This document shows positions 1 to 64,000 of a DNA stretch of 64,000 nucleotides, piece by piece. Under the pieces are notes generated by a model, which saw nothing but the letters and a program-made list of their open reading frames with translations, was not told where the DNA came from and did no database searches. Numbering within the stretch: the first letter of the stretch is position 1; each line of letters begins with the position of its first letter. The DNA is taken from contig OZ296652.1 in the NCBI GenBank assembly GCA_965655095.1, positions 57,784,001-57,848,000 of the forward strand, read 5' to 3'. The stretch is from Haplodiscus bocki (taxonomy: Eukaryota). The translations under genes were made by a program, and so were the position numbers.

Positions 1-3000
1 CTTGCGATGAATTTTCTGAAAACGTCCCAAACAAAGATCTTATTCAACTGTTTTCTAATGCATCCATCGATATTTTGGATTCCTCGTAGGCAAAAGGTTT
101 GAAGCCTGAAGAGGCATCGGACAGATCTGACATACGACAGCTTTAGATGACGAAGTTCAGGAGATGCTGAAATCCGTGAACGACAGTCAAGGGCTCCGGA
201 ATATCGGCTGGTTTCAGCCGGTCACGGAAGAAGAAGGGACAGCCGTTGAGCACCAGCGGTTCCACGTCTGCTCCCTTTCACCCCGAAATACCTCTACTCG
301 AGGAGCAATTTAGCATGAAAATCTACCTATAATCCAGTAATTCTTGTCAGAACAGAATTTTTCAGGATGCAGGAGAACATAGAATCCTACAAAACGAGTC
401 CGGGTCTGTTCAACAGGATGCCGAGCTCAACTTGGGGAAGCGATTCCTCTTTTCTGTTAAATCGACTCCATGAGTTCATCTCGTCTTCTTCAAAATCTAA
501 TGTACTCAAAACTTAAACTGCCATCTGGCTGAAACAAAAAATTCGAGAACAATGAAAAAACTAAGAACACAAGGACATCCCCCCACCGAGCCAAAAAAAT
601 TACCAAAAACAAAAAAGAACAAAAAAAATGTTCAAAACAAAAAGGAACCCTCCAAAACTGAGAATGTTTTTTGTTGAGAGAGAAATGTCATTGGTGTTTT
701 TGTGTGTGTTGGATATCTTTGCAAACGTCATCCATTTTTTTCATCACGAAACTTTGAGAAAATTCTCTTATATTCCTTTAAATGTAAAAACTGTAAACAT
801 TTGTAAACAATAGAGACTGACGAAAAATTTAACAAGCAATCGGAGACAATGGGTAAGTTTTGTACAAAAATGTGAATGTGTACTTAAGAAAAGTCTGCTT
901 CTTTATGAATTTAGAAGCTATAGGCGTAATAAAAGCGATCGCAAAGAAATTAGTCGCTAACAAGGAGAAACTGTTTTGAGCCTTCGCAGAAACGATCACA
1001 AGACAACTGAGTCGGTTTTGATTGCCTCTACATCTTTCCAGATAAAAAGCCCGGTTTACTAAAAACCTCGCTGTCCTTTGCTCCGGCTAAAATTTTTATC
1101 CAAGTTCGATCCAATTTCAATCGATGAGCTGTTAAAAAAACAGTGAGACATCGCGTTACATCGGGTACAAGGGACGTTGTTATATGTATCACAACCTTCA
1201 AAAAACTGAAAACTGACTTTCGTGAAGTCCAATCATGGGAGCGGGTCCACACAAAGGAAAGCAGAAATGGAGAAAAACCAGTTTCGTGGTTTCTGGAGTC
1301 CCTGGTACATTCAATGTCATGGCGCTCATTTCCCACAATAGTGAAGAGTCATGATGACTCCTTCGCTACGCGGAAGCCTGGCGACCTGGCAGTCAAGTAG
1401 CCATTATCAAGCGAAGTCGAGGGCGAATTTTCCAGAGTAGTTACACCCTCAATTACAACGAAAGAGCCGTTGCTTCCTGTGGAACTTAATACAAGTATCA
1501 CCTTGCCTCCGTATAATGTCGAGCTAGCTTCAACAGAGTTTCACTTTTTCAGTTTTTCTACCAAAAACCCATGAGTAGATACACCTGTAATTGCCGAAAG
1601 CTGGTTTCCCGGGGGAAAATGCTGCAATCAAACGTTTCATGACCCATGCGGCTGTAGCGCGTCGCAGGATAAAATATGGGTGCTCCCTGTGGAGTTGTAG
1701 CGATGAATTGAAAACCTGCGAGGAATTTTCTGAAAACGTCCCAAACAAAGATCTTATTCAACTGTTTTCTAATGCATCCACCGATATTTTAGTTTCCTCG
1801 TAGGCAAAAGGTTTGAAGCCTGAAGAGGCATCGGACAGATCTGACATACGACAGCTTGAGATGACGAAGTTCAGGAGATGGTGAAATACGTGAACGACAA
1901 TCAATGCTTCCGAAAAATCGGCTGGTATCAGACAGTCGCAGATGAAGAAAGGACAGCCGTTGAGCACCAGCCGTTCCACTTCTGCTCGCTTCAACTCCGA
2001 ATTACCTCTACTTGAGGAGCAATTCAGCCCGAAAATCTAACTATAACCCCCTATTGCTAGTCAGGACAGTTTCTTTCAGGATGCAGAACATGGAAGCCTA
2101 CAAAAGCAGTCTGTTCACCAGGATTCCGAGCTTAACTTGAGGAAGCGATTCCTCCTTCCTGCCAATTCCACTTCATGAGTCTATCTCGTCTTCTTCAAAA
2201 TCAGATCCGCTCAAAACCTAACCTGCCATCTGGCCGAAATAAAAAACTCGATAGAAGCAAAAAAAAACTAAGAACACAAGAACCCCCCCCCCCATTATCC
2301 CCCGCCACAAAAAACACCAAGAACAAAAAGAACCCTCCAAAACGGCGGGTGTTTTTTGTTAAGGAAGAAATTAAGTCATTGGTGTTTTTGTGTTTATTGA
2401 ACACCTTTGCAAATGTCATCCATTTCTTTCATCACAAAACTTTGACAAAAATCATCCTATAGTGCTCTAAATGTACAAAATGTAAATATTTGTAAGCAAT
2501 GCTGACTGGTGAAAAATTTAACAAGCAATCGGAGACAATGGCTAAGTTTTGTATAAAATTGTGAAGGTGTACATAAAAAAGTCGGCTTCGTCATGAGTTT
2601 AGAAGCTATAGAAAGCGTAGTGAAAGCGGTCGCAAAGAAATTAGTCGCTAACATGGAGAAATTGTTTTGAGCCTTCGCAGAAACGATAACGTGAAAAAAG
2701 AGTCTGTTTTGATTGCCTCTACATCTTTCCAGATAAAAAGCCCGGTTTACTAAAAACCTCGCTGTCCCTTGCTCCGGCTCAAATTTTTATCCAAGTTCGA
2801 TCCAATTTCAATCGATGAGCTGTTAAAAAAACAGTGAGACATCGCGTTACATCGGGTACAAGGGACGTTGTTATATGCATCCCAGCCGTCAAAAAGAAAT
2901 GAAAAACTAACTTTCGCCAAGTCCAATCGTGAGTACGGGTTCACAGAGAGATAAGTAAAAATGGAGATATACAACCCTTCCCTTGGTTTTTGGAAGTCCC

Positions 3001-6000
3001 GGGTACATCCAATGTCGTGGCGCCATTTTTCCCCAATAAAGGAGAGTCATGACAACTCCTTCGCTACGCGGAAGCCCTGCGACCTGGCAGTCAAGTAGCC
3101 ATTATCAAGCGAAGTCAAGGGCCAATTTTCCAGAGGGGTTACACCCTCAATTACAACGAAAGAGCCGTTGCTTCCTGTGGAACCTAATACAAGTATCACC
3201 TTGCCTCCGTATAATGTCGAGCTAGCTTCAACAGAGTTTCACTTTTTCAGTTTTTCTACCAAAAACCCATGAGTAGATACAGCTGTAATTGCCGAAAGCT
3301 GGTTTCCCGGGGGAAAATGCTGCAATCAAACGTTTCATGACCCATGCGGCTGTAGCGCGTCGCAGGATAAAATATGGGTGCTCCCTGTGGAGTTGTAGCG
3401 ATGAATTGAAAACCTGCGATGAATTTTCTGAAAACGTCCCAAACAAAGATCTTATTCAACTGTTTTCTAATGCATCCACCGATATTTTGGTTTCCTCGTA
3501 GGCAAAAGGTTTGAAGCCTGAAGAGGCATCGGACAGATCTGACATACGACAGCTTGAGATGACGAAGTTCAGGAGATGGTGAAATACGTGAACGACAATC
3601 AATGCTTCCGAAAAATCGGCTGGTATCAGACAGTCGCAGATGAAGAAAGGACAGCCGTTGAGCACCAGCCGTTCCACTTCTGCTCGCTTCAACTCCGAAT
3701 TACCTCTACTTGAGGAGCAATTCAGCCCGAAAATCTAACTATAACCCCCTATTGCTAGTCAGGACAGTTTCTTTCAGGATGCAGAACATGGAAGCCTACA
3801 AAAGCAGTCTGTTCACCAGGATTCCGAGCTTAACTTGAGGAAGCGATTCCTCCTTCCTGCCAATTCCACTTCATGAGTCTATCTCGTCTTCTTCAAAATC
3901 AGATCCGCTCAAAACCTAACCTGCCATCTGGCCGAAATAAAAAACTCGATAGAAGCAAAAAAAAACTAAGAACACAAGAACCCCCCCCCCCATTATCCCC
4001 CGCCACAAAAAACACCAAGAACAAAAAGAACCCTCCAAAACGGCGGGTGTTTTTTGTTAAGGAAGAAATTAAGTCATTGGTGTTTTTGTGTTTATTGAAC
4101 ACCTTTGCAAATGTCATCCATTTCTTTCATCACAAAACTTTGACAAAAATCATCCTATAGTGCTCTAAATGTACAAAATGTAAATATTTGTAAGCAATGC
4201 TGACTGGTGAAAAATTTAACAAGCAATCGGAGAAAATGGCTAAGTTTTGTATAAAATTGTGAAGGTGTACATAAAAAAGTCAGCTTCATCATGAGTTTAG
4301 AAGCTATAGAAAGCGTAGTGAAAGCGGTCGCAAAGAAATTAGTTGCTAACATGGAGAAATTGTTTTGAGCCTTCGCAGAAACGATAACGTGAAAAAAGAG
4401 TCTGTTTTGATTGCCTCTACATCTTTCCAGATAAAAAGCCCGGTTTACTAAAAACCTCGCTGTCCCTTGCTCCGGCTCAAATTTTTATCCAAGTTCGATC
4501 CAATTTCAATCGATGAGCTGTTAAAAAAACAGTGAGACATCGCGTTACATCGGGTACAAGGGACGTTGTTATATGCATCCCAGCCGTCAAAAAGAAATGA
4601 AAAACTAACTTTCGCCAAGTCCAATCGTGAGTACGGGTTCACAGAGAGATAAGTAAAAATGGAGATATACCACCCTTCCCTTGGTTTTTGGAAGTCCCGG
4701 GTACATCCAATGTCATGGCGCTATTTTTCCCCAATAAAGGAGAGTCATGACAACTCCTTCGCTACGCGGAAGCCCTGCGACCTGGCAGTCAAGTAGCCAT
4801 TATCAAGCGAAGTCAAGGGCCAATTTTCCAGAGGGGTTACACCCTCAATTACAACGAAAGAGCCGTTGCTTCCTGTGGAACCTAATACAAGTATCACCTT
4901 GCCTCCGTATAATGTCGAGCTAGCTTCAACAGAGTTTCACTTTTTCAGTTTTTCTACCAAAAACCCATGAGTAGATACAGCTGTAATTGCCGAAAGCTGG
5001 TTTCCCGGGGAAAATGCTGCAATCAAACGTTTCATGACCCATGCGGCTGTAGCGCGTCGCAGGATAAAATATGGGTGCTCCCTGTGGAGTTGTAGCGATG
5101 AATTGAAAACCTGCGAGGAATTTTCTGAAAACGTCCCAAACAAAGATCTTATTCAACTGTTTTCTAATGCATCCACCGATATTTTGGTTTCCTCGTAGGC
5201 AAAAGGTTTGAAGCCTGAAGAGGCATCGGACAGATCTGACATACGACAGCTTGAGATGACGAAGTTCAGGAGATGGTGAAATACGTGAACGACAATCAAT
5301 GCTTCCGAAAAATCGGCTGGTATCAGACAGTCGCAGATGAAGAAAGGACAGCCGTTGAGCACCAGCCGTTCCACTTCTGCTCGCTTCAACTCCGAATTAC
5401 CTCTACTTGAGGAGCAATTCAGCCCGAAAATCTAACTATAACCCCCTATTGCTAGTCAGGACAGTTTCTTTCAGGATGCAGAACATGGAAGCCTACAAAA
5501 GCAGTCTGTTCACCAGGATTCCGAGCTTAACTTGAGGAAGCGATTCCTCCTTCCTGCCAATTCCACTTCATGAGTCTATCTCGTCTTCTTCAAAATCAGA
5601 TCCGCTCAAAACCTAACCTGCCATCTGGCCGAAATAAAAAACTCGATAGAAGCAAAAAAAAAACTAAGAACACAAGAACCCCCCCCCCCCCCCCATTATC
5701 CCCCGCCACAAAAAACACCAAGAACAAAAAGAACCCTCCAAAACGGCGGGTGTTTTTTGTTAAGGAAGAAATTAAGTCATTGGTGTTTTTGTGTTTATTG
5801 AACACCTTTGCAAATGTCATCCATTTCTTTCATCACAAAACTTTGACAAAAATCATCCTATAGTGCTCTAAATGTACAAAATGTAAATATTTGTAAGCAA
5901 TGCTGACTGGTGAAAAATTTAACAAGCAATCGGAGACAATGGCTAAGTTTTGTATAAAATTGTGAAGGTGTACATAAAAAAGTCGGCTTCGTCATGAGTT

Positions 6001-9000
6001 TAGAAGCTATAGAAAGCGTAGTGAAAGCGGTCGCAAAGAAATTAGTCGCTAACATGGAGAAATTGTTTTGAGCCTTCGCAGAAACGATAACGTGAAAAAA
6101 GAGTCTGTTTTGATTGCCTCTACATCTTTCCAGATAAAAAGCCCGGTTTACTAAAAACCTCGCTGTCCCTTGCTCCGGCTCAAATTTTTATCCAAGTTCG
6201 ATCCAATTTCAATCGATGAGCTGTTAAAAAAACAGTGAGACATCGCGTTACATCGGGTACAAGGGACGTTGTTATATGCATCCCAGCCGTCAAAAAGAAA
6301 TGAAAAACTAACTTTCGCCAAGTCCAATCGTGAGTACGGGTTCACAGAGAGATAAGTAAAAATGGAGATATACAACCCTTCCCTTGGTTTTTGGAAGTCC
6401 CGGGTACATCCAATGTCGTGGCGCCATTTTTCCCCAATAAAGGAGAGTCATGACAACTCCTTCGCTACGCGGAAGCCCTGCGACCTGGCAGTCAAGTAGC
6501 CATTATCAAGCGAAGTCAAGGGCCAATTTTCCAGAGGGGTTACACCCTCAATTACAACGAAAGAGCCGTTGCTTCCTGTGGAACCTAATACAAGTATCAC
6601 CTTGCCTCCGTATAATGTCGAGCTAGCTTCAACAGAGTTTCACTTTTTCAGTTTTTCTACCAAAAACCCATGAGTAGATACAGCTGTAATTGCCGAAAGC
6701 TGGTTTCCCGGGGGAAAATGCTGCAATCAAACGTTTCATGACCCATGCGGCTGTAGCGCGTCGCAGGATAAAATATGGGTGCTCCCTGTGGAGTTGTAGC
6801 GATGAATTGAAAACCTGCGATGAATTTTCTGAAAACGTCCCAAACAAAGATCTTATTCAACTGTTTTCTAATGCATCCACCGATATTTTGGTTTCCTCGT
6901 AGGCAAAAGGTTTGAAGCCTGAAGAGGCATCGGACAGATCTGACATACGACAGCTTGAGATGACGAAGTTCAGGAGATGGTGAAATACGTGAACGACAAT
7001 CAATGCTTCCGAAAAATCGGCTGGTATCAGACAGTCGCAGATGAAGAAAGGACAGCCGTTGAGCACCAGCCGTTCCACTTCTGCTCGCTTCAACTCCGAA
7101 TTACCTCTACTTGAGGAGCAATTCAGCCCGAAAATCTAACTATAACCCCCTATTGCTAGTCAGGACAGTTTCTTTCAGGATGCAGAACATGGAAGCCTAC
7201 AAAAGCAGTCTGTTCACCAGGATTCCGAGCTTAACTTGAGGAAGCGATTCCTCCTTCCTGCCAATTCCACTTCATGAGTCTATCTCGTCTTCTTCAAAAT
7301 CAGATCCGCTCAAAACCTAACCTGCCATCTGGCCGAAATAAAAAACTCGATAGAAGCAAAAAAAAACTAAGAACACAAGAACCCCCCCCCCCCCCCATTA
7401 TCCCCCGCCACAAAAAACACCAAGAACAAAAAGAACCCTCCAAAACGGCGGGTGTTTTTTGTTAAGGAAGAAATTAAGTCATTGGTGTTTTTGTGTTTAT
7501 TGAACACCTTTGCAAATGTCATCCATTTCTTTCATCACAAAACTTTGACAAAAATCATCCTATAGTGCTCTAAATGTACAAAATGTAAATATTTGTAAGC
7601 AATGCTGACTGGTGAAAAATTTAACAAGCAATCGGAGAAAATGGCTAAGTTTTGTATAAAATTGTGAAGGTGTACATAAAAAAGTCAGCTTCATCATGAG
7701 TTTAGAAGCTATAGAAAGCGTAGTGAAAGCGGTCGCAAAGAAATTAGTTGCTAACATGGAGAAATTGTTTTGAGCCTTCGCAGAAACGATAACGTGAAAA
7801 AAGAGTCTGTTTTGATTGCCTCTACATCTTTCCAGATAAAAAGCCCGGTTTACTAAAAACCTCGCTGTCCCTTGCTCCGGCTCAAATTTTTATCCAAGTT
7901 CGATCCAATTTCAATCGATGAGCTGTTAAAAAAACAGTGAGACATCGCGTTACATCGGGTACAAGGGACGTTGTTATATGCATCCCAGCCGTCAAAAAGA
8001 AATGAAAAACTAACTTTCGCCAAGTCCAATCGTGAGTACGGGTTCACAGAGAGATAAGTAAAAATGGAGATATACCACCCTTCCCTTGGTTTTTGGAAGT
8101 CCCGGGTACATCCAATGTCATGGCGCTATTTTTCCCCAATAAAGGAGAGTCATGACAACTCCTTCGCTACGCGGAAGCCCTGCGACCTGGCAGTCAAGTA
8201 GCCATTATCAAGCGAAGTCAAGGGCCAATTTTCCAGAGGGGTTACACCCTCAATTACAACGAAAGAGCCGTTGCTTCCTGTGGAACCTAATACAAGTATC
8301 ACCTTGCCTCCGTATAATGTCGAGCTAGCTTCAACAGAGTTTCACTTTTTCAGTTTTTCTACCAAAAACCCATGAGTAGATACAGCTGTAATTGCCGAAA
8401 GCTGGTTTCCCGGGGAAAATGCTGCAATCAAACGTTTCATGACCCATGCGGCTGTAGCGCGTCGCAGGATAAAATATGGGTGCTCCCTGTGGAGTTGTAG
8501 CGATGAATTGAAAACCTGCGATGAATTTTCTGAAAACGTCCCAAACAAAGATCTTATTCAACTGTTTTCTAATGCATCCACCGATATTTTGGTTTCCTCG
8601 TAGGCAAAAGGTTTGAAGCCTGAAGAGGCATCGGACAGATCTGACATACGACAGCTTGAGATGACGAAGTTCAGGAGATGGTGAAATACGTGAACGACAA
8701 TCAATGCTTCCGAAAAATCGGCTGGTATCAGACAGTCGCAGATGAAGAAAGGACAGCCGTTGAGCACCAGCCGTTCCACTTCTGCTCGCTTCAACTCCGA
8801 ATAACCTCTACTTGAGGAGCAATTCAGCCCGAAAATCTAACTATAACCCCCTATTTCTAGTCAGGACAGTTTCTTTCAGGATGCAGAACATGGAAGCCTA
8901 CAAAAGCATTCTGTTCACCAGAATTCCGAGCTTAACTTGAGGAAGCGATTCCTCCTTCCTGCCAATTCCACTTCATGAGTCTATCTCGTCTTCTTCAAAA

Positions 9001-12000
9001 TCAGATCCGCTCAAAACCTAACCTGCCATCTGGCCGAAATAAAAAACTCGATAGAAGCAAAAAAACTAAGAACACAAGAACCCCCCCCCCCCCATTATCC
9101 CCCGCCACAAAAAACACCAAGAACAAAAAGAACCCTCCAAAACGGCGGGTGTTTTTTGTTAAGGAAGAAATTAAGTCATTGGTGTTTTTGTGTTTATTGA
9201 ACACCTTTGCAAATGTCATCCATTTCTTTCATCACAAAACTTTGACAAAAATCCTCCTATAGTGCTCTAAATGTACAAAATGTAAATATTTGTAAGCAAT
9301 GCTGACTGGTGAAAAATTTAACAAGCAATCGGAGAAAATGGCTAAGTTTTGTATAAAATTGTGAAGGTGTACATAAAAAAGTCAGCTTCATCATGAGTTT
9401 AGAAGCTATAGAAAGCGTAGTGAAAGCGGTCGCAAAGAAATTAGTTGCTAACATGGAGAAATTGTTTTGAGCCTTCGCAGAAACGATAACGTGAAAATTG
9501 AGTCGGATTTGATTGTATCAATATCTTTCCACAAAAAATGCCCCGTTTTCTTGAAGCCTCACTGTCCCTTGCTCAGGCTCAAACTTTTATCCAAGTTCGA
9601 TCCAATTTCAGTCGATGACCTGTTAAACAACAGCGAGACATCGCGTTACATCGGGTCCAAGCGACGTTGTTATATGCATCCCAGCCGTCAAAAAGAAATG
9701 AAAAACTAACTTTCGCCAAGTCCAATCATGAGTACGGGTTCACAGAGAGATAAGTAAAAATGGAGATATACCACCCTTCCCTTGGTTTTTGGAAGTCCCG
9801 GGTACATCCAATGTCATGGCGCCATTTTTCCCCAATAAAGGAGAGTCATGACAACTCCTTCGCTACGCGGAAGCCCTGCGACCTGGCAGTCAAGTAGCCA
9901 TTATCAAGCGAAGTCAAGGGCCAATTTTCCAGAGGGGTTACACCCTCAATTACAACGAAAGAGCCGTTGCTTCCTGTGGAACCTAATACAAGTATCACCT
10001 TGCCTCCGTATAATGTCGAGCTAGCTTCAACAGAGTTTCACTTTTTCAGTTTTTCTACCAAAAACCCATGAGTAGATACAGCTGTAATTGCCGAAAGCTG
10101 GTTTCCCGGGGAAAATGCTGCAATCAAACGTTTCATGACCCATGCGGCTGTAGCGCGTCGCAGGATAAAATATGGGTGCTCCCTGTGGAGTTGTAGCGAT
10201 GAATTGAAAACCTGCGATGAATTTTCTGAAAACGTCCCAAACAAAGATCTTATTCAACTGTTTTCTAATGCATCCACCGATATTTTGGTTTCCTCGTAGG
10301 CAAAAGGTTTGAAGCCTGAAGAGGCATCGGACAGATCTGACATACGACAGCTTGAGATGACGAAGTTCAGCAGATGGTGAAATACGTGAACGACAATCAA
10401 TGCTTCCGAAAAATCGGCTGGTATCAGACAGTCGCAGATGAAGAAAGGACAGCCGTTGAGAACCAGCCGTTCCACTTCTGCTCGCTTCAACTCCGAATTA
10501 CCTCTACTTGAGGAGCAATTCAGCCCGAAAATCTAACTATAACCCCCTATTGCTAGTCAGGACAGTTTCTTTCAGGATGCAGAACATGGAAGCCTACAAA
10601 AGCAGTCTGTTCACCAGGATTCCGAGCTTAACTTGAGGAAGCGATTCCTCCTTCCTGCCAATTCCACTTCATGAGTCTATCTCGTCTTCTTCAAAATCAG
10701 ATCCGCTCAAAACCTAACCTGCCATCTGGCCGAAATAAAAAACTCGATAGAAGCAAAAAAAACTAAGAACACAAGAACCCCCCCCCATTATCCCCCGCCA
10801 CAAAAAACACCAGGAACAAAAAGAACCCTCCAAAACGGCGGGTGTTTTTTGTTAAGGAAGAAATTAAGTCATTGGTGTTTTTGTGTTTATTGAACACCTT
10901 TGCAAATGTCATCCATTTCTTTCATCACAAAACTTTGACAAAAATCCTCTTATAGTGCTCTAAATGTACAAAATGTAAATATTTGTAAGCAATGCTGACT
11001 GGTGAAAAATTTAACAAGCAATCGGAGAAAATGGCTAAGTTTTGTATAAAATTGTGAAGGTGTACATAAAAAAGTCAGCTTCATCATGAGTTTAGAAGCT
11101 ATAGAAAGCGTAGTGAAAGCGGTCGCAAAGAAATTAGTTGCTAACATGGAGAAATTGTTTTGAGCCTTCGCAGAAACGATAACGTGAAAATTGAGTCGGA
11201 TTTGATTGCATCAACATCTTTCCACAAAAAATGCCCGGTTTTCTTGAAGCCTTACTGTCCCTTGCTCAGGCTCAAACTTTTATCCAAGTTCGATCCAATT
11301 TCAATCGATGAGCTGTTAAAAAAAACAGTGAGACATCGCGTTACATCGGGTACAAGGGACGTTGTTATATGCATCCCAGCCGTCAAAAAGAAATGAAAAA
11401 CTAACTTTCGCCAAGTCCAATCGTGAGTACGGGTTCACAGAGAGATAAGTAAAAATGGAGATATACAACCCTTCCCTTGGTTTTTGGAAGTCCCGGGTAC
11501 ATCCAATGTCGTGGCGCCATTTTTCCCCAATAAAGGAGAGTCATGACAACTCCTTCGCTACGCGGAAGCCCTGCGACCTGGCAGTCAAGTAGCCATTATC
11601 AAGCGAAGTCAAGGGCCAATTTTCCAGAGGGGTTACACCCTCAATTACAACGAAAGAGCCGTTGCTTCCTGTGGAACCTAATACAAGTATCACCTTGCCT
11701 CCGTATAATGTCGAGCTAGCTTCAACAGAGTTTCACTTTTTCAGTTTTTCTACCAAAAACCCATGAGTAGATACAGCTGTAATTGCCGAAAGCTGGTTTC
11801 CCGGGGGAAAATGCTGCAATCAAACGTTTCATGACCCATGCGGCTGTAGCGCGTCGCAGGATAAAATATGGGTGCTCCCTGTGGAGTTGTAGCGATGAAT
11901 TGAAAACCTGCGATGAATTTTCTGAAAACGTCCCAAACAAAGATCTTATTCAACTGTTTTCTAATGCATCCACCGATATTTTGGTTTCCTCGTAGGCAAA

Positions 12001-15000
12001 AGGTTTGAAGCCTGAAGAGGCATCGGACAGATCTGACATACGACAGCTTGAGATGACGAAGTTCAGGAGATGGTGAAATACGTGAACGACAATCAATGCT
12101 TCCGAAAAATCGGCTGGTATCAGACAGTCGCAGATGAAGAAAGGACAGCCGTTGAGCACCAGCCGTTCCACTTCTGCTCGCTTCAACTCCGAATAACCTC
12201 TACTTGAGGAGCAATTCAGCCCGAAAATCTAACTATAACCCCCTATTTCTAGTCAGGACAGTTTCTTTCAGGATGCAGAACATGGAAGCCTACAAAAGCA
12301 GTCTGTTCACCAGGATTCCGAGCTTAACTTGAGGAAGCGATTCCTCCTTCCTGCCAATTCCACTTCATGAGTCTATCTCGTCTTCTTCAAAATCAGATCC
12401 GCTCAAAACCTAACCTGCCATCTGGCCGAAATAAAAAACTCGATAGAAGCAAAAAAAACTAAGAACACAAGAACCCCCCCCCCCCATTATCCCCCGCCAC
12501 AAAAAACACCAAGAACAAAAAGAACCCTCCAAAACGGCGGGTGTTTTTTGTTAAGGAAGAAATTAAGTCATTGGTGTTTTTGTGTTTATTGAACACCTTT
12601 GCAAATGTCATCCATTTCTTTCATCACAAAACTTTGACAAAAATCCTCCTATAGTGCTCTAAATGTACAAAATGTAAATATTTGTAAGCAATGCTGACTG
12701 GTGAAAAATTTAACAAGCAATCGGAGAAAATGGCTAAGTTTTGTATAAAATTGTGAAGGTGTACATAAAAAAGTCAGCTTCATCATGAGTTTAGAAGCTA
12801 TAGAAAGCGTAGTGAAAGCGGTCGCAAAGAAATTAGTTGCTAACATGGAGAAATTGTTTTGAGCCTTCGCAGAAACGATAACGTGAAAATTGAGTCGGAT
12901 TTGATTGCATCAATATCTTTCCACAAAAAATGCCCCGTTTTCTTGAAGCCTCACTGTCCCTTGCTCAGGCTCAAACTTTTATCCAAGTTCGATCCAATTT
13001 CAGTCGATGACCTGTTAAACAACAGCGAGACATCGCGTTACATCGGGTCCAAGCGACGTTGTTATATGCATCCCAGCCGTCAAAAAGAAATGAAAAACTA
13101 ACTTTCGCCAAGTCCAATCATGAGTACGGGTTCACAGAGAGATAAGTAAAAATGGAGATATACCACCCTTCCCTTGGTTTTTGGAAGTCCCGGGTACATC
13201 CAATGTCATGGCGCCATTTTTCCCCAATAAAGGAGAGTCATGACAACTCCTTCGCTACGCGGAAGCCCTGCGACCTGGCAGTCAAGTAGCCATTATCAAG
13301 CGAAGTCAAGGGCCAATTTTCCAGAGGGGTTACACCCTCAATTACAACGAAAGAGCCGTTGCTTCCTGTGGAACCTAATACAAGTATCACCTTGCCTCCG
13401 TATAATGTCGAGCTAGCTTCAACAGAGTTTCACTTTTTCAGTTTTTCTACCAAAAACCCATGAGTAGATACAGCTGTAATTGCCGAAAGCTGGTTTCCCG
13501 GGGGAAAATGCTGCAATCAAACGTTTCATGACCCATGCGGCTGTAGCGCGTCGCAGGATAAAATATGGGTGCTCCCTGTGGAGTTGTAGCGATGAATTGA
13601 AAACCTGCGATGAATTTTCTGAAAACGTCCCAAACAAAGATCTTATTCAACTGTTTTCTAATGCATCCACCGATATTTTGGTTTCCTCGTAGGCAAAAGG
13701 TTTGAAGCCTGAAGAGGCATCGGACAGATCTGACATACGACAGCTTGAGATGACGAAGTTCAGGAGATGGTGAAATACGTGAACGACAATCAATGCTTCC
13801 GAAAAATCGGCTGGTATCAGACAGTCGCAGATGAAGAAAGGACAGCCGTTGAGCACCAGCCGTTCCACTTCTGCTCGCTTCAACTCCGAATAACCTCTAC
13901 TTGAGGAGCAATTCAGCCCGAAAATTTAACTATAACCCCCTATTTCTAGTCAGGACAGTTTCTTTCAGGATGCAGAACATGGAAGCCTACAAAAGCAGTC
14001 TGTTCACCAGGATTCCGAGCTTAACTTGAGGAAGCGATTCCTCCTTCCTGCCAATTCCACTTCATGAGTCTATCTCGTCTTCTTCAAAATCAGATCCGCT
14101 CAAAACCTAACCTGCCATCTGGCCGAAATAAAAAACTCGATAGAAGCAAAAAAAACTAAGAACACAAGAACCCCCCCCCCCCATTATCCCCCGCCACAAA
14201 AAACACCAAGAACAAAAAGAACCCTCCAAAACGGCGGGTGTTTTTTGTTAAGGAAAAAATTAAGTCATTGGTGTTTTTGTGTTTATTGAACACCTTTGCA
14301 AATGTCATCCATTTCTTTCACCACAAAACTTTGACAAAAATCCTCCTATAGTGCTCTAAATGTACAAAATGTAAATATTTGTAAGCAATGCTGACTGGTG
14401 AAAAATTTAACAAGCAATCGGAGAAAATGGCTAAGTTTTGTATAAAATTGTGAAGGTGTACATAAAAAAGTCAGCTTCGTCATGAGTTTAGAAGCTATAG
14501 AAAGCGTAGTGAAAGCGGTCAAAAAGAAATTAGTTGCTAACATGGAGAAATTGTTTTGAGCCTTCGCAGAAACGATAACGTGAAAATTGAGTCGGATTTG
14601 ATTGCATCAATATCTTTCCACAAAAAATGCCCCGTTTTCTTGAAGCCTCACTGTCCCTTGCTCAGGCTCAAACTTTTATCCAAGTTCGATCCAATTTCAG
14701 TCGATGACCTGTTAAACAACAGCGAGACATCGCGTTATATCGGGTCCAAGCGACGTTGTTATATGCATCCCAGCCGTCAAAAAGAAATGAAAAACTAACT
14801 TTCGCCAAGTCCAATCATGAGTACGGGTTCACAGAGAGATAAGTAAAAATGGAGATATACCACCCTTCCCTTGGTTTTTGGAAGTCCCGGGTACATCCAA
14901 TGTCGTGGCGCCATTTTTCCCCAATAAAGGAGAGTCATGACAACTCCTTCGCTACGCGGAAGCCCTGCGACCTGGCAGTCAAGTAGCCATTATCAAGCGA

Positions 15001-18000
15001 AGTCAAGGGCCAATTTTCCAGAGGGGTTACACCCTCAATTACAACGAAAGAGCCGTTGCTTCCTGTGGAACCTAATACAAGTATCACTTTGCCTCCGTAT
15101 GATGTCAAGCTAGCTTCAACAGAGTTTCACTTTTTCAGTTTTTCTACCAAAAACCCATGAGTAGATACAGCTGTAATTGCCCAAAGCTGGTTTCCCGGGG
15201 GAAAATGCTGCAATCAAACGTTTCATGACCCATGCGGCTGTACCGCGTCGCAGGATAAAATATGGGTGCTCCTTGAGCAGTTCAAGCAATGAATTGAAAA
15301 CCTGCGACTATCTGAATAAAAACGTCCAAAACGGCGATCTTATTCGACTGTTTTCTTATGCATCCACCAACATTTTGGTTTCCTCGTAGGCAAGAAGTTT
15401 GCAGCCTGTTTCTGAGGCATCGGACGAATCTGATAGATGACAAAGTAGATGACAAAGTTCAGGAGATAGTGAAGTCTGTGAACGACAAGCAAGGCTTCCG
15501 AAAAATCGGCTCGTTTCACACGGCGACGGGACGGATGGCCTTCCCCCCCCCCCCCCCGAAAAAACACCTTTACTCGAGAAGCAATTTAGCCGGAAAATTC
15601 ATCTGTAATCCCCTAATTCTTGTCAGAACATTTTTTTTTCAGGAGGCAGGAGACCATGGAAGCCTACAAAAGGAGTCCCGGTCTGTTCAACAGGATTCCG
15701 AGCTGAACTTGGGGAAGCGATTCCTCCTTCTTGCCAATTCCAATTCAAGAGTTCATCTTGTTCTCTTCAATATCAGATTTGCTCAAAACCTAACCTGCCA
15801 TCTGGCTGAAACAAAAAGTTCGATAGGTACAAAAAACAAAGCACAAAAAAGCCGCCCTCCAAAAAAACACAAAAAAAAACAAAAAAGAACAAGAAAATGC
15901 TTAAAACAAAAAAGAACCGTCCACAAATCAGGGTGCTTTTGTTAGGAGAGAAATGATGTCATTGGTGTTGTTGTGTGTATTGGACATCTTTGCAAATGTC
16001 ATCCATTTCTTTCATCACGAAACTTTTACAAAAAATCTCCTGTAATCCTTTAAATGTTCAAATTGTACACATTTGTGAACAATGCTGACTGATGAAAATT
16101 TTAACATGCAATCGGAGACAATGGGTAAGTTTTGTATAAAAATTTGATTGTGTACATAATAAAAGTCTGCTACTTCATAAATTTAGAAGCTATAGAAGGC
16201 GTAATAAAAGCGCTGGCGAAAAAACTAGTTGCTAACATGAAGAAACTGTTTTGAGCTTTCGCAGAAACGATAACGTGCAAAAAGAGTCTGTTTTGATTGC
16301 ATCTACATCTTTCCAGATAAAATGCCCGGTTTTCTTGAAGCCTCACTGTCCCTTCTCAAGCTCAAACTTTCATCCAAGTTCGATCCGATTTCAGTCGATG
16401 ACCTGTTAAACAACAGCGAGACATCGCGTTACATCGGGTACAAGCGACGTTGTTATATGTATCACAACCTTCAGAAAAACTAAAAACTGACTGTCGTGAA
16501 GTCCAATCATGGGTGCGGATCCACACAGAGGAAAGCAGAACTGCAGAAATACCAGTTTCGGGGTTTGTGGAGTCCCAGTTACATTCAATGTCATGGCGCT
16601 GTTTTCCCCAATAAAGGAGAGTCATGACAACTCCTTCGCTACGCGGAAGCCCTGCGACCTGGCAGTCAAGTAGCCATTATCAAACGAAGTCAAGGGCTAA
16701 TTTTCCAGAGGGGTTACACCCTCAATTACAACGAAAGAGCCGTTGCTTCCTGTGGAACCTAATACAAGTATCACCTTGCCTCCGTATAATGTCGAGCTAG
16801 CTTCAACAGAGTTTCACTTTTTCAGTTTTTCTACCAAAAACCCATGAAAAGATACAGCTGTAATTGCCGAAAGCTGGTTTCCGGGGGGAAAATGCTGCAA
16901 TCAAACGTTTCATGACCCATGCGGCTGTAGCGCGTCGCAGGATAAAATATGGGTGCTCCCTGTGGAGTTGTAGCGATGAATTGAAAACCTGCGATGAATT
17001 TTCTGAAAACGTCCCAAACAAAGATCTTATTCAACTGTTTTCTAATGCATCCACCGATATTTTGGTTTCCTCGTAGGCAAAAGGTTTGAAGCCTGAAGAG
17101 GCATCGGACAGATCTGACATACGACAGCTTGAGATGACGAAGTTCAGGAGATGGTGAAATACGTGAACGACAATCAATGCTTCCGAAAAATCGGCTGGTA
17201 TCAGACAGTCGCAGATGAAGAAAGGACAGCCGTTGAGCACCAGCCGTTCCACTTCTGCTCGCTTCAACTCCGAATAACCTCTACTTGAGGAGCAATTCAG
17301 CCCGAAAATCTAACTATAACCCCCTATTTCTAGTCAGGACAGTTTCTTTCAGGATGCAGAACATGGAAGCCTACAAAAGCAGTCTGTTCACCAGGATTCC
17401 GAGCTTAACTTGAGGAAGCGATTCCTCCTTCCTGCCAATTCCACTTCATGAGTCTATCTCGTCTTCTTCAAAATCAGATCCGCTCAAAACCTAACCTGCC
17501 ATCTGGCCGAAATAAAAAACTCGATAGAAGCAAAAAAAACTAAGAACACAAGAACCCCCCCCATTATCACCCGCCACAAAAAACACCAAGAACAAAAAGA
17601 ACCCTCCAAAACGGCGGGTGTTTTTTGTTAAGGAAGAAATTAAGTCATTGGTGTTTTTGTGTTTATTGAACACCTTTGCAAATGTCATCCATTTCTTTCA
17701 TCACAAAACTTTGACAAAAATCATCCTATAGTGCTCTAAATGTACAAAATGTAAATATTTGTAAGCAATGCTGACTGGTGAAAAATTTAACAAGCAATCG
17801 GAGAAAATGGCTAAGTTTTGTATAAAATTGTGAAGGTGTACATAAAAAAGTCAGCTTCGCCATGAGTTTAGAAGCTATAGAAAGCGTAGTGAAAGCGGTC
17901 GCAAAGAAATTAGTTGCTAACATGGAGAAATTGTTTTGAGCCTTCGCAGAAACGATAACGTGAAAATTGAGTCGGATTTGATTGCATCAACATCTTTCCA

Positions 18001-20685
18001 CAAAAAATGCCCGGTTTTCTTGAAGCCTTACTGTCCCTTGCTCAGGCTCAAACTTTTATCCAAGTTCGATCCAATTTCAGTCGATGACCTGTTAAACAAC
18101 AGCGAGACATCGCGTTACATCGGGTCCAAGCGACGTTGTTATATGCATCCCAGCCGTCAAAAAGAAATGAAAAACTAACTTTCGCCAAGTCCAATCGTGA
18201 GTACGGGTTCACAGAGAGATAAGTAAAAATGGAGATATACCACCCTTCCCTTGGTTTTTGGAAGTCCCGGGTACATCCAATGTCGTGGCGCCATTTTTCC
18301 CCAATAAAGGAGAGTCATGACAACTCCTTCGCTACGCGGAAGCCCTGCGACCTGGCAGTCAAGTAGCCATTATCAAGCGAAGTCAAGGGCCAATTTTCCA
18401 GAGGGGTTACACCCTCAATTACAACGAAAGAGCCGTTGCTTCCTGTGGAACCTAATACAAGTATCACTTTGCCTCCGTATGATGTCAAGCTAGCTTCAAC
18501 AGAGTTTCACTTTTTCAGTTTTTCTACCAAAAACCCATGAGTAGATACAGATGTAATTGCCCAAAGCTGGTTTCCCGGGGGAAAATGCTGCAATCAAACG
18601 TTTCATGACCCATGCGGCTGTACCGCGTCGCAGGATAAAATATGGGTGCTCCTTGAGCAGTTCAAGCAATGAATTGAAAACCTGCGACTATCTGAATAAA
18701 AACGTCCAAAACGGCGATCTTATTCGACTGTTTTCTTATGCATCCACCAACATTTTGGTTTCCTCGTAGGCAAGAAGTTTGCAGCCTGTTTCTGAGGCAT
18801 CGGACGAATCTGATAGATGACAAAGTAGATGACAAAGTTCAGGAGATAGTGAAGTCTGTGAACGACAAGCAAGGCTTCCGAAAAATCGGCTCGTTTCACA
18901 CGGCGACGGGACGGATGGCCTTCCCCCCCCCCCCCCGAAAAAACACCTTTACTCGAGAAGCAATTTAGCCGGAAAATTCATCTGTAATCCCCTAATTCTT
19001 GTCAGAACATTTTTTTTTCAGGAGGCAGGAGACCATGGAAGCCTACAAAAGGAGTCCCGGTCTGCTCAACAGGATTCCGAGCTGAACTTGGGGAAGCGAT
19101 TCCTCCTTCTTGCCAATTCCAATTCAAGAGTTCATCTTGTTCTCTTCAATATCAGATTTGCTCAAAACCTAACCTGCCATCTGGCTGAAACAAAAAGTTC
19201 GATAGGTACAAAAAACAAAGCACAAAAAAGCCGCCCTCCAAAAAAACACAAAAAAAAACAAAAAAGAACAAGAAAATGCTTAAAACAAAAAAGAACCGTC
19301 CACAAATCAGGGTGCTTTTGTTAGGAGAGAAATGATGTCATTGGTGTTGTTGTGTGTATTGGACATCTTTGCAAATGTCATCCATTTCTTTCATCACGAA
19401 ACTTTTACAAAAAATCTCCTGTAATCCTTTAAATGTTCAAATTGTACACATTTGTGAACAATGCTGACTGATGAAAATTTTAATATGCAATCGGAGACAA
19501 TGGGTAACTTTTGTATAAAAAATTGATTGTGTACATAATAAAAGTCTGCTACTTCATAAATTTAGAAGCTATAGAAGGCGTAATAAAAGCGCTGGCAAAA
19601 AAACTAGTTGCTAACATGAAGAAACTGTTTTGAGCTTTCGCAGAAACGATAACGTGCAAAAAGAGTCTGTTTTGATTGCATCTACATCTTTCCAGATAAA
19701 ATGCCCGGTTTTCTTGAAGCCTCACTGTCCCTTCTCAAGCTCAAACTTTCATCCAAGTTCGATCCGATTTCAGTCGATGACCCGTTAAACAACAGTGAGA
19801 CATCGCGTTACATCGGGTACAAGCGACGTTGTCATAAGTATCACAGCCTTCAAAAAAACTGAAAAACTGACTTTCGGGAAGTCCAATCGTGAGTACGGGT
19901 CCAGGCAGAGAAAAACAGAAATGGAGAAATACCACCGTTTCTTGGTTTTTGGAGTCCCGGGTACATCCATTGTCGCGGCATTGTTCTTCACCAATAAAGA
20001 AGAGTCATGAAAACTCCTCCGCTACGCGGAAGCTTTTCGACCAGGCAGTGAAGTAGCCATTATCAGAGCGAAATCGAGGGCCGAATTAACAGAGAGGTAT
20101 GCCCTTCAAAACAGCGAAAGCGCCGTTGGTTCCTGTGGACCTATACAATTATCACTTTGCTAACGTGATGTCGAGAGAACATCAACAGAGTTTAACTTTT
20201 TCAGTTTTTCTACCAGAAACCTAGTAGATACACGTGTAATTGCTGAAAACTGCTGCTCCGGGAAAAAAGCGGCATTCAAACGTTTCATGACCAATGCGGC
20301 TGTACCGCGTCGCAGGATAAAAAATGGACGCTCTTTGTGAGTTTAAGCCATGAATCGAAAACCTGCGATGAAATGAATAAAAACGTCCCAAACGGTTATT
20401 CAACTTTTCCAATGCATCCACTGACATTTTGGTTTCCTCCTAGGCAAGATATTTGAAGCCTGACTCTGAGGCATCGGGCAGATCTGACAGATGACACAAT
20501 TAGATGACAAAGTTCGGGAGATGGTGAAATCCCTGAACGACAATCAAGACCTCCTAAATATAGACTGGTTTCAACCTGCCACGGATGAAGAAGGGACAGC
20601 CGCTGAAGACAAGCGGTTCCAAGTCTGCTCCCTTTTCCCTCGATTCACCACTACTCGAGGAGCAAACTAGCCTGAAAATCTCCAA
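1..20685. repeat. ~1.70-kb tandem macrosatellite, 12 complete units plus partial; continues past left window edge
   Basis: The same ORF translations recur at ~1.7-kb spacing (e.g. MPKAGF... at 1591, 3289, 6690, 11783, 13480, 15177, 16864, 18557). The anchor 'gaaaatct/gaaaattc' recurs at ~318, 2030, 3728, 5425, 7129, 8830, 10526, 12223, 13919, 15592, 17303, 18971, 20674. Similarity stops after ~20685. Confidence 0.97.
19745..20685 (+). pseudogene. Decayed ~300-aa Cys-motif protein gene forming ~55% of each macrosatellite unit (representative: last unit)
   Basis: Manual stitching across stops and frameshifts gives protein-like segments: KLTFGKSNREYGSRQRKTEMEKYHRFLVFGVPGTSIVAALFFTNKEES*KLLRYAEAFRPGSEVAII / TEFNFFSFSTRNLVDTRVIAENCCSGK / QTFHDQCGCTASQDKKWTLFVSL / LDDKVREMVKSLNDNQDLLNIDWFQPATDEEGTAAEDKRFQVCSL. 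A collinear counterpart exists at ~58.1-59.05 kb. Confidence 0.6.
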
Positions 20686-21339
20686 CTGAAATGCAGCTGT
20701 CGAAGTCAACCATGCGCAGTCAATGTGCGGTGGCACGTAGTCCGGGAGCTTTCCACCACTGATCTTGATTCACACTCCAAAAGTTAATTGCTCTATCATG
20801 ATCACAAAACTTGTCGCTCTTGTGCCTTTAGTTCATCGCCATGATTTAAACTCTAAAAACACTTCTTTTCGACAAAAAAAATAGTTTTTCGGTCGACCTC
20901 TCATTTTCCTAGCAGTGAGTTATACGGCTGGGCTGAGTGTTGATCACTGGCGAATCCGTTTTGCTATTAAGCACAGCTTAGTTTTTCTATACCATTGAGC
21001 TAAAAAAGGCTTCCTCCAATTGCTATTAGATTTAAGAAGTTCAATAAAATGTAAGTAGTTACCCACAAATGCACATTAGATTTGTTGTAAATGAAAGTAA
21101 CAATCGCATTCTCTCCTGCTTTCCACACTCTTTTATATAGTTAACATCTACAGTTCAACAACTTCAACGCGGAGGTGACTAATCAACAGCAGGTAAGTAT
21201 TTCACCTTGTAACCAACTGAATTTCAAGAAAAAACATCGTCAGCTGAAAGTTCCCGGAGAGGAAAAAATTCAAAAATTACCAACTGCTTACGCTAATCAA
21301 AACCCCCCCCCGCTAGTCAACTGTTCAGCCGTGCACGTC

Positions 21340-22087
21340 TAGGTCGTAGTTTCTTTGATTCCGCGTTGGATTTCAGAGTGACATAGAAGTCTTGGCGGAA
21401 TTTGCCCGCCAAACTTATGTTGAGATTAGAAATTCCGAAAATCGAGTAACAAATCAATGATGAGAATCATTTCGTCATCTGTAATGTCAGAGTACTCAAA
21501 GTCAAACTTCTAGAAAGATTACAATATTTCATTCGGCTGACACTGCAACAAGTGCTCGACTAGGTCTGAGTCCTCTTAAACTGTAGTCCATGTATCGTGT
21601 TTTCTCCTTTGCAGCAGTTGGGCTTTCTTGTTCTGCATTTGGTTGAGCACGTGCAACCCCGCTCAGATCATCAGATTAACCTTTATCCACGGTTCTTTTG
21701 ATCCGATGGAGAAAATTCGGAGTCAATCGCCGTCCCTTTTACCATTTGGTACTTCAACCAATTCAATGCAATGCTCCACTTGCAGTCGATGGCGGAGTTT
21801 GTTCCCTCCATCAGGGAACGCAGCTACCAAATTTGCTTCAATTTCGTCCCAAGTAATCGAAGTATGTTATTCTTGTACTACTCAGCGGCTTGACCTCTGA
21901 GTTAAAGAAAAAAACATACGTTTTTCAGGAAAGTGTAGTTCGCCAATTTTCCTGCGTCTGCAACACCAGGTGCAAAAATGATTTCTCGCACAATTAATTG
22001 TATAAGAGATTTGGCATCTTGGTCGGGATCAGTGCCAAAAAAAGTATCTATGACTAGGTCAGAGAAGGCGAGAAGAGTTGCAGCCAT
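21340..22087 (-). pseudogene. Gypsy-type LTR retrotransposon relic: gag (~21560-22087) joined by a deletion to a pol fragment just upstream of RT (~21340-21520)
   Basis: Minus-strand translation MAATLLAFSDLVIDTFFGTDPDQDAKSLIQLI...RGQAAE*Y...TWDEIEANLVAAFPDG..K.R.RLQVEHC...HRIKRTVDKG resembles a Retrotrans_gag pattern (LrG.A..W...tW..l...F...F). It is followed by FDFEYSDITDDEMILIIDLLLD...SQHKF, which resembles the pre-RT region of Gypsy pol. Multiple stops and frameshifts. Confidence 0.65.
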
Positions 22088-23432
22088 TGTGTCGATCCAG
22101 TTATACTTCAATCCAGACATATATATAGTCCATTAATTCTGCAAAAATATGAAGTTGATAAAAATCTAAAAGAGGCTCAGGGTTCTCGTGATACTCGGAG
22201 AGTGCGTGAGAAAGTGATCCAAGCCGAGGCTGGTGATCGCATTTGTCTAATTGTTTTGAAATTTTGCTGGTTCACCTCAGGATTTACTTCAACTCGACTC
22301 CGGAAACCGTAGTTAGAAATCTGTCATGTGATTACCAGAGACAGATTTTCGCGTTTGGAAGATATGGTAGAGCGGCTATTTACTGGAGCAAGTTGGCACT
22401 CGTCTTCTATATTGTCCCAATTTCGTGTAGAGTTCTTTGTGGCATTTATCTGTTGTTGGTGGATCCCTGTAAAAGTTGTATCAGTTTTATGATAGCTAGG
22501 AAAAAGCTTGGTCCCAGGAGTAGTGAAAAAAAGCGAGCAGAAGGGAATAGCGACTCAGAACAAGGTCCAGTCTCATTGAGCTGAGATTACATAGGAAGGA
22601 ATAGATCACAACCTTTTCCTCCAGCGGAGCACTTTGAACAAAAAAAATTAAATTTTGGAGGATGTATAACACGTTGGGCATCTTCTTGATTGGAGGAAAT
22701 CAATCCCAATCTTTGACCAGGTACGGAAGAATAAACGAAAAGAGTAGCGTCTAGTTTCTCGGGATTCTGCTTTCTTGATAGACGTGTAGACTACCAGGAC
22801 AAAACACATAGGAAAGAACCCAATTGCTGAAGTAGGAGCAAAAGAAAAAGCACAAGGATGAGGAATACCAAGAAAACAGTCATTGAAGCATCAAAAGGCT
22901 GGTTGAAAACAATCTTGTGGAGTCCCATAACTGCCTGGAGGTAAGGAGGTATCAAGAAGAAGATTACAACTGCTATGATGAAAAAATAGAGCGTTATGAT
23001 GAAATCAACCTCCATTTCAAAATCAGGTCTCTCAAAGCACCAATGTGTCAACAAGTGATACTTTGTGGCAATTTGTGAGGTCGAACGTTAACAAAGAACA
23101 AATGATAAACTCAACACACACAATCACTCAGAGTATTCAATATGAAAGGGAAGAAAAGCAAAGCGAATGGGGGAATAAGGCTGAATTCAGCAAAGAAAAC
23201 CGAAAGCACCCATAAAAAGATAGCTCCAAAAAAAGAAGGCACACCTTTCTTCAAACGAATCAAAAAAGTTGCTCACAATTGTGCCTCCCTTCAGGTCACC
23301 CAGGGTTAGAAAGCTGTCACTTGAGCTCGAAAAGTACAGTCGAGAAGTTTAAATCTTGTAAACTTATGAGTATAGCGCAGGTGAACCAAAATCTGACTAA
23401 TTTGGCATTATTCCTTCCCAAAAAAATCAACT

Positions 23433-23446
23433 ACTTCAGGTCACCA
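23433..23446 (-). other. Putative primer-binding site (TGGTGACCTGAAGT) of the Gypsy relic
   Basis: Begins TGG (complement of tRNA 3'-CCA); TGGTGACC matches the tRNA-Trp-type 3' end. It lies ~1.3 kb upstream of gag on the same strand. An imperfect ~55-bp duplicate of this site and its flank occurs at 23289-23341. Confidence 0.35.
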
Positions 23447-26400
23447 AAGGGTAGTAAGCTGTCCCTTGCGCTCGAGAAGTACAGTCAGTCATATGATAAT
23501 TAAAATTGGTCCCACTTCAGCTTCTCTATTTTTGTTCCCGCCCGTCAAAACATGAAGTTTTCAAGACTTTTCAAGATCACAGGGAACATCGTTCACTTAA
23601 GGGCCGTTTTTTCCCCAATGTCTCGAGTTGTAGGCGTGTTATTAATTATGTTTGCTATTGGTCGCTTCCAATATAATTGCTAGGCGGCGTGTGCGGTAAT
23701 ACGTTCCCGTTAATCGTATAAAAAAGTCTACAAATCTTACACTACAATTAGCTGTGTATAATTGCTTAGTTTTATTTTCATGTCATATTTAGATGAAATT
23801 AGCTTAGACTTTGGTAACATGCGTTAGAGCAGTCAACAGAGTCAGTTTTCTTGAATACCATTTATTCAAGCCCCGACAAAATCCGGCCGGGTGACAGAAA
23901 AGGATATAGTTCTACGACTCTGGTAACATGAAAAAAGTAAATAACGAAGTCAGGTCTCATAGATTCCTTTCTTCGTCAAGTGTAATTCACAGACCAAGAT
24001 TCTTCGTGCACTTTACTGTTAAATTGAATAAACTTAAAATTTACGCTTTAGTTTTTTAGCTACGACTCTGGTAACATGCAAATAAACAGTTAACCAGGTC
24101 AGATCTCTTGCGTTCCTTTTTTTGTCCACTCCAGGTCCACTAACGAGAATTCTTGATGCAATTCACTAGTCTTAATCAAGACTCAGTAATAGAGTGACAT
24201 ATCAACTAAGCGAAAGAGCCTAATTTTCCCTCCTTTCCAGACGGTGCTTCCATCTCGGAGTTGTTGGGAGGGTTTGGAATGTGTTGGCGGTTTAGATTTT
24301 ATCAAAGACTCAAAAGCAACACGTGTTACACGGTTACTAGGCAGTGTCTTAAATTCCTTCTTCGTCAGACGCGGTATTTTCCTTCGTGACATCACTGAGA
24401 GCGATACATATTTTAGTTCTAGAATTCTCGAAAATTCGGTAGTTTGTTAACTCATTGGTTTTGCGATAAAAGAATACTAAATGTTGCTTGCGAGATTAAC
24501 TCTACCAGTGATAAAAGATGAGGAACTCACTGATACCGTCGTCGAAGTTGAAGATTTAGGTCAAAGTTTGTGCTCATCGAATGGGTGTTGACCGATTGCG
24601 AAGATCAAATTTATGCTCGCTTATGTTAGGATAAGGAGGAATCAGAAGAGAAATTAAAAATTGAGAAGGAGGTCGAGAAGAGATTCGCCTCGGGAAAGTA
24701 GGTAAGTGAGCCGGAGCAAGCGAATGAAGATTATGGACCTGCACTGTGTAAATACACCGATTTGGTCACGTGTCTTTGCATTTAGGGGAGTGAACCAATG
24801 GAACCATTTGGCGAGCAAGTCGAGTGCGAGGAGGTCGGTTCTGCAGTCGAAGGTTTTGCGACTAACGAAGAACTTGACTGAGAATAATTTCGATAAGGAT
24901 TTTGCGATTGAGTCGAACTTGACTTTGAATGAAATTGATGAGGAGGAATTAGTCTAGGATCATAGTAAAAAGAAAGTGGGAGAAAGGTTCAACTCGGTTA
25001 AGTAGTGGAGTTATTTGGAGCGAGCGAACGAATATTATGGATGTGCACGGGGTATTTAAAACCACCTGATCACGTGACCGAGCACGTTGGATAATCGTCC
25101 AATAGGAGACTACCGCAGAAAACAGGGCTAATTTTAGGAGCACTTAGTAGTTTTGAAGGGGTGAGGAATGGCGGCTTTTCAGAATACAAAGAGAATTTTG
25201 CGGCTACGATAAAAGTTGTCTTAGAAGAATTTTGATGATGATGATCTTGCGGCTACGACAGAACTTTTTCCAGAAGAACTTCAATTATAATAAGAATTTG
25301 AATTTTTACAAATAACAAAATGAAGAGTACAAATAACAAAATGAAGAGACGACAAGAATTCAGAATTTGAGAAAAGAGAGGAGGAAAGAGGAGCGTTAGT
25401 TGCTGAAGGTGAGCGAGTGAAATCATGATTTTCCAAGTCGTTCCAAAAGACTAAAATAGCAACATGCTGTAGTTTCACGTCACCAACAAAAAACAGCGCA
25501 TCTCAGGCACGTGAACCACACTGTCCAATAGCAAGGGAGCAAAAAAGTAACAATCTCCGAAACTCTGTTCTTCCTTCAAAACTTCGTCATCAATTTCTTG
25601 AATTCTAACGGAGTCACCTTCGCAATCTCCACTTTCACCATAATGACGGTAGAGCTAGTAGTCAAATATCTACTCTGCAATTAGTTGCATACTGCCGCCA
25701 TCAAGGCGAAATTTTAGCGATTATTATTTATCCAAGTCCTGTTTCAGCAGAGGCGTTTGTTTATTGTGCCCTCAGTTATCTTCACTACTTCCGATCTTGT
25801 ATTTGGTTGACGAATTTTCTTTCTGTCGTAATCTTAAGCAGCTTGGGTTCCTGCATATTTAACAAATATACGAACTGCACTAATCATTTTCGATAATTAT
25901 CTAAGATCTGATATATCTTAGGTTTTTCCTTTTGGGCTGAATCTCTGGAGGTTTGTGTTAACTTTTCGTTAGATTTACTTAATGTATTATTCTGCACGTC
26001 TGATAAGATTTAAGCGTTAGCTCAAACGCAATAGTAACCTACGTAAACTGTGCATATTGTGGAGGCCTCTGTGACACGACACCATGACAATTTTTCCATT
26101 CATGAATTGGCGCTTTTTCGTATTTTCTTCGCTGATGTTTTCTGCGGCTTTTCTTTGTTCAACAATAAGAATATGTAACGGCCTATTTGTCCTGATTTTA
26201 AGTGAGAAGAAGGCTACAACGTTTGCCCAAAACGCGTGAAGAGCACCTTCTATGGACCCCAAATTTGAAGAATTCTCTTTCTTCCAAAATGCTACTGGTC
26301 TTGGTTAACTACGATAGTGCTAGATGAAATGCTTCAGCCTCAGATGTTTTTAATGAAGGGTAACTTTTTCTTGAGTTCGGTCAAAAGTGCTTGCTGCGAG

Positions 26401-27072
26401 CGAAGCACTGGTATGTCCATATTCTCATTTTAGTTTTTTGGAGTCAATTATAACCAGGTTTTTCAATTGTTTTTTCAAAACTGTTTTCAATGTAAAACAT
26501 ACTTCTTGGAATATAAATCAAAAAAACCGTAATTAAACATTTCCTAAAATAACAGAAGTTTCAAACTTACGGATTTTTTTAATATCATTTTTCGGTGATT
26601 CCAATATCCTTTTCCCTGTTTTGCACTTCTTCCGGCAAAACTTCAGTGTTCGAAAAGAGGAGCAAAATTCCATACAATTTTTTTCGAGTCATTACTTGCG
26701 TTCTCGGCGATGGAAAATACCCCAGTGCCATTGCGTCTGTTGTTTATATCTTCTGCCAACAACCCATAAAAACTTTATTCAGTCGAATTCACAGTGTGCG
26801 AAGTCTCTAAAAACCCTCGATACGTTCGGACTGCCAAAAAGGGGGAAAAACTTATTTGAAAAAATTAATCGGTACATTTCGCATCCAATGCAGGCCAAGT
26901 CACTTTGCATACAAATGTTTTTAAGAAAGTTAAATAAAGGAAAATGTTAGTCAAGTACATGAAACCGCGTATACTGGATCAAACAAAGTACCTCTTTGGG
27001 AGCAAAGGACTCACGGTTTATCATGTTTCTGAACAGCCACTCCATTACAAATATTCATACACAGCAGGCAAA

Positions 27073-29018
27073 TCAACTTTTGTTTTCTTTTCTGTTTAAT
27101 ATTGAATTGATTTCTGAAAGAATAGTAGTTAGGGATGCAATTGCTTTGGATGCTTCAGCAAGTTTAGCAGACTTCCTCAAAATTTCGATTTCTTCTTCCA
27201 AAGTCGTGACTTGTTGTGTGAAAGCTCGCCGGGAGAAAACTTTGAGATCGACCATACTGTAATTTTTGCAACATTCATGAAATCTTTGCAGCTTGGTGCA
27301 CAAGGTCGAAAGTTCATCCGATCCGAGTTGACCTTCCCAAGTAGACGCAAGTTTTAAATTGGCATCGATGTCCGAGGAAATATTCAGAAGAGTATCCAAG
27401 TCAACATCTGCAAAAATTTCCGTTTCTGTTGCCGACAAAGTTGATATTTGCGGTCGACGTACAGATTGTCGTAAAGCTACTCCAGATTTTATTTCCGAAA
27501 CAGTGTCCAAACTAGCTGTCAAAACTTCAGCTATGGGAACTCCACTTTTCTCATTTTCTGGAGTTTGTGGCGTAGCAGCAGTCGAACCTCCCTTTTTGGA
27601 GGTTTGGCTTTTGGATTTCGTCGTCTCTTTAGTGCTGGTGGTGACACTGCCTGACTCAATAGAAGACTTCGAATGACCATGTTTGATTTGATGTTTCGAT
27701 GTGTTAGCAGCTCCAGTACTACCAAAATTCGACCCACCTTCTTGTGACTTGACAGCTTTGATGAACGCGGATGGTTTGATTAGACTCTCGGTGCACTTCT
27801 CATTTGTAGGTTGCTTGGGTGGTAGCGGCTTTTCCACAAAATTTCTTGGTGGCGGGGGGATCAGATCATCGTTTAGATTGGGAACATTGGCTTTGCTTTT
27901 CCCTTTGAGGTGAGAGGGTTTCACTGCCGTCGGAGGAGGTGAAGTGGGGTTAGCAACAGGTTGCGGTACTGGTTTAGGTGGTTCTTCCACAGGTTTTGGC
28001 TGACTTGCCTTCGAAGACCCACTCATCAAGTTTGGTTTATGTTTCAGTTTCGGTGAAGACTTCACAGTATTTTGGGCAACTTCAGGTACAGATTGATTAA
28101 GTGTGCTTATTTTAGAGCAACTTCTGTCGAGGGGTGGGGGAGGAACAGGCTTGGCTGCAGGGAGGGGTACTTCTTTGCTTGTAGGAGAAAATTTGGTAGG
28201 CGATACAACTGGAGCAACGCCAGCATTGTTACTCGAATCAACTTTTGGTGGTTCTGGTATGCTGGCTTTCCATAACGCTTCAGTATTTGCACTCGCAGCA
28301 TTTGAGATTCCAGCGGGAGATTTGGTAAATGTAGAAATTGGGGTCTTCGAAGGGGGAACAATTTCAGAGCAGGTATATCCATGTTGAGAGGCAGGTAATT
28401 TGACTGTAAGTGGTTTGTTTGGAGGTATACTGGGGGTATTGGTTTTAGCAACATTCGGAGCATTTATGCTGTTTCCAAATGTCGAAAAAGTTGAAGATGC
28501 AGGGGCATTTTGACCAGTTGAAAAAGTACTACTATTGCCTTGTGATTGGCCGGCCCCGAAGGTACTTGCATTGCCGGACGAGTTTAGCACATTTTCTCTC
28601 GAGCTGAAAACTCTTGGGTTGGGTGTTGGTTTGCATTTCATTCCGTATTCATTTGTGTTATTTAAATCTGAATTGGACGAAGATTTCAATAAAACACCAG
28701 AAGGCTTCCAAACTAGATTGGGGTCAATCACATCTTCTTCTGAATCAGAACTCTGGTTATGATGATACACTGACATTGTTTTCATGGATCGGACCTCGTT
28801 CGCGGATATCGACGGCGTATTTGATTCTACGTTACAGCTTTGAGTCAGCTCTTCATTGTTAGAAGGTCGTTTGAAAGTTGACAGGGATTCTGAACTTGGG
28901 GAAATGGGCCCTGTAGCAAGTTTGCTCTTCATTACCAAGTTTCTGGTCACCAGTGGAGACGAGCCGGTTTCGCTGATGTTATCTGAAGCAAGAAAAACTT
29001 TGCCATTGAAAACTTTAT
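27073..29018 (-). CDS. abl: Abl-family tyrosine kinase, last coding exon (long Pro/Ser-rich tail plus C-terminal F-actin-binding domain)
   Basis: 652-aa ORF with PxxP-rich runs. The C-terminus (LQRFHECCKNY...SRRAFTQQVTTLEEEIEILR...LTTILSEINSILNR) matches the Abl FABD helical bundle (human ...NKFAFREAINKLE...LLSSVKEISDIVQR). Phase-1 acceptor ttgcgttgcacag|AT at 29018, with an in-frame stop just upstream. Confidence 0.85.
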
Positions 29019-29587
29019 CTGTGCAACGCAACGACCAGCATGCACCAAATGCATTTCAAATACTATTCTGACAATATACTGGCGACTTTACTCAAGTTAT
29101 AATACGTTGCATATTTAAACAGATTAGGTTCATGGACAACTTTCTCTTAATATATACCCAAAACGAAGTCCATTCGGACTCCTCTAATGATAAAAGTCAA
29201 ACACAGAGGCGAAGCTGCGCTTTGCAACACTTTCGCCTAAAAACACTACGGCATAAATCAAACAAGTATATCTAACCTTTGAAGGGGACAAGTTACTACG
29301 AAAACTGCTTGAACCATTCAATAGAAATTTAATAACTCAGTCAATTCTTGTAAACTTACATACAAGTACACCCAGTTCATTTTATAAGCAACTTTATATC
29401 AGGTAGGGGTTAAACAGTGCCAGCAAATTGCTCAGAAAAATGCAAATCTAGGCAAATTTGTTGCTTACGAATGGCTTAGAATTTCATAAAATCTAGGCTA
29501 CGTTGCTTATTTTCAAGAAAAAAAAAATTCGTCAAAGCCTGTGATATTGCACTTGCTTGCGGAAGTGTAAAGCCCAGAAATTCAAAC

Positions 29588-29911
29588 CTCCTTCATTGGC
29601 AAGTGTTCTTAAATTGTTTTCTGCAGTAATGCCAGTTGCAAAGGATGGTGATTCCTTTATCTGGAAGGATGAAGTTCTCATTGGCGGAGCTGGAGCATTT
29701 CTCTTGCAGAAAAGAGCATTCCTCAGCTTTAAATTGCTGTCAGTGTCACTATCAGGAGTACCACTCGGCGCTCCCTGCACATAAGGTCCTCCAATTCCCG
29801 AATCTGAATCATTTCCAGCACCAGCACCCGAGGTTGACCTTCGAGTACCTGTGTCCAATGTTCCTTCAGGTGAATCAAGGTCAGGTGTCCGAGATCCGCA
29901 ACTGATACCAC
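29588..29911 (-). CDS. abl: Abl-family kinase internal exon (post-kinase region)
   Basis: Encodes APAPPMRTSSF, matching the conserved Abl motif APTPPKRSSSF. Acceptor tgttttcaacag|GT (phase 1) and donor GAG|gtttga (phase 1) join in frame to both neighbouring exons. The donor position is less certain. Confidence 0.75.
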
Positions 29912-32022
29912 CTGTTGAAAACAAAACAGTAACAGTAGCCGTCCGACTGATACGGCCTGGATTAGGATTTCGGACTCAGGTTACAGTAAACCAGTGAACT
30001 TTCGCAAATTCGTTCGTTACCTGCAAATAAATATTTTTGTTAAATCATCAATTGCAAATAAATGGACAATCACTCAAACCAGAAAATTATCCCAATTGCT
30101 ACTAGTACCAAGAAAACGAGTATGCTATCGCACTAATCTCACGCCACAAGCCGAGAACGGCCACAGCCGGCGCTCCGTGTCAAGCCCCATTAATTGCAAG
30201 GGAGACACTTTAGTGTTCAGGAGTATCAGTTCCTGGGAGAAAAAGTTAGCCAGCCAGTGGGAATCAATAATTTTACAGGGGGAGTTTTATAATATTACGA
30301 ACTGCTCAGAAAACTAATGGAAAAATAATTTACTTTGCCTTTCGGAGAGGCCTTACATCACGAGAGGTTTTGGTGCTTTTGGTTACAAGAGGGGTTTATT
30401 GCTGCTTTACTTCCTCCACTACCTAGGAAAATCATTCAGCAAATTACAGCCAAAACACCATTACAGCCGTTTTGTTCCGCCCATGAAGCCGTTATATATT
30501 GCCAAAAGTAGTACATGAAAAGCGCAGAGATATAACTTTTTTTTAATTCTAAAGCCACGATTCATGGGAGAACCTTTGATACGTTTCGAGAAGTACTACT
30601 CCGAGTATGAAAATTAGGGTATCAATAGAAAATTTTTCGCCAACACAGGCATCAAGTATGTTACGAATTAAATACAAAATTTGGCATAGTTAAAGGTGAA
30701 GGTAAGACAACTTTACATTGATTCAGCGGCCGTGACCTGCTCCACAATTGGATTCACCGCTACCTCAAGCAACCGATTTTTAACCTTACTACTACCGACA
30801 GCCACCGCTCCATTCTTCGGTTATCGCTGGCTAACGAGAAATTTTGACAGAAGATTTTGGTGACAGACTGAACGGTTTTTCAGATTTTCATTGAATATCC
30901 TGACACTTCATGACCTCAAACTAAAACACCCAATTAAAGGCGCATAAGGTAGTTTCAGCTGTATAATTTGGGTTTCTGTATAATTTTGTATAGTTTTGGA
31001 AATTTTTTGGGATTATCATAGGGTCCCGCCCTTAACCCTTATTCCGTTTTCTCGTGAATTATGATGAGTCCATTCAAAATGTCCCTGGATTAAAACTTCA
31101 TTATAAGTATATTGAATGGGAAACCTGATAAAATCATTTGCGCATTCTCAGAGCAACTATGACGGTCCGTATTTTCAATCCTGTACACAGCTTTGCTCCA
31201 TTTTGAAAAAAGATTTTGTTCAAAATGTCATACGAAATGCCTTACTTCGGATAAGGTTGCAAAATGTCGTACGAAAAAATGCAAAAAAAACAAACCGAGA
31301 CACACCATGAGTAATTAGTGAAAGTAAAGTTTAGCGAGGTCCTAATAAAATTAAAACTTTCCTAAGTCCTAAAAATGTTCTCGTAAACTTGCCAGACCAT
31401 TAAAATGTTAGCATTTTCTAACCGTGCATCCGACGACCTATTTTAGGCACGGAAAGATGTGGTTAGTGCAAAATCCACCAATCACTACAAAAAGAAGCAA
31501 ATTGTGCAAAATTCTAAACTGCCGACAAAAACTAGGACACCCCTTTTGTAACACTGAATTTTCGGAGGAATATGAAAAGCTTTCCGTAGGAAAATCAAAA
31601 GCGGACTGTTTTGCCGACAAAAACTAGGACACCCCTTTTGTAACAATGAATTTTCGTAGGAAAATCAAAAGCTTTCGAAGACTTCCAGTAAGAATATATT
31701 GAGCTTCACAGGCGGTGCCCACGTGAGACGTTTTATTGGCTAATAAACGAATGAAGTTAAGACACACCCTCTGAAAAGGAGTGGAAAACACAGAGCAATT
31801 CCAACTTAAATACAGTGGTTCAGGTCATTCTTTTCGCTTTCACTTTCCGTGATTATTATTGTTAGCTTCAGTGCTTCTAAATTTGGCGGTCAAACCACTG
31901 ATAGACAGACAGCCTTCTCATAATCGTTCCGAATATCATTATTGTTGCGGCAGCATTTTAATCGAGCTTGATCTCTATTCGAAAACACTTTTCAGTGAAT
32001 TCAAAAACGATCATCGGAATCA

Positions 32023-32212
32023 CAATCAGTCCGAACTGATGCACTTTCAACAGAGGTGATTTTTTTGCTACAACTTTTCTTCCATGAAGTGTGAAAGTCT
32101 GTAACATACAAAAAAGACACATTTTGTACGTTACACACTTTCACACTTGATGACAGAACACTGTAGCAGAAAAATGGACCTCTGTTGAAACTGGATCAGT
32201 TCGGATTGATTG
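32023..32212. repeat. ~190-bp imperfect foldback palindrome (MITE-like) in abl intron
   Basis: caatcagtccgaactgatgcactttcaacagagg...gtgtgaaagtctgtaacatacaaaa pairs with ttttgtacgttacacactttcacac...cctctgttgaaactggatcagttcggattgattg around a ~7-nt loop. Confidence 0.85.
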
Positions 32213-32247
32213 CTAACTTACGAAAAAAGTTAAAGTAATAATCACAC

Positions 32248-32614
32248 TTTTTAGTCGGCGCTTTTCGATTAAGTGAAAGTGCCCGACTTACAGTGGCTAG
32301 TTTTTTTTCCAACGTGTATCCGATAAAAAATTAAGAGTGAATTAGTGTACACCAGAGTGGCGATGAAAAAAGGCTATTTTCTACTACCCAACAGTACAGA
32401 AAGTGCAGAAAAACATGCGAAAGTAAAATTGCAAAGCGCCAAACGTCCCAACAATTTTTAGAACACAAAAGGGTACGCCCTACTATTTTTCGGCTGTGTG
32501 AGAATTTTTTGGATTTTGGAAAAACCGAAAATAGTTACAAAGCATCAAAGTCTCCTGCATTGAAGTATACAGAGCTTTAAGGGCTGCGCTGACTTCAGCC
32601 CTTCCCGGCTTGTT
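32248..32614 (-). mobile_element. Short non-autonomous interspersed repeat (possibly Helentron/DINE-like), copy 1
   Basis: Both ends match copy 2 (33722-34260) in opposite orientation: aacaagccgggaagggctgaagtcagcgc at one end and actagccactgtaagtcgggcactttcacttaa...gcgccgactaaaaa at the other. Short subterminal inverted motif agtc(a/g)gcgc / gcgccgact. Confidence 0.45.
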
Positions 32615-33721
32615 ACTAAAGGAGAAGGGTCGAATAGTAATTTACTGACAAAAAATAAGAGCTGTAAGATCCAGATTTTTGTCAAGATGTTTAGTTGTTC
32701 TGTCCTTTTCTTCGCAAAATTTCATACGTAGCTTCCGAATTTAGAATGAGGAAAAAAGAATCTGGTGCATTTCAAATCAATATTAATTTTCCAAAATAAA
32801 GCTCTTTTGATTAAGATTTCAAGTGAAACTGTTGACTTCATATCGAAAATTAAGCTTCATCGATTAAATTTTAGAGCTTTAGGAAACCACCTCGTTGGAA
32901 AAGAATAATTGAAAACAAAAGCCAGAACATTGCAAGGCATTTCCATCTTTGAGACGATAGCATAGTGAAAAAGCTACCGAAGGCTAATAATTTCCCAGAC
33001 ATAAAAGGTCCATGTAATTTAACAGAACGAACAGTTGATCACGAAACTTTGAATCTCACATCATGAATGAAACAGTGCCGAGGCGAAGAATGATATCACG
33101 GTAAAACATACAGACATTCACTCTATCCTTAATCATCATTGCGCATTCACACCGTAAATTGGTCCTTGCAAAATATTTGGCAAACAAGTGTTGACTGTTT
33201 TTTCTCGGAGCGACAATACATACCTGAGCCATGAGCTCCTCCGTGTTGATTGTATACTAGTCCCCATTACAAATATAAATACTATTGCAGCAGTGCAACT
33301 ACATTTTTTAAAAGGCATGATCAAAGAAAAAACTCGGCAAAGAAAAAAATCATCAAGAAATGCGATTTGATGATTTTCACCTGCACTGCATTTTATCAAC
33401 AGCTCCATAACGCTGTCGCCCCAAACTTTTCCTATGCTACTGCAACCCCCAGGTGGTAGCGGAGAAACACCTAAAGGGGCTCGCAATAGAACTTGCATGA
33501 TCTCATTATTAGACCTTTAAAATGAGTTAAATGTCGTTTATCAATTCTTACTAGTTTTGCATATCTTTCAGCCCAATTTTCTAGTTCCATGAAGAGTCAA
33601 GGTGAAGCTAAATACTGTATTTATTCGAATTATAGCGCGAATAAATTGGTCCTTTTTCAATTTAAGGGGCAAAGTTTAGATTCAAAAACGCTGCAACAAT
33701 TTGTTAAATTTCGTAATGAAC

Positions 33722-34262
33722 ATCAAGCCGAGAACAGCCCAAATCAGCGCCGCACGTAAGGCAAGAAATATCAATGGGGGTCTGTTGTTTTTTGAGAAAT
33801 TTTGACTTCCGACAAAAAATTGGCATAATCACATTTTTTCCTGAAAATTTGGTCTCGCAGCGCCGAAAAACGTACCGGAGGGACTCTTTGTTTCAATATT
33901 TACTGCCTGAGAAAGTTATTAGTTGAGAAACCAGTTGGTATTTGCCTCTGCAAAAAAAGAATTAAAGAGGGTATCGCTAAAAAGATTCGGATCGAAAGTG
34001 TTCCTGCTTATCTTCTGATTAATAACTATTTTCATCTAATGAGAAAGTCTTTAGATTGTAGGTCCGAAATTTTTTCGTAGATAAGAACGCTATACTCACG
34101 TTTTCAGTACTGTTCGTAGTTGTTAGTAGTATATGGTTGCTCTTAAAGACCACCATTCTTTTGCAAGTGCATGAACTAGACTTTTCATTTTTGTCGAAAA
34201 TGCGGTAAAAACTAGCCACTGTAAAAGTTGGGCACTTTCACTTAACTCCCGCCGACTGAAAG
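33722..34262 (+). mobile_element. Short non-autonomous interspersed repeat, copy 2
   Basis: Starts atcaagccgagaacagcccaaatcagcgcc and ends actagccactgtaaaagttgggcactttcacttaactcccgccgactgaaa; same end motifs as copy 1. Confidence 0.45.
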
Positions 34263-34629
34263 AGGGCACTACTTTGTGTCGAAAACATTTTTACTGCGGT
34301 ATGTATGATCTTCGAAGTTAGATTTTCTTCGCGTAACACATCTATCTTCACCTAACAATTTCCAAAGAAGCATATGCATGGCAGCTTCATATCCTTGGCA
34401 TGTCAAAACTTTTACGGAGCAGATTTTTAGAAGGCATTAATTGGAATTTTTGGGGCCAAAATTGGGTCGATTATACAGTTGGAGTACTTTGTCATAAAAT
34501 CCGGTACCCTCAGTGCGCGCCATCATAATCACAGTACCAAAAATTTCTGAGGCTTCTTGAGAACGCAACGCTCGGCCTCCCTGACACACCAACTAATCGA
34601 CGGAATATGGAGAATGTATTGAAACTGAC

Positions 34630-34995
34630 CTTCAAAACTGTCGTCACTAACAGCACCTGAAGATATTTCCATGGAAGATATTGCACCTTTGGTAGTCACA
34701 GTAAAGTTATCCAGCAGTTTTTCAGGTGACTGAGGAACACCTTGAGAGCCATCTAACTCCTGTCTAACTTCGTCCAACAGAGAAGCAAGCTGTTTATTAA
34801 TCTCGGCAAAAGATGGTCTATCTCTAGGCAGCCATTGCCAACATCGTTTCATTAAAGCGTAGAGGGCTTTGGGACATTCTGGAGGTTGGTTCAACCGACT
34901 ACCCTGTTGAAGGTATTCGTAAAGGCTGCACAGTTCAATTCCAGGGTATGGAGACATGCCACCAGAAGCTATTTCCCAGAGTAGAACACCGAAGG
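34630..34995 (-). CDS. abl: Abl-family kinase exon encoding the kinase C-lobe (subdomains IX-XI)
   Basis: (A)[65 protein letters not shown] closely matches ABL1 [21 protein letters not shown]...CP..[19 protein letters not shown]. Acceptor ttcaag|CC splits the Ala codon after DVW, as I recall for vertebrate ABL1. Donor GAAG|gtcagt; 366 bp. Confidence 0.9.
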
Positions 34996-37313
34996 CTTGA
35001 ACATAACAAAATCTTTCAATTTCCGAGAGATTTTGAGGACATTTTGAGGAGTAAAAATGATACGAAAAGCATAAGTTGTAAAAGTTTTGTTTACGAGAAG
35101 TAAATGACTAATCAATCCAACATTTCAACGAGACACCCGGCTAACTCCGGGATATCGTCCTCCTTTCAAAATACGAAAAAAGAGAAATGCCACTAAAAAG
35201 CCATAATTCGAACCAACAAGCTGAGAACAGCTCGATATCGGCTGTCCATCTGTCGGACGCAAAAATTCCAGTGAACCATAGTGAGGGCACCTGAAAAACT
35301 CAAAAAAAAATGTCTCACAGTACCGGAAAACTTCGTAGGGCGACCCTTTGTGTTTCTGAAAGTTTCCGGTATCCAAAAACTTATACATGACGAGGGTACT
35401 ACGATTAAAATTGAAAAAAGTGTTGTTTCAAGAGTACCGAAAAATTTTCTGGGAGGGACTCTATGATGTTTCCGGAGTTTTCTGTTACCGGAAACTTTAT
35501 GCATAAGAAGGTTATTACGATTTTTGAACGATAAATTTTGTCTCTGAAAAATTCTGGGTGTTTCTGGAAATTTCTGGAGTTGACTAATTGTCGGGCGCAA
35601 AATTTTGTCTAAAACGTAGAGCGGCAATCACAAAAAATATGTCAAAAACTTTTCTTTTCACAGAAAAAATTAGTGAGGGGGCCCTTTTGGTGATTCAGAA
35701 ACTTTCTGCTTTAGAAAAATGTATACTAAGGGGGGGGGGTAGCACCAATTTTGGAGGGAAAAGTTTGGGTCACAGTGCCAAAAAATCCGCAGAAAAGACC
35801 CTCTGGTGTTTCTGAAAGTTTCTGGCATCAAAAAAAATTGTAAACAAGGGGGAAACACGAATTTCGGACAAAATTTTTTCACCTCAGTGCCAAAAAAATA
35901 ATCGTAGAACGCACTTTTTGGTCTTAGTGAGTACTCGCCTGTGCTTCTTATACAATTTACTTGCATGCTTTAAAAAATATGCTATGGAAGAGAGTAGACC
36001 ACTCGCTTTCACCTTAAAAAATGAAAGCAAAAAACAAAGTGACTACAAGGTTCGGCTTTTGCACTAAAAGAAAGGCCCCGAGTTAACACAGAGCCTCCAG
36101 AGGCGGATAGGACTTCGGATACCTTTCAAGACAAAATGGGGTCCCCTTAACCTCTATTCCGTTTTCCGACCCCGTCTTTACACTTTAATATATATACTTT
36201 GACTAGGGAATAAAAAAAACTCAAAAGTTTAAAAGTTGAGCGCTCTCAACACTACTCGGATGACCCTACGCAGATGATGTACTCCTACGCAGCTCTGAAG
36301 CGTTTAAAAACTGCATTTTTTGAAAAATCGCACGTTAATCCTAGTATATTGACCGAGGAACGAGAAAAAAACACTTTTCTGATCTGTGCGATACCGCCGC
36401 TACCATGATGGTCCGTACGGAACTTCCTGTACTCCCACACAGCGTTGCTGCGTTTTGATTTTGGCATGAAATTCTCATATGTCGCAGGAAATTCCTATTT
36501 CCGACGAGGTTGCGAACTTCCGAACGAAAAAGTTTCAATGAAAACAAAACCCGAGCAAAAGTGAGTGCTTCGTAAATGGAGAACGTTTTGAAAGAGGTGC
36601 AAAACTGCATCGAAAATCAATCATTCATCATTCTTCAATCGCAAAGGAACCTAAACTTTAGCAACAGAAATTATTTTTCGAGCGAGACCAAAATGCTAGA
36701 CGTATTCCACAAGAATAATGGAACAAAAGGTCAGATAAAACATCTTTGCGTGCATATATGCTTAATCGTGCAATTGGCAAAACTGATGTGAGAAAGCTGA
36801 ATGTTCAACAAAAAATTTGCCTTCTAAAAATGAAAAAGGACGGAGAATAACAAAACAGTTTTACGAGCAACTTATTTGTCAACCATCCGACGTCCAAGTT
36901 TTCCTTGCATACTGCTCAATCAAAACTTCCGCAGGCCCGATTGATATACAGGGATGTTGAATTTTGGTACTAGTTGAACGTATCAACGGCCTCAAATTCA
37001 TTTCCAACCACTTTTTGGGAACACAGAATTCTTTTCATTCAATAGGAGAGTATTGGGTTAGATAAACTCAGAGGCAAAGCTCCACTTGGCATACAATAGC
37101 GACGAAGGGCATCAAGTAACTGCCTACAGACGAAAAACCCTCAATTAATACTTTCAAGATTCACAGATTAAAAAAACTTCCACTGGAAACAAACTGTCAT
37201 GAACAGCTGTTCAAAGTCAGCCTTTTTATCAGAACTCAAATCAGGCGTTGAATAGCCAGAGTCTAACGGATTGTCTTCGAGAAAACCGAGTGCGAGAAAA
37301 AGTCAGGAAATCT

Positions 37314-37319
37314 CACGTG
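37314..37319. other. 6-bp target-site duplication CACGTG (partner at 54765-54770)
   Basis: tct-CACGTG-AGTAGT ... ACTACT-CACGTG-gat. Six bp is the Polinton integrase TSD length. The hexamer is self-complementary, so it formally cannot be distinguished from a 6-bp extension of the inverted repeat. Confidence 0.8.
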
Positions 37320-37370
37320 AGTAGTTATATAAGTCGCATATGGGATACTCGCAGAGCGCACCCCCCTACC

Positions 37371-37765
37371 CTTCATCGTATTTGGGATATGCTCAACAGC
37401 GCACCCATACCCAGTATCGTATTTGAGATATGTTCAACAGCACACCCATACCCAGTATCGTATTTGGGATATGTTCAATAGCTCACCCATACCCAGTATC
37501 GTATTTGAGATATGTTCAACAGCGCACCCATACCCAGTATCGTATTTGGGATATGCTCAACAGCGCACCCATACCCAGTATCGTATTTGAGATATGTTCA
37601 ACAGCGCACCCATACCCAGTATCGTATTTGAGATATATTCAACAGCGCAACCATACCCAGTATCGTATTTGAGATATATTCAACAGCGCAACCATACCCA
37701 GTATCGTATTTGGGATATGTTCAACAGCACACCCATACCCATCATCTTATTTGGGATATGTTAAA
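37371..37765 (+). repeat. Left subterminal 41-bp minisatellite (~9.5 copies)
   Basis: Unit cagtatcgtatttg(g/a)gatatgttcaacagcgcacccatacc at 37371, 37412, 37453...37699, partial at 37740. Confidence 0.95.
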
Positions 37766-37806
37766 TGGACTTGCTCAGATTTTGTAATGAACTTCAAAAT
37801 AAAAAA

Positions 37807-40800
37807 TTAATTCCAAGGTATACTTTTAATATTATCTAAATAATTCCTTTTATCATCGAAAATACTCAAAGTCGTCTTTTTAATTCCTTGCATATACATA
37901 TCATGACTAATTGATTTTAAAATATAATTAACACATTCATTTTCTAATTCTTCAACATCTAAACAGATTTTATATTCCTCGAATTTAAAATTTTTTGATT
38001 GACTTTAAGATATACCTTTTAGTTTATTCTTATCTTCTTCCTTATCTTTACACTTAAAAGCATACATTTTACTTCTTAATGCTATGAATTCATCTATAAA
38101 TATATTTTTAGGTGTTTCTATTTTAAATTTTCCAAATACTTTTTTATTCTTTTCACTATATAACTCATGGTTTTCATCTATATTACTAAAATCAATTATA
38201 TCTTCTAAATTTTTCAAGTCTTTAATTATTTTTTCTGATTTTATACTCAATACAAAACTATCACAGTCTATATAATGTAATTGTAAATTTTCCTGACCAA
38301 AGTATGGTTGTAATGTATCATAATATGTTTCATACATATGTAATTTACTCAATTCTAATATAGCAAATCCTAAATATATAGGCTTATCCATTAATATTTC
38401 ATGTTCTTTTTCAAGATAACTATCACAATTACCAAAACTTTTACATATACCATTAAATGTTAATTTTCTTTGCCATCTTAAAAATTTTATTATAATTATC
38501 CCTTTTAATGATCTCTATTTTACATCTGTTCCTAAAATTTTCCGTAGTTTTACCGTAAAAAGCATTATTTAATAATTTATAGAAGTCTTTTTCAAAATCG
38601 TTTACTGCTTGATTTCTTTTTTGTGTAATAAAATCAATATATTTTTCTAACCATTTATTTTGTTTAAAGGATATTACTCTATGAACTTGTTTAATTTTCA
38701 TACCATGCCTAACATAAAATTTTAACATTCTATAATGAATTAAATAATTTCTCTTATCAGTCCAATCGCAAATTAATTTTTTATGAGATACATAATTTTT
38801 AGGCATCATTGATTTTATATATGGACCAAAATCATTTTTAGATATAGTTTTATTTTCAGGACAGAATGGAAAATACTTACTTTTTTGCCTTATACTATAA
38901 GGATATTCAAGATCGACTTCTAAAAAGTAACCAAAATCGTTATCATCTGGAGTATTTAATATTTCTTCTAAACAAACATTATCTGTTTCAAATTTAATAT
39001 TATCATAAGGTAAAAGTTGACTCATACCAAAACCATATAAATTATTAGCATCTACATATAATATATTTGTATTTTCATCTGATTTTACATACCTATCTCC
39101 CATAACACCAGATATACCACCTCTTATACCATTTTCTAATAATAAAATCATTTCTTTATCTTGTAGTGTTTGTAATTTGATATTTGTATATTTTAAACCA
39201 CAAGCCCAAGTATAACCAGGTAAGCTAACAAAATACAATGGACTTATTCCAAATTCATTTTGTGATACTTTTATAAATTTTTCAAAAACACATGCTAATA
39301 AAACATCACTTTTACAATATAATTCTGTTAATTCTTTACCATCTTTAATTTTGAATTTTTTAATAATTTCTCTTGTTCTATCAATTTCTTTATCATCGGG
39401 GCATTTATTTTTTAATTTACTAAAAAAATCTTTATTTTCTAAATTTTCTAAATTATTAACAGGTTTGTTATAATCTTCGATACTATTAAAATATTCATAA
39501 GGATATGCTAATTTTTTAGTTAAATACCTCCACTTATCAGGAAATTCTGTTTTTAATATTTTAAGGTCGTTTTCTCCTATATAATCTAAAAATGCTTCTT
39601 CTAATTCATTAATTTTATCAGGATATTTTTTCTTTAAATCACCAATAGATTTATTTCTTTTGGTTTTATCAATCATGTTTTCTAATTCATTAATGATATC
39701 TAATATTTTATCATCTCCAATAACTTCTTTTTTCAAGTTTTTAAGTGTTTTATGGCTGTTATCAACTAATGTTTTAACTAATTTACCTAAACTACTTGAT
39801 AAGAATCTATATGTATCTATAAACCTAATACATCCATATTTAACTGAAATATATTTTTCGTCTGTTTTAGGAATTATCTCAAATTTTACATTATCTTTTT
39901 TTCTATCAACTAATGTTTTAAAGAACATATGACAATCATAGTTACTAAAATTATGTAGACCAATTGTTATGAAATTACTATCTTTTTGCTTAACTTGTAA
40001 ATTACATTCATTATGAGCCGGTCCTCTATAATTACCTGTTAAATGACAATGATCCCTAACTTTATCTGTTTCAATATATTTTTCACAATATCGACAAATA
40101 TTATCATTTTCAAAGTCTTGTTTATTTTCTTCTGTCATAATGATATCTTTGTTAGTATTTTTAAACCAAAAGTTCATTTTATTTTTTTCTAATTTAATAA
40201 TTTCATCTACAAACCAATTAATATTTTCATAACCTAAAGGAGATTTATGATAATCACTTTTCAAAATATGATCTAAATCTGATACAATTTGTTATCCATT
40301 ACATACTGGTTCTTGTTTATAAATATTAGTTGTTTTGTCTCCAATATTAGTAATTTCTTTTTTATTATCAGCTTCAAAATCCGCATATATTCTAAAATAT
40401 AATTTATTCTTCTGAAAATATTTCTTCCAATATATATGTGAGTTAGGGGAAGTTTTTAATTGTTGATTTTCTTGACATAATTTTTTATGTTTAACTAACA
40501 TACTATTAGTTGTATATGAATTTAAGCACTTTCTACAGACATATTTACAATCATGTTTTCCTATAAAGACATTTGATTTTTTAATGAGAACATAATGATT
40601 TTTATAAATTAATAAATCAATGACTTTATCTGATTCATTTTTACTTATCTCAATAGGGATTAATTTATGTTTATTTTGATCGAAACCTAATTCATATATG
40701 TTTATTGATAAGTTGTTTAATTTCTCAAATCTATACATATCACTGCATTTGAAACCATTAGTAAAATCAAAACCTTCTATGTTTAATTCGTTAAAATATT

Positions 40801-41887
40801 TTCTATAACTTGATACTATATTAGAATTATTTTCACAAGGATGTAGTTTAGCTAAAATTGACCACAAGAAACAATATTTATCATCGTTTTTAATATTTAA
40901 TATAGCAGAAGATCTTAATGGTATTTCAATATAACTAGAACCATCCATATTACCAGTATTATAGAAAGATATTGTCATTGAATTAACTCTTTGAAAAACC
41001 CATCCTGATTCTCTCATCTCTAAACTTTGTTTCCTAGCTTCTAAATCCCATTGAATATTAACATTATCTATCTCAGATTGAGTTAAATTAGTAATCATAC
41101 TTGAATTGATAGACATTTCTGCTTCCCTTCTAATATCACCATCTTCTTCAAATTTATAAAATAATAACATAAAGGATAATTGATATTTAAACTTATACTG
41201 TTTTATAAATTTAGCATATATATGACTCATTTCTTCAAATATCTTGTCAATATAATACACTTCTATTCCAGTATTATCAAATTTTGATGTAATTGTTAAT
41301 TGTAAATTCAAATCTTTCTTATGGTGTCTATCTACAGAAATATCATATATTTTATTTAATATATCATCTGAAAATTTATATTTGATTTTGTTATTTTTTT
41401 AAATATTTTTGTTCTTATTTTCATCTTTATTAATTTTTGTTCTAGGTTTAGGTTGAATTTGCTTTTTTTCTAAATGTCTTTTTGATTTTATATGCCTACT
41501 ATAACTGGCTCTATGAATATTTATTCCACAATCTTCACATCTTTTAATATTATTTTGTGCCATATTTTCTACATCTGTTTTAATTTTCTCTATTCTTAAT
41601 AATATATTATCTTTCAAGCTTTTAAATTCTACTATTCTATTATTTAACATAATTGTATCATTTTTATAGTGACTAATATCATTTCGTATCTCAGATATTC
41701 TCAAGGAAAGATCATTATATTTTTTATTTTTCTTTTTTCTATTACGAATAGCTCTCTTAATGGTTTTAATTTCTTTATACAATTCAATAATTTTGTCTTC
41801 CTTTGATTTTATATTTTTATTTACTTTCTTAATATCTCCATCCATCTTTACTTTTTGATCTAAAAGTTTATTTAATATCTGACTCAT
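37807..41887 (-). pseudogene. polB: Protein-primed family-B DNA polymerase (pPolB), left-arm copy; ancestral ORF ~1,350 aa
   Basis: ORFs 41399-41887, 40292-41311 and 38453-40264 are in frame across TAA stops. There is a frameshift near 38485 and a stop at 38005. Motifs: ExoI ADFEA, endonuclease-VII-like CRYC...DHCHLTGNYRGPAHNECN, ExoII HNFSNYD, ExoIII YCKSDV, Pol A YVDANNLYG, Pol B KLLNNAFYGK, Pol C YIDCDS. Confidence 0.92.
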
Positions 41888-41957
41888 TTATAATATATAA
41901 ATTTATTCAATTAATTTAATGTGGATAAAAGAATTCAATAATTTCATGTTTAAATAA

Positions 41958-42257
41958 ATGAATGAACAAAACCAAATAATTAAAAATTGTCGTGTTTGTG
42001 GTTATGAAAGAGAGTATGATAACTATCACAGATTATATGTTGCTTGTAAAAAATGCTCTAGTAAACGATGTGCAAAATATTATCAGAAAAACAGAGAAAA
42101 ATTATTAGAAAAATCTAGACTTTATCGAGAAAACAATAAAGATAAACTTAAACGGAATAGAAAAACTATTGATACACACACAGAAGATATACAGAATCTT
42201 TACAATCAGGCTAATATGTTAACAGAGATGATAAAAACAACAGTTTCAGTATCTTAA
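41958..42257 (+). CDS. 99-aa CxxC..CxxC zinc-ribbon protein with basic helical tail
   Basis: CRVC...CKKCSSKRCAKYYQKNREKLLEKSRLYRENNK. Intact here; the mirror copy has a nonsense change. Confidence 0.7.
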   Translation: MNEQNQIIKNCRVCGYEREYDNYHRLYVACKKCSSKRCAKYYQKNREKLLEKSRLYRENNKDKLKRNRKTIDTHTEDIQNLYNQANMLTEMIKTTVSVS

Positions 42258-42313
42258 TTAAATACATATATTTATACTCATATTCAAATATAAGAGAACA
42301 ATTGTATTTGTAA

Positions 42314-42859
42314 TTATGTATATAATTTATAACAAAAGTATCTAGTAACAGGATTAGTATTTTTACATTTTTGTATTCGATTTAAATCTAGACAATTATA
42401 TTCACATGCTAAATGTTTAAAATTATCAAAATTTTTATCTATCTGTTGTAAAATTTTAGTAGCTATCATAGGTTTTGGTATATGTTTTTTATAAAATATT
42501 GGATGAAAATCTTTAATAGAGTTATATGTAGTTATAGTTAATATATTGATTTTATGAAAATTATAACCATTATATTCTAATTCTTTTATTTTTCTATGAT
42601 TTTTAACTTGGGGAGGTAAATATATACTAAAATTATTTTCCCAAATTTTATTATTTTTTTCATTTTTAAAAGATATTTCATATTCACATTCAGCTGTGTA
42701 ACGAATAAATTTTTCTTGATGTTTTAACAAAATTGTTCTGATTAATTTCTCAGGATACATAGCTCTAATATTATAGAAAGAACCATTTAAGGTAATATTT
42801 TGTAAACTTTCAGGTTCGTTTCTCTGATAAGGTCTTTCATATTCAACTTCTAAACTCAT
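42314..42859 (-). CDS. 181-aa hypothetical element protein
   Basis: Open ORF in very AT-rich DNA starting at ataaATG; mirrored at 48990-49535. Confidence 0.7.
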   Translation of the reverse strand: MSLEVEYERPYQRNEPESLQNITLNGSFYNIRAMYPEKLIRTILLKHQEKFIRYTAECEYEISFKNEKNNKIWENNFSIYLPPQVKNHRKIKELEYNGYNFHKINILTITTYNSIKDFHPIFYKKHIPKPMIATKILQQIDKNFDNFKHLACEYNCLDLNRIQKCKNTNPVTRYFCYKLYT

Positions 42860-42911
42860 TTATATATTTCATATTTGTTTTCAATATTGAAATAAGTTTT
42901 CTATTTTTCAA

Positions 42912-43619
42912 ATGACTACTATAATGAAACAAGTAACATGTTCACTATGTAATATAAAAATCGATGAATTAGAATGGATGTATCATATATTTTCGGAAAA
43001 TCATTTACAACTTTGTGAAAACGATAAAGAAAAAGTTGCAATAAAGTTTTTCGAAATGATTTTTGATACATATTCCAAGCAAAGTGAAATATATAATTTG
43101 AAAATTAAAAAGACACTTGATTTAAGGCAATCATATTTTGCAACAAAACTACCAAAAGAGAAATTTAATCTATTATGTAGTGAATCAACTTATAAATCAG
43201 AATTAGAAGACAGTCTCACTCAAGATTTACTGAATTTCACACAGAATGCTATACACGATATTGGAAAATCATACTTCAAATCACTGGATAAGATAACATA
43301 TTGTAAACTTTGTAGTATCGAAATAAATAAATCACTTCTTTTTGATCATATTATTTCAAAAGAACACAGAGACATTGAAGATTATTTTATAATGAAATGT
43401 ATGACTTATTGTGAACGTTGTGATAAAGAAATAAAAAACGATGAATGGAGAGAGCATATATGTTCAGAAAAACATTTAGTAAAGACTAATAGTTTTGACA
43501 AATATTGTGAAGTTTGTAAAATAAGTTATTCTATTCATATGGATAACGAAGCTCACAAACACATAGAAACTGATTTTCATAAGAGAAACCTATTTAGATC
43601 ACGTTATATTTTTAAATAG
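42912..43619 (+). CDS. 235-aa protein with four U1/matrin-like C2H2 zinc fingers
   Basis: CSLC..HIFSENH, CKLC..HIISKEH, CERC..HICSEKH, CEVC..HIETDFH; intact in both arms. Confidence 0.8.
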   Translation: MTTIMKQVTCSLCNIKIDELEWMYHIFSENHLQLCENDKEKVAIKFFEMIFDTYSKQSEIYNLKIKKTLDLRQSYFATKLPKEKFNLLCSESTYKSELEDSLTQDLLNFTQNAIHDIGKSYFKSLDKITYCKLCSIEINKSLLFDHIISKEHRDIEDYFIMKCMTYCERCDKEIKNDEWREHICSEKHLVKTNSFDKYCEVCKISYSIHMDNEAHKHIETDFHKRNLFRSRYIFK

Positions 43620-43674
43620 ATTTTTATAGTTGTTAAATCAGAAAAATTATAATTATAATTACTTTTGCATATAA

Positions 43675-44133
43675 ATGAATAAAAGATTTTCATATGATAA
43701 TATGATTAAATCACGATCGATAGAACCATCTGACATAATTAGGACATTTAAACTAGATCGATGTTGTGATTTTATGGAAGAAAAATACAATATTCCTAGA
43801 TTAACTCAAAAAGAAATTTGTAATCGATTACAATTTACTGATAGAACTATTAGACGATACAGAGATGATATTAAAATGGATAGTCCTTATAGAATAAATA
43901 ATAACAAAAAGAAAAAGCCTAAACAACCATCAGATACTAAAACAGTTCCAAATAAGAGATCTAAAAACAATGTTATAAAAGTTGGTAATATTTCTGATAC
44001 TCACACAATATCTGGTAGAGAATTAATTGATCAAGCTTTTCAGAATGATAGAACAAACGCTATTTTAGAAAACAAACCAGAAGAAAATAAAAAGCTTATT
44101 ACTATAGCTAGAAGAATCATCGATAACAAATAA
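43675..44133 (+). CDS. 152-aa helix-turn-helix DNA-binding protein
   Basis: LTQKEICNRLQFTDRTIRRYRDDI is an HTH pattern, followed by a basic KKKKPK NLS-like stretch; intact in both arms. Confidence 0.75.
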   Translation: MNKRFSYDNMIKSRSIEPSDIIRTFKLDRCCDFMEEKYNIPRLTQKEICNRLQFTDRTIRRYRDDIKMDSPYRINNNKKKKPKQPSDTKTVPNKRSKNNVIKVGNISDTHTISGRELIDQAFQNDRTNAILENKPEENKKLITIARRIIDNK

Positions 44134-44161
44134 AGAACATATATGAGTTTCTTATTATTAA

Positions 44162-44557
44162 ATGGATGAAATAGAACAAGCGATAAGACAGGACGAAGAT
44201 ACAGTGATAGATGTTGCTGAAAAATTAAAACTTGTATCAAATACTAATATGGTTACAAAAGAAGAACTTTTACAGAAATTTATAGCTGAAAATGTTATAA
44301 AAAACAAAATGATTAATATTGCTGGTCAAATGTTTATAGAATATGAAAAAGAAATAGATAATTCTAATCAAATAATCAAAGGTTACGAAGATTATATCGG
44401 AGATGATAAAATCAGAAAGGATATATTAGACAAAGTCTGTTCAGATGATATAAAAGAAGATTGTTCTGATAAAGATGAAGTTTACAAAAATAATTCTATT
44501 AATAGATTTATTAAAATTTTAAATAATAATAAACCAGAAATGCTATCAAACAAATAA
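44162..44557 (+). CDS. 131-aa acidic/helical hypothetical element protein
   Basis: Open ORF starting at ttaaATG; mirrored intact at 47301-47693. Confidence 0.7.
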   Translation: MDEIEQAIRQDEDTVIDVAEKLKLVSNTNMVTKEELLQKFIAENVIKNKMINIAGQMFIEYEKEIDNSNQIIKGYEDYIGDDKIRKDILDKVCSDDIKEDCSDKDEVYKNNSINRFIKILNNNKPEMLSNK

Positions 44558-44734
44558 TGTTGAAATAATTATCAATAAAATTTTATCAACTTTTTTATGA
44601 ACGAGATATAAATTTTTATAGTATTCTAATTGGTATATTCCTTCGTTTGCAATTTCATTAACTATTTCTGTTTTCATGTATCTATTCTTATAATGTGTTT
44701 TACTATCTTTGATTTTTTCAACAATTTAAATAAT

Positions 44735-45301
44735 ATGTCGAAGTACTGCAATAGATGTAAAAGAGATTTAGAGATTGATAATTTCTATTCTTATAAGAAA
44801 AGTATTTGCAAACAATGCGTAAATAAAAAAGTTAAATGTGATTATTGTAACAAGGAATTTAATAGTACTAATTTATCCAAACACATAAAACAAATGCATA
44901 GTACCTACAATAGTACTTACAATAGTACTCACAATAGTACTTACAATAGTACTTACAATAGTACTTACAACAGTACTTACGACGATAGTACTTTTAATAA
45001 GACAGACAAAAATATTATTGTAGATGAAAATAACGATCCTTTATATCCAACAATAGAAGATGGTCTATATCTTAATAAATATAACGAATTAAAGAAAGAC
45101 AAAATATATGATATAAAAACTCGGAATCAAATAAATAGAATTCTTACTAAAAATAGAATATTACATAATAAAATAATGAATAAAATAATAACAACGAGAG
45201 AAGAAATACAATGCGAGAATAATTTAAACAAACTAAAAGATTTAGATTATTTCGATGAAAGAGTTTGTAAAATACTTTTAAAATACAAGTATCTTGATTA
45301 A
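44735..45301 (+). CDS. 188-aa zinc-finger protein with (STYN)n repeat
   Basis: Likely start MSKYCNRC (ATG 44735, rather than TTG 44630). CNRC..CKQC..CDYC..HIKQMH zinc motifs, then seven STY/H units encoded by a 12-bp tandem repeat. Confidence 0.72.
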   Translation: MSKYCNRCKRDLEIDNFYSYKKSICKQCVNKKVKCDYCNKEFNSTNLSKHIKQMHSTYNSTYNSTHNSTYNSTYNSTYNSTYDDSTFNKTDKNIIVDENNDPLYPTIEDGLYLNKYNELKKDKIYDIKTRNQINRILTKNRILHNKIMNKIITTREEIQCENNLNKLKDLDYFDERVCKILLKYKYLD

Positions 45302-45369
45302 ATTTGTGTCTCATATATACTTGTATAAGAGTATGATTTTTCTATTGTACTCGTATATATGTACTTATA

Positions 45370-46066
45370 TTTGATCGAACAAGATATTTGTATAAAGTAT
45401 TTTGATCGAACAAGATTTTTGTATAAAGTATTTTGATCGAACAAGATATTTCTATTGTACTCATATATATGTAATTATATTTAGTATATATACTTGTATA
45501 AGAGTATGATATTTGTATAAAGTATTTAATCGATCAAGATTTATGTATAAAGTATTTGATCGAACAAGATATTTGTATAAAGTATTTTGATCGAACAAGA
45601 TGTTACTATTTTACTCATATATATGTAAGTGTATTTAGTATATATACTTGTATAAGAGTACGATATTTGTATAAAGTATTTGATCGAACAAGATTTTTGT
45701 ATAAAGTATTTGATCGAACAAGATTTATGTATAAAGTATTTTGATCGAACAAGATTTATGTATAAAGTATTTTGATCGAACAAGATATTACTATTATACT
45801 CATTTATATGTAATTATATTTAGTATATATACTTGTATAAGAGTACGATATTTGTATAAAGTATTTGATCGAACAAGATTTATGTATAAAGTATTTGATC
45901 GAACAAGATATTTCTATAAAGTATTTTGATCGAACAAGATTTATGTATAAAGTATTTTGATCGAACAAGATTTATGTATAAAGTATTTTGATCGAACAAG
46001 ATTATGTTAAAAGTAATATGATCGAACAAGATTATGTAAAAAATATTATGATCGAACAAGATTATT
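45370..46066 (+). repeat. Left-arm central 30/31-bp repeat array (~17 gatcgaacaag cores) with interspersed AT-rich higher-order inserts
   Basis: Unit gtataaagtatt(t)tgatcgaacaagat(a/t)t(t/a)t, interrupted three times by an 'actcatatatatgtaa...tatatacttgtataagagta' block. Confidence 0.92.
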
Positions 46067-46346
46067 CCAAAACAGATAATTATAATTAAAATTACATAAA
46101 TTGTTACATGAGCTCAAATTTCCGACACTGCGCCGACACAGAATAAACGAATAATTGTATATACTTTTTTTGCATTATAACACTTATATAATTTCACGGT
46201 GTGCGCCGACACAGAATAAACGAATAATTGTATATATTTTTTTTGTATTATAACACTTATATAATTTCATGGTGTCCGCCCATGTCCGAAATATAAGCTC
46301 ATGTAACAATTTATGTAATTTTAATTATAATTATCTGTTTTGGAAT
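46064..46346. other. Palindrome axis: perfect inverted repeat to 46114/46296, imperfect to ~46127/46283, enclosing 2 x 73-bp direct repeats
   Basis: attccaaaacagataattataattaaaattacataaattgttacatgagct ... agctcatgtaacaatttatgtaattttaattataattatctgttttggaat. Spacer units tgcgccgacacagaataaacg...atttcacggtg start at 46129 and 46202, with a third partial (tccgcc) at 46275. Confidence 0.9.
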
Positions 46347-46487
46347 AATCTTGTTCGATCATAATACTTTTAACATAATCTTGTTCGATCATAATACTTT
46401 TAACATAATCTTGTTCGATCAAAATACTTTATACATAAATCTTGTTCGATCAAATACTTTATACAAATATCTTGTTCGATCAAATAT
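46345..46487 (-). repeat. Right-arm central 30/31-bp repeat array (5 cores)
   Basis: cttgttcgatc at ~46350, 46380, 46410, 46441, 46471. Confidence 0.9.
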
Positions 46488-46552
46488 AAGTACATATATA
46501 CGAGTACAATAGAAAAATCATACTCTTATACAAGTATATATGAGACACAAAT

Positions 46553-47119
46553 TTAATCAAGATACTTGTATTTTAAAAGTATTTTACAAACTCTTTCATC
46601 GAAATAATCTAAATCTTTTAGTTTGTTTAAATTATTCTCGTATTGTATTTCTTCTCTCGTTGTTATTATTTTATTCATTATTTTATTATGTAATATTCTA
46701 TTTTTAGTAAGAATTCTATTTATTTGATTCCGAGTTTTTATATCATATATTTTATCTTTCTTTAATTCGTTATATTTATTAAGATATAGACCATCTTCTA
46801 TTGTTGGATATAAAGGATTGTTATTTTCATCTACAATATTATTTTTGTCGGTCTTATTAAAAGTACTATCGTCGTAAGTACTGTTGTAAGTACTATTGTA
46901 AGTACTATTGTAAGTACTATTGTGAGTACTATTGTAAGTACTATTGTAAGTACTATGCATTTGTTTTATGTGTTTGGATAAATTAGTACTATTAAATTCC
47001 TTGTTACAATAATCACATTTAACTTTTTTATTTACGCATTGTTTGCAAATACTTTTCTTATAAGAATAGAAATTATCAATCTCTAAATCTCTTTTACATC
47101 TATTGCAGTACTTCAACAT
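46553..47119 (-). CDS. 188-aa ZnF/(STYN)n protein, right-arm copy
   Basis: Mirror of 44735-45301, few substitutions, intact. Confidence 0.72.
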   Translation of the reverse strand: MLKYCNRCKRDLEIDNFYSYKKSICKQCVNKKVKCDYCNKEFNSTNLSKHIKQMHSTYNSTYNSTHNSTYNSTYNSTYNSTYDDSTFNKTDKNNIVDENNNPLYPTIEDGLYLNKYNELKKDKIYDIKTRNQINRILTKNRILHNKIMNKIITTREEIQYENNLNKLKDLDYFDERVCKILLKYKYLD

Positions 47120-47300
47120 ATTATTTAAATTGTTGAAAAAATCAAAGATAGTAAAACACATTATAAGAATAGATAAATGAAAACAGAAATAGTTAATAAA
47201 ATTGCAAACGAAGGAATATACCAATTAGAATACTATAAAAATTTATATCTCGTTCATAAAAAAATTAATAAAATTTTATTGATAATTAATTCAACATTAT

Positions 47301-47693
47301 TTATTTGTTTGATAGCATTTCTCGTTTATTATTTAAAATTTTAATAAATCTATTAATAGAATTATTTTTATAAACTTCATCTTTATCAGAACAATCTTCT
47401 TTTATATCATCTGAACAGACTTTGTCTAATATATCCTTTCTGATTTTATCATCTCCGATATAATCTTCGTAACCTTCGATTATTTGATTAGAATTATCTA
47501 TTTCTTTTTCATATTCTATAAACATTTGACCAGCAACATTAATCATTTTGTTTTTTATAACATCTTTAGCTATAAATTTCTGTAAAGGTTCTTCTTTTGT
47601 AACCATATTAGTATTTGATACAAGTTTTAATTTTTCAGCAACATCTATCAGTGTATCTTCGTCCTGTCTTATCGCTTGTTCTATTTTATCCAT
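47301..47693 (-). CDS. 130-aa hypothetical protein, right-arm copy
   Basis: Mirror of 44162-44557. Confidence 0.7.
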   Translation of the reverse strand: MDKIEQAIRQDEDTLIDVAEKLKLVSNTNMVTKEEPLQKFIAKDVIKNKMINVAGQMFIEYEKEIDNSNQIIEGYEDYIGDDKIRKDILDKVCSDDIKEDCSDKDEVYKNNSINRFIKILNNKREMLSNK

Positions 47694-47718
47694 TTAATAA
47701 TAAACTCATATATGTTCT

Positions 47719-48174
47719 TTATTTGTTATCGATCATTCTTCTAGCTATAGTAATAAGCTTTTTATTATCTTCTGGTTTGTTTTCTAAAATAGCGTTTGTT
47801 CTATCATTCTGAAAAGCTTGATCAATTAATTCTCTACCAGATATTGTGTGAGTATCAGAAATATTACCACCTTTTATAACATTGTTTTTAGATCTCTTAT
47901 TTGGAACTGTTTTAGTATCTGATGGTTGTTTAGGCTTTTTTTTGTTATTATTTATTCTATAAGGACTATCCATTTTAATATCATCTCTGTATCGTCTAAC
48001 AGTTCTATCAGTAAATTGTAATCGATTACAAATTTCCTTTTGAGTTAATCTAGGATAATTGTATTTTTCTTCCATAAAATCACAACATCGATCTAGTTTA
48101 AATGTCCTAATTATGTCAGATGGTTCTATCGATCGTGATTGAATCATACTATCATAAGAAAATCTTTTATTCAT
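47719..48174 (-). CDS. 151-aa HTH protein, right-arm copy
   Basis: Mirror of 43675-44133. Confidence 0.75.
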   Translation of the reverse strand: MNKRFSYDSMIQSRSIEPSDIIRTFKLDRCCDFMEEKYNYPRLTQKEICNRLQFTDRTVRRYRDDIKMDSPYRINNNKKKPKQPSDTKTVPNKRSKNNVIKGGNISDTHTISGRELIDQAFQNDRTNAILENKPEDNKKLITIARRMIDNK

Positions 48175-48229
48175 TTATATACAAAAGTACTTATAATTAT
48201 AAATTTTCTGATTTAACAACTATAAAAAT

Positions 48230-48937
48230 CTATTTAAAAATATAACGTGATCTAAATAGGTTTCTCTTATGAAAATCAGTTTCTATGTGTTTGTGAGCTT
48301 TGTTATCCATATGAATAGAATAACTTATTTTACAAACTTCACAATATTTGTCAAAACTATTAGTCTTTACTAAGTGTTTTTCTGAACATATATGCTCCCT
48401 CCATTCATCGTTTTTTATTTCTTTATCACAACGTTCACAATAAGTCATACATTTCATTATAAAATAATCTTCAATGTCTCTGTGTTCTTTTGAAATAATA
48501 TAATCAAAAAGAAGTGATTTATTTATTTCGATACTACAAAGTTTACAATATGTTATCTTATCCAGTGATTTGAAGTATGAATTTCCAATATCGTGTATAG
48601 CATTCTGTGTGAAATTCAGTAAATCTTGAGTGAGACTGTCTTCTAATTCTGATTTATAAGTTGATTCACTACAAAACATATTAAATTTCTCTTTTGGTAG
48701 TTTTGTTGCAAAATATGATTGCCAGAAATCAAGTGTCTTTTTAATTTTCAAATTATATATTTGACTTTGCTTGGAATATGTATCAAAAATCATTTCGAAA
48801 AACTTTATTGCAACTTTTTCTTTATCGTTTTCACAAAGTTGTAAATGATTTTCCGAAAGTATATGATACATCCATTCTAATTCATCCATTTTTATATTAC
48901 ATAGTGAACATGTTACTTGTTTCATTATAGTAGTCAT
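48230..48937 (-). CDS. 235-aa multi-C2H2 zinc-finger protein, right-arm copy
   Basis: Mirror of 42912-43619 (~10 aa differences). Confidence 0.8.
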   Translation of the reverse strand: MTTIMKQVTCSLCNIKMDELEWMYHILSENHLQLCENDKEKVAIKFFEMIFDTYSKQSQIYNLKIKKTLDFWQSYFATKLPKEKFNMFCSESTYKSELEDSLTQDLLNFTQNAIHDIGNSYFKSLDKITYCKLCSIEINKSLLFDYIISKEHRDIEDYFIMKCMTYCERCDKEIKNDEWREHICSEKHLVKTNSFDKYCEVCKISYSIHMDNKAHKHIETDFHKRNLFRSRYIFK

Positions 48938-48989
48938 TTGAAAAATAGAAAACTTATTTCAATATTGAAAACAAATATGAAATATATAA

Positions 48990-49535
48990 ATGAGTTTAGA
49001 AGTTGAATATGAAAGACCTTATCAGAGAAACGAACCTGAAAGTTTACAAAATATTACCTTAAATGGTTCTTTCTATAATATTAGAGCTATGTATCCTGAG
49101 AAATTAATCAGAACAATTTTGTTAAAACATCAAGAAAAATTTATTCGTTACACAGCTGAATGTGAATATGAAATATCTTTTAAAAATGAAAAAAATAATA
49201 AAATTTGGTAAAACAATTTTAGTATATATTTACCTCCCCAAGTTAAAAATCATAGAAAAATAAAAGAATTAGAATATATTGGTTATAAATTTCATAAAAT
49301 CATTATATTAACTATAACTACATATAACTCTATTAAAGATTTTCATCCAATATTTTATAAAAAACATATACCAAAACCTATGATAGCTACTAAAATATTA
49401 CAACAGATAGATAAAAATTTTGATAATTTTAAACATTTAGCATGTGAATATAATTGTCTAGATTTAAATCGAATACAAAAATGTAAAAATACTAATCCTG
49501 TTACTAGATACTTATGTTATAAATTATATACATAA
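48990..49535 (+). pseudogene. 181-aa hypothetical protein, right-arm copy with premature TAA at 49209-49211
   Basis: GAA in the left arm is TAA here; the rest is collinear. Confidence 0.8.
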
Positions 49536-49591
49536 TTACAAATACATTTGTTCTCTTATATTTGAATATGAGTATAAATATATGTATATAA

Positions 49592-49891
49592 TTAAGATAC
49601 TGAAACTGTTGTTTTTATCATCTCTGTTAACATATTAACCTGATTGTAAAGATTCTGTATATCTTCTGTGTGTTTATCAATAGTTTTTCTATTCCGTTTA
49701 AGTTTATCTTTATTGTTTTCTCAATAAAGTCTAGATTTTTCTAATAATTTTTCTCTGTTTTTCTGATAATATTTTGCACATCGTATACTAGAGCATTTTT
49801 TACAAGCAACATATAATCTGTGATAGTTATCATACTCTCTTTCATAACCACAAACACGACAAATTTTAATTATTTGGTTTTGTTCATTCAT
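49592..49891 (-). pseudogene. 99-aa zinc-ribbon protein, right-arm copy with premature stop
   Basis: CTT TAT CGA in the left arm reads CTT TAT TGA here. Confidence 0.8.
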
Positions 49892-49961
49892 TTATTTAAA
49901 CATGAAATTATTGAATTCTTTTATCCGCATTAAATTAATTGAATAAATTTATATATTATAA

Positions 49962-52900
49962 ATGAGTCAGATATTAAATAAACTTTTAGATCAAAAAGTA
50001 AAGATGGATGGAGATATTAAGAAAGTAAATAAAAATATAAAATCAAACGAAGACAAAAATATTGAATTGTATAAAGAAATTAAAACCATTAAGAGAGCTA
50101 TTCGTAATAGAAAAAAGAAAAATAAAAAATATAATGATCTTTCCTTGAGAATATCTGAGATACGAAATGATATTAGTCACTATAAAAATGATACAATTAT
50201 GTTAAATAATAGAATAGTAGAATTTAAAAGCTTGAAAGATAATATATTATTAAGAATAGAGAAAATTAAAACATATGTAGAAAATATGGCACAAAATAAT
50301 ATGAAAAGATGTGAAGATTGTGGAATAAATATTCATAGAGCTAGTTATAGTAGGCATTTAAAATCAAAAAGACATTTAGAAAAAAAGCAAATTAAACCTA
50401 AACCTAAAAAAAATTAATAAAGATGAAAATAAAAACAAAAATATTAAAAAAAAATAACAAAATCAAATATAAATTTTCAGATGATATATTAAATAAAATA
50501 TATGATATTTCTGTAGATAGACACCATAAGAAAGATTTGAATTCACAAATAACAATTACATAAAAATTTGATAATACTGGAATAGAAATGTATTATATTG
50601 ACAAGATATTTAAAGAAATGAGTCATATATATGCTAAATTTATAAAACAGTATAAGTTTAAATATCAATTATCCTTTATGTTATTATTTTATAAATTTGA
50701 AGAAGATGGTGATATTAGAAGGGAAGCAGAAATGTCTACCAATTTAAGTATGATTACTAATTTAACTCAATCTGAGATAGATAATGTTAATATTCAATGG
50801 GATTTAGAAGCTAGGAAACAAAATTTAGAGATGAGAGAATCAGGATGGGTTTTTCAAAGAGTTAATTCAATGACAATATCTTTCTATAATACTGGTAATA
50901 TGGATGGTTCTAGTTATATTAAAATACCATTAAGATCTTCTGCTATATTAAATATTAAAAACGATGATAAATATTGTTTCTTGTGGTCAATTTTAGCTAA
51001 ACTACATCCTTCTGAAAATAATTCTAATATAGTATCAAGTTATAGAAAATATTTTAACGAATTAAACATAGAAGGTTTTGATTTTACTAATGGTTTCAAA
51101 TGCAGTGATATGTATAGATTTGAGAAATTAAACAACTTATCAATAAACATATATGAATTAGGTTTCGATCAAAATAAACATAAATTAATCCCTATTGAGA
51201 TAAGTAAAAATGAATCAGATAAAGTCATTGATTTATTAATTTATAAAAATCATTATGTTCTCATTAAAAAATCAAATGTCTTTATAGGAAAACATGATTG
51301 TAAATATGTCAGTAGAAAGTGCTTAAATTCATATACAACTAATAGTATGTTAGTTAAACATAAAAAATTATGTCAAGAAAATCAACAATTAAAAACTTCT
51401 CCTAACTCACATATATATTGGAAGAAATATTTTCAGAAGAATAAATTAAATTTTAGAATACATGCGGATTTTGAAGCTGATAATAAAAAAGAAAATACTA
51501 ATATTGGAGACAAAACAACTAATATTTTTAAACAAGAACCAGTATGTAATGGATAACAAATTGTATCAGATTTAGATCATATTTTAAAAAGTGATTATCA
51601 TAAATCTCCTTTAGGTTATGAAAATATTAATTGGTTTGTAGATGAAATTATTAAATTAGAAAATAAAATGAACTTTTGGTTTAAAAATACTAACAAAGAT
51701 ATCATTATGACAGAAGAAAATAAACAAGACTTTGAAAATGATAATATTTGTCGATATTGTGAAAAATATATTGAAACAGATAAAGTTAGGGATCATTGTC
51801 ATTTAACAGGTAATTATAGAGGACCGGCTCATAATGAATGTAATTTACAAGTTAAGCAAAAAGATAGTAATTTCATAACAATTGGTCTACATAATTTTAG
51901 TAACTATGATTGTCATATGTTCTTTAAAACATTAGTTGATAGAAAAAAAGATAATGTAAAATTTGAGATAATTCCTAAAACAGACGAAAAATATATTTCA
52001 GTTAAATATGGATGTATTAGGTTTATAGATACATATAGATTCTTATCAAGTAGTTTAGGTAAATTAGTTAAAACATTAGTTGATAACAGCCATAAAACAC
52101 TTAAAAACTTGAAAAAAGAAGTTATTGGAGATGATAAAATATTAGATATCATTAATGAATTAGAAAACATGATTGATAAAACCAAAAGAAAAAAATCTAT
52201 TAGTGATTTAAAGAAAAAATATCCTGATAAAATTAATGAATTAGAAGAAGCATTTTTAGATTATATAGGAGAAAACGACCTTAAAATATTAAAAACAGAA
52301 TTTCCTGATAAGTGGAGGTATTTAAATAAAAAATTAGCATATCCTTATGAATAGTTTAATAGTATCGAAGATTATAACAAACCTGTTAATAATTTAGAAA
52401 ATAAAGATTTCTTTAGTAAATTAAAAAATAAATGCCCCGATGATAAAAAAATTGATAGAACAAGAGAAATTATTAAAAAATTCAATATTAAAGATGGTAA
52501 AGAATTAACAGAATTATATTGTAAAAATGATGTTTTATTATTAGCATGTGTTTTTGAAAAAATTATAAAAGTATCAAAAAATGAATTTGGAATAAGTCCA
52601 TTGTATTTTGTTAGCTTACCTGGTTATACTTGGGCTTGTGGTTTAAAATATACAAATATCAAATTACAAACACTACAAGATAAAGAAATGATTTTATTAA
52701 TAGAAAATGGTATAAGAGGTGGTATATCTGGTGTTATGGGAGATAGGTATGTAAAATCAGATGAAAATACAAATATATTATATGTAGATGCTAATAATTC
52801 ATATGGTTTTGGTATGAGTCAACCTTTACCTTATGATAATATTAAATTTGAAACAGATAATGTTTGTTTAGAAGAAATTTTAAATACTCCAGATGATAAC

Positions 52901-54031
52901 GATATTGGTTACTTTTTAGAAGTCGATCTTGAATATCCTTATAGTATAAGGCAAAAAACTACGTATTTTCCATTCTGTCCTGAAAATAAAACTAAATCTA
53001 AAAATGATTTTGGTCCATATATAAAATCAATAATGCCTAAAAATTATGTATCTCAGAAAAAATTAATTTGTGATTGGACTGATAAGAGAAATTATTTAAT
53101 TCATTATAGAATGTTAAAATTTTATGTTAGGCATGGTATGAAAATTAAACAAGTTCATAGAGTAATATCCTTTAAACAAAATAAATGGTTAGAAAAATAT
53201 ATTGATTTTAATACACAAAAAAGAAATCAAGCAGTAAACGATTTTGAAAAAGACTTCTAAAAATTATTAAATAATGCTTTTTACGGTAAAACTATGGAAA
53301 ATGTTAGGAACAGATGTAAAATAGAGATCATTAAAAGGGATAATTATAATAAAATTTTAAGATGGCAAAGAAAATTAACATTAAATGGTAAATGTAAAAG
53401 TTTTGGTAATTGTGATAGTTATATTGAAAAAGAACATGAAATATTAATGGATAAGCCTATATATTTAGGATTTGCTATATTAGAATTGAGTAAATTACAA
53501 ATGTATGAAACATATTATGATACATTACAACCATACTTTGGTCAGGAAAATTTACAATTACATTATATAGAGTGTGATAGTTTTGTATTAAGTATAAAAT
53601 CAGAAAAAATAATTAAAGACTTGAAAAATTTAGAAGATATATTTGATTTGAGTAATATAGATGAAAACCATGAGTTATAGAGTGAAAAGAATAAAAAAGT
53701 ATCAGGAAAATTTAAAATAGAAACACCTAAAAAAATATTTATAGATGAATTCATAGCATTAAGAAGTAAAATGTATGCTTTTAAGTGTAAAGATAAGGAA
53801 GAAGATAAGAAAAAACTAAAAGGTATATCTAAAAGTCAATCAAAAAATATTAAATTCGAGGAATATAAAATATGTTTAGATGGTGAAGAATTAGAAAATG
53901 AATGTGTTAATTATATTTTAAAATCAATTAATCATGATATGTATATGCAAGGAAGTAAAAAGACGACTTTGAGTATTTTCGATGATAAAAGTAATTATTT
54001 AGATAATATTAAAAGTATACCTTGGAATTAA
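49962..54031 (+). pseudogene. polB: pPolB, right-arm copy
   Basis: Mirror of 37807-41887. A-run indels near 50410/50450, stops at ~50560, 51554, 52352, 53258, 53678. Motif A YVDANNSYG, motif C YIECDS. Confidence 0.92.
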
Positions 54032-54072
54032 TTTTTTATTTTGAAGTTCATTACAAAATCTGAGCAAGTCCA

Positions 54073-54713
54073 TTTAACATATCCCAAATAAGATGATGGG
54101 TATGGGTGTGCTGTTGAACATATCCCAAATACGATACTGGGTATGGTTGCGCTGTTGAATATATCTCAAATACGATATTGGGTATGGTTGCGCTGTTGAA
54201 TATATCTCAAATACGATACTGGGTATGGGTGCGCTGTTGAACATATCTCAAATACGATACTGGGTATGGGTGCGCTGTTGAGCATATCCCAAATACGATA
54301 CTGGGTATGGGTGCGCTGTTGAACATATCTCAAATACGATACTGGGTATGGGTGAGCTATTGAACATATCCCAAATACGATACTGGGTATGGGTGCGCTG
54401 TTGAACATATCTCAAATACGATACTGGGTATGGGTGCGCTGTTGAGCATATCCCAAATACGATACTGGGTATGGGTGCGCTGTTGAACATATCTCAAATA
54501 CGATACTGGGTATGGGTGAGCTATTGAACATATCCCAAATACGATACTGGGTATGGGTGCGCTGTTGAACATATCTCAAATACGATACTGGGTATGGGTG
54601 AGCTATTGAACATATCCCAAATACGATACTGGGTATGGGTGCGCTGTTGAACATATCTCAAATACGATACTGGGTATGGGTGCGCTGTTGAGCATATCCC
54701 AAATACGATGAAG
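54073..54713 (-). repeat. Right subterminal 41-bp minisatellite (~15.5 copies)
   Basis: Reverse complement of the left array, about 246 bp (6 units) longer, with alternating g/a variants giving an 82-bp dimer. Confidence 0.95.
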
Positions 54714-57700
54714 GGTAGGGGGGTGCGCTCTGCGCCTATCCCATATGCGACTTATATAACTACTCACGTGGATAGTACGAAAAAGACCTTGTGGTTCCTC
54801 CAGATTTTCTCTGACTCGCGCTCTGAAGGAAACACTAGATGACTACAACCCAACCAAACGACTTCGAGAAAAACATCTGAATACTGACGCAAGTACAAAA
54901 AATCTGAATTTCAGAAGACAAGTGAAAAAAATGTCACACAAGAGAATCCAAATCCTCGAGAAATGTCTTTTTCCAGACTTTCCATTGTGTGAAAGTTTTG
55001 AAATGAGCCCTAGATGACTTCAATCAGAATATTAGTCTGAGAAAAACAACTTAAAAGAGAGAGGCGAGGCTTAACTTCCAAACACAGTCGGACTTGTCAG
55101 TTGAAATCAAAGATAAGGTTCACCGAGTAAGTTCTGAGAGACATATGCACTTTGACCGCACACAAGATTGAGAAATTGAAAGCTTGTATAAAAAGGAGAT
55201 GTCTGGTCGATCACAGATTCCTCACCCCAGTTTTCGAATGAGTGCTTGAAAACTGCAATCCAACCGGTAACCCTCCAAAAAAAATTGAGAACTCGAATTT
55301 TGTTTTTTTTTTGTTTCAGACTGGAAGTCGAAATTCTCGTCCAGGTGACCACAGATAACCCATTTTCTACAGGTTCTTCTTTCCGTTGTGGACTATGAAA
55401 CAGCGCTATATAACTGCAACCAAACGAGTTGTTTTGGAGAAAAAATTGAAAACAGAACGAAGTAAAGCCGATTTGAAAGTAACAAGTCAAAACATTTCGG
55501 TGTAAAGAATAAAGCTCAAGAAAGGGGACAAGCTTGTTTTGTCAAGATCAATTGATATTGCGCGGGTTTTAGCCAGCACTGGACGGCCATAATCCATCTT
55601 TAGAAAATCAACCTTGGAAAAGTCTCGAAAATTTCAAGCTTCAAAGAAAATCAAACTACAAGTCCGCACTGTCGAATAAACAATTTAATTCGCCCAGGGT
55701 GGAGCCAATATCTTGGCTTGGGAATGCAATGGACACCTCACGTAAAGCTGAGAAAATGTGGATTCGAACGGAGGTGAAATGGACTTCGAGTTTTAGACTG
55801 GAATGTTCCATGAGCCACAGATTGAGAGTGACTCTACGGCACATTTACCTGTCCTCGCGAGAGAGTATCTGCTCCTTTGTATGTGTTGCTGGATATTTCC
55901 AGAGAAACTCTGAGAGAAAACAGCCTGTTCCAGCAGTTTTTTTGGGGGATTTCCAAAGCTATGGCGCGCACACTCCCTCTGAGGTAGTGTCATTCATACA
56001 ATCAGGCGTTTCTGTTTTCAGACTTTTTCATAGGTAAAAGTGACGGCTCTATTGTTGGTGCCATGCTTTACACACCACTGAGCGGACACACTCGCAGACA
56101 AAAGGAAACATAGGACGTTCTATGACCATCACATGCACAGAAGAGTAACCGATTTCGAGTTGCCATTGTGTCGTAACGAGAAGTTCCAACATTATCTAAC
56201 GGACACGCTGTTGAATATTGTTTTGCATAAAACTGTAGTAAACTTTTTTTTAAAAAAAGAGCCATAGATATCACCAGTGGGAAACGATTGCGCTGCTGAA
56301 AAACCGAGAAGAATGTTTCATAAAGCTGAATGTGAGGAAATCGTGATGGCGTTGGACGTCCTGCTGTAGAGGCAATCGGCCTTGTCACTGACGTGTTGGC
56401 CAGAGTAGACATACTGCAGATAAAACGAGGCTGACATGTCTTCTGGACGCACTCTCATACTTGCCATTGGCGACACCAATCAACTGACTGCACAGGTTTC
56501 TTCCGGAGTTCAACATTACTCTTAACTTCCAAAAAGCAATTGAATTATTTGACACAATGGTCGCCCACTTGGACAGACACCCTCAGACGAAATGTCACAG
56601 AAGCCTGTTTCAGAAAACGAAATTGATTTTAGAGTCCCTGCTCTTTCTGGCAAAAGTCGATTAAGATTAAAGCCCGACTGGAGTTACTATCAAGACTCAA
56701 GAACACTGGAGAAACTCTGCAAAAGGGAAGTGGAGAGTGGGGCTGTCCATGTATTCCGGTGGCAAATCGTGTCTTCAGGTGTTCCAACGATGACTTTTGA
56801 GTCTGAGGACGAAATGTGCCAAAATCATCCATCGACAAAGTCGCCAGTTAACAACGATGGAGTCAACTTCTTTGACAGAAAATGCAAAGAGCCTCGCAAG
56901 GTGGTAGTCCAAAAAAGTGCAAGCTCAGACCGAAGGTCAACATAAAAGAAGTCACAGGGGCAGGTGTGCATTCTAGCTGAAAAGACGCATCGTGACGGTG
57001 GGTCGTTATTTCATTATGTTGCTCCCTCCGTGGACTCTCGTCTCTGCTGGACGATAAACTACTTACTGAAGGAATGTTCAGGCAGTGGCGCAAGAAACTC
57101 ATGTCGAAACACACAATATACTCGGTTTCATTGAGAACAACATCGTTACGCACAAGACAGGACTATTTACAAATTCCGTTGCTTCAACGCGCCACAAATT
57201 GATGGGTAACACATTTGCGAAAAATGCGCAGCAAGTATCAATTACAGAAGAGAGATATAATTGTGGATTGCATCTCAGGCATACCTCAAGGTCAGAAGAA
57301 TCAACGAATTGGACAAGGTGTATTTCGTTCGAGACAAATAAGTAAACTTTTAGAGATATTGTTTTTCCAGTAGCATTGAAAGATAAAGTCGCAATCGGTG
57401 TTTGCGGTTACCGTATATTTCTTCTACAGGGCTGAAACAAAAGAAGCCATACGTACCATTATGACCACCACGCGCCGACAACTGCAGGCTGAAAATCGTT
57501 TAGGCTGCTCTAACGAATGGGATTAGCAGCGGAAGCGAGAGTACCACGTCCCTCAAGCTGCCAAAATGTTTGTTTATCTGATAGTTAGCTCGAATAGAAT
57601 CAACTTTGACACCAGCTACGCTGGGGCAACAGAACAGAACTTGTTGGAGCAACGTCGGACAAACAACTCTGGAGCTCTGGATGACGTCTCTAACTAGATC

Positions 57701-58139
57701 AATCCGCCACCAAGGCTGCTTTCGAATATAATTTTAAGGAAAACCACTGTCGTGAACAGCTATTCCGTGAAGTCGAGAACGTGACTGTTAGGTCTGCGTC
57801 TAGATGAAGCCAAATCCACTTATTATGCGCGAGTGGACAATATGGCAATGTCAGCTTTGCTTAATGTGGAGCAAAGATTCAGAGTTCATCATATTAACTT
57901 ACTCTACTTCCTTAGAGTCATTTGAGGGACAAAATACTATTAATGAAACGAAATCTTGAAAGCCAGTGGTGTATGTGACAATTTCAAACTATTCTGTTCT
58001 GAAGATTAGGTAAACGTACAGAAACATGAAGATGGTGGCAGAAAACTAATGCTCATACTTTTTTTCATTTAAATTTGTTGTAAGTAAGCGAGTGCAAACA
58101 TAAAACTCACAAAAAAACTGAATACCATCAATTAATCGA

Positions 58140-59050
58140 CCCGGATAACGAGCTGAAGTCAACATACAAAATATGATGTATCTTTCACGCCGCGGCATCA
58201 CAGCAAATTAAATTTAATGAACTTTTCCGGAAATTTGCAGTAAATTCGTCTTCAAGAAGTTTCCCACTATGAAGGCTTCGCTGCCCGGGAGCGGATAGAA
58301 CGCAACAATGACTTAAATTGTTCATTCAGACAGCCGAAGAATCCAAGCAGTCTCGTGATCTAGGAAAAGTGACGGAGCATAGGAGTCCAGTTGGGCTGTT
58401 GTCGCCCAAAAATGTCGGTTATCTGGAAGGTACAGAGAACTCAATAATAAAGCGAGGACACCCTCTTGTATCCTGCGAAAAAAGGACTGTGCAAAAGATA
58501 CCACTGAGTGACTTTAGCAACACCAGTTACGTTGAGTCCAATTCAACAGCTACAAAACCTAAACTTATGCAAGCGGTGACGAAGGACAAGTAGTTTGTAA
58601 GGAGCGTCTGTCTGAAGGACAGAATGACTCGCCCACCTGCGGTCTATCAACGCAAAAGCAAGCAAACACTGGACGTTGAGCGTTACATTCAATTGCGAGG
58701 AATTGAAAGAACAAGTAACTGGAGAAGATGCAGTGAAATTTACATCAAGTGCTTTGACCGAGACCTTATTACACGGAGCCAAAGTCACTAGCAACGGATG
58801 ACATTGACACTTATTATATAGAATATGCGCTCACTAGACTAGCCAAAACAATTTGACAGAAGAAGGTTCAGGATCCTTGACTAGTTTAGGCAAATGATTG
58901 AAACTACGTGGTTTCCGACAAATTTTTTGTACCATAATTGCCACTGGCAACCCTACATGGAACTGTTGGCTGTTCAGAAGAATTACAAGTATGGAACAAC
59001 AAACAGTGTTGTTGGTGTTAATTTGCACATCTCGTCGTCGCCCAGTAAAA
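58140..59050 (+). pseudogene. Decayed distant homolog of the macrosatellite-unit gene
   Basis: Collinear segments: FIQTAEESKQ ~ FFTNKEES.K; SPVGLLSPKNVGYLEGTENSIIKRGHPLV ~ SQVAIIK...TPSITTKEPLL; CKERLSEGQNDSPTCG ~ CCSGK..QTFHDQCGC; KHWTLSVTF ~ KKWTLFVSL; KVQD...LRGFRQI ~ KVQEIVKSVNDKQGFRKI. Confidence 0.55.
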
Positions 59051-62000
59051 GGGGTGGATTATTAGGTGCTGGAACAAGTGAGAACGTTGAAGGACGGCAT
59101 ACTGAAGGTGGTCGATAAAGTTTGTGAGTAAAAATTGACAGTAGTTTGAAGGGAGTTCGAAACTGAACGAAGTATCATAAAGTGATGATTTATACCAGAG
59201 TTTTTCTGTATTGTAGAAATTGGTCTTCAACAACATACTGTCAGCTTCAGCGTACCAAGATGCTCCGTGCAGCGATGTTTGTTGGTGGTTTAATTTGGAA
59301 AACTACGTTATGCAGTCTCCATTCGCAGCTTTTAGTAACTGAATACATGAGCTACGTTGCTGGTGAAAAGGCAACTGAAATTTTAGAAAGTGAGCGTAGA
59401 AAGCTCGACTTTTATGGCTCATCTGTTCAATACTAGATGACAGGTACCATTATGTAAGTCTTCGTCATTCCATGTAAGCAAAACAAAACAAATAGAAGTT
59501 TGCCATTGTGAATTGAAGCTCAGAACGTATTCTTGATTGATGTTAATTGTTCAAAAACGTTCAGTCAATTGAATTAATTGGGCAGCAGAACGGTTATTTA
59601 TCATATCATTGCAGATTCAAAATGTTTCAGGAAGAAATTCATCACTTTCACTTGTGAAATTGAAATTTGTACTCGTGATGTAAAGAGAATCAGAGCTAAT
59701 GCGAAAGATGGTATTGTTGTTGAGAAAAAGAAAATATAAAACTAATTCGGGATATATTCGTATTCCAAACGAATTGCGGCGTGCAAAATGTTTATCCAGA
59801 AGCAGTGATGTTGTGTAGCAAAACTGAAGATGAAAAATAAAAATTGAACATGACGAAACCTGCAAGGTTAGCTAGCGTCTTATGGTATATATGAGCGGCC
59901 ATTTCTTTGGGGTATTTAGACAAGGAAAAGGAGAGTTATGAAGACACATCCGCCCAATGATGAAATTACCCAAATTAGAACACGATTGATATAACAGGAG
60001 TCTGAAACTTAGCAGAAAAGAATAATGGAACGACAACGAAAAACTTGGTTCGGAAAACTTCTTTGGACTGCTTCAAAGAAGTGAACGTTTTCTAGGTAAA
60101 GAAGGGTTTGAAAAAGCATTGGGGCATCCCTGAGAACGTTTTCAATGAGTGAAACAATTCCACTTCTCGCATGGACAATGTGAGCCATTGACACGGAGCC
60201 AAATAAAGAGTAAAAATCAACCAGGAAAGTTGTTAGTGTGTGTGCCAGTCAAAGGGAAGAAAATTGTTAGTTTCAGCAAGCTCAGTAGCGGGGAAACGAT
60301 AAGATATCCATCTACTCATACAACAGCAAAGAAGACATATTTCCACGTGCTGTGTTCATATCGTTAATTGTTGATTTTACGCGTAATCCTCGACCAAATG
60401 GTGGACCGCGAGACGCAAATGATAGAGATACTTGTCCATTACGAGTTAATTAAAGTCTAAAGAAAAGAAAACTGCAAACATTTGTATAAAGTAGGTCCAT
60501 GTAACAAATGGTGCGCAGGATTAGGCAGATTTTCGTTTATTATGCTTTGTTGTAACTTCTGTCAAATACATTTGGAAGAGGGAATCATTCCCTAAGTATG
60601 GAGACATTTTTCTCCGGAAATTGCCAATTGTTTGTGATGTTCAAGTTGGAAAGATCAAAAAGATAAGTAGCTCTCCTGGACACTCAGAAAGCAATATTGA
60701 AGACCCTGGTGAAAGTTAGTCGCCAAAACACAGCAAATTGTTCTGTTCGTTTAAAGTGAGAAAATAGCAAACTTCCTCATTAGTTTTCCTGGCTGTATGA
60801 TACACAGGACACGTAAAATGCAGTTTTGACAAGCCAGCCGAAAACTTACGGACCAAAACCCGAAAATAATCTGCTAATGCTTTCAAAAAGAAAAACTTTT
60901 TCTCGGAAAAAGTCACAAAATATTCCTCCGGGCACGTTGAAAGGAGTCCTGAAAAAACCGATTTTTGTTTAATAAAATAAGTATTGTGCTAAGAGCGGGT
61001 TTTTTGCACTCTAGGTTGTCTCTTTTTCTTGAAAATTTCAACCAAAAGTCTTTGATTAACCGCCGGTGACCGAAAATGTTTGAATCAATGAAGTTTTGGT
61101 TGTGCCTTAGATGATTTCATTGATACATTAAGCATTGTTTGACTGCGCTCCGGGTAAAAGAAATGGTGATGCCGGTTTTTACAACGATATAAAACAATGG
61201 AATTCAGCATTACTTCCCAGCTTATTTTCATGTTTGAGACATGCGAATAACAGACGAATTCAACTAAAGATGAATGAAGCTCATTCAAAAGAAATCAGAA
61301 GATATTGGCCACCAAATTCGGTTATTCTTCTTGTAATCTAGGGCGTATTGTTTTGGGTTGTCTTTTACAACAAAAAACTATAGGGTAGGAAAAACAGCAA
61401 TGAGATATCTTAGCATATGGGAGCATTTCATGGGCCATGTCATGTGGAGTATCCAAGCTCAATCCGATTTACAATGCTCTTCTGTCTGTACGCGAAGCTT
61501 AGCAATGAGAAATGTCGCTCAGTAATATTTTGTTCACCAGAGGGTGTTCCGGTTGACGGGAAACTATTCACATTAACAGGCTGCCATAACGCTGTTTATT
61601 CAGGAGAGGTGAACCATAACAAAGGAAATGTAAATTACCCATCGAATTAGGCTATGATTTCTGCCCTTCTACCTTAATTCTTTTCCCGGGTACAACCTAG
61701 TGCTGCGCCACCATATGTCAAGGCACTCAATCGGAGCGTAGCGAGTTCGAGAAACGGGCCGCTATACCAGGCTCACCGACCGTAGGCGGGCGGCTCCGTC
61801 CACCTTCTTCTCGACAATGAAGCCATACTTACCAGCGAGGCTGTCCTGATCAAGACGCATTCGCAGTTAGAAAACTGATTCCAAAATGCAAATTTCAGAA
61901 CCAATGGCACAAGTAATTGTTTGAGCTTCTCAAATACGTTTTCCCCAGTATTTGCAGACAACCGAAAAACCAGAAGCAAAAAAAACAGCAACATAATTTA

Positions 62001-64000
62001 ATGGACTTGCAGCGAAAAAGCTGATTTGGAACAAGAAAAAAACTCCTAAGAAAAAGAATATGGATCATTGATTGAAACAAATATCAGCAGTGTCTCAAAG
62101 CAACGTAACGCAGCAACAGATCCCCAAGCAACAAAACCCGATAAACAATTTTGTTGCCCTACACGACAGTAACGTTATGACGACATAAACGTTATGAACA
62201 GTGTGGTAAATGTGTGGCAGAAGTATCCGGGACACAGATTGAAGGTCTGAGGTGTCACTAGAATATCTTCTGCCTTCGATATGTTTCAAAAAACGAGTAC
62301 CGAACAAATTCACTGTGAAAGAATCTTGAAAGAGTAATGAGTTATTCAAATATGAACTTACTTGATAGTTCTCTGCTTATTGCACAACTTACAATTATGC
62401 CAATCGACAGCAAATCAGGCCGATCAAGCAAATGACGTCAATTTCCGGCCAGATGTAGACTGTGAAAGTAGTGAAGAAATGATCATATGATGCAAGTTTT
62501 CATCGCATGGGAGAGTTCTTCACGATCCTTTTCAAAAACACCTAGTCGCAAGTGAGCACAGAAGCGAAGTTGTGCTTCTAGTACATCTGCCACGACAGTG
62601 AGAAAAGGTAACGCCTAAATATTCCCTTCTGTTCCGAAACTTTCCTTTTTTACAACCTTTCAAAGAGGAACTCTCCCATTGTTGAGCAGCACTTCTACTG
62701 ATAGGATTAAATTCAGGCATTGGATGGTCGCATTCATACCAATAGTCTCTTTGGAAAATATTCAAAAGCGACAAAAGTAAAAATTCACCAAAACAAATTC
62801 AGAAGCAAGGCAAAATCAAGGGAATTCTCGAACTTTCAATTACTCTGCGAGCCATGAAGGATGAAAAAAGTCCCTTGCGTCATTTGACTTATATTATTCA
62901 ACTGAACGAGAGAAAACGCAATGATCGTGATCAGATCGATCATTTCCGAGAAAAGCTTTCTAAATACAGGTTACCATCCTCAAAAAATGGAACTGTTCCA
63001 CTGGCAGTCTTTGGTACTCCATGGCTCTTCTAGGCAGCGAGTATATTCACGGCTCGATACACGGAAATTAAACAAGAATTTCTTCAAAACATTCTTGCTA
63101 AATGACGCTATTGAAAACATCGTTGAGTTTCTAGCCAGAATGGAAATGTTTTTCGTTTGAAAACTCTAGAAAAAATCTCACTCATACACCGTCTGGTCTC
63201 TACGCGGCGTGAATTTGAAATACCTTGAAACTACCGCCGGCCAGACGATGTCCTATCAATAGATTCAAGAAAACACTTTTGAAGACCGAAAAACCTAGAC
63301 GAAGGACGCCACCGGAACGTTTTTAAATTTTAATCCCAAAAATAAGTTGACAACAAAAGAAGGAACTAACTTCCTCTGGTACTAACCAAATGGTTCAGGA
63401 AGCGTTTAGTTGAAGTATCTCTGGATGAATGCAGGACGACCACTAGTGAAGGAGAAAGTTTTAACTAACAACACAAAAGGAAACATACTGGATTCTTGAA
63501 AAACAGGTGGATACTTATCGTCATACACTACGATACCCAGCCAAGCGGCTTCTAACCAGAACCTCCGAGTAACGACTGGAGGAAGTAGTTATAGATGGAC
63601 CCAATGTAAACAACGGATTTGAAGGAAATCTCCCTTGAAAAACGACGCCATCTCCTAGGAGTTGTTTTCGACATGAAAGTTCGACATACCTAATCTCGAC
63701 TCGTTGTCAAAAATCCAAGGATTTGTTGGGTAAGATTATTCGGAACAAAGTGGCGAAACCCACCATTTCAACTTCTCGGCAGAACCAGGTACTGGGTAAT
63801 TGGGAAGTCCCTGGAAGGACGCAACTCAAACACCAGTCAGCAGAAATCAAAGATACTAAAAATATTTGAAAAGATGATCGTAGAAATCATTGCCACCCTT
63901 AAAAACCTTACATCAGCTGTCAATCGAAAAATTGTTAGAAGTCACACGTTTGTCACTCAAATAAGTACCCACCACCCTCATACTCAAACAATCGTTCTGT

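Follow-up and report, generated by a model that had tools for sequence, protein, structure and literature searches.

The window analysed here, a stretch of 64,000 nucleotides from Haplodiscus bocki, contains an AT-rich element at 37320-54764 that is one large inverted repeat (Table 1). The GC content is about 22% within the element and about 40% outside, and the window contains no N. Self-BLAST aligned 37355-45447 with 54481-46408 at 97.8% identity over 8.1 kb, confirming a preliminary description of the whole element as an inverted repeat. Each arm of about 8.7 kb reads inward from an AGTAGTT end, bordered by CACGTG, through 41-bp arrays, a protein-primed polymerase gene (pPolB), six small genes and 30-bp arrays, as had also been described. 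The arms mirror each other in order and ends, and within an arm five of the six small genes are directed towards the core. They are not identical, however, differing by 134 substitutions in 7,558 columns and in their arrays, with 556 bp of surplus array sequence on the left and 246 bp on the right; the 30-bp arrays comprise 17.9 and 4.7 units, respectively. The small central spacer, previously put at about 155-180 bp, was also present. Perfect symmetry stops at 46114 and restarts at 46296, giving an asymmetric core of 181 bp. An Rfam search of the window returned no match.

Table 1. Features of the palindromic element and its borders (window coordinates)
Feature	Position	Strand	Remarks
Left 6-bp target-site duplication CACGTG	37314..37319	+	sequence different in each of 18 copies
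Left terminus (AGTAGTT...GCAT[AT]TG)	37320..37374	+	presumably where the polymerase starts and the integrase acts
Subterminal 41-bp array, 9.5 units	37375..37762	.
pPolB2-type protein-primed DNA polymerase B gene, left copy	37808..41887	-	broken by stops and a frameshift
99-aa zinc-finger-like gene	41958..42257	+	matches under Pfam cut-offs
181-aa gene, family unknown	42314..42859	-	weak nuclease-like lead (Atlas)
235-aa zinc-finger gene	42912..43619	+	missing from some copies
Helix-turn-helix gene	43675..44133	+	a canonical Polinton of this genome has a homologue (41% identity)
131-aa gene, family marker	44162..44557	+	no known family
202-aa C2H2/C2HC zinc-finger gene with 12-bp repeat	44693..45301	+
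Left 30-bp array block	45367..46063	.	~40-bp motif in common with canonical Polintons
Perfect stem, left side	46064..46114	.	terminates at CATGAGCT
Asymmetric core (axis)	46115..46295	.	imperfect inverted repeat around two 73-bp units, 46129-46280
Right perfect stem and short 30-bp array	46296..46486	.
Mirror small genes	46553..49211	.	202, 130, 151 and 235 aa on minus; truncated 181-aa gene on plus
Polymerase gene, right copy, broken	49962..54031	+	one stop (near codon 532) common with left copy
Subterminal 41-bp array, 15.5 units	54076..54709	.
Right terminus	54710..54764	-
Right 6-bp target-site duplication CACGTG	54765..54770	+

Coding content and missing genes

Both window arms carry a broken polymerase gene. 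Related copies give a single frame of about 1,356 aa, which was free of internal stops in 12 of the 34 places scored, and the relatives' polymerases match PF03175 (Pfam), in keeping with a Polinton polymerase. The protein structurally matches adintovirus and adenovirus polymerases, and in the tree it forms a distinct clade (support 100) among canonical-type pPolB2 families. Its N-terminus weakly resembles the Y-family little-finger fold (E ~0.02), a fold that served to identify the terminal-protein domain (PMC11161782). The endonuclease-VII-like insert in the polymerase is also present in sister families and represents no special adaptation. The dN/dS ratio of the polymerase was 0.22-0.25 between copies versus 1.0-1.35 between the arms of one copy: between copies, purifying selection acts on the polymerase, and the arms decay neutrally after insertion. 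This selection does not agree with the earlier suggestion of a merely defective self-complementary genome. Among the small genes, the 181-aa protein gave an Atlas score of 0.91 with PvuRts1I/DUF559-like proteins, with few features in common, and serves as a lead only. The 131-aa protein had no usable Atlas match, and a PDB sequence search returned zinc-finger matches only.

The retrovirus-like integrase, capsid proteins, packaging ATPase and protease encoded by Polintons were not found. Their genes gave no match inside any family locus (24 sequences searched), the queries being natural genes of canonical copies from the same genome; the minor capsid protein was not among these queries, and one of them we take to encode the protease from a motif, without a Pfam match. 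The preliminary description had named an axis followed by integrase or capsid genes as the mark of an ordinary Polinton, and no such gene follows the axis. The sole integrase match, at L035, falls outside the terminus of that copy. A capsid gene adjoining L035 was rejected as a family gene, the family copy having inserted into it. Canonical Polintons carrying integrase, capsid, ATPase and protease-like genes are abundant in the same genome and have similar ends, 15-16 of the first 23 bases matching in register between the two kinds.

Palindromes with a fixed core inserted as units

Since the CACGTG flanks noted earlier read the same on both strands, they cannot be proved from this window alone to be a target duplication. 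The proof came from other copies. All 18 end-pairs carry a 6-bp target duplication (16 perfect, 2 with one mismatch), each of a different sequence, and it stretched to 7 bp in none of the 14 checked. This length lies within the 5-8 bp (usually 6 bp) of Polintons, and the short terminal tandem repeat AGTAGT is also of their kind. Because the same duplication is found at both outer ends, each palindrome was inserted as one unit.

The core motif occurs at 114 sites in the genome and at none in the control. Other copies share both the palindromic plan and the axis with different target duplications, a point that the preliminary description had proposed to check. Convergent pairs accounted for 72 of the 100 core sites listed, the other 28 being without a partner among those listed. 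The spacers of these pairs are stepped (~105, 180, 250 and 340-420 bp); the core is kept throughout the family, and the number of inner units varies. The marker gene formed 33 convergent pairs and no divergent or same-strand pairs (150 matches scored of 1,504 candidates), with 84 of the 150 lacking a partner among the matches listed. Members of another plan, or with an integrase, would be compatible with the unpaired marker matches and core sites. A sub-lineage with different cargo genes retained the palindromic plan, 28 of its 39 places being paired as counted by eye. The palindrome is therefore the plan of a multi-copy family rather than a one-off rearrangement, and full-length palindromes with a fixed core have entered the genome whole, flanked by 6-bp target duplications.

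The axis is absent from 3 of the 18 end-pairs, which we read as later deletions, uniqueness having been checked for one; the interiors of 14 of the 18 were examined, and the other four might be of another plan or have an integrase. Tandem core-bearing units at L004, L005 and L007 are rearranged loci. Loci with an apparent double core were rejected as marks of repeated fold-back, as they consist of identical copies on either side of a 200-N gap, and L096 was rejected as a mobile short-repeat variant, since just one of 40 scored places had its junction. For a sister pPolB2 family of this genome, 30 places were scored without an inverted pair, and the single copy inspected in full was canonical. 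No long palindrome was seen at 39 related-polymerase loci from IMG/VR and metagenomes, mostly short contigs in which the longest inverted match was about 400 bp, and the core motif had no match among viral contigs.

Origin of the arm likeness

The median arm identity was 98.2% within a copy and 89.8% between copies. The closest relative of an arm was its own partner in 25 of 28 arms (14 of 23 loci usable), so the two arms of one copy are usually each other's closest relatives. Polymerase breaks were common to both arms in all three copies tested; the copy with the most shared breaks, five frameshifts and three stops, has no readable ends. Because partner arms are closest, decay is neutral and some polymerase breaks are common to both arms, equalisation of the arms most likely preceded insertion. 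The symmetry breaks directly after GAGCT in 18 of 21 cores, and in the other three the break is shifted 8 bases inward, copied from either side. Folding of the two-unit core of the window was no better than that of shuffles (z 0.6 and -0.8). For one-unit cores z was <= -2 in 6 of 8, and one sub-lineage failed to reach such values. A strand bias of arm mutations was rejected as the mark of a single-stranded stage; it tracks the chromosome strand, and two copies whose cores are oriented alike show opposite biases. A head-to-head union of two monomers was likewise rejected, the core being single, asymmetric and fixed.

These elements are probably satellites of pPolB2-type Polintons, with whole-length terminal inverted repeats, replication through a fold-back strand and integration in trans. 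A pPolB2-type ancestor would have lost its integrase, capsid and packaging genes and retained the polymerase along with a small set of DNA-binding genes. The terminal inverted repeats would have come to span the genome, sparing a core that is about 105 bp long or consists of multiples of its inner unit. Outside the chromosome, protein priming at the AGTAGT end by the family polymerase would displace one strand. Being self-complementary, this strand would fold back into a duplex one arm long, looped at the core, and copying around the loop would restore the double-stranded palindrome, its two ends identical. While the strand is folded, one arm may overwrite the other as far as a fixed core-side position, through a stem-priming 3' end or through repair, and we keep both alternatives. 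The duplex would then be inserted in trans by the canonical Polinton integrase, given the similar ends, a requirement that the preliminary description did not mention; the integration enzyme is most likely borrowed from ordinary Polintons in the same genome. Copies with a dead polymerase may likewise borrow one from intact copies. The chromosomal palindrome would be unstable and could sometimes be lost via deletion across the centre. Of the fold-back hairpin replicon proposed in the preliminary description, the fold-back strand is thus kept as a natural intermediate, with the arms apparently equalised before insertion, and an 8.7-kb hairpin as a lasting or packaged form is conjectural.

Such a lasting hairpin is a possibility to which we give the smaller share of belief. 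The true genome would then be the half-length molecule, with one terminal-protein and one closed end, persisting perhaps in helper capsids, and the palindromic duplex would be its replication and integration form only. The fixed, conserved and imperfectly paired core with its sharp boundary, the stepwise duplication of the loop unit and the shared polymerase breaks all suit this molecule; in addition, hybrid-ended plasmids are described in bacteria (PMC13417996) and packaging of snap-back genomes by AAV (PMC8235507). However, an integrated sequence cannot tell a lasting from a passing hairpin, no resolvase or packaging gene was found in the family, and folding of the core is not significant in every sub-lineage. 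We would only tentatively extend the idea to a new class of eukaryotic satellite replicon. Its genome would be a hairpin of arm length that has a terminal protein at one end, is replicated by the element's own polymerase, is cut or primed at a fixed loop-side site, and relies on Polinton helpers for packaging and integration; it would have persisted as a lineage under selection, present in some hundreds of chromosomal copies.

Alternatively, old palindromic insertions might have arms kept alike by chromosomal gene conversion, as in sex-chromosome palindromes, making fold-back at mobilisation unneeded. We consider this unlikely. Shared polymerase breaks would also fit, especially in the copy without readable ends, where conversion may have acted, but divergence of the target duplications does not exceed that of the arms (2/108 bases, or 1.9%, CI 0.2-6.5%, in a small sample biased to well-kept ends, versus 0.3-2.6% for arms over long alignments) and lies far below the ~10% between copies. 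Nor is there a divergence gradient along the arms towards the axis (KS p 0.21), and conversion leaves the fixed core unexplained. Against the satellite reading, three copies measured beside the axis only had arms 4.9-9.8% apart. Separate formation of each palindrome at its own locus, by chromosomal fold-back or breakage-fusion in an ordinary Polinton, could account for the rearranged loci L004, L005 and L007; it is highly improbable given the matched duplications at 18 of 18 end-pairs and the identical turning point on many chromosomes, and no ordinary element with the family core was found. An assembly artefact arising from fold-back chimeric reads is equally hard to credit, despite the run of N at the centre of L093, the core appearing twice around a 200-N gap in L094 and L095, and the many small contigs with one arm only. 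The window, without N, has arms that differ by substitutions and indels, the same duplication occurs at both ends within different flanks, and the contigs on each side of the gaps in L094 and L095 cross the core. The preliminary description had looked to reads for the inversion junction; one short-read contig, possibly from the same sample, spans the core and right arm without mismatch. No free form was seen in the four read sets, which consist of contigs, come from a single study with two samples at most, and do not reveal molecule ends.

Significance and comparison with known systems

No palindromic Polinton family was found in the literature searched, mostly open-access main texts, with Repbase and the original Polinton, phi29 and hairpin-plasmid papers outside its scope. 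Polinton replication has so far been inferred, not seen, and a fold-back intermediate spanning the whole genome would offer a distinctive target: arm-length, fast-renaturing, protein-linked DNA. Arm divergence would serve as a built-in clock, dating copies in the manner of LTR elements. The family also suggests a helper-satellite relation among Polintons in which a 17-kb element is integrated in trans, and its many near-perfect palindromes of 13-20 kb in one germ line are a natural record of palindrome decay. Such palindromes break assemblies. The Polinton search pipeline outlined in 10.1101/2023.08.22.554363 demands five core genes and short repeats; pipelines of this kind would miss palindromic families, which may therefore exist elsewhere.

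The family shares with Polintons/Mavericks (pPolB2 type; adintoviruses) a pPolB with an HNH/endonuclease-VII-like insert, AGTAGT ends, a 6-bp target duplication and a total length of 13-20 kb. The Polintons described in 10.1101/2023.08.22.554363 have repeats of 100-1,500 bp and carry integrase, protease, ATPase and capsid genes, whereas here the repeat arms of about 8.7 kb replace a unique middle, all genes are doubled and those four kinds were not found. For Polintons a racket-like single-stranded intermediate has been proposed, in which the ends of the displaced strand pair and the element polymerase copies it before integration (PMC4196379, citing the original model). In the family the handle would be the whole genome and the loop about 105-420 bp, so that the racket becomes a hairpin.

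Like the family, AAV snap-back genomes and scAAV have a self-complementary strand whose two termini are the same; they are described as having one kind of terminus and replicating through head-to-head dimers with helper functions (PMC8235507). By analogy, the family may work like these defective genomes. AAV snap-back genomes, however, form anew time after time from a parental genome, turn at variable points and use Rep nicking, whereas the family turns at a single fixed point, has a conserved polymerase of its own in a distinct clade, and comprises diverged sub-lineages and germ-line insertions. The 'undescribed hybrid linear replicon' of the preliminary description is, as an end type, already known in bacteria: pELF-like linear plasmids of Enterococcus have one hairpin and one terminal-protein end (PMC13417996). 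These exceed 100 kb and do not integrate, and the likeness is one of end type only, to the unproven half-length form.

Protein-primed polymerases propagate the inverted duplication of one end via hairpin intermediates, and adenovirus mini-chromosomes are hairpin or palindromic derivatives of a protein-primed replicon. The yeast pGKL1 hairpin plasmid (Kikuchi, 1985) is reportedly a deletion derivative of such a replicon, and phi29 is said to form palindromes in vitro (Esteban, 1997). To our knowledge, these derivatives are short-lived laboratory products that neither integrate nor form a selected lineage. Foldback-type transposons and MITEs have long, internally repetitive inverted arms and are mobilised in trans. 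Their arms are non-coding, whereas each arm of the family carries seven genes, one of which encodes the polymerase subject to purifying selection.

The palindromic element and its relatives

Self-comparison revealed that the AT-rich island of the window (GC about 22%, against 40%) is one inverted repeat, its two halves aligning in inverted orientation with 97.8% identity across 8.1 kb. Both ends start with AGTAGTT and are flanked by CACGTG, and these features, like the order of elements within each arm, agree with the preliminary description. The arms were separated by a core of 181 bp containing two 73-bp units. There were 134 substitutions between them in 7,558 columns, evenly distributed (KS p 0.21), and the arrays also differed in length. 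The assembly frequently breaks at the palindrome centre; the window is free of gaps, and one read contig, possibly from the assembly's own sample, spans the core into the right arm with zero mismatch.

Coordinates of features in the window and at other loci (L, fetched locus; P, protein; C, sequence of the searched genome G000)
Location	Feature	Remarks
C5:57,784,001-57,848,000	window	1.5-Gb assembly
Window 1-20681	~12 tandem copies of a ~1.7-kb unit	neighbours at most 97% alike; no Rfam match, no match to the element
Window 27073-28932 (-)	619-aa frame	weak C-terminal F-actin-binding match below Pfam cut-off; probably a host exon
Window 37320-54764	palindromic element	both arms: 41-bp array, polymerase gene (reads outwards), six small genes, 30-bp array
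Window 37780-54060	arm mutations biased by chromosome strand	T>A exceeds A>T, top strand, both arms; opposite direction in two other copies
Window ~45465-45507; L061 4249-4291	~40-bp motif of the array block that canonical Polintons share	88% identity; very high depth in read contigs; might be a shared promoter or signal for packaging
Window 46114; 46296	last position of perfect symmetry; its resumption	
L004, L005, L007 (C3 near 35.08 Mb)	three ~3.2-kb tandem units	core plus one arm stub each; adjoin a normal axis
L035 8760-9500	family copy inside capsid gene of a canonical Polinton	
L064 1691-2183	~490-bp segment between inverted AGTAGT ends	at a canonical Polinton's end; possibly a miniature non-autonomous element
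L093 1-2332	polymerase gene internally duplicated	one arm of a long copy; 2,085-aa frame
L103 2507-2724; L113 10482-10889	short palindromes (~220 and ~400 bp)	metagenome contigs with related polymerase
C1:1252163-1256845 (example)	intein in some related Polinton polymerases	also P0080 and P0097; that of P0080 carries a LAGLIDADG endonuclease

The palindrome and its axis recurred elsewhere, with differing target duplications. Forty of 387 candidates from the axis search were scored, and the 30 fetched loci represented 24 distinct places, 19 of them with long inverted arms. A 26-base boundary motif occurred at 114 sites (control 0); 72 of the 100 listed faced a partner, separated from it by 104-111, 172-181, 216-250 or 340-423 bp, equal to one or more core units. 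Thirty-six of 90 sites with a degenerate terminal pattern (control 0) made 18 inward-facing pairs, 8-29 kb apart. All 18 were bounded by a 6-bp duplication, every one different (16 perfect, two with one mismatch). With 14 of the 18 opened, 11 were palindromic on current evidence, by a core near the midpoint (seven), arms reaching an N run (one) or mirrored marker genes (three), and the centre was missing in three. The marker, a 131-aa gene, gave 1,504 first-look candidates, a figure that does not represent copy number; the 150 scored included 33 convergent pairs, no divergent or tandem ones, and 84 genes without a scored partner. A sub-lineage with other cargo but the same plan was paired at 28 of 39 places (counted by eye). 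It is near certain that the family shares this plan and that its members insert as units, and we infer a family of some hundreds of elements. The palindrome is real and extends across the family, which is apparently undescribed.

Arm equality and the symmetry boundary

With a 350-bp probe, which matched both arms in 14 of 23 loci, median identity was 98.2% within copies versus 89.8% between copies, and the nearest relative was the partner arm for 25 of 28 arms. The polymerase was neutral between arms (dN/dS 1.35, 1.02 and 1.07) and under purifying selection between copies (0.22-0.25). Target duplications differed at 2 of 108 bases (1.9%, CI 0.2-6.5%), in agreement with an arm divergence of 0.3-2.6% over long alignments; values of 4.9-9.8% in three copies were measured near the repeat-rich axis only. 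Judging from these sequence comparisons, the two arms of a copy were, most likely, already equal when it inserted.

The two arms of a copy had some polymerase breaks in common. In the window the shared lesion is a stop near codon 532; in a second copy, whose duplication is perfect, it is a frameshift near codon 789; a third, with unreadable ends, has five frameshifts and three stops in both of its arms. Since these breaks are shared, a borrowed enzyme probably replicated the copies whose own polymerase was dead, and the lesions of one arm were probably transferred to the other. In the third copy, the arms may instead have been converted in place.

Cores were printed for 22 of 27 loci; one was a rearranged unit, and 21 with two arms were compared. 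Lineage-specific changes were carried by both sides as far as CATGAGCT, where the symmetry broke in 18 of the 21. In the other three it broke eight bases further inward; two of these had copied the right side and one the left. Inside the boundary, the two sides formed a conserved imperfect inverted repeat that was not equalised. Folding better than shuffles was found for six of eight one-unit cores (z -2 to -6.6, at least one strand), and for neither the other two nor the three two-unit cores tested, including the window's. The fixed position of the boundary suggests that priming or cutting takes place at a defined point. Chromosomal decay was also observed, three copies having lost the core by lopsided deletion; the single junction tested was unique.

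Gene content and canonical Polintons

Relatives have a single polymerase of about 1,356 aa, whose endonuclease-VII-like insert agrees with the HNH-bearing pPolB2 described in 10.1101/2023.08.22.554363. It lacked internal stops at 12 of 34 scored places, and the family polymerases formed their own clade (FastTree support 100). A structure model covering residues 1-700 of a natural copy (mean pLDDT 68, pTM 0.32) matched adintovirus and adenovirus polymerases. Its match to the Y-family little-finger fold, through which the terminal-protein domain was identified in PMC11161782, was weak (E about 0.02, none below 0.001). The invariant residues Cys C339 and His H431 may mark a vOTU protease.

An ordinary Polinton, in which the axis leads into integrase and capsid genes, had been the alternative; no integrase, major capsid, ATPase or protease-like gene was found inside any family locus (24 sequences searched). 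Canonical non-palindromic Polintons are very abundant in G000 (17,824 capsid and 16,834 integrase first-look candidates; compare L061-L064), with two polymerase types, and the two opened, one per type, both had integrase and capsid genes. Over its first 23 bases, the readable end of one matched the family ends at 15-16 positions, and AGTAGT and GCAT[AT]TG lay in register. Polinton integrases produce a 6-bp target duplication (PMC4196379). The family is probably integrated in trans by the canonical enzyme.

Proposed replication scheme and comparison with known systems

Protein-primed strand displacement would release a strand that has to fold back; synthesis past the loop would then restore a duplex with two like ends. 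The arms would be equalised through the fold-back, by self-priming or repair, and canonical Polintons would supply integration in trans. We consider this combination of equalisation and integration in trans quite probable. The preliminary description had proposed, as one of two options, the integrated form of a hairpin-ended protein-primed replicon, and a lasting replicon of this kind seems rather unlikely. The four read sets are contigs, which cannot reveal free ends, from at most two samples of one study, perhaps the assembly's own.

No palindromic Polinton family of this kind was found in the literature covered, which was incomplete; 'palindrom' is absent from the available parts of PMC6431247 and PMC8502044. 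The 39 related loci from other sources, mostly short, contained no long palindrome. Three defining features of Polintons, namely integrase, virion genes and short repeats, do not apply to the family, which is therefore named a Polinton-derived satellite and not a Polinton. What separates it from defective genomes is that its turning point is single and fixed, that its sub-lineages have diverged and that its polymerase is under selection. It works like the hairpin derivatives of yeast pGKL1 and phi29, and also like the AAV snap-back genomes (PMC8235507). The pELF hybrid plasmids (PMC13417996) resemble only its putative half-length form. With respect to the racket model for Polintons (PMC4196379), the fold-back of the family would be the same scheme at its limit.

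Follow-up and report, generated by a model that had tools for sequence, protein, structure and literature searches.

A Stop Codon Common to the Two Arms of a Palindromic Polinton-like Element in the Genome of Haplodiscus bocki

Introduction

Polintons terminate in AG...CT and are flanked by target-site duplications (TSDs) of 6 bp. Non-autonomous Polintons, which keep both ends, are missing the structural genes and need a helper, are known as well, and the snap-back genomes found among viruses are hairpin-like. The set of genes assigned to Polintons comprises polymerase, integrase, ATPase and capsid genes (PMC4028283, PMC6431247). One preprint describes terminal palindromes and second replicases, not palindromes extending over the whole element (bioRxiv 10.64898/2026.10.13.758929), and a figure legend of another preprint restates fold-back replication of Polintons as a proposed model (bioRxiv 10.64898/2026.07.28.741278).

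The window analysed here is a stretch of 64,000 nucleotides of the Haplodiscus bocki genome (contig OZ296652.1, positions 57,784,001 to 57,848,000), which contains a palindromic Polinton-like element with a polymerase (pPolB) pseudogene in each arm. The original prediction pointed out an in-frame TAA common to both pPolB copies and supposed that the polymerase had been interrupted before the palindrome formed or integrated, naming arm-to-arm gene conversion and programmed readthrough as alternatives. The shared TAA is an ordinary mutation that is private to this insertion, and the interesting part is the palindromic family to which the element belongs.

Architecture of the Element

The features of the element are listed in Table 1. 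Its arms, of approximately 8.1-8.6 kb, are 1.8% different (134 differences over 7546 core sites), and the GC content is about 22% inside the element and about 40% outside. In each arm, pPolB reads outwards and is accompanied by five small ORFs, which showed weak zinc-finger and HTH matches below the Pfam cut-offs and, in a general Pfam scan, no match to an adenovirus-like cysteine protease. The region of the 242-aa zinc-finger-like ORF (48230-48958 and 42891-43619) is missing or unalignable at most other family loci, which means that the small-gene cargo varies. The TSDs of the window element and of the locus L106/L087 (GACGTC) are palindromic hexamers, and the other TSDs are not.

Table 1. 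Positions of the predicted features of the palindromic element within the window
Feature	Position	Strand	Remarks
Whole palindromic Polinton-like element	37320..54764		17,445 bp; AGTAGT...ACTACT ends
Target-site duplication, left copy	37314..37319		CACGTG, 6 bp
Target-site duplication, right copy	54765..54770		CACGTG, 6 bp
Subterminal 41-bp tandem array, left	37375..37762		9.5 copies
Subterminal 41-bp tandem array, right	54076..54709		15.5 copies
Left pPolB pseudogene	37810..41887	-	Broken at 41399, 40292, ~38484, 38005
Right pPolB pseudogene	49962..54031	+	Broken at ~50408-50446 (frameshift), 50561, 51554, 52352, 53258, 53678
Left-arm small ORFs	42314..45301	-, then +	181 aa on -; then 242, 152, 131 and 223 aa on +
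Right-arm mirror small ORFs	46553..49535		181-aa ORF shortened
Central ~30-bp satellite	45368..46063		Expanded on the left side
Symmetry axis	46061..46345		Imperfect inner palindrome, 155-nt spacer with two 73-bp direct repeats
Shared TAA, left arm	40292-40294	-	In frame, left pPolB
Shared TAA, right arm	51554-51556	+	Nearest arm differences 51528, 51586
Left-arm-only lesions	41399-41401; near 38484; 38005-38007	-	Stop; 1-bp frameshift; stop
Right-arm-only stops	~50561, 52352, 53258, 53678	+
Low-divergence tract, upstream of TAA	51021..51290	+	Candidate recent conversion
Low-divergence tract, downstream of TAA	51676..52164	+	Starts ~105 nt past TAA

The motifs DFE, YCKxD, YVDANxxY, KLxxNxxYGK and YxxCDS of protein-primed family-B polymerases are present in the element polymerase together with a weak endonuclease VII match. 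The window's own polymerase pieces gave no match to PF03175, a domain carried by relatives with 57-70% identity. Uninterrupted relatives, 1356 aa long, exist at 87-89% identity, and a search of solved structures with a full-length relative returned no significant match. A 1537-aa relative (P0072, cluster of 136 sequences) possesses, beside PF03175, PF14890 and PF05204, which are intein and homing-endonuclease families.

None of the 10 element ORFs scanned had a Pfam match to an rve integrase, and a tblastn search with a canonical integrase of the same genome found no match in the window or in 37 family-locus stretches. Neither an A32/FtsK-like packaging ATPase nor a double jelly-roll (DJR) capsid protein was matched in the window or at any two-arm locus. 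The sole ATPase/capsid match (L062:1629-4702) consists of decayed canonical Polinton genes that follow immediately after an N gap at the end of a lone family arm, and their linkage to that arm is unproven.

The Palindromic Family

The head-to-head two-arm form was observed at all nine loci first fetched as pairs and at two more. AGTAGT-type ends with a 6-bp TSD of their own were found at seven of the nine other two-arm loci (one TSD being mismatched; the ends of A and F were left out), and the axis is homologous across the family loci. A tree built from 30 arms places the arms of a locus as sisters, with full support, at 12 of 12 two-arm loci. The arm-to-arm divergence amounts to 0.8-3.2%, as against 5.4-13.9% between loci (10 loci). 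All five single-arm chromosomal hits examined adjoin N gaps and a sixth ends with its contig, and two retain the axis; these hits are therefore taken as unassembled palindromes, and the existence of monomeric single-arm elements was rejected. Two of the two-arm loci have an assembly gap at the centre. The palindrome is the standard form of the family and did not originate at the window locus. The family consists of large, fully palindromic Polinton-like elements with two pPolB copies and without integrase or capsid genes.

Several loci depart from the simple two-arm arrangement. The locus at C10:65.82-65.85 Mb (L048-L051) has three arms, with a partial left arm, an inverted copy of the host right flank (3.0 kb, 99% identical to that flank) and a full left arm. 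It is explained either by template switching from arm to arm after the insertion or by an assembly error. The axis is duplicated in the same orientation at C5:77.65-77.68 Mb (L053-L055), where a third partial arm is also present, and at C6:104.947-104.949 Mb (L033-L034). At C3:35078056-35087716, the axis motif is repeated four times in tandem with a spacing of 3.1-3.3 kb.

The scans of viral and metagenome sequences revealed distant relatives only (27-54% identity), and an inverted repeat of at least 100 nt was found at none of the eight long loci checked, out of 83 loci, most of which are cut or partial. A Polinton palindromic over the whole element is undescribed in the literature searched, a scope that ends short of subscription journals, Repbase entries and supplements. 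The palindromic family is a variant of which we found no earlier description, and a prior description may exist.

Canonical Polintons of the Same Genome

The genome contains many A32 ATPase genes (the best 150 of 5172 candidates were scored). All ten ATPase loci followed up belong to elements with terminal inverted repeats (TIRs) of 0.3-2.0 kb and 6-bp TSDs, and in eight of them the AGTAGT ends are similar to the ends of the palindromic family, and the only pPolB is 57-72% identical to the family polymerase. The canonical and the palindromic ends both follow the pattern AGTAGT-N10-GCATATGAC. The one canonical element that was scanned encodes a jelly-roll capsid protein and an rve integrase, and the canonical capsid and integrase queries match 11 of 32 stretches. 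Two ATPase elements (L110/L085 and L108/L099), with AATAATAT ends and TSDs of 6 bp, do not match the family pPolB and represent a second Polinton-like type in this genome. Since the ends and the TSD length are shared, the canonical Polintons seem to be the obvious source of an integrase acting in trans for the palindromic family.

Like Polintons/Mavericks, the palindromic elements have a pPolB-type polymerase, AG...CT ends, a 6-bp TSD and an overall size of 15-20 kb. However, they lack the rve integrase, the A32 ATPase and the DJR capsid, and their inverted repeats, which extend for about 8 kb, include all the genes and meet at a conserved axis, so each element has two polymerase copies, whereas the TIRs of the ten canonical loci are only 0.3-2.0 kb long. 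The element thus resembles a Polinton satellite and is not a complete Polinton; the family is probably a satellite of the canonical Polintons with the same ends. With the non-autonomous Polintons and with snap-back or copy-back genomes, it shares the presence of both ends, the absence of structural genes and the need for a helper. Unlike these, it has a polymerase under purifying selection (ω 0.13) that forms a separate lineage, 57-72% identical to that of the candidate helpers, and one axis conserved across loci. Such features point to a satellite lineage that is stable, as opposed to one that has just arisen by deletion.

The Shared Stop Codon and Other Copies of the Polymerase Gene

The in-frame TAA, with the same sequence context, was confirmed in both pPolB copies of the window. 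It is located about 30 codons downstream of the DFE motif (YADFE in the left arm and HADFE in the right arm). The remaining lesions are indeed arm-specific and lie where they had been reported, apart from one additional right-arm lesion, a frameshift of net one base (Table 1). Each arm thus has a break ahead of the TAA, and translation of neither can now reach it. The arms are 98.2% identical, and 43 base changes in the pPolB region are common to both and absent from the 28 other arms; sharing between arms is not peculiar to the TAA codon.

A DNA search of the 1.5-Gb genome, in which the best 40 of 3963 candidates were scored and 30 fetched (two being the window arms), found a single identical sense codon at the TAA site in all 28 other fetched copies. 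The same is true of all 28 aligned arms, a set that overlaps with the fetched copies. The 26-mer containing the TAA occurs exactly twice in the genome, both times in the window, and a pattern leaving the codon open has 40 genome-wide matches, 38 of them with the sense codon. Three further matches to a looser or shorter TAA pattern have no homology to the family and were rejected as chance matches. Among 120 long polymerase relatives, 98 align gaplessly across the break (the search took long proteins only).

It had been suggested that the stop might be read through in a programmed manner, or that it reflects a natural split of the gene, yielding an N-terminal product and a rarer full-length polymerase. 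The occurrence of the TAA in both arms is the sole support for this idea, and an in-frame stop after which the frame continues is indeed what is seen in viral polymerase genes with programmed readthrough; here, however, the stop is not conserved among the copies and the locus is not under selection, the arm-to-arm ω being 1.37. The alignment of copies offered in the original prediction as a check refutes the idea because the other copies carry the sense codon, and the uninterrupted 1356-aa relatives, the gapless alignments and the lesions lying on both sides of the TAA, including those upstream in both arms, speak against it too. Readthrough can practically be dismissed.

Selection on the Polymerase

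The changes in the polymerase gene fall into three layers; their polarisation was restricted to columns with agreement among almost all of the other arms (the arm of locus I being partial). The changes private to one arm (10 loci) give an ω of 0.99, with 55.5 synonymous and 285.5 nonsynonymous changes; this neutral decay after insertion indicates that the arms were identical when inserted. The changes common to at least two loci give an ω of 0.13 and include no stops among 249, which indicates that the polymerase worked in the mobile lineage. The changes shared by the arms of a single locus are intermediate, with an ω of 0.25-0.26 and 4 stops in 403 (Fisher P 6e-5 versus the multi-locus class); at the window locus, their ω is 0.16 (16 synonymous, 13 nonsynonymous). 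The neutral-type share of the arm-shared single-locus changes, with the mixture solved by hand, is about 37%. Approximately the same share follows from their transition fraction, which at 0.57 is intermediate between 0.42 and 0.66, the two measures being correlated. The shared TAA belongs to this neutral-type part. Of the 12 loci, eight (W, A, B, C, D, G, H and J) have arm-shared lesions, at positions that are all different.

These data bear on the supposition that the polymerase was dead before insertion and that the element was copied in trans. As a statement about a lineage, whether propagated in this way through numerous rounds or mobilised again from a genomic copy that had decayed, it is highly improbable. 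The arm-shared changes at D and G do look neutral (ω 1.29 and 0.58) and include several shared lesions, but the frameshifts of both loci lie within identical runs of 317-464 nt, the ω of the window locus is low, the multi-locus changes are stop-free, and none of the 12 loci shares a lesion common to both arms with another locus (the best 40 or so copies per search were scored). No second insertion carrying the TAA was found. The part of the supposition that may hold is a one-off defective founder, discussed below. Help in trans is needed for integration because the element has no integrase gene, and the extension of this need to the polymerase is not supported.

Probable Gene Conversion between the Arms

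Runs of identity beyond chance, from 351 to 2423 nt, were detected between the arms at 7 of the 10 loci tested; at locus B, the run length is inflated by a misaligned satellite, and the 2.1-kb tract of this locus was also found by a two-state model. The latter is preferred to uniform divergence (2dlnL 141) and describes tracts, about 420 nt long, in which the divergence falls to one tenth of the background. Runs of at least 300 nt contain 10 shared lesions against 5.2 expected (a count that includes one stop of locus H in a shifted frame and two indels of locus J that are perhaps misaligned), 50 shared nonsynonymous changes against 34 and 26 shared synonymous changes against 21.3. When clusters of lesions are counted, with the doubtful cases omitted, five of eight lie within such runs against 2.1 expected (P 0.02). 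The N:S ratios inside and outside the long runs do not differ significantly (Fisher P 0.30-0.61), and the HMM-weighted excess is modest, with a tract posterior summed over 16 lesions of only 9.1 against 6.2 expected. Besides the TAA, the shared lesions outside the tracts are the stops at C and G and the lesion at H near 49950.

A simulation including conversion only, with 1000-nt tracts and one event per kb, reproduced the arm divergence and gave a density of 4.0 shared changes per kb, with long runs covering 18% of the sites, and the observed values are about 4 per kb and 20%; the simulation considers position only, on a grid of 15 points, of which others match one or another target equally well or better. 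More than half of the converted changes in it finish outside long runs. We infer that the low-divergence tracts result from arm-to-arm conversion. Cross-polishing during assembly could also produce identical tracts; the contigs built from raw reads of four runs are 50-75 nt long, represent a high-copy family and have no variants listed.

Shared derived lesions in tracts form the same pattern as in the human Y palindrome P6, where fixation of a derived state in the two arms by conversion is about as frequent as its loss, a deletion of about 1.4 kb being among the fixed changes (PMC8600007). Here, in contrast, the palindromes are mobile-element insertions, many per genome, and each is an independent replicate. 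Dozens of independent 17-20 kb palindromes in this one genome provide a replicated system for conversion rates outside sex chromosomes. A lesion need not predate the insertion because the two arms of a palindrome have it in common, and the divergence of the arms underestimates the age of the insertion.

Origin of the Shared Stop Codon

Arm-to-arm conversion, the second alternative named in the original prediction, is the best supported across the family, but the TAA itself is not within a recent tract. It lies in an identical run of 57 nt between the two tracts, where the posterior of the low-divergence state is 0.06. The arms do not differ in 51660-52191, and the downstream tract has shared changes at otherwise near-invariant codons. 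The stretch 51529-52191, with boundaries chosen post hoc, contains two arm differences and 8 of the 23 main-frame base changes shared by and private to the window arms, a pattern that fits an older and longer tract with the TAA at its edge.

The TAA is private to this locus, the arm differences are neutral, and identical tracts are rich in shared lesions throughout the family. The nonsense change was probably, though by no means certainly, copied from arm to arm by gene conversion. The element would have been inserted with two identical arms and a polymerase gene selected up to then, after which both arms would have decayed neutrally. A nonsense change would have arisen in one arm and been copied to the other by conversion between the inverted arms, 11 kb apart; later mutations would then have re-diverged its neighbourhood, unless the converted tract was short.

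The main rival is the one-off defective founder, in which the nonsense change took place in the last extrachromosomal rounds and was replicated into both arms, the polymerase of a sister genome complementing the defect and the helper integrase integrating the product. The position of the TAA outside the recent tracts agrees with this, and the size of the 57-nt run favours a pre-insertion change with a likelihood ratio of about 2.3 (0.23 versus 0.10, by simulation). The arms were identical at insertion at every locus, so any change in the founder would be common to both; a helper is required for integration anyway, and the genome does contain canonical Polintons whose ends are the same. On the other hand, there are no stops among the 249 multi-locus changes, and the 4 stops in 403 arm-shared changes are close to the prediction for the neutral share from the arm-private rate (10 in 341), with little excess. 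In addition, there is no sibling insertion, the nearest other copy being 92.6% identical. The prior, which weights conversion about fourfold, is a judgement based on the stop-free mobile lineage and on the sufficiency of conversion; combined with the opposing likelihood ratio, it leaves conversion as the fairly probable origin and the founder as possible but clearly less likely. As the TAA lies between the tracts and not inside them, conversion is favoured over the founder but unproven, and for this particular codon it is inferred.

An assembly artefact, in which a genuine stop of one arm was introduced into the other arm during consensus calling or polishing, is very unlikely. These palindromes are hard to assemble, as seen from the N gaps beside the single-arm hits, the two central gaps and the inverted flank copy at one locus; but arm-specific bases persist on both sides of the codon, 26 nt upstream of it and 30 nt downstream, nearer than a read length, and the arm differences are neutral and mostly substitutions.

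That the same nonsense change arose independently in each arm is scarcely credible. Three stop positions do recur between different loci, and 13 of 40 stop-bearing columns share the codon class of the TAA site, which accounts for 71 of 1132 columns. However, these three positions were obtained across 180 cross-locus arm pairs, as against five or six cases in 10 within-locus pairs (10 loci), where about 0.2 would be predicted, and none of the 38 other motif matches has a stop at the site. Sharing within loci far exceeds recurrence between loci, and chance recurrence is a poor explanation.

Proposed Replication of the Palindromic Family

Since the 8-kb arms are identical at each insertion, a replication route copying one arm onto the other is needed. 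The displaced single strand might fold back over its full length. Alternatively, protein-primed synthesis might copy round a unit of half length that is folded shut at the conserved axis. Either route would give a duplex with two identical ends that a Polinton integrase could use.

Tentatively, the family may be regarded as a satellite replicon with a one-arm genome, having a protein-primed outer end and an inner end folded at the axis. It is conceivable that its own pPolB copies round the fold to produce a palindromic duplex with two identical AGTAGT ends, and that this duplex might be accepted by the integrase, and perhaps the capsid, of the canonical Polintons. If so, the integrated palindromes would be snapshots of a fold-back replication intermediate, of the kind that has been proposed for Polintons and of which we found no demonstration in the literature searched. 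A lineage with arms reset at each insertion and a selected polymerase, without integrase or capsid, would support such an intermediate as well as a satellite-helper pair among animal-type Polintons.

Sequences Flanking the Element

A frame on the minus strand at 34529-35107 encodes the C-terminal portion of a tyrosine kinase domain (PF07714, E 1e-21). It lies 2.2 kb to the left of the element, which may have been inserted in or near a host kinase gene. A 660-aa open frame on the minus strand (27073-29055) has no confident Pfam match. Positions 1-20000 of the window are occupied by a tandem array in which a 1.7-kb unit is repeated at least 11 times, most of the copies being 95-100% alike.
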